Of a stretch of DNA of 64,000 nt, positions 1 to 64,000 are shown piece by piece. The translations under genes were made by a program, and so were the position numbers. The stretch is from a virus (taxonomy: Duplodnaviria; Caudoviricetes), in IMG/VR virus record IMGVR_UViG_3300033066_000802, positions 1-64,000 of that record; one strand, 5' to 3'. Under the pieces are notes generated by a model. That model did no database searches and had not been told where the DNA came from. It was given only the letters and a program-made list of their open reading frames with translations. The stretch's first letter is position 1; every line of letters starts with the position of its first letter.

Positions 1-1
1 T

Positions 2-598
2 GGTTCTTCTGGTTCATCAGGCGCTAACGGTACGTCAGGTTCATCAGGTGCAAATGGTGCTAACGGTGCTAACGGCTCAAGTGGTTCTTCTGGAGCTAAC
101 GGTGCTAATGGATCGAGCGGGTCATCAGGCGCAACTGGAGCAAATGGTTCAAGCGGAACTTCTGGAGCTAACGGTGCTAATGGTTCCAGTGGTACCAGTG
201 GTTCTGGGTCACCTGGTTCATCGGGTACAAGTGGTGCATCAGGCTCATCAGGTACCGCAGGTCAATCATTATCCAGAACACCATTATTAAACACAACAAC
301 ATCGTCATCATCTATTACGATTAATGCCGATACTACGGATATTTATACCGTTACCGCCTTAGCTACAGGTGTAACATTTAACGCACCAACTGGTACTATA
401 GCTGATGGTCAAACATTAGTTATTAGAATAAAAGATAATGGTACCGCCAGAGGCATTACATGGAATGCAATATTTAGAGCATCATCAGATCTTGCGTTAC
501 CAACGACAACAGTATTGGGTAAAACTATGTATCTTGGTTTTATTTATAACGTTGCGGATACAAAATGGGATTTTGTATCATTATTAAACAATATTTAA
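2..598 (+). CDS. Partial (5'-truncated) Gly-X-Ser/Asn triplet-repeat (collagen-like) fibre protein with C-terminal globular domain
   Basis: Not in ORF track; frame starting at nt 2 reads GSSGSSGANGTSGSS... then ...TLVIRIKDNGTARGITWNAIF...DTKWDFVSLLNNI-TAA(596-598). Confidence 0.8.
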   Translation, partial: GSSGSSGANGTSGSSGANGANGANGSSGSSGANGANGSSGSSGATGANGSSGTSGANGANGSSGTSGSGSPGSSGTSGASGSSGTAGQSLSRTPLLNTTTSSSSITINADTTDIYTVTALATGVTFNAPTGTIADGQTLVIRIKDNGTARGITWNAIFRASSDLALPTTTVLGKTMYLGFIYNVADTKWDFVSLLNNI

Positions 599-600
599 TT

Positions 601-1446
601 ATGAGGTTTTTTCCATTACCACTTAGATCACCAACACCTGTTGGATATTTGACTGAAACTAATACATTTTTAGCGGCTGATGCTGCATTGTCAGCTTTGT
701 CGACCACACATAAAGACGCAATTGATAGATGGTTTAGAGATTTAAAAGGTGAGAGCAACGGATCATATTCAACCTATAATGTCTTAAGTAAAATTGTTAC
801 TCTTTATCCATTTATTGGTGGTACATCAACCAGTATGGCTGTTAACGCTAAAAGTCCAGGAACATATAATTTAACACATACTGGTTCACCAACAATGAAC
901 GCAAATAGTATATCATATAATGGAACATCACAATATTCCAGAACCAATTTTACCCCAAATCAAAACTATACTGTAATTAGCGGATCAGATTTTACAGGAT
1001 TCTCAGTTCATAGAACTGATACTAATGTCGATACCAATGCAACATGTGGTGCACTTGGTTGGGGTAATACTTACTGTTATTTTCAGGGTGGTGCAAGCGG
1101 GCCTGGATATGTTGTATTAATTCTTTCGGGTAAAACAGCAATATCAGAATCAAAATCATATCCAACAAATTCTTGGTATATGGCATCGTGGGGTAGTTCA
1201 ACTTCTATGAATGCTTATGTAAATGGTACAAACGTTAAGGCAACAACCCAAACATACGACAACATACCATTACACCAATCATATATTGGGGCTTTTAACA
1301 TTAATAATTCATCTGTGGGTTATGGTGGAGCTAATACTTACGATTTCTATATGTCAGTAAAAGGTACATGGACAGATGCTGAAGCCGCTTCCATTTATAA
1401 CGCTACTAAAGCTCTTAAATCGGCTCTCGGTGTTACCTGGAACTAA
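601..1446 (+). CDS. Virion/fibre-associated protein, probable beta-sandwich (LamG/ConA-like) domain
   Basis: ATG at 601 directly after upstream stop; T/S/N/G/Y-rich; YVNG and IGA motifs typical of LamG-like folds. Confidence 0.5.
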   Translation: MRFFPLPLRSPTPVGYLTETNTFLAADAALSALSTTHKDAIDRWFRDLKGESNGSYSTYNVLSKIVTLYPFIGGTSTSMAVNAKSPGTYNLTHTGSPTMNANSISYNGTSQYSRTNFTPNQNYTVISGSDFTGFSVHRTDTNVDTNATCGALGWGNTYCYFQGGASGPGYVVLILSGKTAISESKSYPTNSWYMASWGSSTSMNAYVNGTNVKATTQTYDNIPLHQSYIGAFNINNSSVGYGGANTYDFYMSVKGTWTDAEAASIYNATKALKSALGVTWN

Positions 1447-2520
1447 TTACTTATTATAACGATTATAAGCATTATTAGTTATTAGATTATATTTAACTTT
1501 ACCAATAAAGTCAGATAAACTATAACAATCAGTATAACTCATAGCTGATCTAAGATAATGTTCGAAATTATCAACCCATCCAGATAAAGTATATTCAACT
1601 TTCTGATATTTACTTATACCCTCCGATGTTTTTAGTGTGGTATTACCCATCGCTCTTTGAGCATCTTTGGTTGACATTCCTCTGAATTTTTTATATAGGT
1701 GACCATGATCCATCATAGTTAATAATTCATCTTTAACAAGACTTTTCGGTGGGGTAACATATGAATAGACACTATAGTATGATTTAATATATTCATCAAC
1801 TGAAACAATATTCCCGTTATAATCAATAGCCATCTCACCAGCACTCTCAAACGATTTATTAAATATAGACCCAAGCATAACATAGTCGGCACCAAGAGCC
1901 AACGCTTTGATTACATCAGCATACTTTTTAAATCCACCATCAGCTACTATCTTTGCTGGATTAATCAGTTCACATGACACATCATAACACTCTTTTATAA
2001 GTGAACCCATTGGGTATCCAATACCCGTTTGTTGTGTTGTTAAACAACCCCCACCATTTCCGATACCAACTCTAACATAATCAGCACCAGCATTCGATAA
2101 TGCAACATATGTTCTTGGATGTGCTACATTACCAGCCATGATAATAATATTATTACCATGTTTATCTTTTAGATATTTTATTTTATCATACAACTTGGTC
2201 ATATGACCATTTGCTATATCTATAAGGAAATAGAATGGTGAGCGATTCATATCCCAATATTCGTCACTGATGTCTAAGCCACCAGAAGTGAATAATCGAT
2301 CATTAGTACTACCATACAGTTTTGCTGTCCTCGGTAATACAACACCTATTTTATTATCGTGAAAATCACGTATATTATCTACACTTACAACAGTATCCAT
2401 TGGTGCTGTAAATATCGGTAAAAATCCATTCTTATAATATACATCAATAACTGAACGAGTACTAATACTGGACTGTATAGCTGGTTCAATCAGTATATCG
2501 TCAAAATCAAACTTCATCAT
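1447..2520 (-). CDS. GMP reductase / IMP dehydrogenase family
   Basis: APMDTV, IDIANGH, GNVA, RVGIGNGGGCLT (catalytic Cys), ADGG, KALALGAD, FRGMS, SEG, LRSAMSY motifs; no CBS domains. Confidence 0.9.
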   Translation of the reverse strand: MMKFDFDDILIEPAIQSSISTRSVIDVYYKNGFLPIFTAPMDTVVSVDNIRDFHDNKIGVVLPRTAKLYGSTNDRLFTSGGLDISDEYWDMNRSPFYFLIDIANGHMTKLYDKIKYLKDKHGNNIIIMAGNVAHPRTYVALSNAGADYVRVGIGNGGGCLTTQQTGIGYPMGSLIKECYDVSCELINPAKIVADGGFKKYADVIKALALGADYVMLGSIFNKSFESAGEMAIDYNGNIVSVDEYIKSYYSVYSYVTPPKSLVKDELLTMMDHGHLYKKFRGMSTKDAQRAMGNTTLKTSEGISKYQKVEYTLSGWVDNFEHYLRSAMSYTDCYSLSDFIGKVKYNLITNNAYNRYNK

Positions 2521-2897
2521 ATTAAACCTAATTTCGTAAATGTTTCTATATTGAATTCAGCAAAAGCGCCTTCAAATAATAATTTTTTATCTATATAACC
2601 GATAAGATGTGGTTCATTCGTATTCATTTCACCAAACACATCACCAGTAAATATTGCACATGGTTTCTTAACACCATCTTTGTCAATACAATCTCTGGTC
2701 ATAATATGTTTGGCATTTTTAAGGTTTAAACCTGTTTCCTCAAATAATTCACGAATGATTACCTCAAGCGGGGTTTCACCAGGATCAATTTTACCACCTG
2801 GTAAACCCCACTTAGTATGGTCGGTTTTACGGGTTACACCCAGAACCAAACCATTGGTATCGAATGTAAGTAAACAAACAGAAAAAATCGTTTCCAT
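2517..2897 (-). CDS. NUDIX hydrolase
   Basis: Nudix box GGKIDPGETPLEVIIRELFEETGL. Confidence 0.92.
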   Translation of the reverse strand: METIFSVCLLTFDTNGLVLGVTRKTDHTKWGLPGGKIDPGETPLEVIIRELFEETGLNLKNAKHIMTRDCIDKDGVKKPCAIFTGDVFGEMNTNEPHLIGYIDKKLLFEGAFAEFNIETFTKLGLI

Positions 2898-2899
2898 AA

Positions 2900-3361
2900 T
2901 TAGATTAATATACGGTCAAGAATCTTTTTGAAAGTAGCCATGTCATACTGACCATTGTACTTCTGCTTAAACGCACCTGTTGTTTTACCTGGTAAAACAT
3001 TACTTGGTACACCACCTAATGTCGGTATTATGGCACGTATTCCAGCCTCAATTTCAGCTTCTGTCATCTGCGCTGGTAAGTATGATTGAAACACCAACAT
3101 TTCAGCTGTTTCAGCCGCTACAAGGTCAGCACGACCACCTTTTTCAAATTGAGCTATAGAGTCCTGACGCTGTTTAATAGCCTTTGTTATAACCTTTAAA
3201 ACATCATCATCGGTTAAAACGACCTTACCCTTATCGGTAAGTTCAGCTTTTGTTATTTCGTTCTTAAGACTATTTAACGCAGCCTTGGTAACTTTGGTGG
3301 CTTCACCACCCTTCCATGCGATAATATAATCCGCATTTATTTTATTCTGTAAAGTAGACAT
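2900..3361 (-). CDS. YqeY / GatB-domain protein
   Basis: KQRQDSIAQFEKGGRADLVAAETAEM...YLPAQMTEAEI signature. Confidence 0.88.
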   Translation of the reverse strand: MSTLQNKINADYIIAWKGGEATKVTKAALNSLKNEITKAELTDKGKVVLTDDDVLKVITKAIKQRQDSIAQFEKGGRADLVAAETAEMLVFQSYLPAQMTEAEIEAGIRAIIPTLGGVPSNVLPGKTTGAFKQKYNGQYDMATFKKILDRILI

Positions 3362-3366
3362 AGTTT

Positions 3367-3693
3367 TTATTTTTTCTTTTTAAATTCAAATGTTGCTGGA
3401 TAAGTTTCATTATACCCAGGCTTATCATAGATAACAACCCAACCCTCAGCACGATAGATATCCTCAACATCCAACCATTTGTTTTTGAATATCTCAGAAC
3501 GACTATAATTAGATTTTTTTTGGATTTCATCTATTATTTCATCCTGGGTTATCGTTGATGAATATCCGTTCCATTTACGTGGAATCATAACATTAAACGA
3601 CTCAATAACCACATCGGGTATTGTGTTGAGTTTAAGCTCAACAATATTATCTGGGCTAATTGGTTTTGCGTTCATATTTTTTTCTTTTACCAT
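3367..3693 (-). CDS. Hypothetical phage protein
   Basis: 108 aa ORF in tight gene run; WLDVEDIYRAEGW..YDKP.YNE motif. Confidence 0.7.
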   Translation of the reverse strand: MVKEKNMNAKPISPDNIVELKLNTIPDVVIESFNVMIPRKWNGYSSTITQDEIIDEIQKKSNYSRSEIFKNKWLDVEDIYRAEGWVVIYDKPGYNETYPATFEFKKKK

Positions 3694-3920
3694 TCAACTT
3701 GCCAATAATCACCATCTCTTTGGTCTGATACAAATAAACACTTATACCCCTGTTCTTTAAGCCTTTTTATTATAGCTTTTGTACCATTTTTATCCTCAAT
3801 TGATGTTGATGATTTACCCTTGAGTGATCTACTTTTAATTAATTCGTATATATGATTAAGTCTTACCTCATCTAAGATGCCACCGTCTTCAACGATTTTT
3901 CTTGCCTCAGTTGCGTTCAT
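3687..3920 (-). CDS. Hypothetical protein
   Basis: 77 aa ORF overlapping neighbours. Confidence 0.65.
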   Translation of the reverse strand: MNATEARKIVEDGGILDEVRLNHIYELIKSRSLKGKSSTSIEDKNGTKAIIKRLKEQGYKCLFVSDQRDGDYWQVEW

Positions 3921-4395
3921 TTTGTATTTCTTTTTTAACTGCTGTTAATATTTCACCTAACCAGTTCGTACCACGCCAGTTGGTTGGGTCTTCTATACCT
4001 GGTGCGTCTTCCGATAACCCAATACCCCAAATAATATCTTTAGGTGATGCTTCAACTAATAAACGATCTCCAGTACCTAACAATTCAGCTTTAAGTTTTG
4101 GGTTTTGTGTAAATTTAGCATAATTGGCATCGAATACAAATTGTTTACAATTAGCTTCCCATATCGCTTTATCAAAGTTTCTTACTTTACGACCCCAATC
4201 TTGTTGATCCCTTGGATGTTCTTCATCCATAATTAAATCAGCTGTTTCGTGATCACCAAATAACATGGCTTTCTTATACATCATGTACTGTTCAGCACAG
4301 TTGAATTTCATACCATCTATTACAAATGGGTAATGGCGTTTCCATTGGGAAAATGAACCATTCCAGAAGAATACATATTTATCTGTAACTTTCAT
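3907..4395 (-). CDS. NADAR (YbiA-like) ADP-ribosyl/N-glycosidase
   Basis: FSQW, AEQYMMYKKA.LFGD, KFTQNP.L...LL.TG...LVEASP.D.IWGIG, G.NWLG motifs. Confidence 0.92.
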   Translation of the reverse strand: MKVTDKYVFFWNGSFSQWKRHYPFVIDGMKFNCAEQYMMYKKAMLFGDHETADLIMDEEHPRDQQDWGRKVRNFDKAIWEANCKQFVFDANYAKFTQNPKLKAELLGTGDRLLVEASPKDIIWGIGLSEDAPGIEDPTNWRGTNWLGEILTAVKKEIQNERN

Positions 4396-4398
4396 ATA

Positions 4399-4725
4399 TT
4401 AATTTTTATAAATTGCGATTTGACTTTGACCTGAAGAATCTTTCCAGACCTTACCACAGATGTTTGGTTCTGGTTTTTCTTTTTTGGTTTTCACTTTTGA
4501 TTTTGGCTTATCATCCAACTCACACCATTCAGGTATTTCACATTCCTTTTTCACATTATATGGTCTACAAGCAACTGTAACATTTCGATTCGACTTTTTA
4601 CAAAATACCTTTACATCATCATGACAGAACCAATCATCTGGGTCAGGATCAACCTGAACCACGTGAAAAGGACAGTCTGTACAATTTTTTATTTCAAGTA
4701 CCTTCGTCCCCATATTCTTTTTCAT
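4399..4725 (-). CDS. Hypothetical Cys-rich protein
   Basis: CTDCPF...IPEWCEL; follows promoter at 4743-4774. Confidence 0.65.
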   Translation of the reverse strand: MKKNMGTKVLEIKNCTDCPFHVVQVDPDPDDWFCHDDVKVFCKKSNRNVTVACRPYNVKKECEIPEWCELDDKPKSKVKTKKEKPEPNICGKVWKDSSGQSQIAIYKN

Positions 4726-4742
4726 AAAATCAAATTAGACTA

Positions 4743-4774
4743 CAAATTTAAGGAGAAATTTTGATATAAACAAA
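4743..4774 (-). promoter_or_regulatory. Bacteroidota-type housekeeping promoter (-33 TTTG / -7 TAnnTTTG)
   Basis: Minus strand TTTG-N20-TAAATTTG. Confidence 0.75.
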
Positions 4775-4857
4775 TTTATTTCAAAAAATAATCTAAAAAA
4801 GAAAAACCAGAAATTGTACAATAAAGCTACTCACCTTATTATATAAAATCTGGTTTA

Positions 4858-4931
4858 TTGTGTTACAGTGGGTTTCGATCCCTTTCTAAGATGTCCACAA
4901 CATCTCGTGCTACCATTACACTACAGTAACC
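4858..4931 (-). tRNA. tRNA-His(GUG)
   Basis: Cloverleaf, AGATG-TT GTG GA-CATCT, G-1. Confidence 0.8.
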
Positions 4932-4944
4932 ATGTTAATTTTGT

Positions 4945-5018
4945 TGGGGTCAAGCACGGTATTGATCCGAGTTCTCTTGATTCACAGTCAAGCACATCAC
5001 CTTAATGCTTCAAGACCC
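4945..5018 (-). tRNA. tRNA-His(GUG)
   Basis: CTTGA-CT GTG AA-TCAAG; encoded CCA. Confidence 0.8.
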
Positions 5019-5027
5019 ATGTTATTC

Positions 5028-5102
5028 TGTAGCCCCTGGCAGAATCGAACTGCCGCTTCCACTTTGTAAGAGTGGCACACTTAACCACTATGTTAAGGGG
5101 CT
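5028..5102 (-). tRNA. tRNA-Val(UAC)
   Basis: CCACT-CT TAC AA-AGTGG; TTCGATT T-loop. Confidence 0.85.
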
Positions 5103-5105
5103 ATA

Positions 5106-5642
5106 TCACCAACCTTCAATTTGTGCGTGTCTAATTCTATGGCAATTGGCGCATAGTATCGCACATTTATCAAGTTCATTTGTTATTTTATCCCAAGATT
5201 GATATTTGATTTTATCAAAGTTTGGGTCTTTTTGTTTAGGTTCAAGATGATGAAATTCAAAAACAGAATAATGTGATTTTTCAAGTTTCAACTCACAATC
5301 TTCACACTGGTTGCCCTTATAACTAATCATTTTAAGTTTAACCTCTTTTACTCTATTAGTATGATATGCATTACTACATTTCTTACAATAACCACCAACA
5401 TCATTTCTATTTATCCTTTTGTAAAAATCAATTAATGGCTTAACCTTTTCACATTTTGGACAAAATTTATCAACTCTATCTTTTTTATTATATTGATTAG
5501 TTTTTGTTTTTAATTCAAAAGTATTTAACCAATATTTTACACTACCTTGTGAACATTTAAGTTCATCCGCAATTTTTCGTTGGGAATAACCCAGCTCTAT
5601 TAAATTCACCAATACATCTTTTTCCATGATAATAAATATCAC
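5106..5642 (-). CDS. HNH homing endonuclease (HTH + Zn-finger + HNH)
   Basis: CxxC pairs, FHHLEP..KD, LCANCHR; probable start MEKD at ~5627. Confidence 0.88.
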   Translation of the reverse strand: MIFIIMEKDVLVNLIELGYSQRKIADELKCSQGSVKYWLNTFELKTKTNQYNKKDRVDKFCPKCEKVKPLIDFYKRINRNDVGGYCKKCSNAYHTNRVKEVKLKMISYKGNQCEDCELKLEKSHYSVFEFHHLEPKQKDPNFDKIKYQSWDKITNELDKCAILCANCHRIRHAQIEGW

Positions 5643-5660
5643 TCACTTTAGAAAAAGATA

Positions 5661-5687
5661 ACTCTGAACCAACTGAGCTATACGGCT
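5661..5687 (-). pseudogene. Orphan tRNA 5' fragment (acceptor strand + D-arm), probably Val
   Basis: AGCCGTA-TA-GCTC-AGTTGGTTCA-GAGT ends abruptly at the HNH cassette. Confidence 0.75.
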
Positions 5688-5781
5688 AAATTTCTACCAG
5701 TTACGATTACCACAATTACGTAACGCCTCGCTCGCTAACGGAGCCGTTCTTTTTACGGGGTGGATTAAACTATGATATCCC

Positions 5782-5862
5782 TGTGCGCCTGGTTGGGTTC
5801 GAACCAACGACCCCCTGGTTAAAAGCCAGGTGCTTTAATCTACCAATCTGAGCTACAAGCGC
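5782..5862 (-). tRNA. tRNA-Lys(UUU), enlarged D-loop
   Basis: CCTGG-CT TTT AA-CCAGG. Confidence 0.88.
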
Positions 5863-5962
5863 ATTATTTAAATGTCTACTATAATATGCTTTTTGGGTAC
5901 CAGCGACCATTTTGCATAATTTAATATTCATTTCAACATAAAACAAAACGTCATATGTTGCT

Positions 5963-6037
5963 TGTGATCCCACAGGGATTCGAACCCTGAACCCGCTGGT
6001 TAAAAGCCAGCTACTCTACCAATTGAGCTATAAGATC
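5963..6037 (-). tRNA. tRNA-Lys(UUU)
   Basis: GCTGG-CT TTT AA-CCAGC. Confidence 0.9.
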
Positions 6038-6110
6038 GTGTGAGAGTATAGTTTGTTAAGCTATATGTTCACGCTGTTAGGCAGACATCCTACAATTTAG
6101 ATGAACTCTC

Positions 6111-6186
6111 TGGTGGTTCCACAGGGACTCGAACCCTGAACCCGCTGATTAAGAGTCAGCTGCGCTGCCAGTTGCGCCATGAAACC
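6111..6186 (-). tRNA. tRNA-Lys(CUU)
   Basis: GCTGA-CT CTT AA-TCAGC; encoded CCA. Confidence 0.92.
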
Positions 6187-6190
6187 AAAT

Positions 6191-6219
6191 AAAAAACCCC
6201 CGATTTTAGGTCAGGGGTT
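6191..6219 (-). terminator. Intrinsic terminator (attenuator 1) immediately before tRNA-Lys(CUU)
   Basis: AACCCCTGA-CCTAAAA-TCGGGGGTT-TTTT. Confidence 0.8.
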
Positions 6220-6245
6220 GTAAAGATCTTAGTTATAAGATATCC

Positions 6246-6326
6246 TTAGAAGTCATCAAAATACTCCCCCGTTAACACAAAGTGTTTCACATGTTTACTA
6301 TGTTTGACTATGACTATCTTTTTCAT
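6246..6326 (-). CDS. Putative attenuator leader peptide 1, MKKIVIVKHSKHVKHFVLTGEYFDDF
   Basis: 26 aa ORF between promoter and terminator; 12 of codons 2-17 are Lys/Val/His, the downstream tRNA isotypes. Confidence 0.75.
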   Translation of the reverse strand: MKKIVIVKHSKHVKHFVLTGEYFDDF

Positions 6327-6359
6327 CTTATTATATTTTTATTCGTTTTTTAAAATTAC

Positions 6360-6413
6360 AGGTTGTGCTTGTTTTTCGCTAAAAGAAAGTTTTTAATTTG
6401 CTGAATACAACCT
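6360..6413 (-). ncRNA. Stem + CAGCAA module RNA (stand-alone)
   Basis: AGGTTGT-ATTCAGCAA...TTTC TTTTAGC GAAA...AAGC-ACAACCT. Confidence 0.6.
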
Positions 6414-6428
6414 CATTAATAATTAGTA

Positions 6429-6460
6429 CAAATGTACGCAATGTTTTCGAAATAAACAAA
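6429..6460 (-). promoter_or_regulatory. Bacteroidota-type promoter of the Lys/Val/His tRNA block
   Basis: TTTG-N20-TACATTTG. Confidence 0.78.
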
Positions 6461-6535
6461 TTTATTTCAAAATTTATTTTTCTGGCTCAAAAAATCACTA
6501 ATTTGAGCTTCAAATCATACTGGGATTAAAAGAAT

Positions 6536-6609
6536 TGTGACTCCACAAGGAATCGAACCTTGATATGTTCTTTAGAAGAGAACCGCTCTATCCATTGAGC
6601 TATGGAGCC
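6536..6609 (-). tRNA. tRNA-Arg(UCU)
   Basis: GTTCT-CT TCT AA-AGAAC. Confidence 0.88.
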
Positions 6610-6698
6610 AAGTTTTGAAATTCACCAGCCACATCAGAAAAGCTGTCCATTCTGCGTAGTTTAAAGGATACCGTTACAGCCCTAACCTACTGGTTTTA

Positions 6699-6971
6699 TT
6701 ATTTACAAGCTGTTATTTTATTCCAAAGTTTTTTATCAGCTATACTTTTTTTACGACCATACCATCTAATACTACGCATAAAACCCATATTTTCACCTAT
6801 ATAATGAGCGAGGAAACTCTCAATAGATTGAGATTGATCCACACGACCATCCGATTTTCTACGCATAAATAATTTACCATCACAAAACTTATAATCCCAA
6901 TATTTTCGTATTTTTTTTAAAACCTTAATATTCATAACCATTAATTTTTTTACTCGTACTAATAAAATCAT
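6699..6971 (-). CDS. Hypothetical basic protein
   Basis: ORF track; likely start MNIK ~6935. Confidence 0.55.
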   Translation of the reverse strand: MILLVRVKKLMVMNIKVLKKIRKYWDYKFCDGKLFMRRKSDGRVDQSQSIESFLAHYIGENMGFMRSIRWYGRKKSIADKKLWNKITACK

Positions 6972-7236
6972 TTACAAACTTATCCACCACTGATAAATAT
7001 TCCCCATTAATTGAGTACTTCACAAATTTACCATCTTTAATAACTTTTATGATATTTGCCTTACGTAATATTGCAAGATGTTGTGACATTATTGACACTT
7101 CAAGATGCATTATTTTACTCAAATCAGTAATGTTCATATCTTTATTTTTAGATATGTTTTTTAATATCTCTTGCCTGGTTCTATGATTTAGAGAACGTAG
7201 GATCATTGACACCTCTTTTACTGACACATAATTCAT
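6925..7236 (-). CDS. ArsR/SmtB-family HTH transcription regulator
   Basis: LRSLNHRTRQEIL...SQHLAILRKANII...GKFVKYS; start moved to MNYV because 7254 lies inside a tRNA. Confidence 0.85.
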   Translation of the reverse strand: MNYVSVKEVSMILRSLNHRTRQEILKNISKNKDMNITDLSKIMHLEVSIMSQHLAILRKANIIKVIKDGKFVKYSINGEYLSVVDKFVNDFISTSKKINGYEY

Positions 7237-7238
7237 AA

Positions 7239-7313
7239 TGGTACCGATAAACAATTTTGAAATGTCGTCCTCACCCTTATGAGGGGTGCGCTCTGCCTCT
7301 GAGCTATATCGGT
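7239..7313 (-). tRNA. tRNA(CAU), probably Ile2 (lysidine type)
   Basis: CACCC-CT CAT AA-GGGTG (Ile-type anticodon arm); encoded CCA. Confidence 0.78.
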
Positions 7314-7556
7314 ATTAACTGGCATAGCTTTCATCACCAGTGTAGTAGTGCTTGTATAACTACTTTGATCGACTCGTCCCCTTAGCCATCGATCAATGCG
7401 CCATTTCAACCGTTAATTACTCGGCTTACTACAAGAGTTATAGGTAACACCTATCAGTTAAAAAATTGGTACGTTCTCAGATTCCTCTATCTAATCAGTA
7501 CCTGTCCCTAATGTTTGAGGTGAAGGAATTCCTCAAACCTGTCAGAGGGGACTTTC

Positions 7557-7631
7557 GAGCAGGTAATGAGATTCGAACTCACAACTTCCGACTTGGAAGG
7601 ACGGCACTCTAACCAATTGAGCTACACCTGC
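7557..7631 (-). tRNA. tRNA-Gly(UCC)
   Basis: CT TCC AA loop, U73; nt 8-10 (TAG) are the stop codon of the upstream HNH. Confidence 0.88.
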
Positions 7632-8050
7632 ATTGTTTTTTGTTGATAATGTAAATCCCTATGACAGTTAGAACATAATACAACACATTTATTTATTTCA
7701 TCTAATATTCGTTGTTTGTTAGCTGTTTTTACTAAACTTGAAACATCAATATCTTTTTCATTCGGATCAAGATGATGAAAATCTAAAACCCAATGTCTAT
7801 CCTCACCACATTTAGTACAAGACGAATTTTGTTTTATTTCTAAAACCCAATTAATAATATTTTGATTATAAATTTTAGCCTTATCAATATACTTTTGCTT
7901 ATTATTAATATAATGCTCACGTCTATAATTTTTTTGACATACCCGACACAAAGATTGATGATATTTTACTCTTCTATCTGTTCGACTCGCAAAATATTCA
8001 TCAGTCAATGGTATATCTTTTTTACAACCATTACAAAATTTTGTTACCAT
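7622..8050 (-). CDS. HNH homing endonuclease
   Basis: CxxC pairs, LDFHHLDPNEKD, LCSNCHR; start MVTK (8107 start lies in a tRNA). Confidence 0.88.
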   Translation of the reverse strand: MVTKFCNGCKKDIPLTDEYFASRTDRRVKYHQSLCRVCQKNYRREHYINNKQKYIDKAKIYNQNIINWVLEIKQNSSCTKCGEDRHWVLDFHHLDPNEKDIDVSSLVKTANKQRILDEINKCVVLCSNCHRDLHYQQKTMQV

Positions 8051-8060
8051 ATCAAAAAAT

Positions 8061-8133
8061 GAGCGGTAGAGTGGAGTCGAACCACCATTTTTGCCTTGGT
8101 AAGGCAATATAATAGCCTTTATACGACTACCGC
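8061..8133 (-). tRNA. tRNA-Gly(ACC), rare A34 anticodon
   Basis: TTGCC-TT ACC AA-GGCAA; acceptor GCGGTAG/CTACCGC, U73. Confidence 0.82.
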
Positions 8134-8472
8134 AATTGAGGCGATGCTTCGGTACGCCTCGATTCCCTATTCACCCATTTATAGTGACACCAGAAGCTTC
8201 TGTTTGTTCATTCCCTCGCTACTAATCGGTTGCCATACGACCAAGAATTCCAGATCCTGTTGGATCAACTCCTTTCGGAGAACGCCATGAGCAGCGCTAA
8301 TAATTGATTTTCATTTCGTTCAATTACTAAAACACGGTTGACTTTTAATGAGTTCCCCTCTCAATATTTTTAAAGTAGTCCCTGAGCAATAGACTCTGTA
8401 CCAGCGCTGATACCTATTGGGGACTCATGTTACGTTACATCTTATGATGTAAGAGGCTTTACACGCCACACT

Positions 8473-8546
8473 GAGCGGCAGACTGGATTCGAACCAGCGA
8501 CCTGGTACTTGGCAAGCACCTGCTCTACCAACTGAGCTACTACCGC
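8473..8546 (-). tRNA. tRNA-Gly(GCC)
   Basis: GCC anticodon, GCGGTAG/CTGCCGC acceptor, U73. Confidence 0.9.
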
Positions 8547-8823
8547 AAATAAAGTCAGAGGCTTGTGGGAATCCGATAACCTCGGCTGTACACACCTTTC
8601 GCTGATTGCTCAACTACACACGCTTGACTTTAAAGCTTACAAAAAACATCTTATCCCAATGTCATGAGGCTTGCGCCAGGGGAATCCGTTTACCATCCAA
8701 TCGTTTTTAATGAGGGATTGGAACCTCAGCCCAAAATAAAGTTACTAAGGAGAGTGTTCGCTCAAACAGGTAATGAACCTATATTCTCAACACTTAGAGG
8801 TGTTTTGCTACCCTTTTCACTTT

Positions 8824-8948
8824 GTCGCCCAGGATGGACTTGCACCACCGACCCACAGTTCCCATATTAAAATTTTAACTGCGGAACACATTCTCTAACA
8901 GAATGCTCTTTTTTTTTTACTGCTGCTCTGCTACTGAGCTACCAGGCG
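8824..8948 (-). ncRNA. tRNA-like RNA whose anticodon loop is replaced by a ~60 nt insert with hairpin + GTTCCGCA module
   Basis: Acceptor, D and T arms intact; GCAGT/ACTGT stem encloses A10-GAG-CATTCT gttag AGAATG-TGTTCCGCAG. Confidence 0.7.
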
Positions 8949-8962
8949 AATTTTCACTCATC

Positions 8963-9164
8963 GAGATACGATGAATTAGATTTTAACGGCTTTCTTTACT
9001 ATTCAAGAAGCATTCATTTTCATTAGTGTCTTACCACATACAAACCCGTCAAACTATTTGGAAGCTCTGTTACCTGCCCTTGACCCAAACCCCAGTATTT
9101 TAAAGTTACCACCTGGATATTAACTATAACTTTTTAAAGAAGTTACAAACTTGCTGAGTACCTC
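8963..9164 (-). ncRNA. ~200 nt RNA closed by stem + CAGCAA module
   Basis: GAGGTAC-TCAGCAA ... GTATCTC; no ORF. Confidence 0.5.
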
Positions 9165-9173
9165 TTACTCATT

Positions 9174-9194
9174 GCGGGGAGATCAGGATTCGAA
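9174..9194 (-). repeat. Displaced tRNA 3' end; 19 bp direct repeat of 9983-10001
   Basis: GGGGAGATCAGGATTCGAA at 9176-9194 and 9983-10001, flanking the nuclease gene. Confidence 0.85.
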
Positions 9195-9239
9195 AATCGA
9201 ATTTTGATCGAAATTAAACTATTTATTATTATTAATATT

Positions 9240-9926
9240 ATGATGCCACTTTACACTAAATACGAATTTAACTTAGCTAAACCAACAACTAAATTAACCT
9301 GTAAATGTTTATTTTGTAATAAAACTTTTTACTTAACAAAACATCGAATTCAAGCATGTTTAAATATTAATAACAAATCAAATACTGGTGATTTTTGTTC
9401 AATTAAATGCTCCAAATTATCAACAAGTAAAAAAGAAAATGTTAATTGTTTACAATGTAATAATATTTTTCTTAAATCAAAAGCTGAAATTAAAAAATCA
9501 CCTAACCATTTCTGTTCCAAGTCTTGCGCTGCCTCATATAATAACAAACACAAAACCACTGGTACCAGAAGATCCAAACTTGAACTCTACCTGGAAGAAC
9601 AATTAATATTGCTTTATCCAAACATTGAATTTCATTTTAACCGAAAAGACACTATTAATTCAGAACTCGATATCTATATACCATCCCTTAAACTTGCATT
9701 TGAGCTTAACGGTATCTTTCATTATGAACCAATATATGGTACAGATAAACTAAACCAAATACAGAACAATGACATATCCAAATCAAAAGCTTGCTTCGAT
9801 AATCAAATTGATCTTTGCACTATTGATGTGTCTGGTTTAAAATACTTCAAACCAAGCAACGCTCAAAAATACTTAGATATCATTGTAAATATCATAAATC
9901 AAAGAACTTCATTGTTAACCTCTTAG
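9240..9926 (+). CDS. Zn-finger + PD-(D/E)XK/Vsr(DUF559)-like putative homing endonuclease
   Basis: CxxC/FCS..C repeats, SKLE, ELDIYIPSLKLAFELNG.FHY; opposite strand to the tRNAs. Confidence 0.8.
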   Translation: MMPLYTKYEFNLAKPTTKLTCKCLFCNKTFYLTKHRIQACLNINNKSNTGDFCSIKCSKLSTSKKENVNCLQCNNIFLKSKAEIKKSPNHFCSKSCAASYNNKHKTTGTRRSKLELYLEEQLILLYPNIEFHFNRKDTINSELDIYIPSLKLAFELNGIFHYEPIYGTDKLNQIQNNDISKSKACFDNQIDLCTIDVSGLKYFKPSNAQKYLDIIVNIINQRTSLLTS

Positions 9927-9981
9927 CCAGCTTTACCTGTTTCTAACAACAACCACGTAGAGGTGGGTTAACTATGTTATC

Positions 9982-10104
9982 TGGGGAGATCAGGATTCGA
10001 ACCTGAACCTTTTTCTTAACAGGAAATTTTTGAGATAGTGATTTGCCGAACTTATCCACAACTGGATAACTCTTTTTTTAATGCTGCCGTTACACCATCT
10101 CCCC
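9982..10104 (-). tRNA. tRNA-Asn(GUU)-like with ~50 nt insert between D and anticodon arms
   Basis: GGGGAGA/TCTCCCC acceptor; insert A7-GAG-TTATCCA gttg TGGATAA-GTTCGGCAAAT; TTTC-CT GTT AA-GAAA. Confidence 0.72.
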
Positions 10105-10166
10105 GATTGTCTTACAATATTAAGAAATCATTTCGGTAAAACCAAGTGAATTTCAAAACTTTTTTG

Positions 10167-10284
10167 TTGTACACCAAGGAATTGAACCTTGCCCTTTCGA
10201 TTATGATTCGAAGTTTCTGTTGATTGCTGTATTAAACCCCTACGGGTTGTTTGAGATAACGTGCTACCGCTACACCAATGCGCA
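10167..10284 (-). tRNA. tRNA(CAU)-like with ~45 nt insert between D and anticodon arms
   Basis: Insert AACCC gtag GGGTT-TAATACAGCAATC; TTCGA-AT CAT AA-TCGAA; weak acceptor stem. Confidence 0.65.
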
Positions 10285-10378
10285 AGATAAAAAATATGAA
10301 GTAACTCTGTCAATCTAAAGTGTGCCGTTTACGCCAACGCTTGTTGGTTTCCATACTGACCCTTCTACTTCATATTTA

Positions 10379-10417
10379 GAGCCTCTGATAGGACTCGAAC
10401 CTACAACCATCTCCTTA
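10379..10417 (-). pseudogene. 3' half of a split tRNA (probably Thr)
   Basis: TAA-GGAGA-TGGTT-GTAGG TTCGAGT CCTAT-CAGAGGC; acceptor complementary to fragment at 10979-11010. Confidence 0.85.
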
Positions 10418-10427
10418 AAATTCTTTT

Positions 10428-10501
10428 GAGCCGCTAACAGGATTCGAACCTGCACACCCTGATTACAAGTCAGGAGTTCTACCAATTAAAACTATAGCGG
10501 C
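10428..10501 (-). tRNA. tRNA-Thr(UGU)
   Basis: CCTGA-CT TGT AA-TCAGG; nt 8-10 TAG is the HNH stop. Confidence 0.9.
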
Positions 10502-10920
10502 TTATTTAAATTGACCGTCTTTCTCCATTTTCTACCCTTACCTCTACTTTTATAGTAAGGTGTTAATGAATGACAATTAGGGCATAATAATTCCAAATTA
10601 TTTAAGTCATTATTTTCAGGATTACCATCAATATGATTTAATTCAATAGGAATCTTATTAGTAAATTTATTAATTTCGCACCAACCACATTTCATACATT
10701 TATTTCCATGTGTTTTAATTAAAAATCGTTTACCAACCCTTTCAATCGTATCTTTTCTACCCAAATCATCAAATTCACCAGACATAAATTTATCATATCG
10801 TAATTTATTTTGATATTCCGCTTGACACATATTATTACAATATGTATTTCTATTAGCGATTGTCTTTGAGCAATTCAAACACGTTTTTCCAATTTTTCTC
10901 TGTTTCTCATGGTCAACCAT
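10492..10920 (-). CDS. HNH homing endonuclease
   Basis: CMKCG, IELNHIDGNPENNDLNNLELLCPNCHS. Confidence 0.92.
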   Translation of the reverse strand: MVDHEKQRKIGKTCLNCSKTIANRNTYCNNMCQAEYQNKLRYDKFMSGEFDDLGRKDTIERVGKRFLIKTHGNKCMKCGWCEINKFTNKIPIELNHIDGNPENNDLNNLELLCPNCHSLTPYYKSRGKGRKWRKTVNLNKPL

Positions 10921-10978
10921 TTACTATTATAAATAGTGGTCAACCGATGAGAATTCAGATTCTAAGAACTTTTTTTCT

Positions 10979-11010
10979 GAGTTGCTCTACCAGTTAAGAG
11001 CTACAGAGGC
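10979..11010 (-). pseudogene. 5' half of the split tRNA (probably Thr)
   Basis: GCCTCTG-TA-GCTC-TTAACTGGTA-GAGC-A-ACTC. Confidence 0.85.
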
Positions 11011-11130
11011 ATTTCAACTTTTAGATTAACCCCAGAGTTGACAACTGTGCTGGCATACGATCCAGAGGCAAGGTTTCACCGTTCTTATGAGAGGTGTGCC
11101 ACATCTTCGCTCCCTTGCGCTTCGGGCTTT

Positions 11131-11217
11131 TGTAACGGCAGTGAGATTCGAACTCACGTTCTCTTTCGAGTTAGGGGTTATGAGCCCCCGCTGGTACCAT
11201 CTCCAGTCGACACCGCA
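11131..11217 (-). tRNA. Initiator-like tRNA(CAU) with long variable arm
   Basis: GGGGG-CT CAT AA-CCCCT; 1:72 mismatch; variable arm AACTCGAAAGAGAAC. Confidence 0.7.
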
Positions 11218-11304
11218 ATTTATCTTATAAATATACTCATCATTGATAAAGTTGTAAATACTTAGTAAAGTAATTCACTTTATTAATCAAAAATAAGTTT
11301 ATTA

Positions 11305-11381
11305 TGGCGGGAACAGAAAGACTCGAACTTTCAACCCTCTCGCTAACAACGAGCCGCTCTGACATTAGTAGCTATGTTCCC
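11305..11381 (-). tRNA. tRNA-Asn(GUU)
   Basis: TT GTT AG loop, G73, encoded CCA. Confidence 0.82.
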
Positions 11382-11468
11382 AATTTGTAAGGCTACCAAA
11401 TCCTTACGTGGAGGCTATTAGAAGGGTGTTTTCGACCTTGCCTCATTCTCCCCTTACGGTCACAGGTT

Positions 11469-11669
11469 TTAATATTTTAAACTACCACACAATATATCCA
11501 TTTCAACACCATTATCAAATCGTACCGCAACAAAGTCATCAAAACCACCCATACTACCGAATTTTGTATCTGGTACTGTTGTACCCATAACACCCTCAGT
11601 AAGTTGTTCATTATACTTAGTTAAATCCGTAATCAATTGTACTCTTTTTGGTGTACCTCCGTACTGCAT
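11469..11669 (-). CDS. Small hypothetical protein (SH3/KOW-like)
   Basis: 66 aa; RV.L...G..GTT...VAVRFDNG pattern. Confidence 0.55.
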   Translation of the reverse strand: MQYGGTPKRVQLITDLTKYNEQLTEGVMGTTVPDTKFGSMGGFDDFVAVRFDNGVEMDILCGSLKY

Positions 11670-11808
11670 AACAATAATTTAAAGATTAAAAAAATTGCTG
11701 TCTATTCCATGCCGCCAACCGTTTAATCTATTTGAAACGGTAAAAGTCAACTAAAGGTTACTTATCTTATTTTTACAGCATTAAGAACCAAGTTAAGAAT
11801 CAAGCTAT

Positions 11809-11881
11809 GTTGCGAGAGAAGGATTTGCACCCCCGACCTTCGGGTTATGAGCCCGACAAGCTACTACTGCTCTATCTCGCA
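11809..11881 (-). tRNA. tRNA-fMet(CAU)
   Basis: TCGGG-CT CAT AA-CCCGA (three G-C pairs); 5' end overlaps HNH C-terminus. Confidence 0.85.
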
Positions 11882-12439
11882 ATTTAATATTTTCAATATT
11901 CCATTATCGAACTCCCAATGATGATTTGGACATAACGCCATTAAATTATCGATATGGTTAATTTCTTCTATAGTACTATTATCACAAAAATCGGAAACCG
12001 CTTTAATGTGCGCCACTTCGTAGTGATTATGGTACCCACAATAACAACAAATTTTCAATTTATCAGACTCGTTGAAAACGTAGTTAGCATGTTTCCGTAT
12101 ACTCGTCCTGGCTGACTGCCAATTCTTATGTTTACTAAAAATCTCAGATTTGGTTAGTCCTGTTAAAAATTTAAACGGCATTTTAACTTTAACCGTTTTT
12201 GATTGCTCAATCTTTACTTTTTTAGAATTGTTGTATGATGCAGCACAACTACGATTACAAAACTTTCTAACTCTAACCTCTCTGGTTTTTTCGTGAGACC
12301 TTACCTCAATTATTTTTTCGCAATAATGGCATTTATTTGGATTCTGGTAATACCTTGCTAACGCTCGTTCACGTTGTTTTGCGTTACCAATGGCTGCGGC
12401 TTTTTGATGTTTATTCAGTTCCATACATATAAATAGCAT
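11864..12439 (-). CDS. HNH homing endonuclease
   Basis: FCNRSCAA Zn finger, EVAHIKAV...NHIDNLMALCPNHHWEFD; probable start MELN at 12424. Confidence 0.9.
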   Translation of the reverse strand: MLFICMELNKHQKAAAIGNAKQRERALARYYQNPNKCHYCEKIIEVRSHEKTREVRVRKFCNRSCAASYNNSKKVKIEQSKTVKVKMPFKFLTGLTKSEIFSKHKNWQSARTSIRKHANYVFNESDKLKICCYCGYHNHYEVAHIKAVSDFCDNSTIEEINHIDNLMALCPNHHWEFDNGILKILNCEIEQ

Positions 12440-12460
12440 AGAACTTTCGAAAATACCATC

Positions 12461-12484
12461 CGCTACACACTGCTCTACCCCGCT
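12461..12484 (-). pseudogene. Orphan 5' fragment of tRNA-fMet
   Basis: AGCGGGG-TA-GAGCAGTGTGTAGCG; can pair with the acceptor 3' strand at ~11811-11817 with a 1:72 mismatch. Confidence 0.78.
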
Positions 12485-12489
12485 ATATT

Positions 12490-12693
12490 TTAATTTATAT
12501 AAGCAACATTATCTTTTACTTCAACAGATGATGCATACCCCCTCATAACCAAATGAGGTTGTGTTTTACTCCATTTAGTTTCACACGGAACACCACATTT
12601 AATGTCCTGGGCAATTAAACATTGATTTCTGAAATGCACTGTCATTGCTTTATTAATTTTGTTGAAATGATAAAAAAACCTATATTTTTTCAT
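12490..12693 (-). CDS. Small hypothetical phage protein
   Basis: MKKYRFFYHFNK...CETKWSKTQPHLVMRG; 12762 start lies in a tRNA-like RNA. Confidence 0.65.
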   Translation of the reverse strand: MKKYRFFYHFNKINKAMTVHFRNQCLIAQDIKCGVPCETKWSKTQPHLVMRGYASSVEVKDNVAYIN

Positions 12694-12707
12694 TTGTTTA
12701 TTTTTAA

Positions 12708-12827
12708 TAGATGTGTACTGGATTCGAACCAATGTCTGAGGTGGCTTTACGCTATCGACCAAGATAAAAGGGATTTGAACCCTATCGCTACCTGACTCCC
12801 CAATTTTACCGTTAAACTAACACAACA
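12708..12827 (-). ncRNA. tRNA-like RNA with anticodon loop replaced by an insert containing a second T-arm
   Basis: GTTGTGT/ACACATC acceptor, D arm, ATTGG TTCGAAT CCAGT T arm; insert has AGGG TTCAAAT CCCT. Confidence 0.6.
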
Positions 12828-12829
12828 TG

Positions 12830-13012
12830 TTATGTCTTTGATGCTTCAATTGATATATCATTAAATACTGCTGATGTTGAGTTGTAACGTTCATGTGTTT
12901 CAATCGAAACGTTTACTTTAATTTCACCAGTTCCTTTGAAACCTATTGATTCCAAATGTTTTTTAATGATAGCATCGAGATCTTTCTTATCGAATTTAAT
13001 TGTTGTGGTCAT
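12830..13012 (-). CDS. Small hypothetical protein
   Basis: 60 aa ORF after promoter at 13029-13060. Confidence 0.6.
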   Translation of the reverse strand: MTTTIKFDKKDLDAIIKKHLESIGFKGTGEIKVNVSIETHERYNSTSAVFNDISIEASKT

Positions 13013-13028
13013 AAAATATTCCTTTCAG

Positions 13029-13060
13029 CAAAGTTACGAAAAGAATTTGAATTCACCAAA
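13029..13060 (-). promoter_or_regulatory. Bacteroidota-type promoter internal to the tRNA array
   Basis: TTTG-N20-TAACTTTG. Confidence 0.65.
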
Positions 13061-13081
13061 CAAAACCCAATATTTCTTTAA

Positions 13082-13158
13082 AGCGGATGTGACGGGACTC
13101 GAACCCGCACCACGCACCGTGACCAGGTGGCATTGTTATCCAATTCAACCACACATCC
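13082..13158 (-). tRNA. tRNA-Asp(GUC), atypical G33
   Basis: CACC-TG GTC AC-GGTG; G73. Confidence 0.8.
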
Positions 13159-13162
13159 ATTA

Positions 13163-13318
13163 GTGGCGACAATGGGAGTCGAACTCATAATCTCTGGGTT
13201 ATGCCCCCAGCGTGGTCATCCTCTCCGTTTAGTTACTTCTACCTTGTGTAATATTCCACTCAGCTTATTCATCTAAACATCCTTTTATCGAGGATTTTCC
13301 AAATTTCACTCTATCGCA
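13163..13318 (-). tRNA. Initiator-like tRNA(CAU) with ~80 nt insert in the D-loop
   Basis: TGCGATA/TGTCGCC acceptor (1:72 mismatch), GTG/CAC D stem, CTGGG-GG CAT AA-CCCAG. Confidence 0.65.
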
Positions 13319-13332
13319 TGATAAGTGTTTAT

Positions 13333-13770
13333 TTACTTTGTTAATTCTCGCATTTTATCGATACAACTATTAATCGAAAATCTTAAAAGAAGATCTGTTA
13401 ATATTTCAACAGTACCAATACCACCATAAGATTCAACCAGATTATTTCGCCATTTCCCACTTTTTTCATCTACACGATATAAATACCCATGTCCTTTATG
13501 AAAGGTAAATACAAAATCGGCTGATGCTGGTCTATCGTCATTATATGAACTCCTGATATCCAAGTGATAATTCAATTTTTCAAACAACGCCCAAATTTTT
13601 TCATTAGCAATATCACCTTCATTAGAATCCCTATTACCAGACATATCAAACCTTAAGTGTTCTGGTTGTTCATCTGGTAGATATTCTTTAGACAAATCTT
13701 GTCCGAGTGTCTTTCTAACAAAAGCCTCTACGATAGCTTTCATTTCTTCTGTAATACTTGTTAATAACAT
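13333..13770 (-). CDS. Hypothetical protein
   Basis: 145 aa ORF between tRNAs. Confidence 0.7.
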   Translation of the reverse strand: MLLTSITEEMKAIVEAFVRKTLGQDLSKEYLPDEQPEHLRFDMSGNRDSNEGDIANEKIWALFEKLNYHLDIRSSYNDDRPASADFVFTFHKGHGYLYRVDEKSGKWRNNLVESYGGIGTVEILTDLLLRFSINSCIDKMRELTK

Positions 13771-13786
13771 ATATTTTTTTTAATTA

Positions 13787-13861
13787 AGCGGGAAACAAGG
13801 GGGTCGAACCCTCAATCTCTACCGTGACAGGGTAGCATGTTACCATCAACACCTCGTTCCC
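13787..13861 (-). tRNA. tRNA-Asp(GUC)
   Basis: CTACC-CT GTC AC-GGTAG. Confidence 0.88.
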
Positions 13862-13869
13862 AATATTTT

Positions 13870-13945
13870 TGTAGCCACGACCAGATTCGAACTGGTATTT
13901 TAGGTTTAGGAAACCCACGTTCTGTCCAGTTGAACTACACAGCCA
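13870..13945 (-). tRNA. tRNA-Arg(CCU)
   Basis: TGGGT-TT CCT AA-ACCTA. Confidence 0.85.
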
Positions 13946-14150
13946 TTTTTTTGCCGCCATACCTATTTTTTAATATTTTAGTTGGTAACCCTGATTGGTG
14001 ATCATCAATGAATATAACCAATGATTCATGTTTTACTATTTGATAAGCTTCACCAGGGAAATCATTCAAACTAATTTCTTCAAACGGTTTATTCCTATCG
14101 TAACCAGGAAGATCTTCTCTAAAATAAACTAAACAAGTTGTTTTTAACAT
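13935..14150 (-). CDS. Small hypothetical protein
   Basis: 71 aa; stop codon is nt 8-10 of tRNA-Arg(CCU). Confidence 0.6.
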   Translation of the reverse strand: MLKTTCLVYFREDLPGYDRNKPFEEISLNDFPGEAYQIVKHESLVIFIDDHQSGLPTKILKNRYGGKKMAV

Positions 14151-14163
14151 AATTTAAAATTTT

Positions 14164-14239
14164 TGCGGAATAGAAGGGACTCGAACCCTCGACCTTCGCA
14201 GTGACAGTGCGATATTGTAACCAGCTCTACTACTACTCC
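14164..14239 (-). tRNA. tRNA-Asp(GUC)
   Basis: TCGCA-CT GTC AC-TGCGA. Confidence 0.88.
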
Positions 14240-14333
14240 GTTTTAAAAAATCTTTCAGACTCACTTTTTTGCTCCTTCTATGCGGAAACACATATGGATG
14301 AAGTGGTTGTCGTATAACATATTTTTTAGGGTC

Positions 14334-14536
14334 GAGATTCCAACCTCGTTTAACCAACCCACATTTATGCCACTGGACACGCAATGTATTCGTTTCGGTT
14401 TCCCGACTTTACCTACCACACAGTGACTCAGGTTTTTAAACCAAAAATATGTGATAACACTGCTCGTAACTTTCCCTTTCGGGTGCCAGACTACCTTAGA
14501 ACCGTTAGTTTGCAAATTGATGCTGTACTGAATCTC
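14334..14536 (-). ncRNA. ~200 nt RNA closed by stem + CAGCA module
   Basis: GAGATTC-AGTACAGCATC ... GAATCTC; internal GAAA-loop hairpins (CCC GAAA GGG). Confidence 0.55.
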
Positions 14537-14548
14537 ATAAAGATTTTT

Positions 14549-14622
14549 TGCTCTTGTGGAGAATTTCGAAATCTCGACTTAACGCTTAACAGGCGTTTAC
14601 TCTACCTCTGAGTTACACAAGA
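14549..14622 (-). tRNA. tRNA-Asn(GUU)
   Basis: AACGC-CT GTT AA-GCGTT; G73. Confidence 0.88.
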
Positions 14623-14626
14623 ATTT

Positions 14627-14776
14627 TTAAAGTTCACCCAAAGCTTGTTTGATAATTTTCTTATCTAACATCCTTCTTTTAGATGATGTTAATTTTTTAC
14701 TGAATGCTTTGACGTGTTTTGCCCATTCGCCATTCAGGATGGAGTTGATTTTACTCCCTGGTCTAATTTTTCCCAT
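14627..14776 (-). CDS. Small basic protein (49 aa) MGKIRPGSKINSILNGEWAKHVKAFSKK...
   Basis: Below ORF-track cutoff; clean ATG-TAA between RNA genes. Confidence 0.55.
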   Translation of the reverse strand: MGKIRPGSKINSILNGEWAKHVKAFSKKLTSSKRRMLDKKIIKQALGEL

Positions 14777-14973
14777 AGTTAATTAATGAAATTTGATTCA
14801 TTGGACAATGGTGCGTCACTATTATTACCCTCATAACGTCTTGCGCCACCTGAGATTTGCACTCGGAATCTGGGCTTGTCATGCCTCAGCGGGTTAACTT
14901 TTCTAATAGATCGTTCTGCAAACATGGTATAGTTCATGTAGACTTTTCGTTGTTAAAAATTATTTTTCAATTA

Positions 14974-15051
14974 TGTGTGCCTTTCTGGAGTCGAACCAGA
15001 CACCTAATGATTATGAGTCATTCGCTCTCACCTACCATGAGCTAAAGGCAC
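14974..15051 (-). tRNA. tRNA(CAU), probably Ile2
   Basis: AATGA-CT CAT AA-TCATT; paired 1:72. Confidence 0.8.
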
Positions 15052-15284
15052 AAGGATAATGTAGGTTGACTACCCGTTTCGGTCAACTATTGAGTGCTTC
15101 TTCAGTTTTACGAGCGCTCGGCACAGGGTTCTATTTTCTTTTAACCCACCTTGGTTGTCGACACCGACAGTGGAGAAAATCTACATTAAAAACTTTAATT
15201 TTTCGCCCCCTTTCCGTAGTAGTCCAACGGTCATGTGTTAGCCTCACACACTTCATCACTAAATGATAAGAGGCGAAAAATTGT

Positions 15285-15359
15285 TGTGGTAATGATCGGT
15301 TTCGAGCCGATTCCTCAAGATTTTCAGTCTTGCGCTTCTACCAAGTTAGCTTCATCACC
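15285..15359 (-). tRNA. tRNA-Phe(GAA)
   Basis: CAAGA-CT GAA AA-TCTTG. Confidence 0.88.
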
Positions 15360-15406
15360 TGTTTGAGAGTTCCATACATCCAGGAAGTATACTCACAACC
15401 GACCTA

Positions 15407-15482
15407 TGGTGGTAACGGATGGAATTGCGCCACCGACACGCTGCTGTTCAGGCAGCTGCTCTACTAACTGAGCTACATCACC
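15407..15482 (-). tRNA. tRNA-Phe(GAA), atypical C37
   Basis: GCTGC-CT GAA CA-GCAGC; encoded CCA. Confidence 0.82.
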
Positions 15483-15719
15483 AATTTATACTGTAGTCCC
15501 ATGATTAAAGACCTTTGGGTATTAGTATGCGGAACGGTCATGCGCCATACTACAGTATCATCTTCATTTCAGACTATTGAACGATGAACTCAATAATCTA
15601 TAAATACCGTAACGTTCTTTTACTGCTACTTGGATATTATTTTTCACAGACTCATCGTAGGTCAAGCCTACGAACAAAGGGAATTCTTATTGCTAAGTTG
15701 TCTTTGTAGTAATCTTTTA

Positions 15720-15751
15720 CAAAAGTAAGTCTTTATTTTTATTCTACCAAA
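15720..15751 (-). promoter_or_regulatory. Bacteroidota-type promoter (internal)
   Basis: TTTG-N20-TACTTTTG. Confidence 0.65.
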
Positions 15752-15768
15752 TATTTGGTGATATATTT

Positions 15769-15963
15769 TTATTTGTATGTAACACCTCTTTTTTTCTCAT
15801 CGTTCAAGAACTTAATTTCCTCAACAAGGTGATTGAATTCATCTTTACTTATAGAATTCTTTTCAACTTTTGTAAGTTTCGAATAATCGAAGTTAATGTC
15901 TGTCCAAGACGATTCCAGTAATTTTAATACTGAGTGCCATACACCTATGTTTACTTTTCTCAT
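15769..15963 (-). CDS. Small hypothetical protein
   Basis: 64 aa; own promoter-like motif at 15968-15999. Confidence 0.6.
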   Translation of the reverse strand: MRKVNIGVWHSVLKLLESSWTDINFDYSKLTKVEKNSISKDEFNHLVEEIKFLNDEKKRGVTYK

Positions 15964-16072
15964 TTTACAAAGGTAAACATAATTTCATTAATCACCAAAT
16001 ATCTGATAGATTTTTTTTCTTTTATCCCAATATGTCAAAGATCTTTAACTATAAAACCTATGTCTTATAATC

Positions 16073-16150
16073 TGTGGGACTACGAAGGGGTTTGAACCCT
16101 CGACCACCAGAACCACAATCTGGCGCTCTACCAACTGAGCTACGTAGTCC
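16073..16150 (-). tRNA. tRNA-His(GUG)
   Basis: CCAGA-TT GTG GT-TCTGG; G-1:C73; CCA. Confidence 0.92.
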
Positions 16151-16164
16151 ATTTTTAATCTCAT

Positions 16165-16192
16165 AAAAAAACCCCAGCTTGTGACTGAGGTT
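16165..16192 (-). terminator. Intrinsic terminator (attenuator 2) immediately before tRNA-His
   Basis: AACCTCAG-TCACAAG-CTGGGGTT-TTTTT. Confidence 0.8.
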
Positions 16193-16216
16193 CCTTCGTA
16201 ATCTGCTTTTTCTTCT

Positions 16217-16300
16217 TTATGAAAGCACATGAGGAACCCTGGTCGGGTGATCATTCACTCTACCAAACGTAAATCCTATATTTATCATATGCTTTTTCAT
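16217..16300 (-). CDS. Putative attenuator leader peptide 2, MKKHMINIGFTFGRVNDHPTRVPHVLS
   Basis: 27 aa ORF between promoter and terminator; codons match the 9 downstream tRNA isotypes. Confidence 0.78.
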   Translation of the reverse strand: MKKHMINIGFTFGRVNDHPTRVPHVLS

Positions 16301-16340
16301 CGAAGATGTTTAAAATTTTACTTGTTATTAATAATTAGTA

Positions 16341-16371
16341 CAAAAGTACGAAAAGTTTTCGAAAAAACAAA
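16341..16371 (-). promoter_or_regulatory. Bacteroidota-type promoter heading the main tRNA block
   Basis: TTTG-N19-TACTTTTG. Confidence 0.78.
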
Positions 16372-16407
16372 TCTTTTTTCAAATATTTTTTATTTTAATT
16401 TGTTTTA

Positions 16408-16860
16408 TTAACTTTTTACTATTTTGTCAGCAGCATAAGTTGCAGCCCAAGCATTTGGTTTACCAGCAGCTTGATATCCTTTTGATATCGCATAACCAAT
16501 ACCCGAATCATACAATTCATTTGATCTTTCGGAAATCTTTGAGTTGTAATCGCAGTGAATTGTTATTGGTATACCAAGATCTTTTATTTCATCAGCAACC
16601 TGTACAGCTTTTTCAACTTCTGCCCAAAGCCTCATATTATTTGTTGGTTTTATGGCTTCAGTTGAACGTCTGTCGATTATATGACCACCCTTACCTTGTT
16701 CATAAAGACAAACACTTACACCATAATCAATTTTTCTGTCATGTTGTTGCGAATCACATCCAATGAATATTTGGATATTTGGTTTATTCTTTACCCACAA
16801 TTTAACATATTCTTTAAGGTCAGGTATTACAACACCCTGCCTTGTTCTGAACTTAGCCAT
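16408..16860 (-). CDS. YkuK-like (DUF458) RNase H-fold protein
   Basis: IFIGCDSQ, GKGGH, RLWAEV, IHCDYN, KP.AWAA...AD. Confidence 0.8.
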   Translation of the reverse strand: MAKFRTRQGVVIPDLKEYVKLWVKNKPNIQIFIGCDSQQHDRKIDYGVSVCLYEQGKGGHIIDRRSTEAIKPTNNMRLWAEVEKAVQVADEIKDLGIPITIHCDYNSKISERSNELYDSGIGYAISKGYQAAGKPNAWAATYAADKIVKS

Positions 16861-16982
16861 AATTTATCATTTTTTACAAAGATAAGTAATGTTTTTGAAA
16901 AAACAAAATTTTTAATGATTTAACTCATCATACTTATTCAACTCAGCAATTAACTGAGATACTGTTAAATATTTTCGTTTAC

Positions 16983-18578
16983 TCATATATCAAACGTTGT
17001 AAAACCTAACTGATTATTTTTATCTTTAATAAAAGATATGTGTTGTGCCCTACCATCATTATGTATTATCACATGTGATTGTAACCATGTACTGGCACCA
17101 ACATTATAACCAATACTCATTTTGGTTGATGTACCGACAGCTAAAGCACCATCTTTTCTTCCTGGTGTATGATAGTGACCCACTACAATTTTAGTATTCA
17201 AAGTTCTGAATTGGTTCAATGTACCCCTCGAACCATTTGAACCCTGGTCACCATGTTGACCAAGCTCCCAATTTTTCACCTTATAGGATTGATCCCTACC
17301 AAGTGTTATGAAATTTGGATACCTCTCATTTATTAATTGTGGTATTATACCACGAATATTATCTGGAGTTTTCTCGTATTGCTCCATAAGCATCTGAGCA
17401 AACTGCATATATAATTTAGAATTTTTAGTTGTTGGTTGTTTCTTCCAATCCTCAGTTCTTAACCACCTATCCAAAAAATCATCATGATTACTTCTAACAA
17501 TAACAACATTATCGAAGTTACTGAATTTATCCAAACCATTCATAAGGTCATCAATTTCTCTCTGTAATGAGTTTTGATTATGTATTTCTTTTGAATATTG
17601 AACGAAAGGATCTTTTAATTCATGGTGGTTTATCGACATACCATCAAACACATCATGTAGTATAACGTGACCTGGCTTGATTTTACCCATTAAGTTAATT
17701 GTTTGGTTCACGACACCCTCTTCATGATTACCAAAATGTAAATCACCAAGTACAATAGCCGCCATACTATTTATCTTATTTACTTTAGTATCTTCAACTC
17801 TATAACAAAGATCTGTGAATGAACCTGTCTTATCATCAGCTGTTACTTGTCTAACATAAAAAATATCCTTATCTTTAATTTCGACAATAACAAAACCATA
17901 TGTGTGATGGAATTCACCTTTCTTACCAGCTTTAGAATCGGTATAGTTTGGAACTGATATAGCACCAGTGGTTAACATCATTTTTGGTTTATTACCTTTT
18001 AATACGGGTATCATCTCCAATTGTACCTTTGGCGCACCAAATACACATGAATTCACACCACTAACACCCTGCAACCCACTCATAGGATTGGTGGCTGTTG
18101 GTTGTATCTTAATGTCTGACATGATTGATACGTATTTATGTATATCATGTCTGTTTGCATCCAAATATGGTAAAACTGCGTTATCCCAATAATCATATTC
18201 ATTATCAGTAAATACTGATGTTGGGTTTTTATACCTACCAGCAATAACATGAATATCAGCATCAATATGTTCTGCGTAAGCTTTCATATTATTCAATAAT
18301 TTTGTATGTATTGCCGTATTATTTTGCGCCCACGTAATTAGAAAGCGTGATTTAGATTTATCATGCTCTTTTAGTTTTGCTGTTTCATATTGCTCAGATT
18401 CAATTTCAATCTTTTCCTTAAATCCTAATTTTTCGGAACACCATTTCCTAACAGTTCTTTCAGATCTATCAAAAAGATCCATAAGTAATTTCATCCTTTC
18501 ATCCCAAGATAATTCTTTATCTGTGTAAATTTGTCTTGCACTTTCTATTTGTGCGGCTGTTAATTCTTTAAATTTCAT
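16983..18578 (-). CDS. T5 A1-like metallophosphoesterase/nuclease with N-terminal HTH
   Basis: ITWAQNNT, GDLHFG, HDVFDG, SNHD, GQHGD.G.NGSRG, GHYH motifs. Confidence 0.7.
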   Translation of the reverse strand: MKFKELTAAQIESARQIYTDKELSWDERMKLLMDLFDRSERTVRKWCSEKLGFKEKIEIESEQYETAKLKEHDKSKSRFLITWAQNNTAIHTKLLNNMKAYAEHIDADIHVIAGRYKNPTSVFTDNEYDYWDNAVLPYLDANRHDIHKYVSIMSDIKIQPTATNPMSGLQGVSGVNSCVFGAPKVQLEMIPVLKGNKPKMMLTTGAISVPNYTDSKAGKKGEFHHTYGFVIVEIKDKDIFYVRQVTADDKTGSFTDLCYRVEDTKVNKINSMAAIVLGDLHFGNHEEGVVNQTINLMGKIKPGHVILHDVFDGMSINHHELKDPFVQYSKEIHNQNSLQREIDDLMNGLDKFSNFDNVVIVRSNHDDFLDRWLRTEDWKKQPTTKNSKLYMQFAQMLMEQYEKTPDNIRGIIPQLINERYPNFITLGRDQSYKVKNWELGQHGDQGSNGSRGTLNQFRTLNTKIVVGHYHTPGRKDGALAVGTSTKMSIGYNVGASTWLQSHVIIHNDGRAQHISFIKDKNNQLGFTTFDI

Positions 18579-18584
18579 ATGTAC

Positions 18585-19505
18585 TTAATTGTGTTTACCT
18601 CTTTCTTTAGGATATGGTAGATCAACCAATTTAGGGTTTAAAGATCTAAATTTTTCTCGTAATACGAGTGTTTCTTTTTTATTAGCTCCTTGTATATAAA
18701 GATATTTATGTTTTTTACTTAATTTTCTCTTCTCACAAGATAACATATAATCTTTGCTTAATGTTCTAACCCTATCCTCAATATCTTTTGGCATATTACC
18801 CCAAAGAATATTATCACCATCTTGCCATGTTTTATTCCAAATAATACCATCATCTACAGCCAATCTTTTATAGACACTACGACTTCTAAAATATCTATCA
18901 GATACCCATTTTCCAGATGGTATTTTATATTGACAAGCCGCACCAGATGATTGACCTAAATAGATAAAATTACACGCTTGGTATATCGTACCCAATTCTT
19001 TAGCTTCGGGGTCAGAATAGGCTGTAAACACCCTATAATCTGTATTTTTAACCATCCACTTGATAGAATACATTATCAATGATGATCCGAGGTTTTTAGG
19101 TGACCAAGAAATACAAGCCCCACGTGAAATCAATCTCTCAATCTTTCGTGTTTTTTCCCCCAATAATTTTGAAAATGAATTAGGCATATCCATTATTATC
19201 ACACCTGCCAAGATATCTTTATATTTAGCTATAAAGAAGTGTGTAGGGTAATTACTTATTGTACCTAACCATTCATGTCTTTTAATAAATTGCTTTATTC
19301 GTCCAACCATTTCCTTATCGGATTTTGGTACAAACTCAAATGTGAAATCGGTAACTTTTAAATTATCAACAATTTCCTGAGTTAAGTTAGATTGAATAAT
19401 ATCCTCAATTCTATTATCTTCACGGATTTGAAACTGCCAGCAATGATCTTTATCGTAATTTTTAAATCTATCCGTAATATCCAATACTTCCTTACCCATA
19501 TTCAT
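18585..19505 (-). CDS. Mom-like (GNAT-fold) DNA modification protein
   Basis: FIKRHEWLG, ISR...PKN..S.LI, YSDP....GTIYQACNF.Y.G. Confidence 0.72.
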   Translation of the reverse strand: MNMGKEVLDITDRFKNYDKDHCWQFQIREDNRIEDIIQSNLTQEIVDNLKVTDFTFEFVPKSDKEMVGRIKQFIKRHEWLGTISNYPTHFFIAKYKDILAGVIIMDMPNSFSKLLGEKTRKIERLISRGACISWSPKNLGSSLIMYSIKWMVKNTDYRVFTAYSDPEAKELGTIYQACNFIYLGQSSGAACQYKIPSGKWVSDRYFRSRSVYKRLAVDDGIIWNKTWQDGDNILWGNMPKDIEDRVRTLSKDYMLSCEKRKLSKKHKYLYIQGANKKETLVLREKFRSLNPKLVDLPYPKERGKHN

Positions 19506-19550
19506 TTCTAATTACTACAATAGTAATCAAAGAAACCCTAAAAAACAAGT

Positions 19551-20708
19551 TTATTGTAAAACACGCCTCACTTTTCCTTCAAGAAAGGCTTTATAGTTAG
19601 GTCCTCTTAAAATTACTATTTCATTACCCTCACGCTTAAACCTAAAAATACCAGCCGCTTCAGAGGAATCTAACAATGTTTGTAAATACCCCTGTTTATG
19701 TTTAAGGTTATTTTGCTCAAAAAAGTCATCAAGGATAGGTTTTTGAGCTGTATTAATAAACGATATTAGGTCGAGTATTATTTTATTTTTATTAGGTGAG
19801 CTAAAGGAATATGCATATGTTGGGTTATCGCTCTTCCAAAACACATATCTTGTATTAAATGGTTCGAGTAATATTACTTTAGTGTCGATGATCTTTTTTA
19901 ACAAATTAAAAAAAGTCTTTCTGAAAAACTTCTCAGCAACAAATTCATTTGTTGGTATTCTATATATCTCTAAAAAAGTCTTTATCAACATAGCTCCTTT
20001 ATTATCCTTAACAAATATTTCAATTTTATTAGAATCGTTAGGAAATAATATTGTTTCAATTTTTAAATTAGGTGCATCTTTATTCTCCCAAACAATAAAT
20101 AATTTACCGTTAGGTTCTGGCTTCTTTAATGGTTTCCAATTTTCAGCGTCAGTACGTAATGTATATTTATTGAATTTAGCCTCGAATGTTGTTTTCAACA
20201 CCAAATCCACTTTTTTAGGGTTCTGCGTTTTCCTTTGTTTAACACCAACTGGTAAATTTTGTGTTTGTTGGTGTCCTGGTTCCTTAGTTAGTGGAATATT
20301 TGATGCCGCATTCGGTTGTACAGGCGCTGGTGCTGGTTGTCCAGCTGGTGCTGGTGTACCCATTTGATTTAATTCCTCATCGACTTGTTTAAAAAAATCT
20401 TCAACAATATCTCTATGCGACTTTTTTATAGGTACTTTAATCTGATGACCATCGTACAAATCCGATGTTTCCAGAATTAAGTTGTCATAATCAACACATA
20501 ATCCATATTCCTCAAGTGTTAAATCCAGGTGATTATCTATGAAATCAGATATAAATAAATTTACATTACCATGTATTTCATTAATTGGTAATATTTCACT
20601 ATAAAACCCATTTTCCTCATTCATATCAATGGAAATCTTATCAGATTTCTTACCTTCTGATAACAAATTACCTATTGTAGTATATCTTAATATGTCGATT
20701 TTTCTCAC
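19551..20708 (-). CDS. Hypothetical protein with Pro/Gln linker
   Basis: 385 aa ORF preceded by TATTTAT motif. Confidence 0.7.
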   Translation of the reverse strand: MRKIDILRYTTIGNLLSEGKKSDKISIDMNEENGFYSEILPINEIHGNVNLFISDFIDNHLDLTLEEYGLCVDYDNLILETSDLYDGHQIKVPIKKSHRDIVEDFFKQVDEELNQMGTPAPAGQPAPAPVQPNAASNIPLTKEPGHQQTQNLPVGVKQRKTQNPKKVDLVLKTTFEAKFNKYTLRTDAENWKPLKKPEPNGKLFIVWENKDAPNLKIETILFPNDSNKIEIFVKDNKGAMLIKTFLEIYRIPTNEFVAEKFFRKTFFNLLKKIIDTKVILLEPFNTRYVFWKSDNPTYAYSFSSPNKNKIILDLISFINTAQKPILDDFFEQNNLKHKQGYLQTLLDSSEAAGIFRFKREGNEIVILRGPNYKAFLEGKVRRVLQ

Positions 20709-20749
20709 AAGAATTCTTTTTTATAAATAGTATGAAACACCATTAAATT

Positions 20750-22477
20750 CTAAAAATATGCCACAGCGCACTTTTGTGGTTTACTCTCAGCTTGTGTGAT
20801 TAATTGTTGAACTACATCTTCAGGTATATTTGTACCAACAAAATTACAAGCAACCAAATCTTCTAATTTTGTAAGATATTCTGGAACTTTTTTCAAATTC
20901 TTGTTAAAATGTACGTCAATCATATATAGATCCTTTAAAGACATTAAATAATCAGGTATTTCTTTAATATCACAATTTGATGCCGTAATTCTATATAATT
21001 TATTAATATTACCGATTGTTGGTAATGATTTTAATTTATTATTATCATCCAAAATCAAATGTTCCAAATTAACAAGTCCAGATATATCAAAATTATTTAA
21101 TATATTACAATTACTTAAATCTAACTCAATTAGTGATGTTAATTCGTTTATATAGTCAGGAACGACTGTTAATTTGTCATTATCACATATCTGTAAATGT
21201 CTTAATTTTTTTAATTTAGTGAATGACTCAGGAATATTATCAATATCACAACCAATTAAGATAAGTTTTTTTAAAGATACAATATCGCCAATTTCATTCA
21301 AAGCTTTGGGTGATAATTTAAAATCATCCAATTCAATACTTTCTGGCTGAACTCTTTTTAAGACAGAAATTAATTCATCACCGTAACCTAATGTCTTTAA
21401 AAAATTTATAACTTGCTCTGGTTTACCTGTTTGGAGTAATTTAAAAGCCGCCGCATCAACGTATTTACTAAAAAAACTTTTAACTTTTGGGTAATTTTTA
21501 AGAAACAAATTTATTTTTATAGGTGTATCTCTGGCATCCATATATTGACTCGATTCGAAATGAAACTGAAGTCTAACATTTGGTTTATTCCGTATATGAT
21601 ATACTGAACCGTAACCCTTTTTAATTAAAACTAAAAGAGGTCCTTGATCATGATAGCTACTAAACATGCTCATGTACCTGGTTCCAGCTGTACACCAAGA
21701 AGTATTCTTACCAAAAATAGCATTAGCCTCTTTATTATGCGTTTGTACAATTACCCATGTATCATCCTCATAAACCAATTCCGCTATAGGTTCCTCCGTT
21801 TCACTAAAAACTTTATCAGTTTTAACTGGAGCATTAACAAAATTTTGTATACACTTAATCTCGCTATGCGTTAATGTATGTACCTGCTCACTATCATCAT
21901 CACCTAACGCAGCATACGGTTTAATCGTATTAATGAATTCATTATATGTTTTATATTGATTTATATCTCTTTGTTGGTTAGACAACACTGATGTCTTTTT
22001 TAGAAAAATAAACACCTCAATAGCTTCCGCTATCTTTCCGAGATCCTCAAAAAATAAATTCTCAGCTGACACAGTTTTTTCACTAAACTGCTCATTTGTC
22101 TTATTTTGTTTTGTTATTTGTGGTCTATTACGGCACAGATCACCATATAGATTAATATACCACTGCATATACTCCTTATTTGGCGATGGGTCAAATTTAA
22201 GGAAATAGTTAAATAATGCGTCTTTGAATGTGTTACCAAGCGACTTAATATTGATACCCATGCGATTTACGAAACTCAGAAACGATACATCCACATAATT
22301 CTCTGGAATATCTTCAGTAAAAAGATTCTTTGTTTTCGATGCATCACCAATAATTAACATTACATCGGAATTCTCTCGATGATTAATTAATTTATCTTTT
22401 TTGATAGATTTCTCGTATTGTTTTGTAAACTGGTCGTAAACGAAACTTAACCGACTACTCAACTTATTATCGCTCAT
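20750..22477 (-). CDS. Phage protein with C-terminal leucine-rich repeats
   Basis: LxxLxxLxLxxC/N repeats in last ~200 aa; central G..T.WCT motif. Confidence 0.78.
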   Translation of the reverse strand: MSDNKLSSRLSFVYDQFTKQYEKSIKKDKLINHRENSDVMLIIGDASKTKNLFTEDIPENYVDVSFLSFVNRMGINIKSLGNTFKDALFNYFLKFDPSPNKEYMQWYINLYGDLCRNRPQITKQNKTNEQFSEKTVSAENLFFEDLGKIAEAIEVFIFLKKTSVLSNQQRDINQYKTYNEFINTIKPYAALGDDDSEQVHTLTHSEIKCIQNFVNAPVKTDKVFSETEEPIAELVYEDDTWVIVQTHNKEANAIFGKNTSWCTAGTRYMSMFSSYHDQGPLLVLIKKGYGSVYHIRNKPNVRLQFHFESSQYMDARDTPIKINLFLKNYPKVKSFFSKYVDAAAFKLLQTGKPEQVINFLKTLGYGDELISVLKRVQPESIELDDFKLSPKALNEIGDIVSLKKLILIGCDIDNIPESFTKLKKLRHLQICDNDKLTVVPDYINELTSLIELDLSNCNILNNFDISGLVNLEHLILDDNNKLKSLPTIGNINKLYRITASNCDIKEIPDYLMSLKDLYMIDVHFNKNLKKVPEYLTKLEDLVACNFVGTNIPEDVVQQLITQAESKPQKCAVAYF

Positions 22478-22528
22478 AATTAGGTATTATCTTCAAAATT
22501 AAGAAAAACAAACCTATAAACCAAATTT

Positions 22529-22957
22529 TTAGTAGAAAACTTTGGAACCGTCTTCATCATACTTGATGAATTTCTTTATTATGATACCAGCTTTAGCGTT
22601 AGCTTCATCCTCTATTTCACCACCAACGTCCTGGACAGGGTGTTTAACCCTATTTTCCTCATATTGTCTTTTATGTGTTAATTCATGTGCAATACTTCGC
22701 ATAACATCACCTAACATCCTACCTTTAGCGTAAACGATAAGAATCTTATTCTTTTCAAGATAAAATGCTGTTGTTTTAATACCATATTTCTCCCTATCAG
22801 CCACCAATTTAGCCTTAAAATTACCTTCAATTTTAAGTTCATTAATACAAAAATTAATGAATTTATTAGTTAAATATTTCTTTTCCTGATCATAACCAAG
22901 GTCTGGATCAAAAGAAATATCAAACTTACCCTTTAATACGGTTTCAACAAGTTTCAT
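22529..22957 (-). CDS. Zincin-like metallopeptidase domain protein
   Basis: RSIAHELTHKRQ (HExxH) and EDEANA. Confidence 0.72.
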   Translation of the reverse strand: MKLVETVLKGKFDISFDPDLGYDQEKKYLTNKFINFCINELKIEGNFKAKLVADREKYGIKTTAFYLEKNKILIVYAKGRMLGDVMRSIAHELTHKRQYEENRVKHPVQDVGGEIEDEANAKAGIIIKKFIKYDEDGSKVFY

Positions 22958-22978
22958 GTATATAAATATATAAAAATA

Positions 22979-25120
22979 TTATAAAAGAGCCTGATTCACA
23001 GCACTTATTACCTGTTGTGGTGATATCATTTTGGAACATTCAAACATTCGTGTAGTTCCTTTATGATCTGGACACCAATCCCAGTCCCCAGCGTTTAATT
23101 TATGCCTATTAAAACAACCAGTACACGCACGTGGATTATTATTAGAAATTCTAATACAATCAGAAAATTCAGTGTATGGTTCACTAAACCCTGAAATCAT
23201 AATTGTTTTAGTCCCCAGCGCCCAAGATACCCAACTTAAACCACTACCCAACCCAATAAATAAATCGGCGTTTAATATATCAGCCATTCTATCTTTCATT
23301 GGTAAATCACCTGTCTTGTCAATTACATTTTGTAATTTCTCACCTATTTTAACATCATGGAAAGGGTCACCTAACTTTTCTTGTGTTATCATAACAACCT
23401 TATAACCTAAACCATTTAAATGATCGATTACAGCTTGCCATCCACCAGGAGCATTCCAATATTTAGCATGTGCCGATGCGTGTGGTGCAATTACCACATA
23501 TTTACCTTTTATATTTGTTTCAGTCTTTGTAATATTTATTTTAGGTTTTATTTCCATATGTGGAAGACCTAATATAGATGTACATGTGTCTTGTAATGGT
23601 TTTTGTTTAAAATCAATAGGAACCATGTTATAATCAACCGCATCACCCTTATAAAACCAACCAATATAAAACATAGCATATATATTATGTGCTACTTGAC
23701 CTGGTTCTATAAATTTAATTTCTGGGTATGATTTCCTAAACCATTCATTATTAAATGTTGAAACTGTTACATTTGCATTATGTTTTTTCCTGAATTCTTC
23801 AATTGGTGCCATCCACGCTATGGTATCACCAATTGCCCTTGATTCCAATGAAACATAAACATTTCTACCTTCTGGGTTAAATTTATGTTCAGAAATTAAC
23901 ATATTATCACGATATACCTTTATATGCCAATTTATTAAATATTTCTTATCAGTTTCAGACCAACAATTGTTATTAATTGTTGTTGTATACTCACAAACAC
24001 CAGTATCCGTATTTATGAATTCAATAAAATATTGAGCTGGTTCGTCACCAAGTATCTCAACCTTAGCCCCTTTAATGAAAGTATAATTTATTGTATTTTG
24101 TATCTTATTATTTAATATTGGGTGATTACTTATAGGTGTTTCTTCGTAAATTTTTATTAATTGATCTTTCATGGATATTTCCCTATTTATTGTTGATTCG
24201 TAAAATCCTATTAATTTATTTGTTATATTTTTAAATGAATGATCATTAGCTGTTGATAAACATGTTTTAACATACATATCATAATTTTTTATAACTGTTG
24301 TTATACCATTTATAATTTGTCTAACATCTCTTTCTACCCTACAAAGACCTGGTAAATTACCAGCAGCCTCATAGGTACCCACAACAGGCAAACCACAAGC
24401 CATAGCCTCAAGTAATGTTAGATTCGGATGCCCAGCCTCAAGTATTGATGGGTGTAAAAAAATTGTATGTTCCCTATACACCTTTAATAATTCTTCCTCA
24501 TTAACATCAAATAAAATTGTTAATTTATCATATTCATTCCGATAATTTTCAAAGAAATTTTTATTATTAGAAGGACCTACTATTGTTAACGGTATATTCA
24601 TTATTTTAGCCGCTTGTATGGCATATGAAAAGCCTTTCCTGTCAAAACCCTGGTTATGTGCAAATCCATTATTTGCAACACATAATAATTTATGAAATTC
24701 AGGTTTTTCAGGTATTGGTTTAAAGAATTCAGTATTAACACCATGCTCCAAATAATGCAACTTAGGATGATAATTAAAGTATGGTATTAAAAATTTTGCT
24801 GGAACAAAACTCATTATAGACTTTTCTATAGCCTCTAAGTTTTCTTTATAGTTATGTGATTCCCTACCATGCACATATGCATGATGATCATGTAAAGTAA
24901 AAATATAGGGTATACCACGTTCATAAGCCTCTAACGCAAGATTAGCAACATGAATATGTATAATATCTGATGATTTATCAACATCATTCAAATACCGTAT
25001 CTCACTTTTATGACCAACACTAATTGAATTCAAGTGGTATTCCCAGATAATTTTTTCAACCGCACCCCAACCATTTGGTGGTATGGGTAATAAACCTGGC
25101 GTTACTTGTGTTATCTTCAT
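22979..25120 (-). CDS. GT4 glycosyltransferase fused to Aah/TibC-like (BAHT/GT9) heptosyltransferase domain
   Basis: PP.GWGAVE, LHPS..E....LLEAMACGLPVV; then SRAIGDTIAW, AKYWN.PGGWQ.V, FIGLGSGLSW.SWA, ISGFS.PYTEF, CTGCFN...WCP.H.....FECSK.I. Confidence 0.85.
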   Translation of the reverse strand: MKITQVTPGLLPIPPNGWGAVEKIIWEYHLNSISVGHKSEIRYLNDVDKSSDIIHIHVANLALEAYERGIPYIFTLHDHHAYVHGRESHNYKENLEAIEKSIMSFVPAKFLIPYFNYHPKLHYLEHGVNTEFFKPIPEKPEFHKLLCVANNGFAHNQGFDRKGFSYAIQAAKIMNIPLTIVGPSNNKNFFENYRNEYDKLTILFDVNEEELLKVYREHTIFLHPSILEAGHPNLTLLEAMACGLPVVGTYEAAGNLPGLCRVERDVRQIINGITTVIKNYDMYVKTCLSTANDHSFKNITNKLIGFYESTINREISMKDQLIKIYEETPISNHPILNNKIQNTINYTFIKGAKVEILGDEPAQYFIEFINTDTGVCEYTTTINNNCWSETDKKYLINWHIKVYRDNMLISEHKFNPEGRNVYVSLESRAIGDTIAWMAPIEEFRKKHNANVTVSTFNNEWFRKSYPEIKFIEPGQVAHNIYAMFYIGWFYKGDAVDYNMVPIDFKQKPLQDTCTSILGLPHMEIKPKINITKTETNIKGKYVVIAPHASAHAKYWNAPGGWQAVIDHLNGLGYKVVMITQEKLGDPFHDVKIGEKLQNVIDKTGDLPMKDRMADILNADLFIGLGSGLSWVSWALGTKTIMISGFSEPYTEFSDCIRISNNNPRACTGCFNRHKLNAGDWDWCPDHKGTTRMFECSKMISPQQVISAVNQALL

Positions 25121-25716
25121 TTGAAAAATATTTTGTTATAGATTGACACTATTTTACCATCTTCTGTAAAACCTCTAACATCAAGAATTGGTGCGTTTTT
25201 ATAGTATGTTTCAAATTCAGAAATCGGATCTTCACCGAGGTATAAATAATATGGTATTTTAGCCTGATTCATAAACATTGATAAAACTGAAGAATGTATA
25301 TGCCTTTCTTTAGCATTAGCAAGTAATCTTATAGCTTCTAAGTAATCCACCATTGTATCCACACACTCAAACGATGGATAATACGCACCCATTGCGTAAG
25401 AACATAAAATCTTATCAGATAGTGTATTAAATTGAAGATCAAGGTTTAAGATAAAATCAACATCATCAGGCGAGGTACTATCAACCTCACAATTGGTTGT
25501 AATATACGAACCTGGCTTAAAATTCTCAATATCATCAATTAACAGATAATCATCGGTAAATGATTGTAACTTTATTATTGATTCAGCTGCCGCAAATTTA
25601 ATCGTATCAGGAACCATAAAGCATATCTTATCTTTATGTTTTTTACTTATCAAAGAATACTTTGGTAAATTAGATACAAAATCTTTAAGACTTCCTGTGT
25701 GTTTTATTCCTATCAT
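25117..25716 (-). CDS. Hypothetical protein in glycosylation cluster (possible degenerate GT9-like)
   Basis: 199 aa, translationally coupled to the GT genes. Confidence 0.6.
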   Translation of the reverse strand: MIGIKHTGSLKDFVSNLPKYSLISKKHKDKICFMVPDTIKFAAAESIIKLQSFTDDYLLIDDIENFKPGSYITTNCEVDSTSPDDVDFILNLDLQFNTLSDKILCSYAMGAYYPSFECVDTMVDYLEAIRLLANAKERHIHSSVLSMFMNQAKIPYYLYLGEDPISEFETYYKNAPILDVRGFTEDGKIVSIYNKIFFK

Positions 25717-25720
25717 ATAT

Positions 25721-27673
25721 TTATTTAATTGTTATTTCACCATTATTTTTTAATGTGTTCATATAATCCCGATCAACCGATATTAATTTTTTCAGTATCC
25801 TGTTCTCAATCATCTTTACCTCAGTAGGTTGTTTATAATCAAATATCTTATAGAATACTTCCGAATTTTTAAGTTCAATTCGATTATAACTCCTTTCATC
25901 ACCCTGCCTTACATCAATTAAAACATCTCTTCCATCTACTTTATTTGAGGTGCTATACCAAACACAAAATTTATTTGGTTCACCTTTAACGGAAAGTATT
26001 GTAAAATACTCAACCTGGGAACAAATGTCAATATTAGATTCACCCAATAACGTATAAAATTCATTATCATTTAATATTTTGATATCAACTAAAGATGGTT
26101 TTAAATTATGGTAAAACATATTTTCCAATCCATTTGATTCAGACCCAATATCATCTTTCCATTTAGTATATTCAACTTCATTGTCAATGATTCTGAATTT
26201 ATCCAAAAAATAGTCTATTCTTGTAGCAAAAATAACAGTCCTTAGTATTTCACCCTCCTGAGCTTTAGAGTGGTTAAAAACAGCCTTTCTGTTCTTTAAA
26301 CCATCTATTAATACTGGTATTACCTTTTTATCTGTAATAACCATATCAAAATTCATACAAACAGCATTTGTGTAACCCAAACCCTTCGCTAATGATATAC
26401 CTGTGTAATAATTTGTATAAACAGCAGGTCCGTGATAGATATGATTACCCTCAGCTTTTATATTCATATCAACCGATACATCGGTGTTATTAAATGTGTA
26501 TCGGCTATAAAAATCATGGTAAGTTAATATGTTATTTTCATTATATATAACATAATCAGATATTTTTTGTAATTCTTCAGGTATTGGTGCATGTGAAGTT
26601 AGCATCACATCATATCCCTGTTCTTTTACTGCGACAATAGCTTTTTTGGTTACACTAATAGCACCAGTCGTTGTAGGATAACATGAAATTATAACAACAC
26701 TTTTATCATCATGATTATTTAGTATATTACGTATTTTCTTTACATTTGATTCAAACTTATCAAAATCAAGATAGTTTATTGATTCAAACTTATCAAAATA
26801 ATTCTCATATACTGGTAAGTTATATATTAACGTTGGTATACCACATGAAATGGCTTCACGTATTACCAGCGGCATAGTTTCTTTATCGTTAACCGTACCC
26901 CTTGACGTAAACAAAAATAAATCCATTGCTGAATAATAATCTTCAACATTAGATTTCTCGCCATGCCATATTAAATTACTTGGTGTACTATTAGCTAAAG
27001 GTTCCCAATAAGATTTAAAATTATCAGCTCGATTACCCAATGAATGAAATTGTATTTTTTCACCTTCGAACTTTTTAGCATATTCGAAAAACTCTTTTTG
27101 GTTTTTCCTGTTGGTATATAAACCAACGTGTAGGACATGTTTATATGTGGGGTCAAGACCCAATTTAATTAAAGCTTCCTCTCTATTCGGACGATCCTTA
27201 TATTCAATAGGGTATTCCACAACTTCAGATGGTATATTTAAAGATTTTAACATACCAACTTGGTAATTAGATACTAATATAAACTTATCAGGTTGATAAA
27301 CTTTTCTTTTCACATCAAAAGATGAATCATGACAAGTTTCAAATATTTTATATAATCTATTAGATTTATATATTTCTTTAGCTATATCTGATGCCATAAA
27401 ATACTCTGGCATCTCTTCAAGATGAATCACATCTGGTTTTATTATATTAATAACCTCTAATAAATGTTTTTTATTATTGTTAAGAGTTATTAATTTATCA
27501 CCCAATAATTTTAATATCTTATTCCTTTGAATTACTAAATGACCACCCGTTATATCATCATACTCAACGACATATATTTCATATGTGTCTTTTAATAATT
27601 CAATCTTTTTTGTTAAATATTGTGGTAACCCCCCAGTTGATAAATGGGGGGCTACGTATAAAATTGTCTTCAT
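25721..27673 (-). CDS. GT4-type glycosyltransferase with second uncharacterised domain
   Basis: PHLSTGGLPQY, VGLY..RKNQ, MDLFLFTS...E..PLVIREA. Confidence 0.82.
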   Translation of the reverse strand: MKTILYVAPHLSTGGLPQYLTKKIELLKDTYEIYVVEYDDITGGHLVIQRNKILKLLGDKLITLNNNKKHLLEVINIIKPDVIHLEEMPEYFMASDIAKEIYKSNRLYKIFETCHDSSFDVKRKVYQPDKFILVSNYQVGMLKSLNIPSEVVEYPIEYKDRPNREEALIKLGLDPTYKHVLHVGLYTNRKNQKEFFEYAKKFEGEKIQFHSLGNRADNFKSYWEPLANSTPSNLIWHGEKSNVEDYYSAMDLFLFTSRGTVNDKETMPLVIREAISCGIPTLIYNLPVYENYFDKFESINYLDFDKFESNVKKIRNILNNHDDKSVVIISCYPTTTGAISVTKKAIVAVKEQGYDVMLTSHAPIPEELQKISDYVIYNENNILTYHDFYSRYTFNNTDVSVDMNIKAEGNHIYHGPAVYTNYYTGISLAKGLGYTNAVCMNFDMVITDKKVIPVLIDGLKNRKAVFNHSKAQEGEILRTVIFATRIDYFLDKFRIIDNEVEYTKWKDDIGSESNGLENMFYHNLKPSLVDIKILNDNEFYTLLGESNIDICSQVEYFTILSVKGEPNKFCVWYSTSNKVDGRDVLIDVRQGDERSYNRIELKNSEVFYKIFDYKQPTEVKMIENRILKKLISVDRDYMNTLKNNGEITIK

Positions 27674-27720
27674 CGGCTCTTTTTAAACAAAAATAAGACA
27701 ACACAATAAAAAATAAAGAA

Positions 27721-30700
27721 TTAATATGGTCTTACAGTAACAAAATAATTTATCAATGAACTTGAAGCTGTTACCCAAGCTAATATGCCGTCTGGTGCTG
27801 CGCCACCTGTAGTACATGGAACACCAACATAATACCTATTAGGGTGCAATGCGCTATCATTCCATAATGTAAATGCCAAATTGGTGGTATTAGGATCGTG
27901 GAAATAATTACCATCTAACAACACACCACCACCAGATGGTACACCCGCTGGTGGGTTTGTACAAATGAATCCACCCCTATCTTCAAGAAATAATGTTGAT
28001 TTATGAACACCAATTTTGGAATCATGAGAATTCTCATCAAAAATTATAAATGACGTAGTACTTGCACCACCAATAAGAACATCAAACTCATCTTTCGAAA
28101 AAGTTATTGATGATTTCACTGATAACGTTGAATAATTAACACTAACTATTGAAGCTAATGACCATATACAATACTGTCGTTCTGTTGTTAGATTTTTAAA
28201 ATACAATATACTATTATCAACAAAACATTCAGAATTAATAGTTTTAATTATATAGTTTGGTGTTCCAGCCATATCAGACGAACTTATTAATGTTATATTA
28301 TCAACACTTAATATACCTTGATTAAGTAAACCATCACTTTGAAACTCGATACTGTTTTGTTTTTTACCCGTACCCGCAATATTACAACCAGCATTTACAC
28401 CAATACTTATCGCTGGACTACCATCAACAACCCACACAACATTCGCACCCGTTTCGAAATATATGTTTAATACCATAGAACTTGGTACAATTAAAGGATT
28501 CGTTTCAGAATATGTTCCTTCAAATACATGAACAGTATAATCATAACCACTCGTACCGAAAGCTGATATTGCGTCACTACATGCGCCAACCACAGTTTTA
28601 TATGGTAAACTAATATTACCTATGGTACCAGTACTATCGTTACCATTAACCTGATCAACAAATAATGTTTGTGCATATACAGTTAAACTCACTGAAGCAC
28701 CAGAAGATCCTGACGTACCAGTATTGCCCGAACTACCACTCGAACCACGTGTACCACTCGCACCTGATGAACCCGAACTACCACTTGAACCCGAAGTTCC
28801 AGTGGAACCTGAAGTGCCTGATGATCCACTCATACCAGAACTACCACTCGATCCACGTGAACCACTTGTACCACTTGAACCATTAGCCCCTGATGTACCA
28901 GATGATCCGTTTGCACCTGAAGTACCAGATGATCCGTTTGCACCAGAACTTCCTGAAGAACCATTTGCCCCGTTAGCACCAGAAGACCCACTCGACCCAC
29001 TTGATCCTGTTGCACCTGATGAGCCACTTGATCCTGTACTTCCTGATGTACCAGATGAACCCGAACTTCCTGAAGATCCAGCCATACCATTAGTACCTGA
29101 CGTACCGTTAGCACCAGATGAACCTGACGTACCGTTAGCGCCAGAACTTCCTGATGTACCAGAAGATCCATTTGCACCTGATGATCCTGACGATCCTGAT
29201 GATCCTGACGATCCTGAAGAGCCAGTGCTTCCAGATGTACCAGATGTACCAGATGAACCATTGGTACCTGGGTCACCATTTAAACCATTGGTACCAGATG
29301 TACCAGTTGCACCATTTGCACCAGATGAACCTGAACTTCCTGAACTTCCTGAAGTACCAGAGGTACCAGCTATACCAGTACCAGACGTACCTGATGTACC
29401 ACTTGAGAAACCAAGTGATGTTGTAATATATGAATAGTGTGCTGTGGTTTGTGATGCTATCGTTATATCATGTGGGGCGGCATCTATGTTATTACCAAAT
29501 AACCTTACAACTATCCTATCAGCTAATGATAAACCTGTACTCGGTACAAAACAATTTATAATATATTCGGTTGCTCCAGTATTAGTTATGTATGGTGTTA
29601 CAGCAGATGTTGATAATAAAGCCTCAACCCCACCATTATTTTGATAAATTTCAGCATATAAGTTTACATAATCATTTGTCGTATCAGAATACAAATATAA
29701 GTGCAAATTCCAAACACCGCCAGGTAATAAGGTTTCATTTGGTTGACCAGACGGTGTAACAAAATACGCCAATAAAACATCAGATGTTGAAGCACCGATT
29801 GTACCACCAGTAATTTGATCTGTTAATTCTAAATCTGCGACATTGCTTAACTCATTATAAAAATTTGAATAGCCGTCATCGGTAACAACAGCTGGGTTAA
29901 AATAATAAACCTGACCAGCCGATATACCTGTTAAACCAGCGGCACCAGATGAACCCGAACTACCTGAAGAACCGTTAGCACCATGAGTACCACTTGTACC
30001 TGATGTACCCGTTGTACCAGAAGATCCTGAAGTACCAGAAGATCCTGAAGAGCCACTGGCACCGTTAGTACCAGCTGTACCAGATGAACCTGAACTACCT
30101 GAAGAACCATTTCCACCATTATATACCCATGATAAAGTATATACACGGTCAGGTGTCATGGTACCAGACCCAATAATATTAGTTACTGTAATATATGAAC
30201 CAATCGGTGTTGATAGGGGGAATGGATCTGACACACCTGATAGTATATCTACACCAGTTATAACACTATATATACCGATAATATTATTTGAACCAACCTC
30301 AGTTAATTTAATTATTACTTCACTACTACCAGATAAATAACCAACTAATTGTAACCAATTTGAATAATCTGTACCGTTCTCATCAGTAAACATAACACTA
30401 AAACTTGTTATACCAGTAATAGCGTTAGTATCCGTTGTAAAAGTACCCCCAGAATATGTTGTGCCAGTATAATACGCCCATCTACCACTATTAGCACCAT
30501 CATTACCATCTTCACCCGCTGTTCCTGATGTACCCGCAGAGCCTGAAGAACCCGATGTACCACTTGAACCACCAGTACCCGATGTTCCTGATGTACCAGA
30601 AGATCCACTTGAGCCGTTAGCTCCTGATGTACCAGATGAACCATTAGCGCCAGCTGTTCCAGCTGTTCCTGATGTACCAGATGAGCCGTTTGCACCTGAA

Positions 30701-32031
30701 GATCCTGAAGAACCCGATGAACCAGATGATCCATTCGCACCTGATGAGCCACTTGAACCACCAGAACCTGAAGAACCTGAACTTCCTGAAGATCCGCTTG
30801 AACCTGAAGAACCATTTGCGCCATTAGCACCTGAAGAACCATTTGTACCGTTTGCGCCACTTGTACCGTTAGTACCAGGTAAACCTATACCACCAGATGA
30901 ACCAGAAGATCCATTTGCACCACTTGTACCACTGGTTGCTGTTAATAATAAGGAACTAATATCAATATTAATTGATACACCGTCATTTCTCGTTAAAACA
31001 ACTGTTGTTGCACCTGTTGTTGTACCACCTGTAATATATGTATCATTTATAGCACCACCATTAACTATTATTCTACCACCGTGTGTTGTATCACCAGTAG
31101 CGTAATAATAGTAAATATCCTGAGCGTCTTGTGGTACACTAAAAACAACATCCGTACCAGGTACAGCACCATTATTCATAACCCCAATCGATGTAGATGA
31201 TGGATCTTGGTCTATTTTTGTAATATATAAATTAAATCCACTACCAGGCGCATTTTTAAATATATAAATTTCACCTCTTGACACATATATATCTGGATTA
31301 ATATAATTTGTTGAGGTTTCATAATCCAAAGGTGAATTCACAGTAATACCCGTAAAATCAATAGGATCATTATCTATATGATATGTATGTGGTGTATCAG
31401 TTGTTGTACCTGATACAATTGAACCATCCGATAATGTTAATTTACTAATACCAGTAAATGAGTTATAATCATATGTACTTAATCTAACATCCTTAATTTC
31501 AACCCAAGGTGACGCATAATTACCAGTATAACCACTATATGTTGGGTCTATTATTGGTGCCGTACCAGTATAACCAGTTATTGTTGTTGTACCAGTTATA
31601 GGGCCTATTGTTGACCAACCATAACCCATAACAGGTGCGCCTGGTATTTGTAATACCGCTCTTGGATCTAAAGCTAATAATTTTTCTTCATTAGTCGCTG
31701 AAACCCAATCAGTAAAATTCTTTGAACCACCATTTCCAAAATAACCGTAAGGTATTAACCTGTATGTTTTATTTGTATCCACAACATAAGCTGTCATACC
31801 AATTCTACGTCTTCCAGAAGAAAAATTATCTTCATTCATATTACCAGCAAGTGTGGTAATATCGTAACTCAATGGTATGTTATCCCTCTCAGCTTCTGTT
31901 GCAAATTCCTGATAGCCACCTATTAACTCATGTGAATAAGCGATTCCCTGCGGATTCGCTGGATCATCTAAAGTTAATGCTACCGTCCAAGGTATACCAG
32001 TTAAATAAGGTATGTTTGCTATATTTGACAT
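27721..32031 (-). CDS. Long fibre protein with Gly-Ser-Ser/Gly-Thr-Ser/Gly-Ala-Asn triplet blocks and C-terminal beta-helix-like domain
   Basis: Three G-X-Y repeat blocks; LFVDQVNGNDSTG.....PYKTV motif near C-terminus. Confidence 0.8.
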   Translation of the reverse strand: MSNIANIPYLTGIPWTVALTLDDPANPQGIAYSHELIGGYQEFATEAERDNIPLSYDITTLAGNMNEDNFSSGRRRIGMTAYVVDTNKTYRLIPYGYFGNGGSKNFTDWVSATNEEKLLALDPRAVLQIPGAPVMGYGWSTIGPITGTTTITGYTGTAPIIDPTYSGYTGNYASPWVEIKDVRLSTYDYNSFTGISKLTLSDGSIVSGTTTDTPHTYHIDNDPIDFTGITVNSPLDYETSTNYINPDIYVSRGEIYIFKNAPGSGFNLYITKIDQDPSSTSIGVMNNGAVPGTDVVFSVPQDAQDIYYYYATGDTTHGGRIIVNGGAINDTYITGGTTTGATTVVLTRNDGVSINIDISSLLLTATSGTSGANGSSGSSGGIGLPGTNGTSGANGTNGSSGANGANGSSGSSGSSGSSGSSGSGGSSGSSGANGSSGSSGSSGSSGANGSSGTSGTAGTAGANGSSGTSGANGSSGSSGTSGTSGTGGSSGTSGSSGSAGTSGTAGEDGNDGANSGRWAYYTGTTYSGGTFTTDTNAITGITSFSVMFTDENGTDYSNWLQLVGYLSGSSEVIIKLTEVGSNNIIGIYSVITGVDILSGVSDPFPLSTPIGSYITVTNIIGSGTMTPDRVYTLSWVYNGGNGSSGSSGSSGTAGTNGASGSSGSSGTSGSSGTTGTSGTSGTHGANGSSGSSGSSGAAGLTGISAGQVYYFNPAVVTDDGYSNFYNELSNVADLELTDQITGGTIGASTSDVLLAYFVTPSGQPNETLLPGGVWNLHLYLYSDTTNDYVNLYAEIYQNNGGVEALLSTSAVTPYITNTGATEYIINCFVPSTGLSLADRIVVRLFGNNIDAAPHDITIASQTTAHYSYITTSLGFSSGTSGTSGTGIAGTSGTSGSSGSSGSSGANGATGTSGTNGLNGDPGTNGSSGTSGTSGSTGSSGSSGSSGSSGSSGANGSSGTSGSSGANGTSGSSGANGTSGTNGMAGSSGSSGSSGTSGSTGSSGSSGATGSSGSSGSSGANGANGSSGSSGANGSSGTSGANGSSGTSGANGSSGTSGSRGSSGSSGMSGSSGTSGSTGTSGSSGSSGSSGASGTRGSSGSSGNTGTSGSSGASVSLTVYAQTLFVDQVNGNDSTGTIGNISLPYKTVVGACSDAISAFGTSGYDYTVHVFEGTYSETNPLIVPSSMVLNIYFETGANVVWVVDGSPAISIGVNAGCNIAGTGKKQNSIEFQSDGLLNQGILSVDNITLISSSDMAGTPNYIIKTINSECFVDNSILYFKNLTTERQYCIWSLASIVSVNYSTLSVKSSITFSKDEFDVLIGGASTTSFIIFDENSHDSKIGVHKSTLFLEDRGGFICTNPPAGVPSGGGVLLDGNYFHDPNTTNLAFTLWNDSALHPNRYYVGVPCTTGGAAPDGILAWVTASSSLINYFVTVRPY

Positions 32032-32051
32032 ATTTTTCGTATATTTCTATT

Positions 32052-35000
32052 TTATATTATTCTAAATTTCTTTGTCGTTGCCGCTGTAACACTTGTAAAG
32101 TATATTTTATATAAATTATAAGTTAAACCACCTATTGTTATAGGTGTTGCGGGTGTAATACCAATTTGATTCGGGTATGCTGCGTATGGTGTTATTGCTG
32201 TTGGTGCCCCCGATATATCAAATAAATGTGCGTTTGTTAGTATTGGATATGATGATGGTACTAATAAACCTAATATACCATTAAACCCAACAACCCCACC
32301 ACTAAAATTAATATCTATTGGTATAGACGGATTCCATGTGCCAGTTAAACCTGATGCTGATAAATTTATTGAACCGCCACCAAATAATGTTGCTGCGTTA
32401 GTTTTATAGTAATTTATCACCGTACTAAAAGGTACTGACGCATATGTGTTATCTGTATATGTATATGCGGCATCACATAAATTCGAACCACCACTTGACG
32501 CATAAATATTTGGTGACGCATATGTGGATGGTGTTAAATATCTAAAATAATATAACATATCAACAACAGCACCCGCAAGAACAATTGCTGTTGTCGTTAT
32601 ATTACAACCAACGCCATCCGTTATTTTAACTGTGTATGTCGCTGGGTTTAAACCTGTTTGTGTGTAAGTTCCAGCGGAACCTGAAGTATATGTGTGTAAC
32701 GTTGTTGTACCCGTAATAACATTTATCGTATAACCAGTACCCAATGTACCACCACCAAAACTAATAGCTATAGTACCATCATTTGCCCCACCAGTTGATT
32801 CTGGTGTTGGGGTTGCAGATACTGTAACTGGGACAGGTGACCCAGAACCAACAACATTATATGTTTGAACACAGTTCGCATCATCCTTCACATAAAATAA
32901 ATGTGAACCAGTATACGCACCAATTGAAAACGTTGAACCTGTTACATATGTACTACCGTCAGACGAATATGTATACGGAGCTGTACCACCACCAGCAGTT
33001 AAAGCCACAGTTGCGTTATCACCACTACATGTTGGCGCTGTATAAGTACCACTTAATGTAGGTGTTGTTGGTGCTGACAACGTATGTGTAACAGTTGATG
33101 TTGCCATACAGTTTACACTATCTTTTACATATATTGTTATACTACCAGCTGTTAATCCAGTTACAGTTATTTGATCACCTATTGGTGCTATTAAACCAGA
33201 ATATGTTACACCACCATTTACACTATATCTATAATTAGGTGTACCACCACTTACATTTATAACAATTGATCCGTCAGTACCTGAACATGTTGTTGGGTTG
33301 GTTGCTGAATCATAAGATATTGTCACAGCAGCAGGTGCTGTAAGTGTTACACCTGTACCTAAAGTCACTGGCGTACATGTTGTACCAACTCTTCTAACAA
33401 GAACATTATATAAGATACCACCTGATAAACCACTAATCGTTGTTGGTAATGCAATCCATGTAGAACCAGTTACACCACCAGTAATTAATTTATATTCATA
33501 ATAATTTGTAACATCAACACGTCCACCCGTAACAGATAATGACATATTACCCGTACCACCATAACATGTTGGGTTTGTTGACCCTGTTGTTGTAACCGTT
33601 AATGCCGTAACTTGACTATTATTAACAATTGTTGTACCACTACAACTTATAACATTTGAATCCCTATACGAAATTGTTTCAGTTGAACCAGAAATTGAAC
33701 CGCTTTGTGGTATTGCTATTATCATACCTGACGTAACACCAGTCCACGAACCAACACCAACTTTAACATCATAAGACCCACTACCACCAAATAAACCAAT
33801 ATTATATTCCCAATCATCACCAACACAACTTGGTGCTGATGATAATGTTGGAGTCATACTCACAGTTGTATATTTATGAACATCATATGATGTTGTACCT
33901 GTGGTGCAATAATCTCTTATATATATTGTACCTGAATATGTACCAACGGAACCAAATGATTGTAAATATGTATATGTTCCAGGTGTAGCGGTTGGTGTCA
34001 TATTATACCATAAACCGCTACTACCGAACTTAACTTGTGGTGTTGTAAAACTCGGTGGATTTACAGTGGCACCCGTTATCATAAGCTGAACGGTAGCGTT
34101 ACCAGCAGCACCACAATTTTTTGATGTACCCGTAACTGGTAAGATATCCATACCACTTGGATCCACAATTGTTACAACACCACTTACAATGTCCGAAGTT
34201 ATTTGGTCTTCAGCGTATAAAGTGTATGACCCAGCTGTAATACCAGCGCCACTAAATGTTTGTGTTTGTGTTGTAGCGTACCCAACACTCGGTGTCCAAG
34301 GATTTGAGTTGTACTTATACCTGTATTGACCAGAACCACCACTAATCGTTATAGTAACCGAACCAGTACCACCAGGACAATATGGTGCAGCTGAAGAAAC
34401 TGAAACCAATGATAAACTTAAATCATCATAATTAACATTAACAGATGTTATTGGTGTTTCACAGTTATTAGCATCTTTAATTATACTATCATAAGAACCA
34501 CTATTTAACCCAGTAAAAATTGAACTGACAGCCCAATCACCGCCGCCATTTATACTATATTGGTATGGTAGTGTACCGCCGACACCGTATAATGTGATAG
34601 TACCATCTGATGTGACACCTGAAACAACTTCAGCTGTTGTGCTATATGTTAAAATTAAATCATCTGGTTGTGTAACAGTAATTGCAGGTAAAAGTACAGG
34701 ACCTATTAATTGGTCTTCTACATATATACCCGTATAAGTACCAGCGGTAATACCAGTAAATGTATATTCAGATAACGGGTCAAAGCCTGGGGATGACCAT
34801 ATTGATCCACCATCAATCGAAAATCTAAAAAAACCCGATCCACCAGAAACATTAATTGTTATTGAGCCGTTGTTTTCGTCATAACATGTTGGTGAAGTAA
34901 ATGTAACACTACCTATTACAGGGGTAGGTAGAGTAGAACCCGTACCACCCAAACCTATAGGTATAAACGATGAGTGATAATCTTTTTCGTAATCAAATGT

Positions 35001-35567
35001 ACCATTATTGATTAATAATGTACTATTTGAAGGTATGAGGAATCTATCTGAATCAAATGATGAACTACCGACTACATATATTTTTAAATTGTGAACATCG
35101 TCAGGATCAGAAAATTGGAATAGAAAACTTGAACCACTTAAATTAAGATTATTTAAATATGTAAAATAATCTGACCAATCAACACCACTATTATCTATTA
35201 AAGAATAGTAATAATAATCATTTACAAGACCTACTTCACCACTGGATACACTTTCCGATTCAATATAATTCCAAGTACCCGTAAATGGATTTCTTGAATC
35301 TGGACTACCCACAATTACCTTCCAAAGGTCAACTTCCACACTATTTACAGTACCTGTAACTGAAAATCCAGAAGTATAAGCGGTTTGATCGTGATCAACC
35401 AAACATTCATATAGAATGCCTGTTTTTGTTTCATTATCGTAATAATAAACTATCTCCCCTTGCAAATAAGTGGCTGTAGACCACTCAGTTATATGAAGGA
35501 ATTTGAAATTGTCATCAACTTCTTTTGCCGTTAACGGTCTATTTAAACTTTGCCTAAATACTAACAT
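32052..35567 (-). CDS. Large virion/fibre protein with SprB-like repeats
   Basis: PTC....G.I...SGGT.PY.YS..G....F.GL.AG.Y...VKD...C repeats; N-terminal RPLT..EVD.NF motif. Confidence 0.78.
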   Translation of the reverse strand: MLVFRQSLNRPLTAKEVDDNFKFLHITEWSTATYLQGEIVYYYDNETKTGILYECLVDHDQTAYTSGFSVTGTVNSVEVDLWKVIVGSPDSRNPFTGTWNYIESESVSSGEVGLVNDYYYYSLIDNSGVDWSDYFTYLNNLNLSGSSFLFQFSDPDDVHNLKIYVVGSSSFDSDRFLIPSNSTLLINNGTFDYEKDYHSSFIPIGLGGTGSTLPTPVIGSVTFTSPTCYDENNGSITINVSGGSGFFRFSIDGGSIWSSPGFDPLSEYTFTGITAGTYTGIYVEDQLIGPVLLPAITVTQPDDLILTYSTTAEVVSGVTSDGTITLYGVGGTLPYQYSINGGGDWAVSSIFTGLNSGSYDSIIKDANNCETPITSVNVNYDDLSLSLVSVSSAAPYCPGGTGSVTITISGGSGQYRYKYNSNPWTPSVGYATTQTQTFSGAGITAGSYTLYAEDQITSDIVSGVVTIVDPSGMDILPVTGTSKNCGAAGNATVQLMITGATVNPPSFTTPQVKFGSSGLWYNMTPTATPGTYTYLQSFGSVGTYSGTIYIRDYCTTGTTSYDVHKYTTVSMTPTLSSAPSCVGDDWEYNIGLFGGSGSYDVKVGVGSWTGVTSGMIIAIPQSGSISGSTETISYRDSNVISCSGTTIVNNSQVTALTVTTTGSTNPTCYGGTGNMSLSVTGGRVDVTNYYEYKLITGGVTGSTWIALPTTISGLSGGILYNVLVRRVGTTCTPVTLGTGVTLTAPAAVTISYDSATNPTTCSGTDGSIVINVSGGTPNYRYSVNGGVTYSGLIAPIGDQITVTGLTAGSITIYVKDSVNCMATSTVTHTLSAPTTPTLSGTYTAPTCSGDNATVALTAGGGTAPYTYSSDGSTYVTGSTFSIGAYTGSHLFYVKDDANCVQTYNVVGSGSPVPVTVSATPTPESTGGANDGTIAISFGGGTLGTGYTINVITGTTTLHTYTSGSAGTYTQTGLNPATYTVKITDGVGCNITTTAIVLAGAVVDMLYYFRYLTPSTYASPNIYASSGGSNLCDAAYTYTDNTYASVPFSTVINYYKTNAATLFGGGSINLSASGLTGTWNPSIPIDINFSGGVVGFNGILGLLVPSSYPILTNAHLFDISGAPTAITPYAAYPNQIGITPATPITIGGLTYNLYKIYFTSVTAATTKKFRII

Positions 35568-35639
35568 TTATCATCAGGTAATTTTATAGAATACCTAATG
35601 ATAAATAGTCAGTTTTTTAAGAATAAATCGTTAAAAAGT

Positions 35640-36305
35640 TTATTTTTTTCGTCTGCTCATTACCTGGTCAACCAACCCGTAATCTTTAGCCTCCTGTGCG
35701 ATCATCCAATAATCCCTCTCGCAATCACTATAAACTTTGTCATACTCCTGTCCCGAATGGTTTGAAATTATCTCATATAATTCTTTTTTTAATTTACCAA
35801 TTTCTCTGGCTGTAATCTCAATATCTGTAGCTTGACCCTCCGCACCGCCAAGTGGTTGGTGTATCATTACTCTTGAGTGTGGTAAAGCATACCTTTTACC
35901 TGTATTACCAGCGCAAAGTAAAACCGCAGCCATAGATGCCGCCAATCCGATGCACATAGTTGATACATCTGGTTTAATATATTGCATGGTATCATAAATA
36001 CCCATACCAGCATAAACACCACCACCAGGTGAATTTATGTATATTTGTATATCTGAATTAGGGTCTGTTGATTCGAGAAACAACAACTGAGCCTGTATGA
36101 TGTTTGAAACACTATCATTAATTCCAGTACCAAGGAAGATTAATCTCTCCATCATTAAACGTGAAAATACATCCATTTGGGTTACGTTTAATTGTCTTTC
36201 TTCAATAATATAAGGTGTTATTGAGCTTGTAAAATTATGCATTGACATGCTGCTGATACCATGATCTAATAATGCGTAGCGGCTAAATTCTTTTCCTAAA
36301 TTCAT
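35640..36305 (-). CDS. clpP: ATP-dependent Clp protease proteolytic subunit
   Basis: MDVFSRLMMERLIFLG, YINSPGG, GLAASMA, MIHQPLGG, ERDYWM. Confidence 0.96.
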   Translation of the reverse strand: MNLGKEFSRYALLDHGISSMSMHNFTSSITPYIIEERQLNVTQMDVFSRLMMERLIFLGTGINDSVSNIIQAQLLFLESTDPNSDIQIYINSPGGGVYAGMGIYDTMQYIKPDVSTMCIGLAASMAAVLLCAGNTGKRYALPHSRVMIHQPLGGAEGQATDIEITAREIGKLKKELYEIISNHSGQEYDKVYSDCERDYWMIAQEAKDYGLVDQVMSRRKK

Positions 36306-37834
36306 ATTTTCGTTAAATATTTATTATAATTAATTTTTTTATCTTCACACAAATCTATGAAAGATTTCTCAGAAAATACATACTTAAACTCAAAATTACT
36401 TTTAATATTTTTAGCGTTTGAATCAAAGTATTGTATAAATGATTTAATTCTCCTTTCAAGCGGTGTATTCTCTTTATGTTGTATATTTTGTGAAAATTTA
36501 TCTTTTTTGGGCGTAACCAAAGACCTCAAATTACATATTTTAAGTATATAACGATCAGACTTACTTTTTCGTTTATGTTTTAATTTTATATACGTATGAC
36601 TATAGTTCGATACATACGAACCTAAAGTCGGTTTCATGAAATTAGACATATCATTACATATATGGGGAGAGAATTCAACATCAGTTACCGTTGGGTCGAA
36701 TCCTGGTTGTACCGTATACTCATCACCAAAATACTTCTTTAATGATTTAATTGTACATGAGTCGATTATGTATGCACCTGTTTTGTTGAAAGCACTATAT
36801 AAACAACCAAATAATACAAGTAATGTACCATTTATACGGTCAATTGTTCTGAAATTTTCAATATTCAGTACGTAACCAAATCGTTGTAATGTTTTCAAAC
36901 ATAACAATTTGTGATAAGCACTTTCTCTTTTTTCAGAAATTAAATCAACAAATGAAAAATTATAATAACTATTAATTGAATTCAATAATATTATGAAATT
37001 TCGTATATTTGGTATTGAGGCATCGGTTTCTTCCACAGAAACACCTAAAGATTTTAAATTTGTAATATCAACATTATATACATCACATAATTTTAAATTA
37101 TATAAATTAATTGTTAGATATTTTTGATTTGGATCGGATTTATTTTCCCATTTTTTTAAATTTTGATAGAAATATTCAACGTATTCTGGGTTTTTAATAT
37201 CAAGAATTAAATTCGTAATTTGAAAAATATTCAAACCATTGTAATGATACCTATTTGGTTCAAAATATCTACAGAAAACGGAAAGATAAAATTCATCATT
37301 AAAATAATTAATATTTCTCTTGTTAAAATAATACCCCCGAACTATTTCACCTATATTATTAGATTCAGTTATTAACCCCAGCTCATCTTTTATTATTTGA
37401 TAAAATTCTAATGAGCGCTCTTTAGGTAATGTGTTTATTAATTCATTACTTAACCTGTATAGTTGTGAATTAAAATTATTTGTGCGACACCAATTACCAC
37501 CACGCTTTACATTACCTCTCGTATATGAAAAAACATTACATCTATTTAAATCTATTGTAACACCATAAAGTTGTTTGGTTATTTTTGCTCTTAATATATT
37601 TTTATTAGGGACGAGTACATATTCTTTCAGGTGGTAAAAACGTTTAATTGCGAGTTTAGTCCTATCCAGGTTATATGATATAACTAACGTATTACGACTA
37701 ACAAAAACTGGGGTTTTTGTTTCCAAACACTTAATAAACTCATCCCTTGTTAAGGGTCTTGCCCCTCTAACATATTTTTCATTACAATCCCTGAAAAGAG
37801 TTATTTCATTATCAACCTTGTATTCTTCGTGCAT
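36302..37834 (-). CDS. Hypothetical protein
   Basis: 510 aa ORF. Confidence 0.7.
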   Translation of the reverse strand: MHEEYKVDNEITLFRDCNEKYVRGARPLTRDEFIKCLETKTPVFVSRNTLVISYNLDRTKLAIKRFYHLKEYVLVPNKNILRAKITKQLYGVTIDLNRCNVFSYTRGNVKRGGNWCRTNNFNSQLYRLSNELINTLPKERSLEFYQIIKDELGLITESNNIGEIVRGYYFNKRNINYFNDEFYLSVFCRYFEPNRYHYNGLNIFQITNLILDIKNPEYVEYFYQNLKKWENKSDPNQKYLTINLYNLKLCDVYNVDITNLKSLGVSVEETDASIPNIRNFIILLNSINSYYNFSFVDLISEKRESAYHKLLCLKTLQRFGYVLNIENFRTIDRINGTLLVLFGCLYSAFNKTGAYIIDSCTIKSLKKYFGDEYTVQPGFDPTVTDVEFSPHICNDMSNFMKPTLGSYVSNYSHTYIKLKHKRKSKSDRYILKICNLRSLVTPKKDKFSQNIQHKENTPLERRIKSFIQYFDSNAKNIKSNFEFKYVFSEKSFIDLCEDKKINYNKYLTKI

Positions 37835-37853
37835 TTATATTAATTTAACATAT

Positions 37854-37893
37854 AAAAAAAGGGTTGACATATATGTTATATAATATCAACCCT
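37854..37893 (-). terminator. Intrinsic terminator closing the DUF2828 + ncRNA unit
   Basis: GGGTTGA...TCAACCC followed by T7. Confidence 0.7.
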
Positions 37894-37905
37894 GATGTAA
37901 AATAC

Positions 37906-37954
37906 TGAAAGGCTTTTTCTTATGTCCAAGGAAATAATATGCTGAACCCTTTCA
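37906..37954 (-). ncRNA. Stem + CAGCA module RNA downstream of DUF2828
   Basis: TGAAAGG-GTTCAGCA...TTTC CTTGGACATAA GAAA-AAG-CCTTTCA. Confidence 0.62.
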
Positions 37955-37976
37955 CATTTACAAAAACGTTTTTTTC

Positions 37977-38188
37977 GGAATAGTCGTTTTTTTAATAGTG
38001 AATGACTAAACTATAGGGTATTTTAATAGTTCGCCCAAAACTATAGATCTCTTGATTAGTATTATCTAAACTAAGGGTGTTTTTTTATTGCTGGTCACTC
38101 ACAAGGTGAGTGGATTGCAGCGCTTAAGAAAACAACCAAAAACTCTTCTATCGCATAATTGTTTTTAGGTTTTTGCGGCACCTATTCC
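37977..38188 (-). ncRNA. ~210 nt RNA closed by stem + CCGCAA module, with internal hairpin+CAGCAA and three repeated hairpins
   Basis: GGAATAG-GTGCCGCAA ... CTATTCC; CACTCAC ctt GTGAGTG-ACCAGCAA. Confidence 0.6.
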
Positions 38189-38204
38189 CAAACGTTAAAA
38201 TTTA

Positions 38205-39602
38205 TTAAACAGTTACTGCCTGATACCTTTCAGCATGTACAGTTTTATTCATTATTGCCACTGGTGACATATCTTCACCAGATAATACAGACTTCAAGAT
38301 CGCTGGAGAGAACCCGCTGATTAAAGCTGTTCCTTCATCAGTAACCTGTACTGGGAAGTTACCATCATGACGGCTCTCCATATTCCAGAATATGATCTTA
38401 GGCATAGTATAACCAGCCTGTGCATACCTGTGCTTGATCATGTCAAGCGCAGTTTGGTTACTACGACACGCAGAGTTAAACTCCATGTCTGACGCAATCA
38501 AAATTGCTGTTGGCATTTCCGATGGTGGTAGGTTAGCCGACTGAGCCTTATTCAGGATCAATGCAAACGTAGCTTCCAGGTTTGTTGAACCACCCCAAGG
38601 AGCAGACTGAAGCTGACGGAACCTCGATTCCAAGTTACCAGTAAGGTACTGTAACTGTGGGTTGTCATCGAATGTCAAGAATGCATTCTTGAAGATACCT
38701 TCATTCCTTTCAGAAATATAAAGACCGAGTGATATACACACGTCCATACATGTAAGGTTAGCGTTACCACCAGCCGAACACCCCATAGAACCTGATACGT
38801 CACAAACCATCAACAGACGCTCGTTGTTGTTTTCCAACCAATTTGGTAACGCATCCCACTGCTTAACAGCAAGTTGCTTATCACCCATCCTCAATGTCTT
38901 AACAACATCGTATGGATATACCGCACCAGCGTTTATTTTAGTATCACCATTCTTGTACTGATCGAACCTTGAGGTGTCGTTCTTAGCAAACGCCTTTGAA
39001 TAACGAGCCATAGCCAATGAAGGTATATGTTCGTATGTAATCGAACCCCAGTTCTTTGAACACATAAGTTGTTCTACCACCTTAGTGTTTTCAACTAACA
39101 GCTTACGGTAAGCCTTTGGTGTTAACTTCATATAACGCTCAAGAGCGATAGCTTCCTTACCCTTACGTGGCATCCACTTAGCACAAAGACCATCACCAGC
39201 CAATAACGCAGTTTGGATTAACTCCATAGCCTGAGTTTCAAGCGCTGTACCAAAAAGTACAAGCAAATCATCCCAACGACCATAGAAAGGAACCAATTCC
39301 AAGTTCTTAGACAGAACTTTTCTATTATGTTGAACAAGATAGGTTACAATATCCTTAAATATCTGACGCTCACCAGCACCCTGACGTGCATCACGTACCC
39401 AGAATAAAATTCTCATTGCTGTCAATGGATCTTCACCAAAAGCTTTAGAAAAGGTCGAAATCAACCTATTCTTATCTTGCCCTCTCATAGCACCAATAGT
39501 GAAAAATAAATCCACACATGCATTTAATGTAGATGAGTTTGTTACCATACCATTTTCGGTACGTGTGTTCCTTGTACGCAAAGCGTTAATTAATTGTGAC
39601 AT
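38205..39602 (-). CDS. DUF2828 family protein (TROVE/Ro60-like helical domain + vWA)
   Basis: TENG, RD.R.G.GER..F, YGRWDDL, AKWMPR, CDVSGSM MIDAS, STN, SDMEF, FWN, SGFSP. Confidence 0.85.
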   Translation of the reverse strand: MSQLINALRTRNTRTENGMVTNSSTLNACVDLFFTIGAMRGQDKNRLISTFSKAFGEDPLTAMRILFWVRDARQGAGERQIFKDIVTYLVQHNRKVLSKNLELVPFYGRWDDLLVLFGTALETQAMELIQTALLAGDGLCAKWMPRKGKEAIALERYMKLTPKAYRKLLVENTKVVEQLMCSKNWGSITYEHIPSLAMARYSKAFAKNDTSRFDQYKNGDTKINAGAVYPYDVVKTLRMGDKQLAVKQWDALPNWLENNNERLLMVCDVSGSMGCSAGGNANLTCMDVCISLGLYISERNEGIFKNAFLTFDDNPQLQYLTGNLESRFRQLQSAPWGGSTNLEATFALILNKAQSANLPPSEMPTAILIASDMEFNSACRSNQTALDMIKHRYAQAGYTMPKIIFWNMESRHDGNFPVQVTDEGTALISGFSPAILKSVLSGEDMSPVAIMNKTVHAERYQAVTV

Positions 39603-39623
39603 AAGTTGTTTTGATTTGTTTTA

Positions 39624-39655
39624 CAAAAGTAAGCAATGTTTTCACGAAAACCAAA
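39624..39655 (-). promoter_or_regulatory. Bacteroidota-type promoter of DUF2828
   Basis: TTTG-N20-TACTTTTG. Confidence 0.72.
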
Positions 39656-39673
39656 TTTTTTGGTTAAAATATA

Positions 39674-40045
39674 TTATATATTTTTTTTCTTAATGTTTTT
39701 TTCAGATATTTCAGCAACTTTCATGCCGATATCTGTAGCCTTATAGAGGCAGTTACCTTCATTGTCGATACCACAAATATCGACTAATCCCTTATCATAA
39801 AGGGAGTTTACAGTTATTAGTAAAACTTCTTTAGTTGTTTCCTGAATTATTGATATAAATTCATCTTCGTCAATTGACGGATCACCAGATGAAAGGATAT
39901 TTTCATTACATTTTTTTATTAAATATCGTTCAAAAATTTCTTTTTCAATCATTGGGTTCTCACTTGGAAGAAAAAAACCTTCTTTTTCCAAATTAACTAT
40001 CATGTTTTTTACATAAATCAGAACATCGATTTCTCCGTTACTCAT
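39674..40045 (-). CDS. Hypothetical protein (winged-helix-like C-terminus)
   Basis: SLYDKGLV...Y..T..G pattern. Confidence 0.6.
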   Translation of the reverse strand: MSNGEIDVLIYVKNMIVNLEKEGFFLPSENPMIEKEIFERYLIKKCNENILSSGDPSIDEDEFISIIQETTKEVLLITVNSLYDKGLVDICGIDNEGNCLYKATDIGMKVAEISEKNIKKKNI

Positions 40046-40078
40046 GTTTTTAATTTACACAAAACTAAACAATATATT

Positions 40079-40432
40079 TCAGATAATCAAATCAATTGTA
40101 GAAAAACTTTTTACAATAAATGGAATATCCCTATTATCCCATTTATTCTTTTTCTCATGATATTTTTGGTATTCACGCCTATTATCCTTGGTAAGATTAA
40201 AAATGCTTATCGGAGTATCCTCAAACACTTTATTGTTTATGAAGTGTAAATCACCTATTTCACACTCATAATCGTCCGAATTCAGATTACTCAATTCGAC
40301 ACTTATATACTGATGGCGCTGATCAGGCGAAATTAAATAGATCTTTAACTTATTATTAATTTTATCATATGTACCAAATTCATACATGAATAATGATTCA
40401 AATTTTTTTAATTTAGTTATGAAGTCCTTCAT
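40079..40432 (-). CDS. Hypothetical protein
   Basis: 117 aa ORF. Confidence 0.6.
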   Translation of the reverse strand: MKDFITKLKKFESLFMYEFGTYDKINNKLKIYLISPDQRHQYISVELSNLNSDDYECEIGDLHFINNKVFEDTPISIFNLTKDNRREYQKYHEKKNKWDNRDIPFIVKSFSTIDLII

Positions 40433-40503
40433 CTTTTTTAGTTTTAGAAACTATTTATTGATAGACAGTAAAATAAAAGACAACTATTATAAATATAAAG
40501 ATC

Positions 40504-40863
40504 ATGACTGAAAAGTTAACCATAAAGAAAAACGAGATACAAAATCTTATTGAAAACGAGATAAAACAATATAAACCCCAATTGGAAGATATGGGTGGTG
40601 GTCTTGGCGATGATACTGATCGTAAAATTGATTATACAAAGAAACCTGAAGAATCTGGTGTTAAAACCAAATTTAAACTAAAGGAACCAATTCCTGAACT
40701 TCTTGAGTATTTAAGTAAACTCGGAGAAGCCAGAGGTATACTTACTAAATGCGCTGCGGCACATAAGAACGAAGAAGTTCAAAAAAAATTATACTCACAT
40801 TACGAGAAAAACAATAAATTAGCCCTTGAAATGATCAGGGACTTCGGTATTATTGAACATTAA
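40504..40863 (+). CDS. Hypothetical protein
   Basis: 119 aa; TATTTAT motif at ~40452. Confidence 0.65.
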
Positions 40864-41788
40864 AATTCTCCTGGGTAGCTAATTTTGTTAATAATTCTTT
40901 CTCAGAATCATTTATTGTTAATGGCATTTTAGGTACTATTTCAACAAATAGATCACCTTTACCATAAGTTGTTTGTAAACCTTTTTTGGGTATTCTATAC
41001 TTCTGTGTTAATTTACCATCTGATTTATATTTCATTTTAATATCACCGTCAAAATGATTAATAACGATTTCATTACCCAATAAGTAATCAACTAAAGATA
41101 CCACTTTCTGCGTTAATAAATTTGATTTATCAATCATCATGAAATTTTCATCTTTCTTTACACTTAAAGTTATAAGAAGATCTGAATAAGCACCATTGCT
41201 ATGCTGATCACCCTGACCCCTTAATATAATCTGATCGGTTGTTAATTGAAATTCAACAGTTCTCTTTTCAGTCTTAACAACATTTGATCGTACTCTACCT
41301 GTACCGAAACAATCATCACACATAACCATATGTTCATAACCATCCTCAACATGCTTACCAAGGAAACCACTACCATTACATTTAGTACAAACCGTGTTAG
41401 GTGAATGTATATGTCTATCAAATGTTACCGTAACCCTCTTACCTTCATATAAATCCTTTAATGTACATTCATAATATAATGGTTGCATAGGGGCTGTTTG
41501 TTTCCTAACACTACTAAACAAATCATCCATATTGAAACCTCTGGTATTACGAAACGAACTAAACGGGTCTTTAGTAGTTGTTGGGTGATCATATTTAGCT
41601 CGTTTTGTAACATCCGACAAAACATCATTAGCTTCATTTATATCCTTAAATTTAGCCTCAGCATCTGGGTCACTGTTCTTATCTGGATGATATTGTAATG
41701 CAAGTTTGCGATAAGCTTTTTTTATATCATCTTTACTTGCCTTTTTATCAATTCCGAGTATCTTATAGTAATCTTTAGTAATATTCAT
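40850..41788 (-). CDS. dnaJ: DnaJ chaperone
   Basis: J-domain with HPD, two CxxCxGxG motifs, C-terminal substrate domain. Confidence 0.9.
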
Positions 41789-42415
41789 ATGTATAAAATT
41801 GTTTTATATAATTCTGGTAAACGCATCAAAACAATGGGTTCATTTAAAACCTATAGTGAAGCTTTGAATAAATATAATATTTTTTTAGCAGAAAACCAAG
41901 TTTTCTTTCCAAAAAAAAGTATGTGGGATGGTAAATCATCTGATTATGAACTAATTTTAACGGGACCTAAAAACACAAAAAAAATCGAATATATAAGAAA
42001 TGAATTCGGCGCCCTTGTTGAATTAAAGACTTCTGGTGATTTTGTTATAAAAAAAATTGCTGAGTATAGTGTGGAAGAGATTATAACCCATAAAAACACT
42101 AATAAGCGTTATGATTTTAGAGGTCTAATTAAATTTTTAATGAGTACTGACTCAACTAAAGTCATAACAACATTAAATAATAAATTAGCTGTGGAATATT
42201 ATGATAGCGATCATATTGACCTGTTCATATTGAAGAATAATGAAGATTCTATGCGTTTAAACGATCTAATTAAAGATTTCGCATATTCTAACGGTGTTGG
42301 TAATTTCCTATTTTTTAATAACCCAAGCAAAGAAAATAAGCAACTACTTTATGATAAAATTGTTGCTTACTTAAACGTTGACAGATGGTATTTGATCCGA
42401 CTATCAACCAGGTAA
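41789..42415 (+). CDS. Hypothetical protein
   Basis: 208 aa ORF exactly filling the gap. Confidence 0.68.
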
Positions 42416-42834
42416 ACGTTTGAATACAAATTTCACGTCAAAAAATGATATTTCAAACACATCTTGTGATTGGTAACCATTAATCGATTTATTTATTTTT
42501 GCGTAACATTCTTGTTGTAAAAATTCGTGTTCAACCCTATCCAAATAATAAACAACTTCCATCCCTTTCCGATAGAAATTTTCAATTTTTTTTAAATTCT
42601 TAGATATTAAGTATAAATTATCTAATTTCATAATACTTTAAACAATTTCTTAAAGAATTTTTTTATTTTTGATTCCTTATTTTCAGCTTCTTTAACCGCA
42701 TAAACCTTATCCATTTCCTTCTTGTAGTCGGTTTTTATATCGGCTATTAATTTCCTTTTCTGTATTAACAACTCATAATTATCCTTTAACCTTTCACGTT
42801 CAAAGGCGAGTCTTTCATATTCATTCGATGTCAT
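42404..42834 (-). CDS. Two small coupled hypothetical proteins (42404-42631, 42628-42834)
   Basis: ATGA overlaps. Confidence 0.6.
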
Positions 42835-43433
42835 ATTTTTAAAGGTTCTTTTGTAATGAATATAGTAAAATCATCATTTGTATATCCTTGTATTAAATAC
42901 ACATTTTGGTGTTGACTTTTAAGTTCGCTTAACATTTCATGAGGATCATAACAATTAAAACCCATCTCAATAAAAGCCTCAGATTTTAATAAGAAATTAA
43001 ATGCGAAACCTTTGCTAACTTTAGTAAGTATTTCACTTATTTTACCAAATATTTCTTCTTTAGTTAAACCGTAAGTAAACACACCAGATGCTAAAGCCCA
43101 GTCATACACACAATTCTCACCTTCAATATCACCAACCTTAAGATTACTATCTGTAAATATATCTTTAGCTATTTGTATATATTTTTCATTAATATCTATA
43201 CCTGTATAATCAACATCAATATTCTTTATTTGTAAAAAATTAATTAGATGACCAAGACCACAGCCGTAATCCAATATTTTATCACCTGGTTTAACACCTA
43301 TGGCTAATAATGCAGCGAATCTGGAATCTTGGGCGTATTTATTATTCCACCCAACTTTCTTTGGGTCGAACATATCATCATTATCCGAACACTCAATAAA
43401 AGTGTTATACATTTTAATTATTTTATCACTCAT
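42831..43433 (-). CDS. Class I SAM-dependent methyltransferase
   Basis: ILDYGCGLG, YTGIDIN, ASGVF. Confidence 0.88.
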   Translation of the reverse strand: MSDKIIKMYNTFIECSDNDDMFDPKKVGWNNKYAQDSRFAALLAIGVKPGDKILDYGCGLGHLINFLQIKNIDVDYTGIDINEKYIQIAKDIFTDSNLKVGDIEGENCVYDWALASGVFTYGLTKEEIFGKISEILTKVSKGFAFNFLLKSEAFIEMGFNCYDPHEMLSELKSQHQNVYLIQGYTNDDFTIFITKEPLKI

Positions 43434-43765
43434 AATTCCCTTTTTAAATTGTCCTCAAATAAGGACTGTATGATATACAATAGCCAAACAAAACTAACAA
43501 CGGAAAAAGCATCGAAAAGTATGCTATAAATAAATCGTATATTCCCAGGATTCTCTAATTGTATTAATAGATTATTCGTTGGTGAGTAACCCAATAATAA
43601 TACGCTGAATAATCCAACCCAAAAACCAGTACACATCATACAATTAAGTAATTTATGTATAAAACCCTTTTTAAAAAAATTTCTAATAGGTCTAAAGATC
43701 ACACTTTGCACTATTAGTGTTGTTAACCCATAACAACCGAGATAAAATAGTAATAAGTTAAGCAT
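43430..43765 (-). CDS. DUF1360-like membrane protein
   Basis: Hydrophobic helices, LLNCMMCTGFWVG. Confidence 0.65.
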   Translation of the reverse strand: MLNLLLFYLGCYGLTTLIVQSVIFRPIRNFFKKGFIHKLLNCMMCTGFWVGLFSVLLLGYSPTNNLLIQLENPGNIRFIYSILFDAFSVVSFVWLLYIIQSLFEDNLKREL

Positions 43766-44927
43766 TATGTGTCATATTGTTTTCTTCAGGTGTTGCTATT
43801 CTCTCCGCACTCATATCAAATTGTAACGTTTTTAAATCATCATAATTTGTTTCCATGAATATACGCTTAAGTTCATTCATTTTCTGTTCAAATAAGCCTC
43901 TTTTTTTCTCAACCTCAAGATTGTATTCAATTATGTTACTAACGATGTTAAATAGGTTTAAAAACGTGGTTGTTGCTGAATATAGTATGTAGTAATTCAT
44001 AGCCCCATCACCAGAAGCCTTTTGTTTCTGCACCTTAGTTTCTGTTGAAATAGTATCCTCTGGTATAACCCAATCATTTTTAATCCAAAAATCAATAACT
44101 TTTTGATTATTTGGTGTTATCCTACAACCGAAAATATTCTCAGGATATTTTTTAAATAAATCATCTACATTCATAGTCCGATACCTTTTACAATTGATGC
44201 CAATAACACAGCTAATGATATACAAACATAGATTAATTCTCTATTTGTTAGTTTGTATTTTTTTGGTTGTTCACTTCTGAAATTCATCGTAAATAAATAC
44301 GCATGTCGTAATATAACGAGTAGTGAAACAAAAAACCCAATATATAATATTTTATTAATAAGTTCAATTAACATAATTTAGTTTTTACAAAGGTAAGAAA
44401 TTTTTACACAAATATCAACGTTTATTCGAAAAAGATTTATTCATTGTCTTGTACATTTCAATGAATAGATCATATTCAGATCTCGTCTTAACTTTATCAA
44501 TTGATATGATCTCTGACCAGAAATTATATATGAAGTTGAATAAGTATTCTTCTTTATTATCAGCATTATAAAATTTATCATTAAAATAATTCCAATAATA
44601 ATAGTAATGTTCACCTTTTTCAGCTATATGTATGTTTTCCTCTTTAAGGTTTTTTATTGTTTTATTCCAACACCAATTAAAATGTGTTGTTACATTTTCA
44701 TCACTAACAATTATATCATCACCTAAATATGTGTCATATATATAAAATGCTAATGTCAATGTAAAATCTCTAAATAAATCAACTTTTTCAATCGTAACAC
44801 AGTTTAATGTGTTTAAATAATTTAATTGATCAAATGTTAATGGTTTAGAAAAATAATCAATAAACTTAGTCCCAGGTTTATATTTCTCCATATAAATAAA
44901 TATGGACTTCTTTAATAGGAAGTCCAT
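43758..44927 (-). CDS. Three hypothetical proteins (43758-~44173, 44171-44374 membrane, 44415-44927)
   Basis: ORF track, tight packing. Confidence 0.6.
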
Positions 44928-44953
44928 ATTTAAAAATATTATTTATGTTTTAT

Positions 44954-47028
44954 TTAGAATAATTTTTTCATTCTCGCAAGTTGCTCATTAACCCTCTTCG
45001 ATTTATCTAAAGCGTAATTATTATTCTTAGCAGCTTTATTACCTGTAACACTCGTTCTTTTGTATTGTTTATCAGGTTCCGTAACTTGTATTGGGTTTGG
45101 TTGGAAATCATTATCCGCAAACTCCTGATTTTCTTGTGATGCTTTGATCATTCTCTCACCAACTTTACTTTCAGTATCTATGTTAGCCTCTTTACCAACA
45201 ATTTTTTCATCACGTTTTCTTGAATGACCTGTTGTAACTTCCATCTCAACCCTATCCTTGTAATCATCCGAAACTTCATTTGTATAATCCAAGTTTAAAG
45301 CATTTTTATACCCCAAATGAAAATCTTTAAGATCTTTTTGATATCCATTCTCCATATTTGGGGCAAATTTCTGATTCGTTAAATTATCGGCTTTTTGTTC
45401 AATTGTCTTCTGACTATCCTCAGCATCTTTTAAGCCATCAACAACCGATTCTTTAGCGTTCTTATTATTCTCGGTGTCATAACCCTTACTCTTTACTGCT
45501 TGAAATTTAGGCAACTCATTTTCCTGTAAACCCAATTCCTCAATACCTTCTTCATCCTCTTCGTCACCACCTAAACTATGCATTAATGACATACCTGGAA
45601 TTTTGACATCCATATCATTAGTTTCAGGTGTATTTGTACCTGATGTTTCTTCTGAACCAAGATGTAAAACAACATCTTCAAGATTTTGGAAACTAACCGA
45701 TATTTTATCCTGAATCCACGATTCAAGTTCCTGATCTGGATTTACCTTATTCACAATTGTTTCAATGAATTCCATCATCCAATGTAATTTTTCAACATAT
45801 GTGGATCCGTTTGGTTCTTCATTTACTATCGGATCAACTGGGGCTTCTTGATCAGGAATCGATTGATCAACATCATCATTGATGTTTTCAACACCACCTT
45901 GTAAATTATTTTCCAAATCTTCAACACCAGCCTCTTCCATTGACCCATAATTTTCAGAAATCCACTCCCTTACATAGTCCCCACACTCATTTTGAGCGCT
46001 ATTCATACTCTCAAACATTTCATTACAAAGATCATCATCTTCCATCATAGCGTGGTAATGATTATCAATAGAATCACCCTCATCTATTGTTTCAGGTAAA
46101 AAACCTTCCATTTGTAATATTTCGTTCATGCACTTCGATGCGTTTTCGTAAGTCATCATCTCATTCATGCATTCTCTTATTTGATCTAAATTCATATTAA
46201 TTTTTTTTATTTGTTGTTATTGTTTCTTAGATAAATACCCACCTCTTATTGTTTTTACTATATAATTTGGCGTTTTATTTGTCATTTTAGCAATCTCGCA
46301 CACATATTCATAACAATTTGGGCACATTTCATCTTTAGATTCACCAATTAATTTAATTGGGTTGTCTACCGCACCTTGATTGCAATATGGGAATGTTTGA
46401 CATTTCGGCTTAACCTCAACGAACTTACCCCCGTCATATGCTGGTGTTTTCGCTACAGGTGTTTTTTGTCGACTAAACCATTCTTTAATATCTTTCTTAA
46501 GTATAGTTTCTTCTTCAAATGTACCCTGTGGTGCTGTAACCATCTTATTACCAGGAACCAGGCGTTTATTAAATTTTCTTTTAGAGATACCCATAAGCGG
46601 CACTTCAATAGCCCCACCAACAGAACTTATAGTTGTCCCACCAGCAAAACCACCAGCAGCGCCAGCATCTTCCAAAACCTGTTCCTTAGTCTTTATCATT
46701 AATTAGACGAATTTTTTAAATCGTTACTCCAAAAACCACGTTTCATCCAAAGATTTTTATACATTTGGATAAGCACATTTCTTGATATTTCTACCATATG
46801 TTTTTCAAGATCTTTATCAGAATTTATAGCTTCCTTAACCATTTTTTGAATTTTAACCTCCAAATCACCTGTTTTGGTCATATTCAAAAATTCTTTAATC
46901 TCTCTTTTAACGATATTTTTTACATCGTCTTTACTAATAGAAGTATCACCCTCATTTAGGGTTTCTTTACCATCCAAAACCTCTTTTATCCACTCAGTTA
47001 ATTGTTTATCAGATACTTTTACTTTCAT
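44954..47028 (-). CDS. Three co-oriented hypothetical proteins, possibly virion-associated (44954-46195 very acidic, 46217-46699, 46699-47028)
   Basis: Unit preceded by TATTTAT motif at ~47044. Confidence 0.6.
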
Positions 47029-47051
47029 AATGTCATATTTACTATAAATAT

Positions 47052-47870
47052 TTATTTTTTTCGCAAAGTGATGTAATAACCAAAACTAATATTTGGCGTA
47101 TATATAATTTTGTTGTTACTATATCCAACACCTAATGGTGCTAAAAATAAACCCCAACCTGATTGTAGTTTATATTTACCCTTCCCTTGACTTGGTGTTA
47201 CATTTTCTTGCCAAGGTTTATCCAATATTTCAACATTTCTAAAGTCGAATCTTATCTGTTTTTCTGATATTTGATTACCCATTTTACCAAAACTATCCAC
47301 ATAAAATGGTGTTATTTTAGTTCTTGTAAATTTAGTTACTTTATCTTCATATTGACTAACAACAAATGTAAAATTAAACTTAAAATCCTTAATTAAGGTG
47401 GAATCTGGTAATATATTAATATTATTACCATCTTTATTAACCATAAACCAAGACGTTCCACCTATAGTTCTAACACTATCAATAGATTTGAAGTCCAGTC
47501 CGTATTTTTTGGTTATACTATCATACCTCAACTTATTGATTACAGATACGTCAACAGGTACATAAACTGGTTTAACCACTGTAATTTCTTTAGATTTTGC
47601 ACCCTGCAAACTATCCACCTTATTTAAAGTACGATATAGTTGAGAATCTAAAGATTGTAATTGTTTTTTTGTTAATTTAAGTTGAATTGAACTGTCAGTT
47701 ATAGCAGCTAAATTTTGATCAGCTATATGTGTAGCTATCTTAAACTTATCTTTATATTCTTTAGTTTTATTACACTGATGTAGTGAAAATGCTGCTAACA
47801 AAATTATTAGTCCAAACATTATTAATTTAATATTCTTTAATATTAAATTAAAGAAACCCATGATACCCAT
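47052..47870 (-). CDS. Membrane-anchored coiled-coil protein (spanin-like candidate)
   Basis: N-terminal TM helix ending ..HQC, coiled coil, C-terminal beta-strands; near amidase. Confidence 0.45.
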   Translation of the reverse strand: MGIMGFFNLILKNIKLIMFGLIILLAAFSLHQCNKTKEYKDKFKIATHIADQNLAAITDSSIQLKLTKKQLQSLDSQLYRTLNKVDSLQGAKSKEITVVKPVYVPVDVSVINKLRYDSITKKYGLDFKSIDSVRTIGGTSWFMVNKDGNNINILPDSTLIKDFKFNFTFVVSQYEDKVTKFTRTKITPFYVDSFGKMGNQISEKQIRFDFRNVEILDKPWQENVTPSQGKGKYKLQSGWGLFLAPLGVGYSNNKIIYTPNISFGYYITLRKK

Positions 47871-47873
47871 ATG

Positions 47874-48371
47874 TTATATATTTACTTGTGCGATCTGAGC
47901 CAGGTGATCTCTACCTATCTTCGGATCATTATAAGTTCTCGTAAGAGTACCAATCAAGTTCATATAATCACTATTAATATTAGCATCACCAGACACTAAC
48001 TCAAACTTAGGGTTATCTTCTTTTGTATCAATTAAAATATTCTTTATGAAGTCAACCCCAGGATTATTAACTGTATTAGATCCCATTACAATTCTACCAT
48101 TATATAATTCAATATTAACAACACTCAGAATTAATCCACTTTCTTTTAAAAAAGCACCGATGGCACCAATTACTTGATTACGATAATCATCTGTAAATGG
48201 TGAACCAGTATTATTCTTCAAGAAACCAACGGTTTTAATGTCATTAAAACTAACCCTTTCACCACTATCAGTAGTTTGTGGATTCTGCTGACCCATCGTT
48301 ACCCCCTCATTTAATTTGTTCTTTCTCACAATATTGAGGAAGTGTTTCATTGAATCGTATTCGTTATTCAT
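47874..48371 (-). CDS. Hypothetical protein
   Basis: 165 aa ORF. Confidence 0.65.
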   Translation of the reverse strand: MNNEYDSMKHFLNIVRKNKLNEGVTMGQQNPQTTDSGERVSFNDIKTVGFLKNNTGSPFTDDYRNQVIGAIGAFLKESGLILSVVNIELYNGRIVMGSNTVNNPGVDFIKNILIDTKEDNPKFELVSGDANINSDYMNLIGTLTRTYNDPKIGRDHLAQIAQVNI

Positions 48372-48372
48372 A

Positions 48373-48966
48373 TTATATTAAATTATTTGTTATGTATTCA
48401 AAATCCATCGCTGGACTTAAATCATAATAATTTTTATTATAGTTACTTCTATTTAAAATACCTTTAAAATTTCTTGGTTTCGTAATTGTTACATTATTCC
48501 CAGTGAATTGTTTTTCAATAGAACACCTATTACATAAATAGTTTAATAATTGGGATAAAACCACAATTTGCTCTTTTTCATACGCAGCCCAGAATTTCTT
48601 ATTTTTCCATGATCTATCCACAACAGAACCCAAATACGGGTCACCCTTCCAATCAAAAAATTCATTTTGTTTAATCGTATAATCTAACCAACCGACATTT
48701 TCTAATGAAACAATAATAGCCTGGTTATCCACCGATTCAAAAGAAATAAAATTAGTTACATATTCGGGTTCAACGTGTTGATATATTACACCCTCTAATG
48801 AAATCGTATAATGAGGCACCCTATCATATTTCCCATTATACTGGGTTAATAATTTATGAAAATGATGCTCTAATGATGCTGTAGTGTTACAAAGAATAAT
48901 TTGTTTTTTCTTATGTGTGGTACCGAACCTTTCCGAAAAATCATAATCCTTGTTTAAATCAATCAT
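48373..48966 (-). CDS. Amidase_2 (N-acetylmuramoyl-L-alanine amidase/PGRP)-like protein, Zn ligands apparently degenerate
   Basis: PHYTI...G.IYQ, LENVG, Y..EQ...L..L, DLSPA; IILCNT and ILNRSN where His is expected. Confidence 0.7.
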   Translation of the reverse strand: MIDLNKDYDFSERFGTTHKKKQIILCNTTASLEHHFHKLLTQYNGKYDRVPHYTISLEGVIYQHVEPEYVTNFISFESVDNQAIIVSLENVGWLDYTIKQNEFFDWKGDPYLGSVVDRSWKNKKFWAAYEKEQIVVLSQLLNYLCNRCSIEKQFTGNNVTITKPRNFKGILNRSNYNKNYYDLSPAMDFEYITNNLI

Positions 48967-50107
48967 TTAAAAACCTTGATTTTATCTAATATTTTATTTT
49001 TTTCAACAACATATGGGTCTGGTTGTTCTTCAATGACTGGCTCAACAACATCATTTACACCCTCATTTGTTTCGGTTTCAGGTAATTCACTGATATCAAC
49101 AATCTCACCATCAGATGAAAACCTTGTTGGTGGGAAGTAAATATCTTGGGGGATTTCAACTGGTTTAGCTTCCACACGTTCCCTATAACCTGAATTAGCT
49201 AAAGCGGTTGGTTCATCCTCAAAAGTTTCACCGCTTTCTACACGCTCGTTATGCTTTTCCTGTACACGCTTCATAACCTTAGCAACTTGAGCATTCTGAC
49301 CCGCTTTAATAATAGCGTCAAGATCTGGCTCTGGTTCAATAGTCGGTTCCACAGCTGGAGCTGGTTCTGGTATAGCTTCATTATCGGTGTCTGGTTTCAA
49401 ATAATCAACCAATGACTTGATAAAGCCCAGGGCAACAATTGGTAATATTGCACCACTTACCAATGATAGTATTCTCTTTTGTGTAATAACATCATCATCA
49501 ACCAGGTTGAATAGTTCAATCCAACTCTGATAATCGTTAAGGTGTGTATAGGCATAGAATGTATTACCCATCGCTTGCATTAACGTCAAAATAATGAATA
49601 GTGACCAGATCATCATTTTATTCATCTTCCTTAACGCTATGATTGACGCTAACGATGCTGCCGCACCAACTTCAAAAGCTATAGCCAATGTGACCGCTAA
49701 CCAATTCGGGTTAGATAGTTTAAAGAAATCAATAACGTGAATTGTGGATATTGTACTCACTAATAAGTACAACACCACAAACACACTAATTATAAAATTC
49801 CTGGTTACTTTATTCTCCATTATTTCGATATTTGTTTAATCTCTTTGTCTATCTCAGACATACGATTAACATCCATTATTTTTCTATCTGTTGATTGGAT
49901 CATCCTCTTTTCAGATTTTAAACCCTCAAGTTCAATAGCCTTTATTAATAGATTATTCAAGCTATCATTTTTAATCTCAAGCCTAATAACCTCTTTTTTA
50001 ACCGCCTTTATAGCTGATTTGGTACCGCAGGTATTAACCATGATAACCATTAAAACACCCAATATGATCATATTAGTGTTTTTTAAATAAGTTTGTAAAT
50101 TCTTCAT
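48963..50107 (-). CDS. Two membrane proteins (48963-49820 four TM + acidic tail; 49820-50107 one TM + coiled coil)
   Basis: Hydrophobic segments; adjacent to amidase-like gene. Confidence 0.6.
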
Positions 50108-50118
50108 AATTATAAATA

Positions 50119-50904
50119 TTACATTAACTCAAAAAGTTTATATGAGTTAAATCTCAATTTTTTTATTGCTTTTTCTTTTATTTGTCTTACACGCTCCTTT
50201 GTGAGATCTAAATCATTAGCAATTTCCTCAAGTGTGTTTTCTTCACCAAATAAACCAAAATAACGTTTGATAACTTGTTTTTCAACATCACTTAATGAAT
50301 CTAACAATGATATTAACGCATGATTTAGATTTTCTTTTTCAATATCCATTGTACTATCTGGTGATGTAGCGTCAACATCAGCTATAATATCATGTAATGC
50401 GTGACCCTCTTCATCGGAAGGTCTATCCAGGGTTTCAACCATCGGTACGTGTATTGTATTACCCTCATGAAATTCTCCGAATTTATCAGCCTCTCTATCC
50501 AATTTAAACATATCGTTTATTACGTTAACGGGTAAACGAATTGGACGTGCGTGTTCATTTAAGGCTTGCCTAATACTTTGTGTGATCCAATGTACGGCAT
50601 ATGAGATGAATTTAACATCTGTCTGATTTGTGTCAAATCTATCAAAGGCTTTTACTAAACCATAATTACCTTCCGATATTAAGTCCTGTAAATCCAATCC
50701 TTTGTGTAGATATTGTTTCGCAATCTTGATTACGAATCTTAGATTTGAGTTAATGATGGTGTCTTTCACCCTTTCATCACCCTCACGGTACTGTCTGATC
50801 AGTTCAAACTCTTCTTCCCTTGTAAGAAGATTATACCTTTTAATGTCTGTTAAATAATTTGCAATTTCCTTCTGGTTAATCCAATGTGCTGTGTCCAATC
50901 TCAT
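50119..50904 (-). CDS. RNA polymerase sigma-70 family factor (RpoD/RpoS-like)
   Basis: LLTREEE, NLRFV, DLISEGNYGL, FISYAVHWI, IRLP, TLEEIA...LTKERVRQI. Confidence 0.93.
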   Translation of the reverse strand: MRLDTAHWINQKEIANYLTDIKRYNLLTREEEFELIRQYREGDERVKDTIINSNLRFVIKIAKQYLHKGLDLQDLISEGNYGLVKAFDRFDTNQTDVKFISYAVHWITQSIRQALNEHARPIRLPVNVINDMFKLDREADKFGEFHEGNTIHVPMVETLDRPSDEEGHALHDIIADVDATSPDSTMDIEKENLNHALISLLDSLSDVEKQVIKRYFGLFGEENTLEEIANDLDLTKERVRQIKEKAIKKLRFNSYKLFELM

Positions 50905-51515
50905 TTTTTGAATATTTTGTTATATAAATTTTGCTCTTGCGGTGTTAGTTTTTCGTATCCAACGTCTTTTATTTTATCAATTATTTCATCGATTTGGTTC
51001 ATATCGACCTGATCATTCTCAGTAGTCGGTAATTCCTCTTCTGGTATTATCTCTGCTTCAGTATATTGACCCGTCCTGAAACCCTCACGCATCATTATGA
51101 TGGCTTCAATCAAATACTGTATTTTACTTAACTTCTCATCATTACTTAACTTAAGTTCACTCGGAATAAACAAATTTTTGTTTATTATATCAATACAATG
51201 CTTACCGTAATTATTTTTAGATATATCAAATAAGAATAAAGCATCACTGTATTCCGAATATACTTTATTAAATGTAATATTTAACTCCTTCATTTTCACC
51301 TTGGAATTAAAAACAATTATTAAAGATGCAGGGCCGAAAGTAAATCTAAGGTCATGATCGTTATCAATAATTGGTTTAATACCATGTTTTAGGTTCGTTG
51401 GGAACCTTCCAAGGAATATCAATATATACTTATTTGATTTTTTAGTAAAAATCTTTTTAAGCCCAGTATAAATATGATACCTTATGTAAAAAATACCTAA
51501 ATTAATCATTTTCAT
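50901..51515 (-). CDS. Hypothetical protein with DUF6576-like C-terminus
   Basis: IDEIIDKIKDVGYEKLT..E. Confidence 0.6.
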   Translation of the reverse strand: MKMINLGIFYIRYHIYTGLKKIFTKKSNKYILIFLGRFPTNLKHGIKPIIDNDHDLRFTFGPASLIIVFNSKVKMKELNITFNKVYSEYSDALFLFDISKNNYGKHCIDIINKNLFIPSELKLSNDEKLSKIQYLIEAIIMMREGFRTGQYTEAEIIPEEELPTTENDQVDMNQIDEIIDKIKDVGYEKLTPQEQNLYNKIFKK

Positions 51516-53874
51516 TTAAAATTCTTGAAACATTATTTTCTTTAGCAACCTTTATTGTATTATCTGCCCAATCTTGAACTAATGGATTGTGACTTATCAG
51601 CCAAATATGTTCAAAATATAATTTAATTTTATCGAAAAATAAACCTAATTTCTCAAGATTCTCATTGGCAACTTTACCTGTTACCTCATCAAATATAATA
51701 ATATTTGGTTTTGGTAACGAACAAACCTTCCTCAATACACACCTAAGTGCTAACGAACTAACAGTTTTCTCATAACCCGACCCAGCGTATAAAGGTTTTT
51801 CAATTTCGGTTATAGTGTCAACCATCCAGAACTCCACATCACCCTTTTCATCCATTCTAAGCTCAAGTACGAACTCAGCCGTATCTATAAGTAACATTCT
51901 CAGATAGGTATTAATCAATGGTATCATTGTACTCAAAATCATTTTTGATATACCATTTTTACCATATATATCAAGATAAGTCTTATAGATTTTATCTATA
52001 ACCTCTTCCTTCTTTAGTTCCTTGATAACTGAATTAAAATCCTGGATTTTCTTGTGTGAAGATTCGATATCTTTTTCAATGCTCCTTATTTGTAACATGC
52101 ATAAATCACGTTCACTATTCGCATTTGTAATCTTGATTTTTAAACCCTCAAGATCCGTATCTATTTTTTTATTCTTCTCTATATTTTGAACACTATCCCT
52201 ATAACTCTTAAGTTTATCTTTCCCACGATTCAGACTCTCATTATATGTTGATAATTCAGCCTTTGCTTTACCGATAATAAGTTCATTTTTATTGTACTCA
52301 TCCCATTGTGTCTTTGTATTGTCAAAGATACTGATTTTTTCTTGAAAATCAAAAACTTCTTTGTTTAAAACATCAATTTCTTTTTTTAGAATATCTATCT
52401 CAGCTGTTAACGCATTTATCTTTGGTTTATTGTCCACACCATCCAATGGTCGCATACATGTCGCACATATTTCACCATCTTTTAATAACTCAATAGTACC
52501 CGTCTTACTTCTGATTTCAAAATTTTTACTTAGTATTAAGGTTTCACTTTCTTTTTTTTGTGTGCATAAAACCTGATAAGCATCAACATCAAAAACATCC
52601 GAAGGTTGCTTAACAGCCTCACCCATTGACTTGATTGCTTGTGTTTTATCAGCTATTAATTTTTCTAACTTACTTATACCCTCAAGAACAGATGATTCAT
52701 CTATTTTATACAATTCCGTATCCAGATTATTAACACGTTGTTTCAATAACGTATCCTTAAGCTGTTCTAATGTTTCAAGATTCTCATTAACACTTTTTAA
52801 AGTTAACGCATTAGATATATTTAGATTTGTATTTTCCTTAATCCTACCCTCTTCAAACGCTATTTTAGTTAATATATCAACAACACTGGTACTACCAAGG
52901 TTTGATTTTTCACGCCATTCTGAATATAATTTCTTAGCTATTTTCTCCTTCTCACGATAGAATTCAAGACCAATAAATCTGGTCAATAATCTACCCCTTT
53001 CTGTTGGTTTAGTTTTAATTAAATCATCAAGATTATCACCAGTAGTTAATATTGTAATTAAAAAATCCTCGTAGGTACCAACATAATTTTTAATGAGGTC
53101 ATCAGTGAACTTTCTTTGTTCACCGTTTAATTGCTTGATACCTCCTTTGGGTAGAACTTGATAAAAATCAACCTCCGATTTACATGTATATTTACCTTTA
53201 CTTTCTTTTCTGGATAGAACTCGTTTGATAATGTATTCATCACCTTCAATCTCAACCTTACCTTTTACAACAACAAGATCCTTATCTGTAAATTTATTAA
53301 AAATACCTTCCATTTTATCTGTTTTCGATGTTACACCGAAAAATAAAAATGATAACAAATCAACTGTAAGGGTACTTTTACCAGAGAAATTAGCTGGTTG
53401 CGATGTAATTGAGGTAATACCTGGCTTATCAATTTTAATAATATTCCCCTCACCATATGATAAGAAATTAGAAAACTCTATCTCCTTTATCTTAAAACTT
53501 TTGTAACGGTTAGTTTGATCTTTGAAATCAATCAATTCAGCCGATACTGTTTTATCCAATTTATTAAGATATTCTACGTTAATATCAATACCATTTTCAG
53601 TTAAATATTTACCAATTAATTTTTCTTGGTATTCACTATCAAGTACTAATTCAGATGCGTCAGCCTGAACATCCATACCCATATCGGATTTCTTATTAGC
53701 TATAGCCCTGAAAACTACCTTAACCTTATTTGTTTTATATTTATCCTGAAAATATTTTTCGATACGCTTCTCATTACTTTTAGTGTAGTTATCTAACGTA
53801 TCCTCCCAATAAACCCTTATGTGATTATTTTCACTATATAATGCAGCTTCTTTATCAGTCATATAATTTGTCAT
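51502..53874 (-). CDS. SbcC/Rad50/gp46-like SMC ATPase
   Basis: FSNFLSYG, NFSGKST Walker A, CATC hook, SGYEK signature, IIIFDE, ISH. Confidence 0.92.
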   Translation of the reverse strand: MTNYMTDKEAALYSENNHIRVYWEDTLDNYTKSNEKRIEKYFQDKYKTNKVKVVFRAIANKKSDMGMDVQADASELVLDSEYQEKLIGKYLTENGIDINVEYLNKLDKTVSAELIDFKDQTNRYKSFKIKEIEFSNFLSYGEGNIIKIDKPGITSITSQPANFSGKSTLTVDLLSFLFFGVTSKTDKMEGIFNKFTDKDLVVVKGKVEIEGDEYIIKRVLSRKESKGKYTCKSEVDFYQVLPKGGIKQLNGEQRKFTDDLIKNYVGTYEDFLITILTTGDNLDDLIKTKPTERGRLLTRFIGLEFYREKEKIAKKLYSEWREKSNLGSTSVVDILTKIAFEEGRIKENTNLNISNALTLKSVNENLETLEQLKDTLLKQRVNNLDTELYKIDESSVLEGISKLEKLIADKTQAIKSMGEAVKQPSDVFDVDAYQVLCTQKKESETLILSKNFEIRSKTGTIELLKDGEICATCMRPLDGVDNKPKINALTAEIDILKKEIDVLNKEVFDFQEKISIFDNTKTQWDEYNKNELIIGKAKAELSTYNESLNRGKDKLKSYRDSVQNIEKNKKIDTDLEGLKIKITNANSERDLCMLQIRSIEKDIESSHKKIQDFNSVIKELKKEEVIDKIYKTYLDIYGKNGISKMILSTMIPLINTYLRMLLIDTAEFVLELRMDEKGDVEFWMVDTITEIEKPLYAGSGYEKTVSSLALRCVLRKVCSLPKPNIIIFDEVTGKVANENLEKLGLFFDKIKLYFEHIWLISHNPLVQDWADNTIKVAKENNVSRILNEND

Positions 53875-54076
53875 CCGATACTTCTTTTTGTTTTGTTGGT
53901 GATATTACTTCGTTATTTACTTTATTTTGTTTTATACTTGGTTGGTACATACCGTATTTATCAATATTAAAGCCAGTTTGTAGAATCTTATTTAGATACC
54001 CATCCAAATCATCTATATTATTAAACCTACAATACTCTACTATTTCAGATAGTAATTTATTATCTATGTTAACCAT
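53855..54076 (-). CDS. Small hypothetical protein
   Basis: 73 aa between sbcD and sbcC. Confidence 0.6.
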   Translation of the reverse strand: MVNIDNKLLSEIVEYCRFNNIDDLDGYLNKILQTGFNIDKYGMYQPSIKQNKVNNEVISPTKQKEVSDDKLYD

Positions 54077-54863
54077 TTATTAAAATTTCTTTATCATCTT
54101 CAATATCCTCAATATCAGATACTTTAAATGTTAAATACTTAACAGAATTCTCAATATCATGGAAATTAATGTCCATAGTTTCTAAATTTATTAGTGCATA
54201 ACCATGTTCATTAATGTTCTCACCATAATTCTGTTGTATAAGACTACCAACCATGACAATTGGTTTGTTATTTTTATTTTTAAATATTTGGCGCTTATGT
54301 ATATCGCCACATAATGTTAAATCACATTCATCAAACTTATCAATTTCAGCGCCATGCGCAAATGTAAAACCATTATCATTTACAGCACCAACAATCACGC
54401 CATGATATAAACCAATGTATTTACCTGGGTATGGTTTAAGATGCAAATTTAAAGGCGTTGCGTTATTATTATATATACTAAACACAGTCCATATAACATT
54501 CTCATCTTGATATAACCCACTCTCACGGTAATATTTGATATTTTCAAGCCCAAGATTATAAATAATGGGGGTTAAAGCATCCATTCTTTCCTTATTTTGT
54601 TCAACAATATCATGATTACCTGGAATAATAATCACTTTACCACAATTTTTAGAGCAAGCTTCGAGAAACCAAGATACTTCTTTCACCAATTCTGGTGTTA
54701 ATACGTTCCTGGAATGAACAATATCACCCGCTATGACTAATCTATCGGGTTTTAAGCTCTTCATTTTATCTATGAAGTACTCACACACAGACCTAAACTC
54801 TAAATGCCTCTGATACGTCCTAAACTGGATATCAGCTATATGTACAATAGTTTTAATACTCAT
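54069..54863 (-). CDS. SbcD/Mre11/gp47-like nuclease
   Basis: HIADIQ, AGDIVH, PGNHD, YHG, GDIHKRQ, GSLIQQNYGE. Confidence 0.9.
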   Translation of the reverse strand: MSIKTIVHIADIQFRTYQRHLEFRSVCEYFIDKMKSLKPDRLVIAGDIVHSRNVLTPELVKEVSWFLEACSKNCGKVIIIPGNHDIVEQNKERMDALTPIIYNLGLENIKYYRESGLYQDENVIWTVFSIYNNNATPLNLHLKPYPGKYIGLYHGVIVGAVNDNGFTFAHGAEIDKFDECDLTLCGDIHKRQIFKNKNNKPIVMVGSLIQQNYGENINEHGYALINLETMDINFHDIENSVKYLTFKVSDIEDIEDDKEILING

Positions 54864-54864
54864 A

Positions 54865-55602
54865 TTATAAACCTAATTTTAATTTGTAGTGTTGTATTAT
54901 TAATTCAGCTTCTTTCTTCATATAAGGTACAGGAATCATTTTAAACATACTTATATTTCTATCCCAATAAAATAACCCACCTCGGTTAAACCTTTTACCC
55001 GTTTCTTTCTCATACATCAAACCATATATTGAAATTTGTAAACAATATGTTGTATATTGTGAATATACTAAATGATCCACAGGAAAATACAAATATTGTG
55101 AATACTCGTTATCGTAGTTAAATTTCTTGTTTGTTTTAAAATCCCACACATTAAACCTATCTTTATCAATATCTTCAATAATATCTGATGTACCAGCAAT
55201 ACCTAAAAGATCTGTAAAATCATATGACATCACTCGCTCAGGGTATAACGTCTTCGACCCAATTATCGATAACTTTTCATCACCACAACACTCTTTAAAC
55301 GCTCTAATCACCGTCTTTTCAAAATTATCCCTTGGTACATATAGATGTTGAGGTGATAATAGAAATCTTTCTAATATTTCATGTAAAGCGGTTCCATATT
55401 CATTAGCTACTCTATTTATTTCTTTCCATTCAGCAAGTACCTCTTCAGCTGTTACACCCCTTCTTTCCGCAACTCTTTGGGCGTGAAAAACCTCATCAAA
55501 CTTCTCTTTATATTCACCCAGTAATGTAGTTACCGATATAAATTTTTGGTCAGGTTTATTATCATTTACATATGTATGCGTTTCATGTATTAATTTAATC
55601 AT
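54865..55602 (-). CDS. PD-(D/E)XK exonuclease
   Basis: SVTTLL, GTALHE, AGTSDII, WDFKTNK, YCLQISIY. Confidence 0.85.
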   Translation of the reverse strand: MIKLIHETHTYVNDNKPDQKFISVTTLLGEYKEKFDEVFHAQRVAERRGVTAEEVLAEWKEINRVANEYGTALHEILERFLLSPQHLYVPRDNFEKTVIRAFKECCGDEKLSIIGSKTLYPERVMSYDFTDLLGIAGTSDIIEDIDKDRFNVWDFKTNKKFNYDNEYSQYLYFPVDHLVYSQYTTYCLQISIYGLMYEKETGKRFNRGGLFYWDRNISMFKMIPVPYMKKEAELIIQHYKLKLGL

Positions 55603-55604
55603 TA

Positions 55605-56582
55605 TTAATCTTTTAATCTCGTACTCTTTATTATTAATTTTTTTAATTCCTCCTTACCAAAATGTTGGTTATACAATGATAAATCATACCCATCAGGTAA
55701 TTTATTTATTAAAACTTTCTTAAATAACCTACCAGAATTTAGTTTATGATATATTTTTTTAGCATCCTCCCACGCATCAGGATCTAATATAATAATAACG
55801 TAATTATTAGCACGTTTATATATCATATCATATATTAAATTATATAACTTTTTACCCAATAATGGTATACTATTACCGACAGGTATATGATCAAAACAAC
55901 CCTCAACAAGAAATACAGGTTTATCCCAATCAATTAATTTCTCATTAAAAATTATACTTGTTTTATCAGTGGCTGAATTTAAATATTTAAATTTCTTAAC
56001 TTTTGATGATATGGCTCTGGTAACAAAATAGTTTAACTCACCATTTGCATCATATGATGGTATAACCACCCTATACTGGTATAAACCTTCCAAACAATAA
56101 CCTATGTTATATTTTTTAATATCTTCATCGGTAATTCCACGATTATAAAGATATTGGAATGCATATTTAAAAATACGCATATTTTGTCTACCACTTAATG
56201 GTATAAATTCAGGCGGTAATGTAAGTTTTTCTTTTATTGTAAATTCATTAGCCTCAGAATAATATTCTGATTCACCAAAACTTAAATCAAGATTTTTGAA
56301 TCTTTTTAAAGTATCTCTATCTGAAAAATCTCTAAAAAGCTTATATAGAAATCCGTGTGTATCATGTGTTTCGCTACATGACCAACACTTAAAAACACCC
56401 AACTCATAATTTATCTCAAGGTTACCCTTACCATCGTATTGCACACCTTTTTCAGCTGAACAAACAGGACAATCAAATGAAATTTGAGCTTTACTTGAAT
56501 AATGGTGACTTGGATCACCTAAAAAACTTTCAAGTAATTCAATTAAAGTATCGATTTTTTCTTGTAAAAGATAACTTAGCAT
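55605..56582 (-). CDS. DNA primase (Zn-binding + TOPRIM)
   Basis: CPVC/CWSC, YL..RGI, LVEGCFD, ILDPDA. Confidence 0.88.
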   Translation of the reverse strand: MLSYLLQEKIDTLIELLESFLGDPSHHYSSKAQISFDCPVCSAEKGVQYDGKGNLEINYELGVFKCWSCSETHDTHGFLYKLFRDFSDRDTLKRFKNLDLSFGESEYYSEANEFTIKEKLTLPPEFIPLSGRQNMRIFKYAFQYLYNRGITDEDIKKYNIGYCLEGLYQYRVVIPSYDANGELNYFVTRAISSKVKKFKYLNSATDKTSIIFNEKLIDWDKPVFLVEGCFDHIPVGNSIPLLGKKLYNLIYDMIYKRANNYVIIILDPDAWEDAKKIYHKLNSGRLFKKVLINKLPDGYDLSLYNQHFGKEELKKLIIKSTRLKD

Positions 56583-56633
56583 GGTTATTAACCAAAACTA
56601 AGAAAAAAAAACAAGAAAACCAAATTAACAACC

Positions 56634-57236
56634 TTATTTAGTGTAATTATTTATTCGCATAAATGCCAAAGCAACACAATAAGCATCACTCGCATCAAAC
56701 ATTTCCTTTTTTAATTGATCTTTCTTATCTCTCAACCACTTAATATTAGGTTCCCTGGCAGCTACTTTTTCCCAAATAACCGTCTTTTTATCCACATCTT
56801 TAGGATACCCACCAAATAAGACAACCTTATCACCCTTGGCATTTGGTTGCATTAATTCAGGAAATGCATTTTTTCTGGCTTCATAAGTACTAATATACTC
56901 AGGGACAATACCTAATTTATCATAACATATTTTAGTAACCATGCCATTAAAACGTAAAAGAGTTCCAACCGTGTTTACGTTATTTGAACGTAAAAGAGGT
57001 TCCTCAATTACAATATGTTTAATATTCATGCCCACATATTTATCAATGAAGACCCCAAAAATATCAGCTTTCTTCATTAATTCTTCTGTCTTACTCTTTG
57101 GCTGTGGCATAGCTTTAGGTGATATATGCGTTAATTCTAATAGCTCACCACCAATCTCAATCAGTGATACACCAATGGTCTTCGTGGATACGTCCAATCC
57201 AAGTACTAAATCCTTCTTTGCAATATTTTTATTCAT
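56634..57236 (-). CDS. RuvC-like Holliday junction resolvase
   Basis: LGLDVSTKTIG, IVIEEP, DASDAY. Confidence 0.82.
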   Translation of the reverse strand: MNKNIAKKDLVLGLDVSTKTIGVSLIEIGGELLELTHISPKAMPQPKSKTEELMKKADIFGVFIDKYVGMNIKHIVIEEPLLRSNNVNTVGTLLRFNGMVTKICYDKLGIVPEYISTYEARKNAFPELMQPNAKGDKVVLFGGYPKDVDKKTVIWEKVAAREPNIKWLRDKKDQLKKEMFDASDAYCVALAFMRINNYTK

Positions 57237-57241
57237 ATAAA

Positions 57242-59161
57242 TTATAAACGTATTTTAACGTTAAACGACACAACATCATACCAATATTTTGAAATTGGTT
57301 GTGTTGGTTTACATATAGCCAATAAATTACCATCAGCATCATGTATACCCAATTGCGTTATTATCACTGGGTTTAAATTTTGATTATTTGTTTTAAAAGA
57401 TACATAATCAGCCGATGGATCAACATTCATAAGATCTTTAGCTGTATCATTTGTTGTTGTAAAAAACTCATCAGATGATGCTAAACACACAATATTCAAT
57501 GACTTTTCGGAGTTATAACTCAAAAACTCAATATTTGGGTAATATGGGTGTGGTACACCTGTAGTACCAGTATAAACAAATTGCGTACTATCCCACTCAA
57601 CCTGGTTAGAATCATTTCTCGTTATTAAGAAATTTGTTGTATTACCTGTATATGCTCTAACACCCGCACCTGAGCTGGTACTATGTCTATATAAATTAGT
57701 ATTTAATGCAGCAACACCATAATTATCATATACTTTAACTGGTGCTGATAATGTACCACCTGTAGTAATGTGACCATTAAACGCATTTACATAAAATGAA
57801 TCCACAATTTTAGGGTGTGTTATCACAACAAATCCCTTATCGAGAAACGCAACCCCAACACACCTATCATTTGTATTATTATATAAATTTTTAGACCTAC
57901 TTGATGGATTAAAAGCTTTAATACCATCTATTACGTCAGCATGTCCATCATTCCAACTACCAGTTGGGTTTTCGCTCGGTTTACCGAACATATCACTAAA
58001 TAATAACACCACGTTACTCTCATAATTCGATAATGCGGTACTTAAATCAGCTTTAGCTCCAAGATCCTTCATTGTTAAATCCTTCTCCGATAAAACAGCA
58101 TCAAGATCATATACATTTAAACCCGACTTGTTATATGTACCATATAACTCAATTATTTGTGGCGCTACAGTATATGTTGGATATATACCCAAATACTGTT
58201 TAATTGTTGAAGCAGGTGTTGCACCTGTCCAATAAGGCATAAGTATCTTAATTGATTTACCATCGATTATTTCACCATATGTCTTTGGTGGTATTTCCAT
58301 AATAAGGAACATATCATTAGGAACTGGTGTTTTGCTATAATCGGTAATAAATTCATATGAACCAATACTTTGCATAGCTGTATTATAATGTTCCCCAGTT
58401 GTACCTGTAACAGGATGTGTTAAGATATCATTTACTGATACACCACCAGGTAGGGTGGATGTGGTAATCTCATTCCAATAAAATGGAACACCATTTTTAT
58501 AATATGTTGGGGTTTGTGACGAAGTTGGTGTAGTCGGGTAACCCCATTTAGTTCTTGAATATTTTAACAACTCAAGATCCGATACAGGTAAATTTAAACC
58601 CTTCAACGTATTTGCAAATATTGTATTTGTTGCTTTTCTTTCAACGAAACACATTGGTGCGCAGTTTTCTGTTGATCCCGTTAAACCATTTCTTGATGCA
58701 AATAAAAAATTATAACCTTCCTGTAAATCATATGGCACCATATCATTTACCACAACAGCAGCTTCAATCGGTTTCAATGTACTCAACGTTGATACTGGAT
58801 TAACGTCATATTCTATGTAACCATAACAATCACCGCCAGCGTAAATATCTAATGAGAATTTATTATCTATATACTTTAAAGTAAAGAAATTACTATAATA
58901 ATCGGTTTGTGAAATAGTTGTGGTATCACTATTATTTGTATAAGCCTGAAATAAAGCGCCGACAGTGTTAGTTGATAGTGTTGTAAGTTTAGTTGCTAAA
59001 TTACTTCCACTTGGAACCTGAGTATGTGATACTAATACTGTCTGATTTAATGTTGGTAAGTATGTTGGCTGAGATTTTAAATAGAATGTAGCTAACCCAT
59101 CACTTGTGTTATTTGTTACCCTTCTATAAAATGGAACCCTTACTTTTAATATATTATTCAT
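57242..59161 (-). CDS. Structural (baseplate/tail-collar-like) protein
   Basis: C-terminal ITQLGIHDADGNLLAICK..PI.K motif. Confidence 0.62.
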   Translation of the reverse strand: MNNILKVRVPFYRRVTNNTSDGLATFYLKSQPTYLPTLNQTVLVSHTQVPSGSNLATKLTTLSTNTVGALFQAYTNNSDTTTISQTDYYSNFFTLKYIDNKFSLDIYAGGDCYGYIEYDVNPVSTLSTLKPIEAAVVVNDMVPYDLQEGYNFLFASRNGLTGSTENCAPMCFVERKATNTIFANTLKGLNLPVSDLELLKYSRTKWGYPTTPTSSQTPTYYKNGVPFYWNEITTSTLPGGVSVNDILTHPVTGTTGEHYNTAMQSIGSYEFITDYSKTPVPNDMFLIMEIPPKTYGEIIDGKSIKILMPYWTGATPASTIKQYLGIYPTYTVAPQIIELYGTYNKSGLNVYDLDAVLSEKDLTMKDLGAKADLSTALSNYESNVVLLFSDMFGKPSENPTGSWNDGHADVIDGIKAFNPSSRSKNLYNNTNDRCVGVAFLDKGFVVITHPKIVDSFYVNAFNGHITTGGTLSAPVKVYDNYGVAALNTNLYRHSTSSGAGVRAYTGNTTNFLITRNDSNQVEWDSTQFVYTGTTGVPHPYYPNIEFLSYNSEKSLNIVCLASSDEFFTTTNDTAKDLMNVDPSADYVSFKTNNQNLNPVIITQLGIHDADGNLLAICKPTQPISKYWYDVVSFNVKIRL

Positions 59162-59182
59162 ATTTCGTTTTTTTATATTTAA

Positions 59183-61577
59183 TTATCTTATAATTTCACT
59201 TGTAATTGTGACGTTTTTAGATAGTGAATAAACTGTATCGTTATAATCCCCAGTCAAATCATTCGTTACTTGTGTAAGTGATTGATTACCAAGATAATTA
59301 ATATCTGCGTCAGATATTGAAAATAACGCAGGTACAAAACCTTGTTGTAATAACATCGTTCTACCAAGATCGGTTAAATAAACCGTCATTTCCCCGCCTG
59401 GGGATGGTGTGACACCAGGTAAATTATCTTGATTTATAAATCCCATTTTATTTAAATTTAATTATTTTATATTTTAATTAAAGCATTTTTATATAAATAT
59501 CATCATTTTCGTTTTAGTTATGAAACGAAAGATAAAACAGTATATGGTGGCACAAAAGTACTACCACCCATACTCGGCGGTGTCAATAATTGGTTATATA
59601 CGCTTGGTACATACCCCGTATTCACAACATTTACACTTATAACCAGATCAGTTTTAAGTAAATTAGGTATAATATTATCATTATTTGGATTACTATCGTA
59701 TGTTTCCACTGAAAAATTGAAATCAAGTGTTCCAACATTCTTATTCGGAGCTACCAATGTCTTACCATAATATTGATTTACCAATTTACCTACGTTTGTA
59801 ACAGAATATGAGGCGGCAAAAGGAATACTCTCAAATGGAGAAATTAATTTCCCTGTATTATTATAATACTCATTTAAATACCTAATAGTTAGATAACCAA
59901 TTACTAACGATTTAGTTGCGGTGCCCCTGGTTACAGTTCTTTCAACGATTGACGAAGTTAATACAGGTGTTGTTGGTATATTATATGTCACCATATATAC
60001 ATCATACGTATATGAAGAATCTGAATTTGTTTCAATTTTGGTTACACCCAACTCTTTACTATCACTTTTTATATATGATGACCTAATAAACGCATTATTA
60101 AACTTTATGTTATTATAATAAACAATTTTACTGCTTTTATTCATTACATGGAAAACCCCTTCTTTAAAGTTAGTCCTCGATTTATCAACAGAAGCTATAC
60201 TTACAGCTGGAATATTCATATAAAATTCTCCATTTGGTATATAGAAATCCAGCTGAGGTTCGATCACCTCAGTTTGGATTGTTGTTGTCATCGTATATGT
60301 TGGTGGTAATGTTGATGATGGTGGTAAAACTCCACCGCCACCCCCAAATGATATTCTTCTTGCCATTAGTATGTATATGTTGTTGTTACATAATCGTTAT
60401 GGATAAATTTATTAGCTAACTTAGAATATTCAACTAATATTGTAAAATCCTTATTATTTAAACACCTATTCTGTGTAAAAAACTCACTTAAATCAAGACT
60501 CGCTTTAACCTTAAAATTATAACCATTTGGGCTGTTATTATAGGAATCAAAATCATCAACTATATTAAACACATAACGCGACCCACCATCACGAGCCGTA
60601 TATTCTTTTTTAGAATAATTAATATTTACCTGAGTATCACCACTCGTTAAATAAACTAATTGAGCCTGTGGTAATAACGAACTACCAAACACACCAAAAT
60701 CATCTAAACGTCTAAATATAATATCACTTGTAAATTGACTTGTGGCACCAGTTGTCCTGTATTGTTGTAAATCCGATAATGTCATTTTAAGTTTATTAGA
60801 ACCTAACATAACATAAATTGAAAAATTTAAATTTTCAGATGTACCTGTTGGGTTATAATCAAGATTTTTACCCCCAACAAATCTAAAATAATACTCAAAA
60901 CTAACATGATAATTTTCACCTAACACAAGTTCATCTTTTTTTATAATTTTACTATAGTTTACGTTATTAGTTGATTTTGTTTTAGCGTTTGACCCAACAA
61001 AACCCAAATCAGTTGTTAATGTCTTTTTCTGTATTTTTGAGTTTATTAACTGATACTTATTTAAATCCAAATTATCGATAGGAAATAAATCAAAATTTCT
61101 TATAAGATCATTCAAAGTTATCGTTAACGGATATTCAGTTCTCAAATAAAGACCATTTAAACCATTTAAATTAAATTGACGATACTCACCAATTTCCTTA
61201 TAATTTGTTGTATCTAAACCAGTTATCGTATTTAAATCTGGATTATATAATATATAATCCCTCTGCGCAGCATCATTAATGCTGAATAAACCATGATTAT
61301 GGTACTTATTATCCACAATACTACCACGATTACTTAATTGTGTGAAGACTTCCTTCAACCCATTAGTTGTTTTATTCGTATTAGTTATTGTTATAATGTT
61401 TTGATTGGTAAGATGCGGGTTAAACGTATCATCATTTAACACATTATAATTACTTTCAGTGTCAGATAAAGAAAAGTAATAAGCCTTGTCCTGTAAACCG
61501 CCATTAAAAAACGTTTCTCTCCCCTTATCGGTTAAATAAACGACAAACTCATTAGTATTTCCTGTAATTAGTCCCAT
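59183..61577 (-). CDS. Three putative structural proteins (59183-59446, 59518-60366, 60366-61577)
   Basis: Shared N-terminal MG.I...VYLTD.GR....G.....FS.SD...NY motif in first and third; T/S/N-rich. Confidence 0.6.
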
Positions 61578-61578
61578 T

Positions 61579-64000
61579 TTAAAAATCTATTGTTGCTTGC
61601 AACGATAATATATCCGAATTATATTTTCTCGTTATTGGTTGACTGAATTTACCTATTGCCACCATATCATCATCAGCATCGTAAATACCTACCTCAGTAA
61701 ACGCAACCTTATCCTGGTTTACATTAAAAGTTGGGTTACTTGTTGATATAAATGTATTAGGTATTACATTAAAAGTAAATAAAGTTTTATATATAGTTGC
61801 CTTAATATCCGTATTAACATTTCCAAAGAAAAACACCTCATCACCAAAACTAAACTCTTCATTCGTAGCTATTGGTAGATCGACAATATCCCCTATATCA
61901 TAATAATCCGTCAAACTACTATCAATCAAATCCTGATCAACATATACCTTTAAATTATTTATATTATTAGCAGTCATTAAATTTACGTTTGGTGTGCCAC
62001 CGTAACCACTATTATCCAAATATAATAATGTTATTAACGCACCCCCAGCTGGTGCAAATGTTAATTGCACCCTTCTGTCAGCTGTTGTACCTGTCGTAAA
62101 CACACCATAATTACTACTACTAACTAACATACCATTATAAAACACATAAACCGTATTGTTATTTGGTTGTTGTTCGAGTGTTAAACAAAAATTACCAGAA
62201 CCATCTAAATATATACCATCAAGATATGTATTTGTTGGCGGTACTGAAACAGGTACGGTTAGTATTTGCTTAACAGTACTTGATGTATTTGTTTCACCGT
62301 ACAAATAAGCAAATTGTATAATGTTTGATCCACCAACATATAATGGATTTATTTTAATTATTGGTGTCCCAAGGGTTGAACCAGTAACGTCAAGAGGGTA
62401 AACATAGTAATCACCGTCAACACCTATAGTCGCATCTGATGATGCTTCCTTAAGTAATAAACCGCTTGTAGAAGTTGTTGACCTGAAAACCAATATTTCA
62501 CCTATAGGTAACTTATTTGTTGATAATACCGCTGTTGATGGCGATATATTAGTTTCCGTTTGTAGATAAAATCTATCCATAACCTCTGGTATTGGTGAAA
62601 TACAGCCAGAACCGCCAACATATGGACTTATATTATATTTCTTCCAATCAGCTGGATCTGGGATACCACCGATTTCTGTTTTCTGCCATAATAAAAATAC
62701 ATTATCAAGACAAAACCCAAAACCATCAGTACCGTTAAAATCTCTTAAATAACCAAATTCACTATATGTTGGATCTGATGCTTTTTTAGGGAATTGAAAT
62801 AGAATATCTTTAGCTTTCGTGAAATTATTAACAATTGTTTGATAACTCTCACATTGGATACCATTAATACCTTTAGTATTCATAAATTGATAGGTTATAT
62901 GAATACATTCATTTGGTTGTAGCGAACCACCGAGATTAGCACCAGGACAATGCCCAATATCTACAAGTGAAATATCTGGTTTTGGTAACGTCCAATTCCT
63001 ATTAGATTTGTATGATAGAGCTGTAATTAATTCAGCATCCTCTATAATTATAACCTTTTGATCAACCAAAACTTTACCAACCACCGTTGCCTCTGATTCC
63101 TGGTCAATTAAATCATAGTAAGCCACAGTTTCATCAATATATTTAAGTGTGGTATCACATACAAATGTATAACCGATTGAATCAGCTAAAGCTGTACCGC
63201 CAAATTGTTTTTTATGCCACATTAAATATGGTATCGTTAGCGTCAATGTGGTATCATAAAAACCTTCACCATAGAAGTTCTCAATAGTGTTATTGGTATA
63301 ATGTATTATACCTATTTTATTTATTGTTTGTGTGTATCCAGTGGTTTCAATATTAGTTGTCAAACCCGTAACTATTGTATTAGGATTGACTGTGGTATAA
63401 ACATTTGATAAATATTTATAATTTATTGCGGTACCTAAATAGTTCTTACCAACACTCTTGTTTTTATCTTTGTATTTTGTCAGATCCAACCCTACAATAT
63501 CTCTTATATTAATAATATTCATATTCCAAACAGGAACATCAATAATATCCTTTTGACCAGGTATTGGTGTAAAATCAACTGAAGAATTTGACCAGTACGC
63601 TATTGGTGTTTCTTTATCATAATAATCAGCAATCGTGTTAGCACCTGGGTATATAAAACCTTTCACCAAACAATCTTCAGTGAAATTAGGTAATTTTCTA
63701 TCTAAACCAAACGTTATTACCTGATTATTTGTTATATCCGACACATCCAAGCTTACAATACCATCAACAGATGTTATTATATACATTAAATACTGTATTG
63801 GGTATTCACCATCAATCTTCGGTGTCATATTTGTTGTATGACCCGTATAAAATCCATTCTGGAGTATCTTTAAAAATAAATAATCACCTATTTTTACATT
63901 AGTGGTGTAACCAGTACCAATCCTCGAACTGGTATATCCAGTACCACCAACAACATCCACATATTCTGTAGATCCTGTTGTTTCTACGTATTTAAGGTCA
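61579..64000 (-). CDS. Large structural (baseplate-like) protein, probably continuing past the window end
   Basis: C-terminal SNPTF...FTEVGIYDADDDMVAIGK.SQPI, paralogous to 57242-59161; frame open to window edge. Confidence 0.65.
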   Translation of the reverse strand, partial: DLKYVETTGSTEYVDVVGGTGYTSSRIGTGYTTNVKIGDYLFLKILQNGFYTGHTTNMTPKIDGEYPIQYLMYIITSVDGIVSLDVSDITNNQVITFGLDRKLPNFTEDCLVKGFIYPGANTIADYYDKETPIAYWSNSSVDFTPIPGQKDIIDVPVWNMNIINIRDIVGLDLTKYKDKNKSVGKNYLGTAINYKYLSNVYTTVNPNTIVTGLTTNIETTGYTQTINKIGIIHYTNNTIENFYGEGFYDTTLTLTIPYLMWHKKQFGGTALADSIGYTFVCDTTLKYIDETVAYYDLIDQESEATVVGKVLVDQKVIIIEDAELITALSYKSNRNWTLPKPDISLVDIGHCPGANLGGSLQPNECIHITYQFMNTKGINGIQCESYQTIVNNFTKAKDILFQFPKKASDPTYSEFGYLRDFNGTDGFGFCLDNVFLLWQKTEIGGIPDPADWKKYNISPYVGGSGCISPIPEVMDRFYLQTETNISPSTAVLSTNKLPIGEILVFRSTTSTSGLLLKEASSDATIGVDGDYYVYPLDVTGSTLGTPIIKINPLYVGGSNIIQFAYLYGETNTSSTVKQILTVPVSVPPTNTYLDGIYLDGSGNFCLTLEQQPNNNTVYVFYNGMLVSSSNYGVFTTGTTADRRVQLTFAPAGGALITLLYLDNSGYGGTPNVNLMTANNINNLKVYVDQDLIDSSLTDYYDIGDIVDLPIATNEEFSFGDEVFFFGNVNTDIKATIYKTLFTFNVIPNTFISTSNPTFNVNQDKVAFTEVGIYDADDDMVAIGKFSQPITRKYNSDILSLQATIDF

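Follow-up and report, generated by a model that had tools for sequence, protein, structure and literature searches.

The stretch of DNA analysed here (the window) comes from a large phage, probably of Bacteroidota-type hosts, and makes up the opening 64 kb of an IMG/VR virus record of 154,611 bp that is estimated to be about half complete. All tRNA genes of the window, 21 found by ARAGORN and three more by Rfam, lie on the minus strand within 4860–16149. A sequence-only reading had described a promoter at 16371–16341, an ORF at 16300–16217, a terminator at 16192–16165 and then a tRNA-His gene, all on the minus strand, and each of these is present as it had them. The same reading ended the tRNA array at 6536, which proved wrong: a second promoter–leader–terminator unit at 6460–6189 heads a further block that continues to 4860. 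The features are as follows.

16341–16371, minus strand: promoter of the Bacteroidota type (TTTG, 19-nt spacer, TAnnTTTG), from a motif scan
16301–16334, minus strand: short A/T-rich 5' leader ahead of the start codon
16217–16300, minus strand: leader ORF with an ATG, 27 codons and a TAA stop
16285–16301, minus strand: region 1, the start codon and first codons, predicted to pair with region 2 when no ribosome is present (anti-antiterminator)
16222–16239, minus strand: region 2, the last ORF codons, with GGUUCCU, a 4-nt spacer and UGCUUU; 5' strand of the antiterminator
16189–16209, minus strand: region 3, with AAAGCA, a spacer and AGGAACC; 3' strand of the antiterminator
16165–16192, minus strand: intrinsic terminator with a 9-pair stem, a 5-nt loop and seven U (hairpin at 16192–16170)
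16076–16149, minus strand: tRNA-His(GUG), with an encoded G-1 opposite C73 (the bacterial signature)
15999–15968, 15751–15720 and 13060–13029, minus strand: promoter-like motifs inside block A
6537–15482, minus strand: rest of tRNA block A, with two Phe, three CAU, two Asn, three Asp, Arg CCU and UCU, Thr, and Gly GCC, ACC and UCC
6189–6460, minus strand: second module (promoter, leader, ORF, terminator)
4860–6186, minus strand: block D tRNAs, Lys CUU, Lys UUU, a third that is Lys-UUU-like, Val UAC and two His GUG

The promoter motif occurs 17 times in the 64-kb window against 5.6 expected, and none of 100 shuffles reached 17. From about −45 to +15, the promoter at 16371–16341 is nearly identical to that of the second module (6460–6429); together with its first transcribed bases it recurs almost unchanged at 6460–6415 and nowhere else in the genome, and those first bases are shared with the related locus L025 as well. 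A search with the exact promoter–leader pattern returned these two modules and no others in the window's own genome, and no match in IMG/VR. The leader ORF sits downstream of this promoter, which is itself downstream of the preceding RNase H-like gene. A Shine–Dalgarno motif was seen in only 5 of the 101 gene start contexts of the phage, so the A/T-rich region upstream of the leader ORF is ordinary for its genes. Past the terminator, the tRNA-His gene begins 21 nt further on and is the sole gene before the next promoter-like motif.

The second module is built in the same order. Its promoter (6460–6429) is followed by a 5' leader that is longer than that of the first module and contains a hairpin element, and then by a 26-codon ORF (6326–6246) rich in Lys, Val and His. 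These three amino acids make up 12 of its 25 residues, against a proteome background of 0.151 (P = 1.1e-4). A terminator follows at 6219–6195, and tRNA-Lys(CUU) begins 9 nt later. The tRNAs behind it are those of block D; the third of them has a Lys-UUU anticodon loop.

Relatives were found through a 531-residue protein encoded two genes upstream, which gave about a hundred loci. The closer ones (∼70% identity or more in that protein) retain the downstream tRNA array, and most of those below ∼70% identity lack any tRNA within 6 kb. Another probe, the RNase H-like protein encoded upstream, was set aside, as it gave three loci at 30% identity, none of them with tRNAs. A distant DNA search of a GenBank phage collection with 15700–17000 returned tRNA look-alikes only. 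A homolog of the leader occupies the corresponding position in nine related loci and in every case has an ATG, 21–27 codons, a stop and a terminator:

L025: leader homolog at 8345–8428
L007: leader homolog at 12399–12473
L010: leader homolog at 3037–3111
L006: leader homolog at 2890–2967
L106: leader homolog at 8139–8216
L036: leader homolog at 10055–10132
L034: leader homolog at 8487–8552
L038: leader homolog at 8130–8195
L012: leader homolog at 7667–7744

A complete relative genome of 320,934 bp (G001) has three further tRNA blocks, each behind a promoter, a short ORF and a terminator:

G001, leader rich in Leu/Arg/Gln: followed by tRNAs Arg, Leu, Leu, Gln, Gln
G001, leader rich in Lys/Ile/Val/His: followed by tRNAs Lys, Lys, Ile, Val, His, Ile
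G001, leader rich in Ser/Trp/Tyr/Glu/Pro: followed by tRNAs Tyr, Pro, Pro, Ser, Trp, Ser, Glu

Two more leader units, of other types, were found in L012 and L070.

The terminator stem at 16192–16170 folds at about −11 kcal/mol. A simple consensus terminator scan skipped 16192–16165 and listed the sister terminator at 6219–6195; in a scan for a hairpin plus T-run over the first 20 kb, which covers the whole array, clear terminators were found only after the two leader ORFs. The antiterminator that had been proposed, with GGUUCCU pairing to AGGAACC and UGCUUU to AAAGCA, exists at −15.8 kcal/mol, compared with −9.0 ± 2.6 in shuffled sequences, and the corresponding duplexes of the homologs range from −17 to −31 kcal/mol. 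The last bases of region 3 are the first bases of the terminator 5' arm. The leader RNA as a whole has a minimum free energy of −45.3 kcal/mol (z = −4.2 against shuffles), and in that fold the first codons pair with the last codons and the terminator is left intact. This helix between regions 1 and 2 is also predicted in L025, where by manual reading two positions differ on both sides, so that the window leader and L025 have the classical 1:2, 2:3, 3:4 layout. Several other homologs have no clear 1:2 helix, and in these the antiterminator is predicted to form even without a ribosome.

We computed covariation of the two helices on an alignment of ten leaders (A5). For the antiterminator, 91% of cells were paired and four of the nine pairs had changed on both sides (15 cells). 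None of 500 shuffles scored as high, and sliding the partners by one column reduced pairing to 64%. For the terminator helix, 88% of cells were paired and four pairs had changed on both sides. The helices share five alignment columns, and thus terminator and antiterminator cannot coexist. On this comparative evidence, two mutually exclusive, covarying helices mark this as a regulated terminator, irrespective of what operates it.

The fold was then related to ribosome position. In full-length RNA folded at equilibrium, the terminator won under every ribosome mask, a result that says nothing about a kinetic switch, and nascent RNA was folded in its place; there the outcome depended on where the ribosome stood. 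Since the terminator wins at equilibrium, the switch would have to be kinetic, as in classical attenuators. In the nascent-RNA model, the terminator 3' arm is absent and the ribosome is taken to cover the RNA to a point 12 nt beyond its A site. With the A site at codons 2–17, the terminator 5' arm was sequestered with a probability of 0.5–0.8; from codon 18 to the stop it was free (sequestration 0.2–0.4). Other units showed the same step, near where their matched codons end. In silico, ribosome position is thereby predicted to decide the fold of the leader.

Codons that match the downstream tRNAs are concentrated in the part of the ORF where a stalled ribosome would permit the antiterminator. 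In the window leader, 13 of the 16 codons at positions 2–17 are matched, compared with 4 of 10 in the tail (codons 18–27); in the second module the counts are 11/14 inside the permissive window and 1/11 outside. Pooling of twelve units, in which each homolog counts on its own, gave 128/169 and 49/134 (P = 4.6e-12); in G001, the automatically set window boundary falls in the wrong place for block B, and block E is of a different geometry. For the window's two modules together with two leaders of other block types from relatives, the counts were 39/54 and 19/59 (P = 1.9e-5). The stop is also suitably placed. Region 2 ends 7 nt before the end of the 16300–16217 ORF, and the stop codon lies 0–14 nt past region 2 in the analysed block-A homologs, so a terminating ribosome would cover region 2. 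In block E of G001, region 2 is about 45 nt before the stop and would be left uncovered by a terminating ribosome; this modelled geometry does not fit the simple attenuator picture.

The codon content of the 16300–16217 ORF is as had been read from the sequence: codons 4–17 hold His, Met, Ile, Asn, Gly, Phe, Thr, Arg and Asp, and 16 of codons 4–21 belong to the block's tRNA set. The match extends to individual codons, in that both Ile codons are ATA, the Arg codons AGA and AGG correspond to the tRNA anticodons UCU and CCU, and the Gly codons GGA and GGT correspond to UCC and ACC, plus GCC. We measured the match against the amino-acid frequencies of the genome's 101 long ORFs, with simple wobble rules at the codon level. 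Of the 26 residues of this ORF, 17 belong to the set, where the background fraction is 0.43 (binomial P = 0.018), and only 0.36% of 558 random short ORFs from the same genome reach that in-set fraction. The ORF has two Pro codons as well, and no tRNA-Pro is found on the contig. Taken alone, the match of this ORF is modest; judged by sequence comparison, strong support for a match beyond chance comes from the second module and the relatives.

In each of 15 leaders, the isotypes of the block behind it were over-represented (P between 0.05 and 3e-5). The matrix of leader-by-block scores was block-diagonal, and foreign block types scored near zero. When a single leader stood for each block type, the actual assignment of leaders to blocks scored best among all 120 permutations (13.1, with the next best at 9.6). 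Codon matches made up 177 of 341 positions in frame (52%) and 71/328 and 62/328 in the other two frames (∼20%), an excess which argues that the signal is read in triplets from the ATG. In all 13 of 13 units, every block isotype had at least one leader codon, with the exception of Met beyond the initiator, which was missing in three.

The relatives were also expected to show leader codons that vary with the downstream anticodons, and this pattern was found. Across the nine homologous loci, all 64 of 64 cases of a tRNA isotype had a codon in their leader, a count of related loci and so not of independent events. His codons occur only in the window leader and in L025, both of which have a tRNA-His past the terminator, and Glu codons occur in exactly five leaders, those with a tRNA-Glu in the block. 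The ATG-to-stop frame is retained in ten homologs despite many substitutions. Between the leaders of L006 and L007 we counted by hand about three synonymous and nine non-synonymous differences; the replacements mostly remain within the tRNA set, as would be expected if selection acted on composition and not on the peptide sequence. The homologous peptides do share a short conserved core. The permutation, frame and homolog evidence together bear out the earlier claim that the leader codons mirror the tRNA block behind the leader.

These observations suggest the following sequence of events. Transcription would start at the 16371–16341 promoter and a ribosome would translate the 27-codon ORF. 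A ribosome that reached the stop would cover region 2; the terminator at 16192–16165 would then form and transcription would end before tRNA-His. A ribosome lingering in codons 2–17 would leave region 2 free to pair with the stretch that includes the terminator 5' arm, and with this antiterminator formed the polymerase would read on into the tRNA genes. As the phage tRNAs themselves would decode the leader, the result would be negative feedback on decoding capacity. With several codon types in one leader, a shortage of any one could open the switch, and the earlier suggestion that a stall at any of several codon types favours read-through is one that the design allows, on comparative and structural evidence. 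We infer that the ORF is translated, that ribosomes stall on it and that the helices compete kinetically, and likewise how strongly tRNAs with their own promoters would be affected; transcription–translation coupling in the host is assumed.

Several of the parts by which such a device is recognized are at the locus: a leader ORF, matched codons, an intrinsic terminator and an alternative helix on the terminator 5' arm. From comparison and modelling, we put at roughly 0.7 the probability that the module at 16371–16076 controls transcription of phage tRNA genes behind it by ribosome-mediated leader-peptide attenuation.

How much of the array such an attenuator could control depends on the promoters behind it. 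The sequence-only reading had pointed to internal promoter-like motifs at 15968, 15720 and 13029, and the motif scan found all three. The block A tRNAs are interspersed with HNH-type and other small ORFs as well as with promoter-like motifs. A consensus promoter lies between the leader terminator and tRNA-Phe in all five loci that were mapped (the window and four homologs), which means that the whole tRNA inventory cannot be gated by the leader alone. Only tRNA-His would be strictly gated: it has no promoter motif of its own and would depend on read-through, which does not hold for the rest of block A. With putative promoters inside the block, read-through could only add to the expression of most of the tRNAs. 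That it nevertheless matters is argued by leaders that track tRNAs kilobases downstream, as with Glu and Pro in L034.

The same promoters, past the terminator in all five mapped loci, would suit a self-contained small gene, encoding a micropeptide or a small RNA, with the tRNAs served by downstream promoters and the codon match serving, for example, as a translational probe or decoy. In some relatives complete protein-coding genes stand between the leader terminator and tRNA-Phe (in G001, one of 335 codons and one of 64 codons), and the conserved core of the peptides would be expected of a gene product. We nevertheless consider this explanation unlikely. A plain terminator needs no covarying competitor helix over its 5' arm, and the replacements between L006 and L007 mostly keep to the tRNA set. 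Moreover, the tRNA begins 21–24 nt past the terminator with no promoter between in the window and in L025, and the tRNAs of G001 blocks B, D and E begin 10–14 nt past theirs.

Alternatively, the switch may be real and be set by something other than a ribosome, such as pairing of a tRNA anticodon with the leader (as in a T-box), an RNA-binding protein or a timed antitermination factor. The covariation backs both helices and is silent on what chooses between them, the antiterminator forms without a ribosome in several relatives, and the promoters come with a hairpin element and first transcribed bases that are both conserved. Against a reader other than the ribosome stand codon matches that are specific to one frame (52% versus about 20%), an ATG-to-stop frame kept in ten homologs, a stop within 0–14 nt of region 2 in the analysed block-A homologs, and matched codons that fall within the window set by the ribosome footprint. 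An Rfam scan of the leader returned only tRNAs at the gathering score and chance-level matches at E up to 10, with no match to any family, the T-box with its conserved sequence, specifier loop and stem I included. We regard a switch of this kind as quite improbable. That the ORF arose by chance in an untranslated leader, with the terminator only insulating the array from the upstream RNase H-like gene, would agree with P = 0.018 for this ORF alone and with the abundance of short ORFs in A/T-rich DNA, but is very unlikely given that the unit has its own promoter downstream of that gene, that the ORF is kept in ten homologs, and that leader–block specificity, frame specificity and positional enrichment all hold.

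A ribosome-mediated attenuator ahead of tRNA genes would be known in kind, and by analogy its closest counterparts are the multivalent enterobacterial leaders, with pheM–pheST for the type of target. The thrL leader senses Thr and Ile, and the leaders of ilvGMEDA and ilvBN sense Leu, Val and Ile. Like these, the phage leaders place a short ORF behind a promoter and offer a choice between antiterminator and terminator helices, carry several codon types per leader such that any shortage would favour read-through, and place the stop so that a terminating ribosome would block the antiterminator. They differ in that their targets are tRNAs, so that slow decoding would be answered by more decoder and not by more amino acid; in that a leader samples as many as eight or nine isotypes, most of them by one or two codons and without runs of a single codon; and in being phage-borne, with no similarity to Rfam leader families. 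The pheM leader of Escherichia coli precedes pheST, which encodes phenylalanyl-tRNA synthetase, and is a leader-peptide attenuator. There, as would be the case here, a component of the translation apparatus is controlled by the speed at which its own codons are decoded, but pheM samples one amino acid and its target is protein-coding and in a cellular genome. A leader attenuator at the E. coli tRNA-Phe gene pheV was considered as a precedent and dropped, since the MG1655 sequence has no such ORF.

T-box riboswitches, too, choose between terminator and antiterminator in a 5' leader according to the state of one specific tRNA. They bind uncharged tRNA directly, through a specifier codon and the conserved T-box sequence, and involve no translation, whereas the signal in the phage leader lies in an in-frame ORF with no T-box match. 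Within the Bacteroidota, the Bacteroid-trp motif of Rfam is a predicted leader-peptide attenuator of an amino-acid operon with Trp codons only. It does not match the phage leader; its existence is a hint that ribosome-mediated attenuation is available to hosts of this phylum. To our knowledge, leader-peptide attenuation is established for amino-acid supply and for pheST and not for tRNA genes. The sequence-only reading knew of no description for phage tRNA operons, and our full-text literature search turned up none of tRNA genes under leader-peptide control, whether in phages or in cells. We know of no earlier case with tRNA genes as the target, with such a breadth of sampled codons or with a phage as the carrier.

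As to purpose, feedback between supply of and demand for phage tRNAs would account for these observations equally well and is the simpler proposal, and counter-defence, which the sequence-only reading had favoured, may be a special case of it. In a bolder version, the tRNA blocks of these giant phages would be plug-in units, every one of them equipped with a multi-codon sensor that is rewritten as tRNAs are gained and lost; the sensors would detect loss of host tRNAs (through shut-off, decay or anticodon nucleases) and induce the exact replacement set as a counter-measure. We hold this version to be speculative and, as a whole, doubtful.

The leaders may find use beyond the phage, as compact natural sensors of many codons that could be reused as reporters of tRNA availability. 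For annotation, they offer a reading rule: the leader lists its cargo and can thereby aid in the identification of odd or degenerate phage tRNAs. They would also provide a handle on when phage tRNAs are needed in infection, including whether they answer depletion or cleavage of host tRNAs. If the attenuator reading is correct, the phage would run a regulatory loop on decoding capacity itself, in which the speed at which codons are read sets transcription of the cognate tRNAs, and this would explain how large phages can carry big tRNA arrays without expressing them constantly.

Sequence conservation in these promoter-leader-terminator units, the proposed leader-peptide attenuators ahead of tRNA genes, extends past the promoter itself. 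The first ~15 bases of the transcript are GTACTAATTATTAA-like and are conserved in both modules of the window as well as in relatives. Further downstream, many of these promoters are followed by a hairpin whose loop carries a CAGCAA-like motif. In module 2, the second such unit of the window, and in tRNA blocks B and E of the complete relative G001, the hairpin lies in the 5' leader, upstream of the leader ORF; in block A, the unit headed by leader A, it stands on its own, flanked by an internal promoter and tRNA-Phe. The element may be a 5' stabiliser, a processing signal or an element that acts on the polymerase.

Conserved first transcribed bases, GTACTAATTATTAA-like: window 16320-16334 and 6415-6428, minus strand; related locus L025, 8300-8320
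Hairpin element, CAGCAA-like loop: window 6360-6413, minus strand (module 2); related loci L007, 13905-13985, and L006, 3068-3125 and 3443-3525; L008 (reverse complement), about 3722-3830 and 14128-14200

Two other features are shared with the related loci. The stretch from leader A's terminator to tRNA-Phe always contains a conserved gene of 64 codons, which has a promoter of its own and is without a match to any Pfam family. A TTGACATATTGG-containing motif is kept directly 3' of a tRNA in the window phage and four relatives; it resembles the -35 box of a different promoter class or else a processing site.

64-codon gene: window 15769-15963, minus strand; L007, 13661-13855; L006, about 3199-3393
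TTGACATATTGG-containing motif: window 16027-16040, minus strand; L025, 8660; L007, 14271; L034, 8982; L106, 8946

Three tRNA-like genes in the window were missed by ARAGORN at default settings: one combines an enlarged D region with a Lys-UUU anticodon loop, another is His-GUG-like but has a mismatched acceptor stem, and in the remaining one the anticodon arm is interrupted by an insert of 45 nt. The array also contains ORFs that match HNH endonucleases and zinc fingers and overlap the starts of tRNA genes, which suggests homing-type insertions. Genes for a Mom-family and a leucine-rich-repeat protein lie upstream.

tRNA-like genes: window 5784-5862, 4947-5017 and 12709-12826, minus strand
HNH endonuclease/zinc-finger ORFs: window 10492-10920 and 11864-12439, minus strand
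Mom-family protein (DNA modification): window 18585-19505, minus strand
Leucine-rich-repeat protein: window 20750-22477, minus strand

In block C of G001 (L008, reverse complement, 7667-7939), a tRNA with anticodon CUA (amber suppressor) adjoins tRNA-Cys, and is preceded by an ORF that continues well past 60 codons and so greatly exceeds the short leaders in length. TAG recoding is thus a possibility in this phage.
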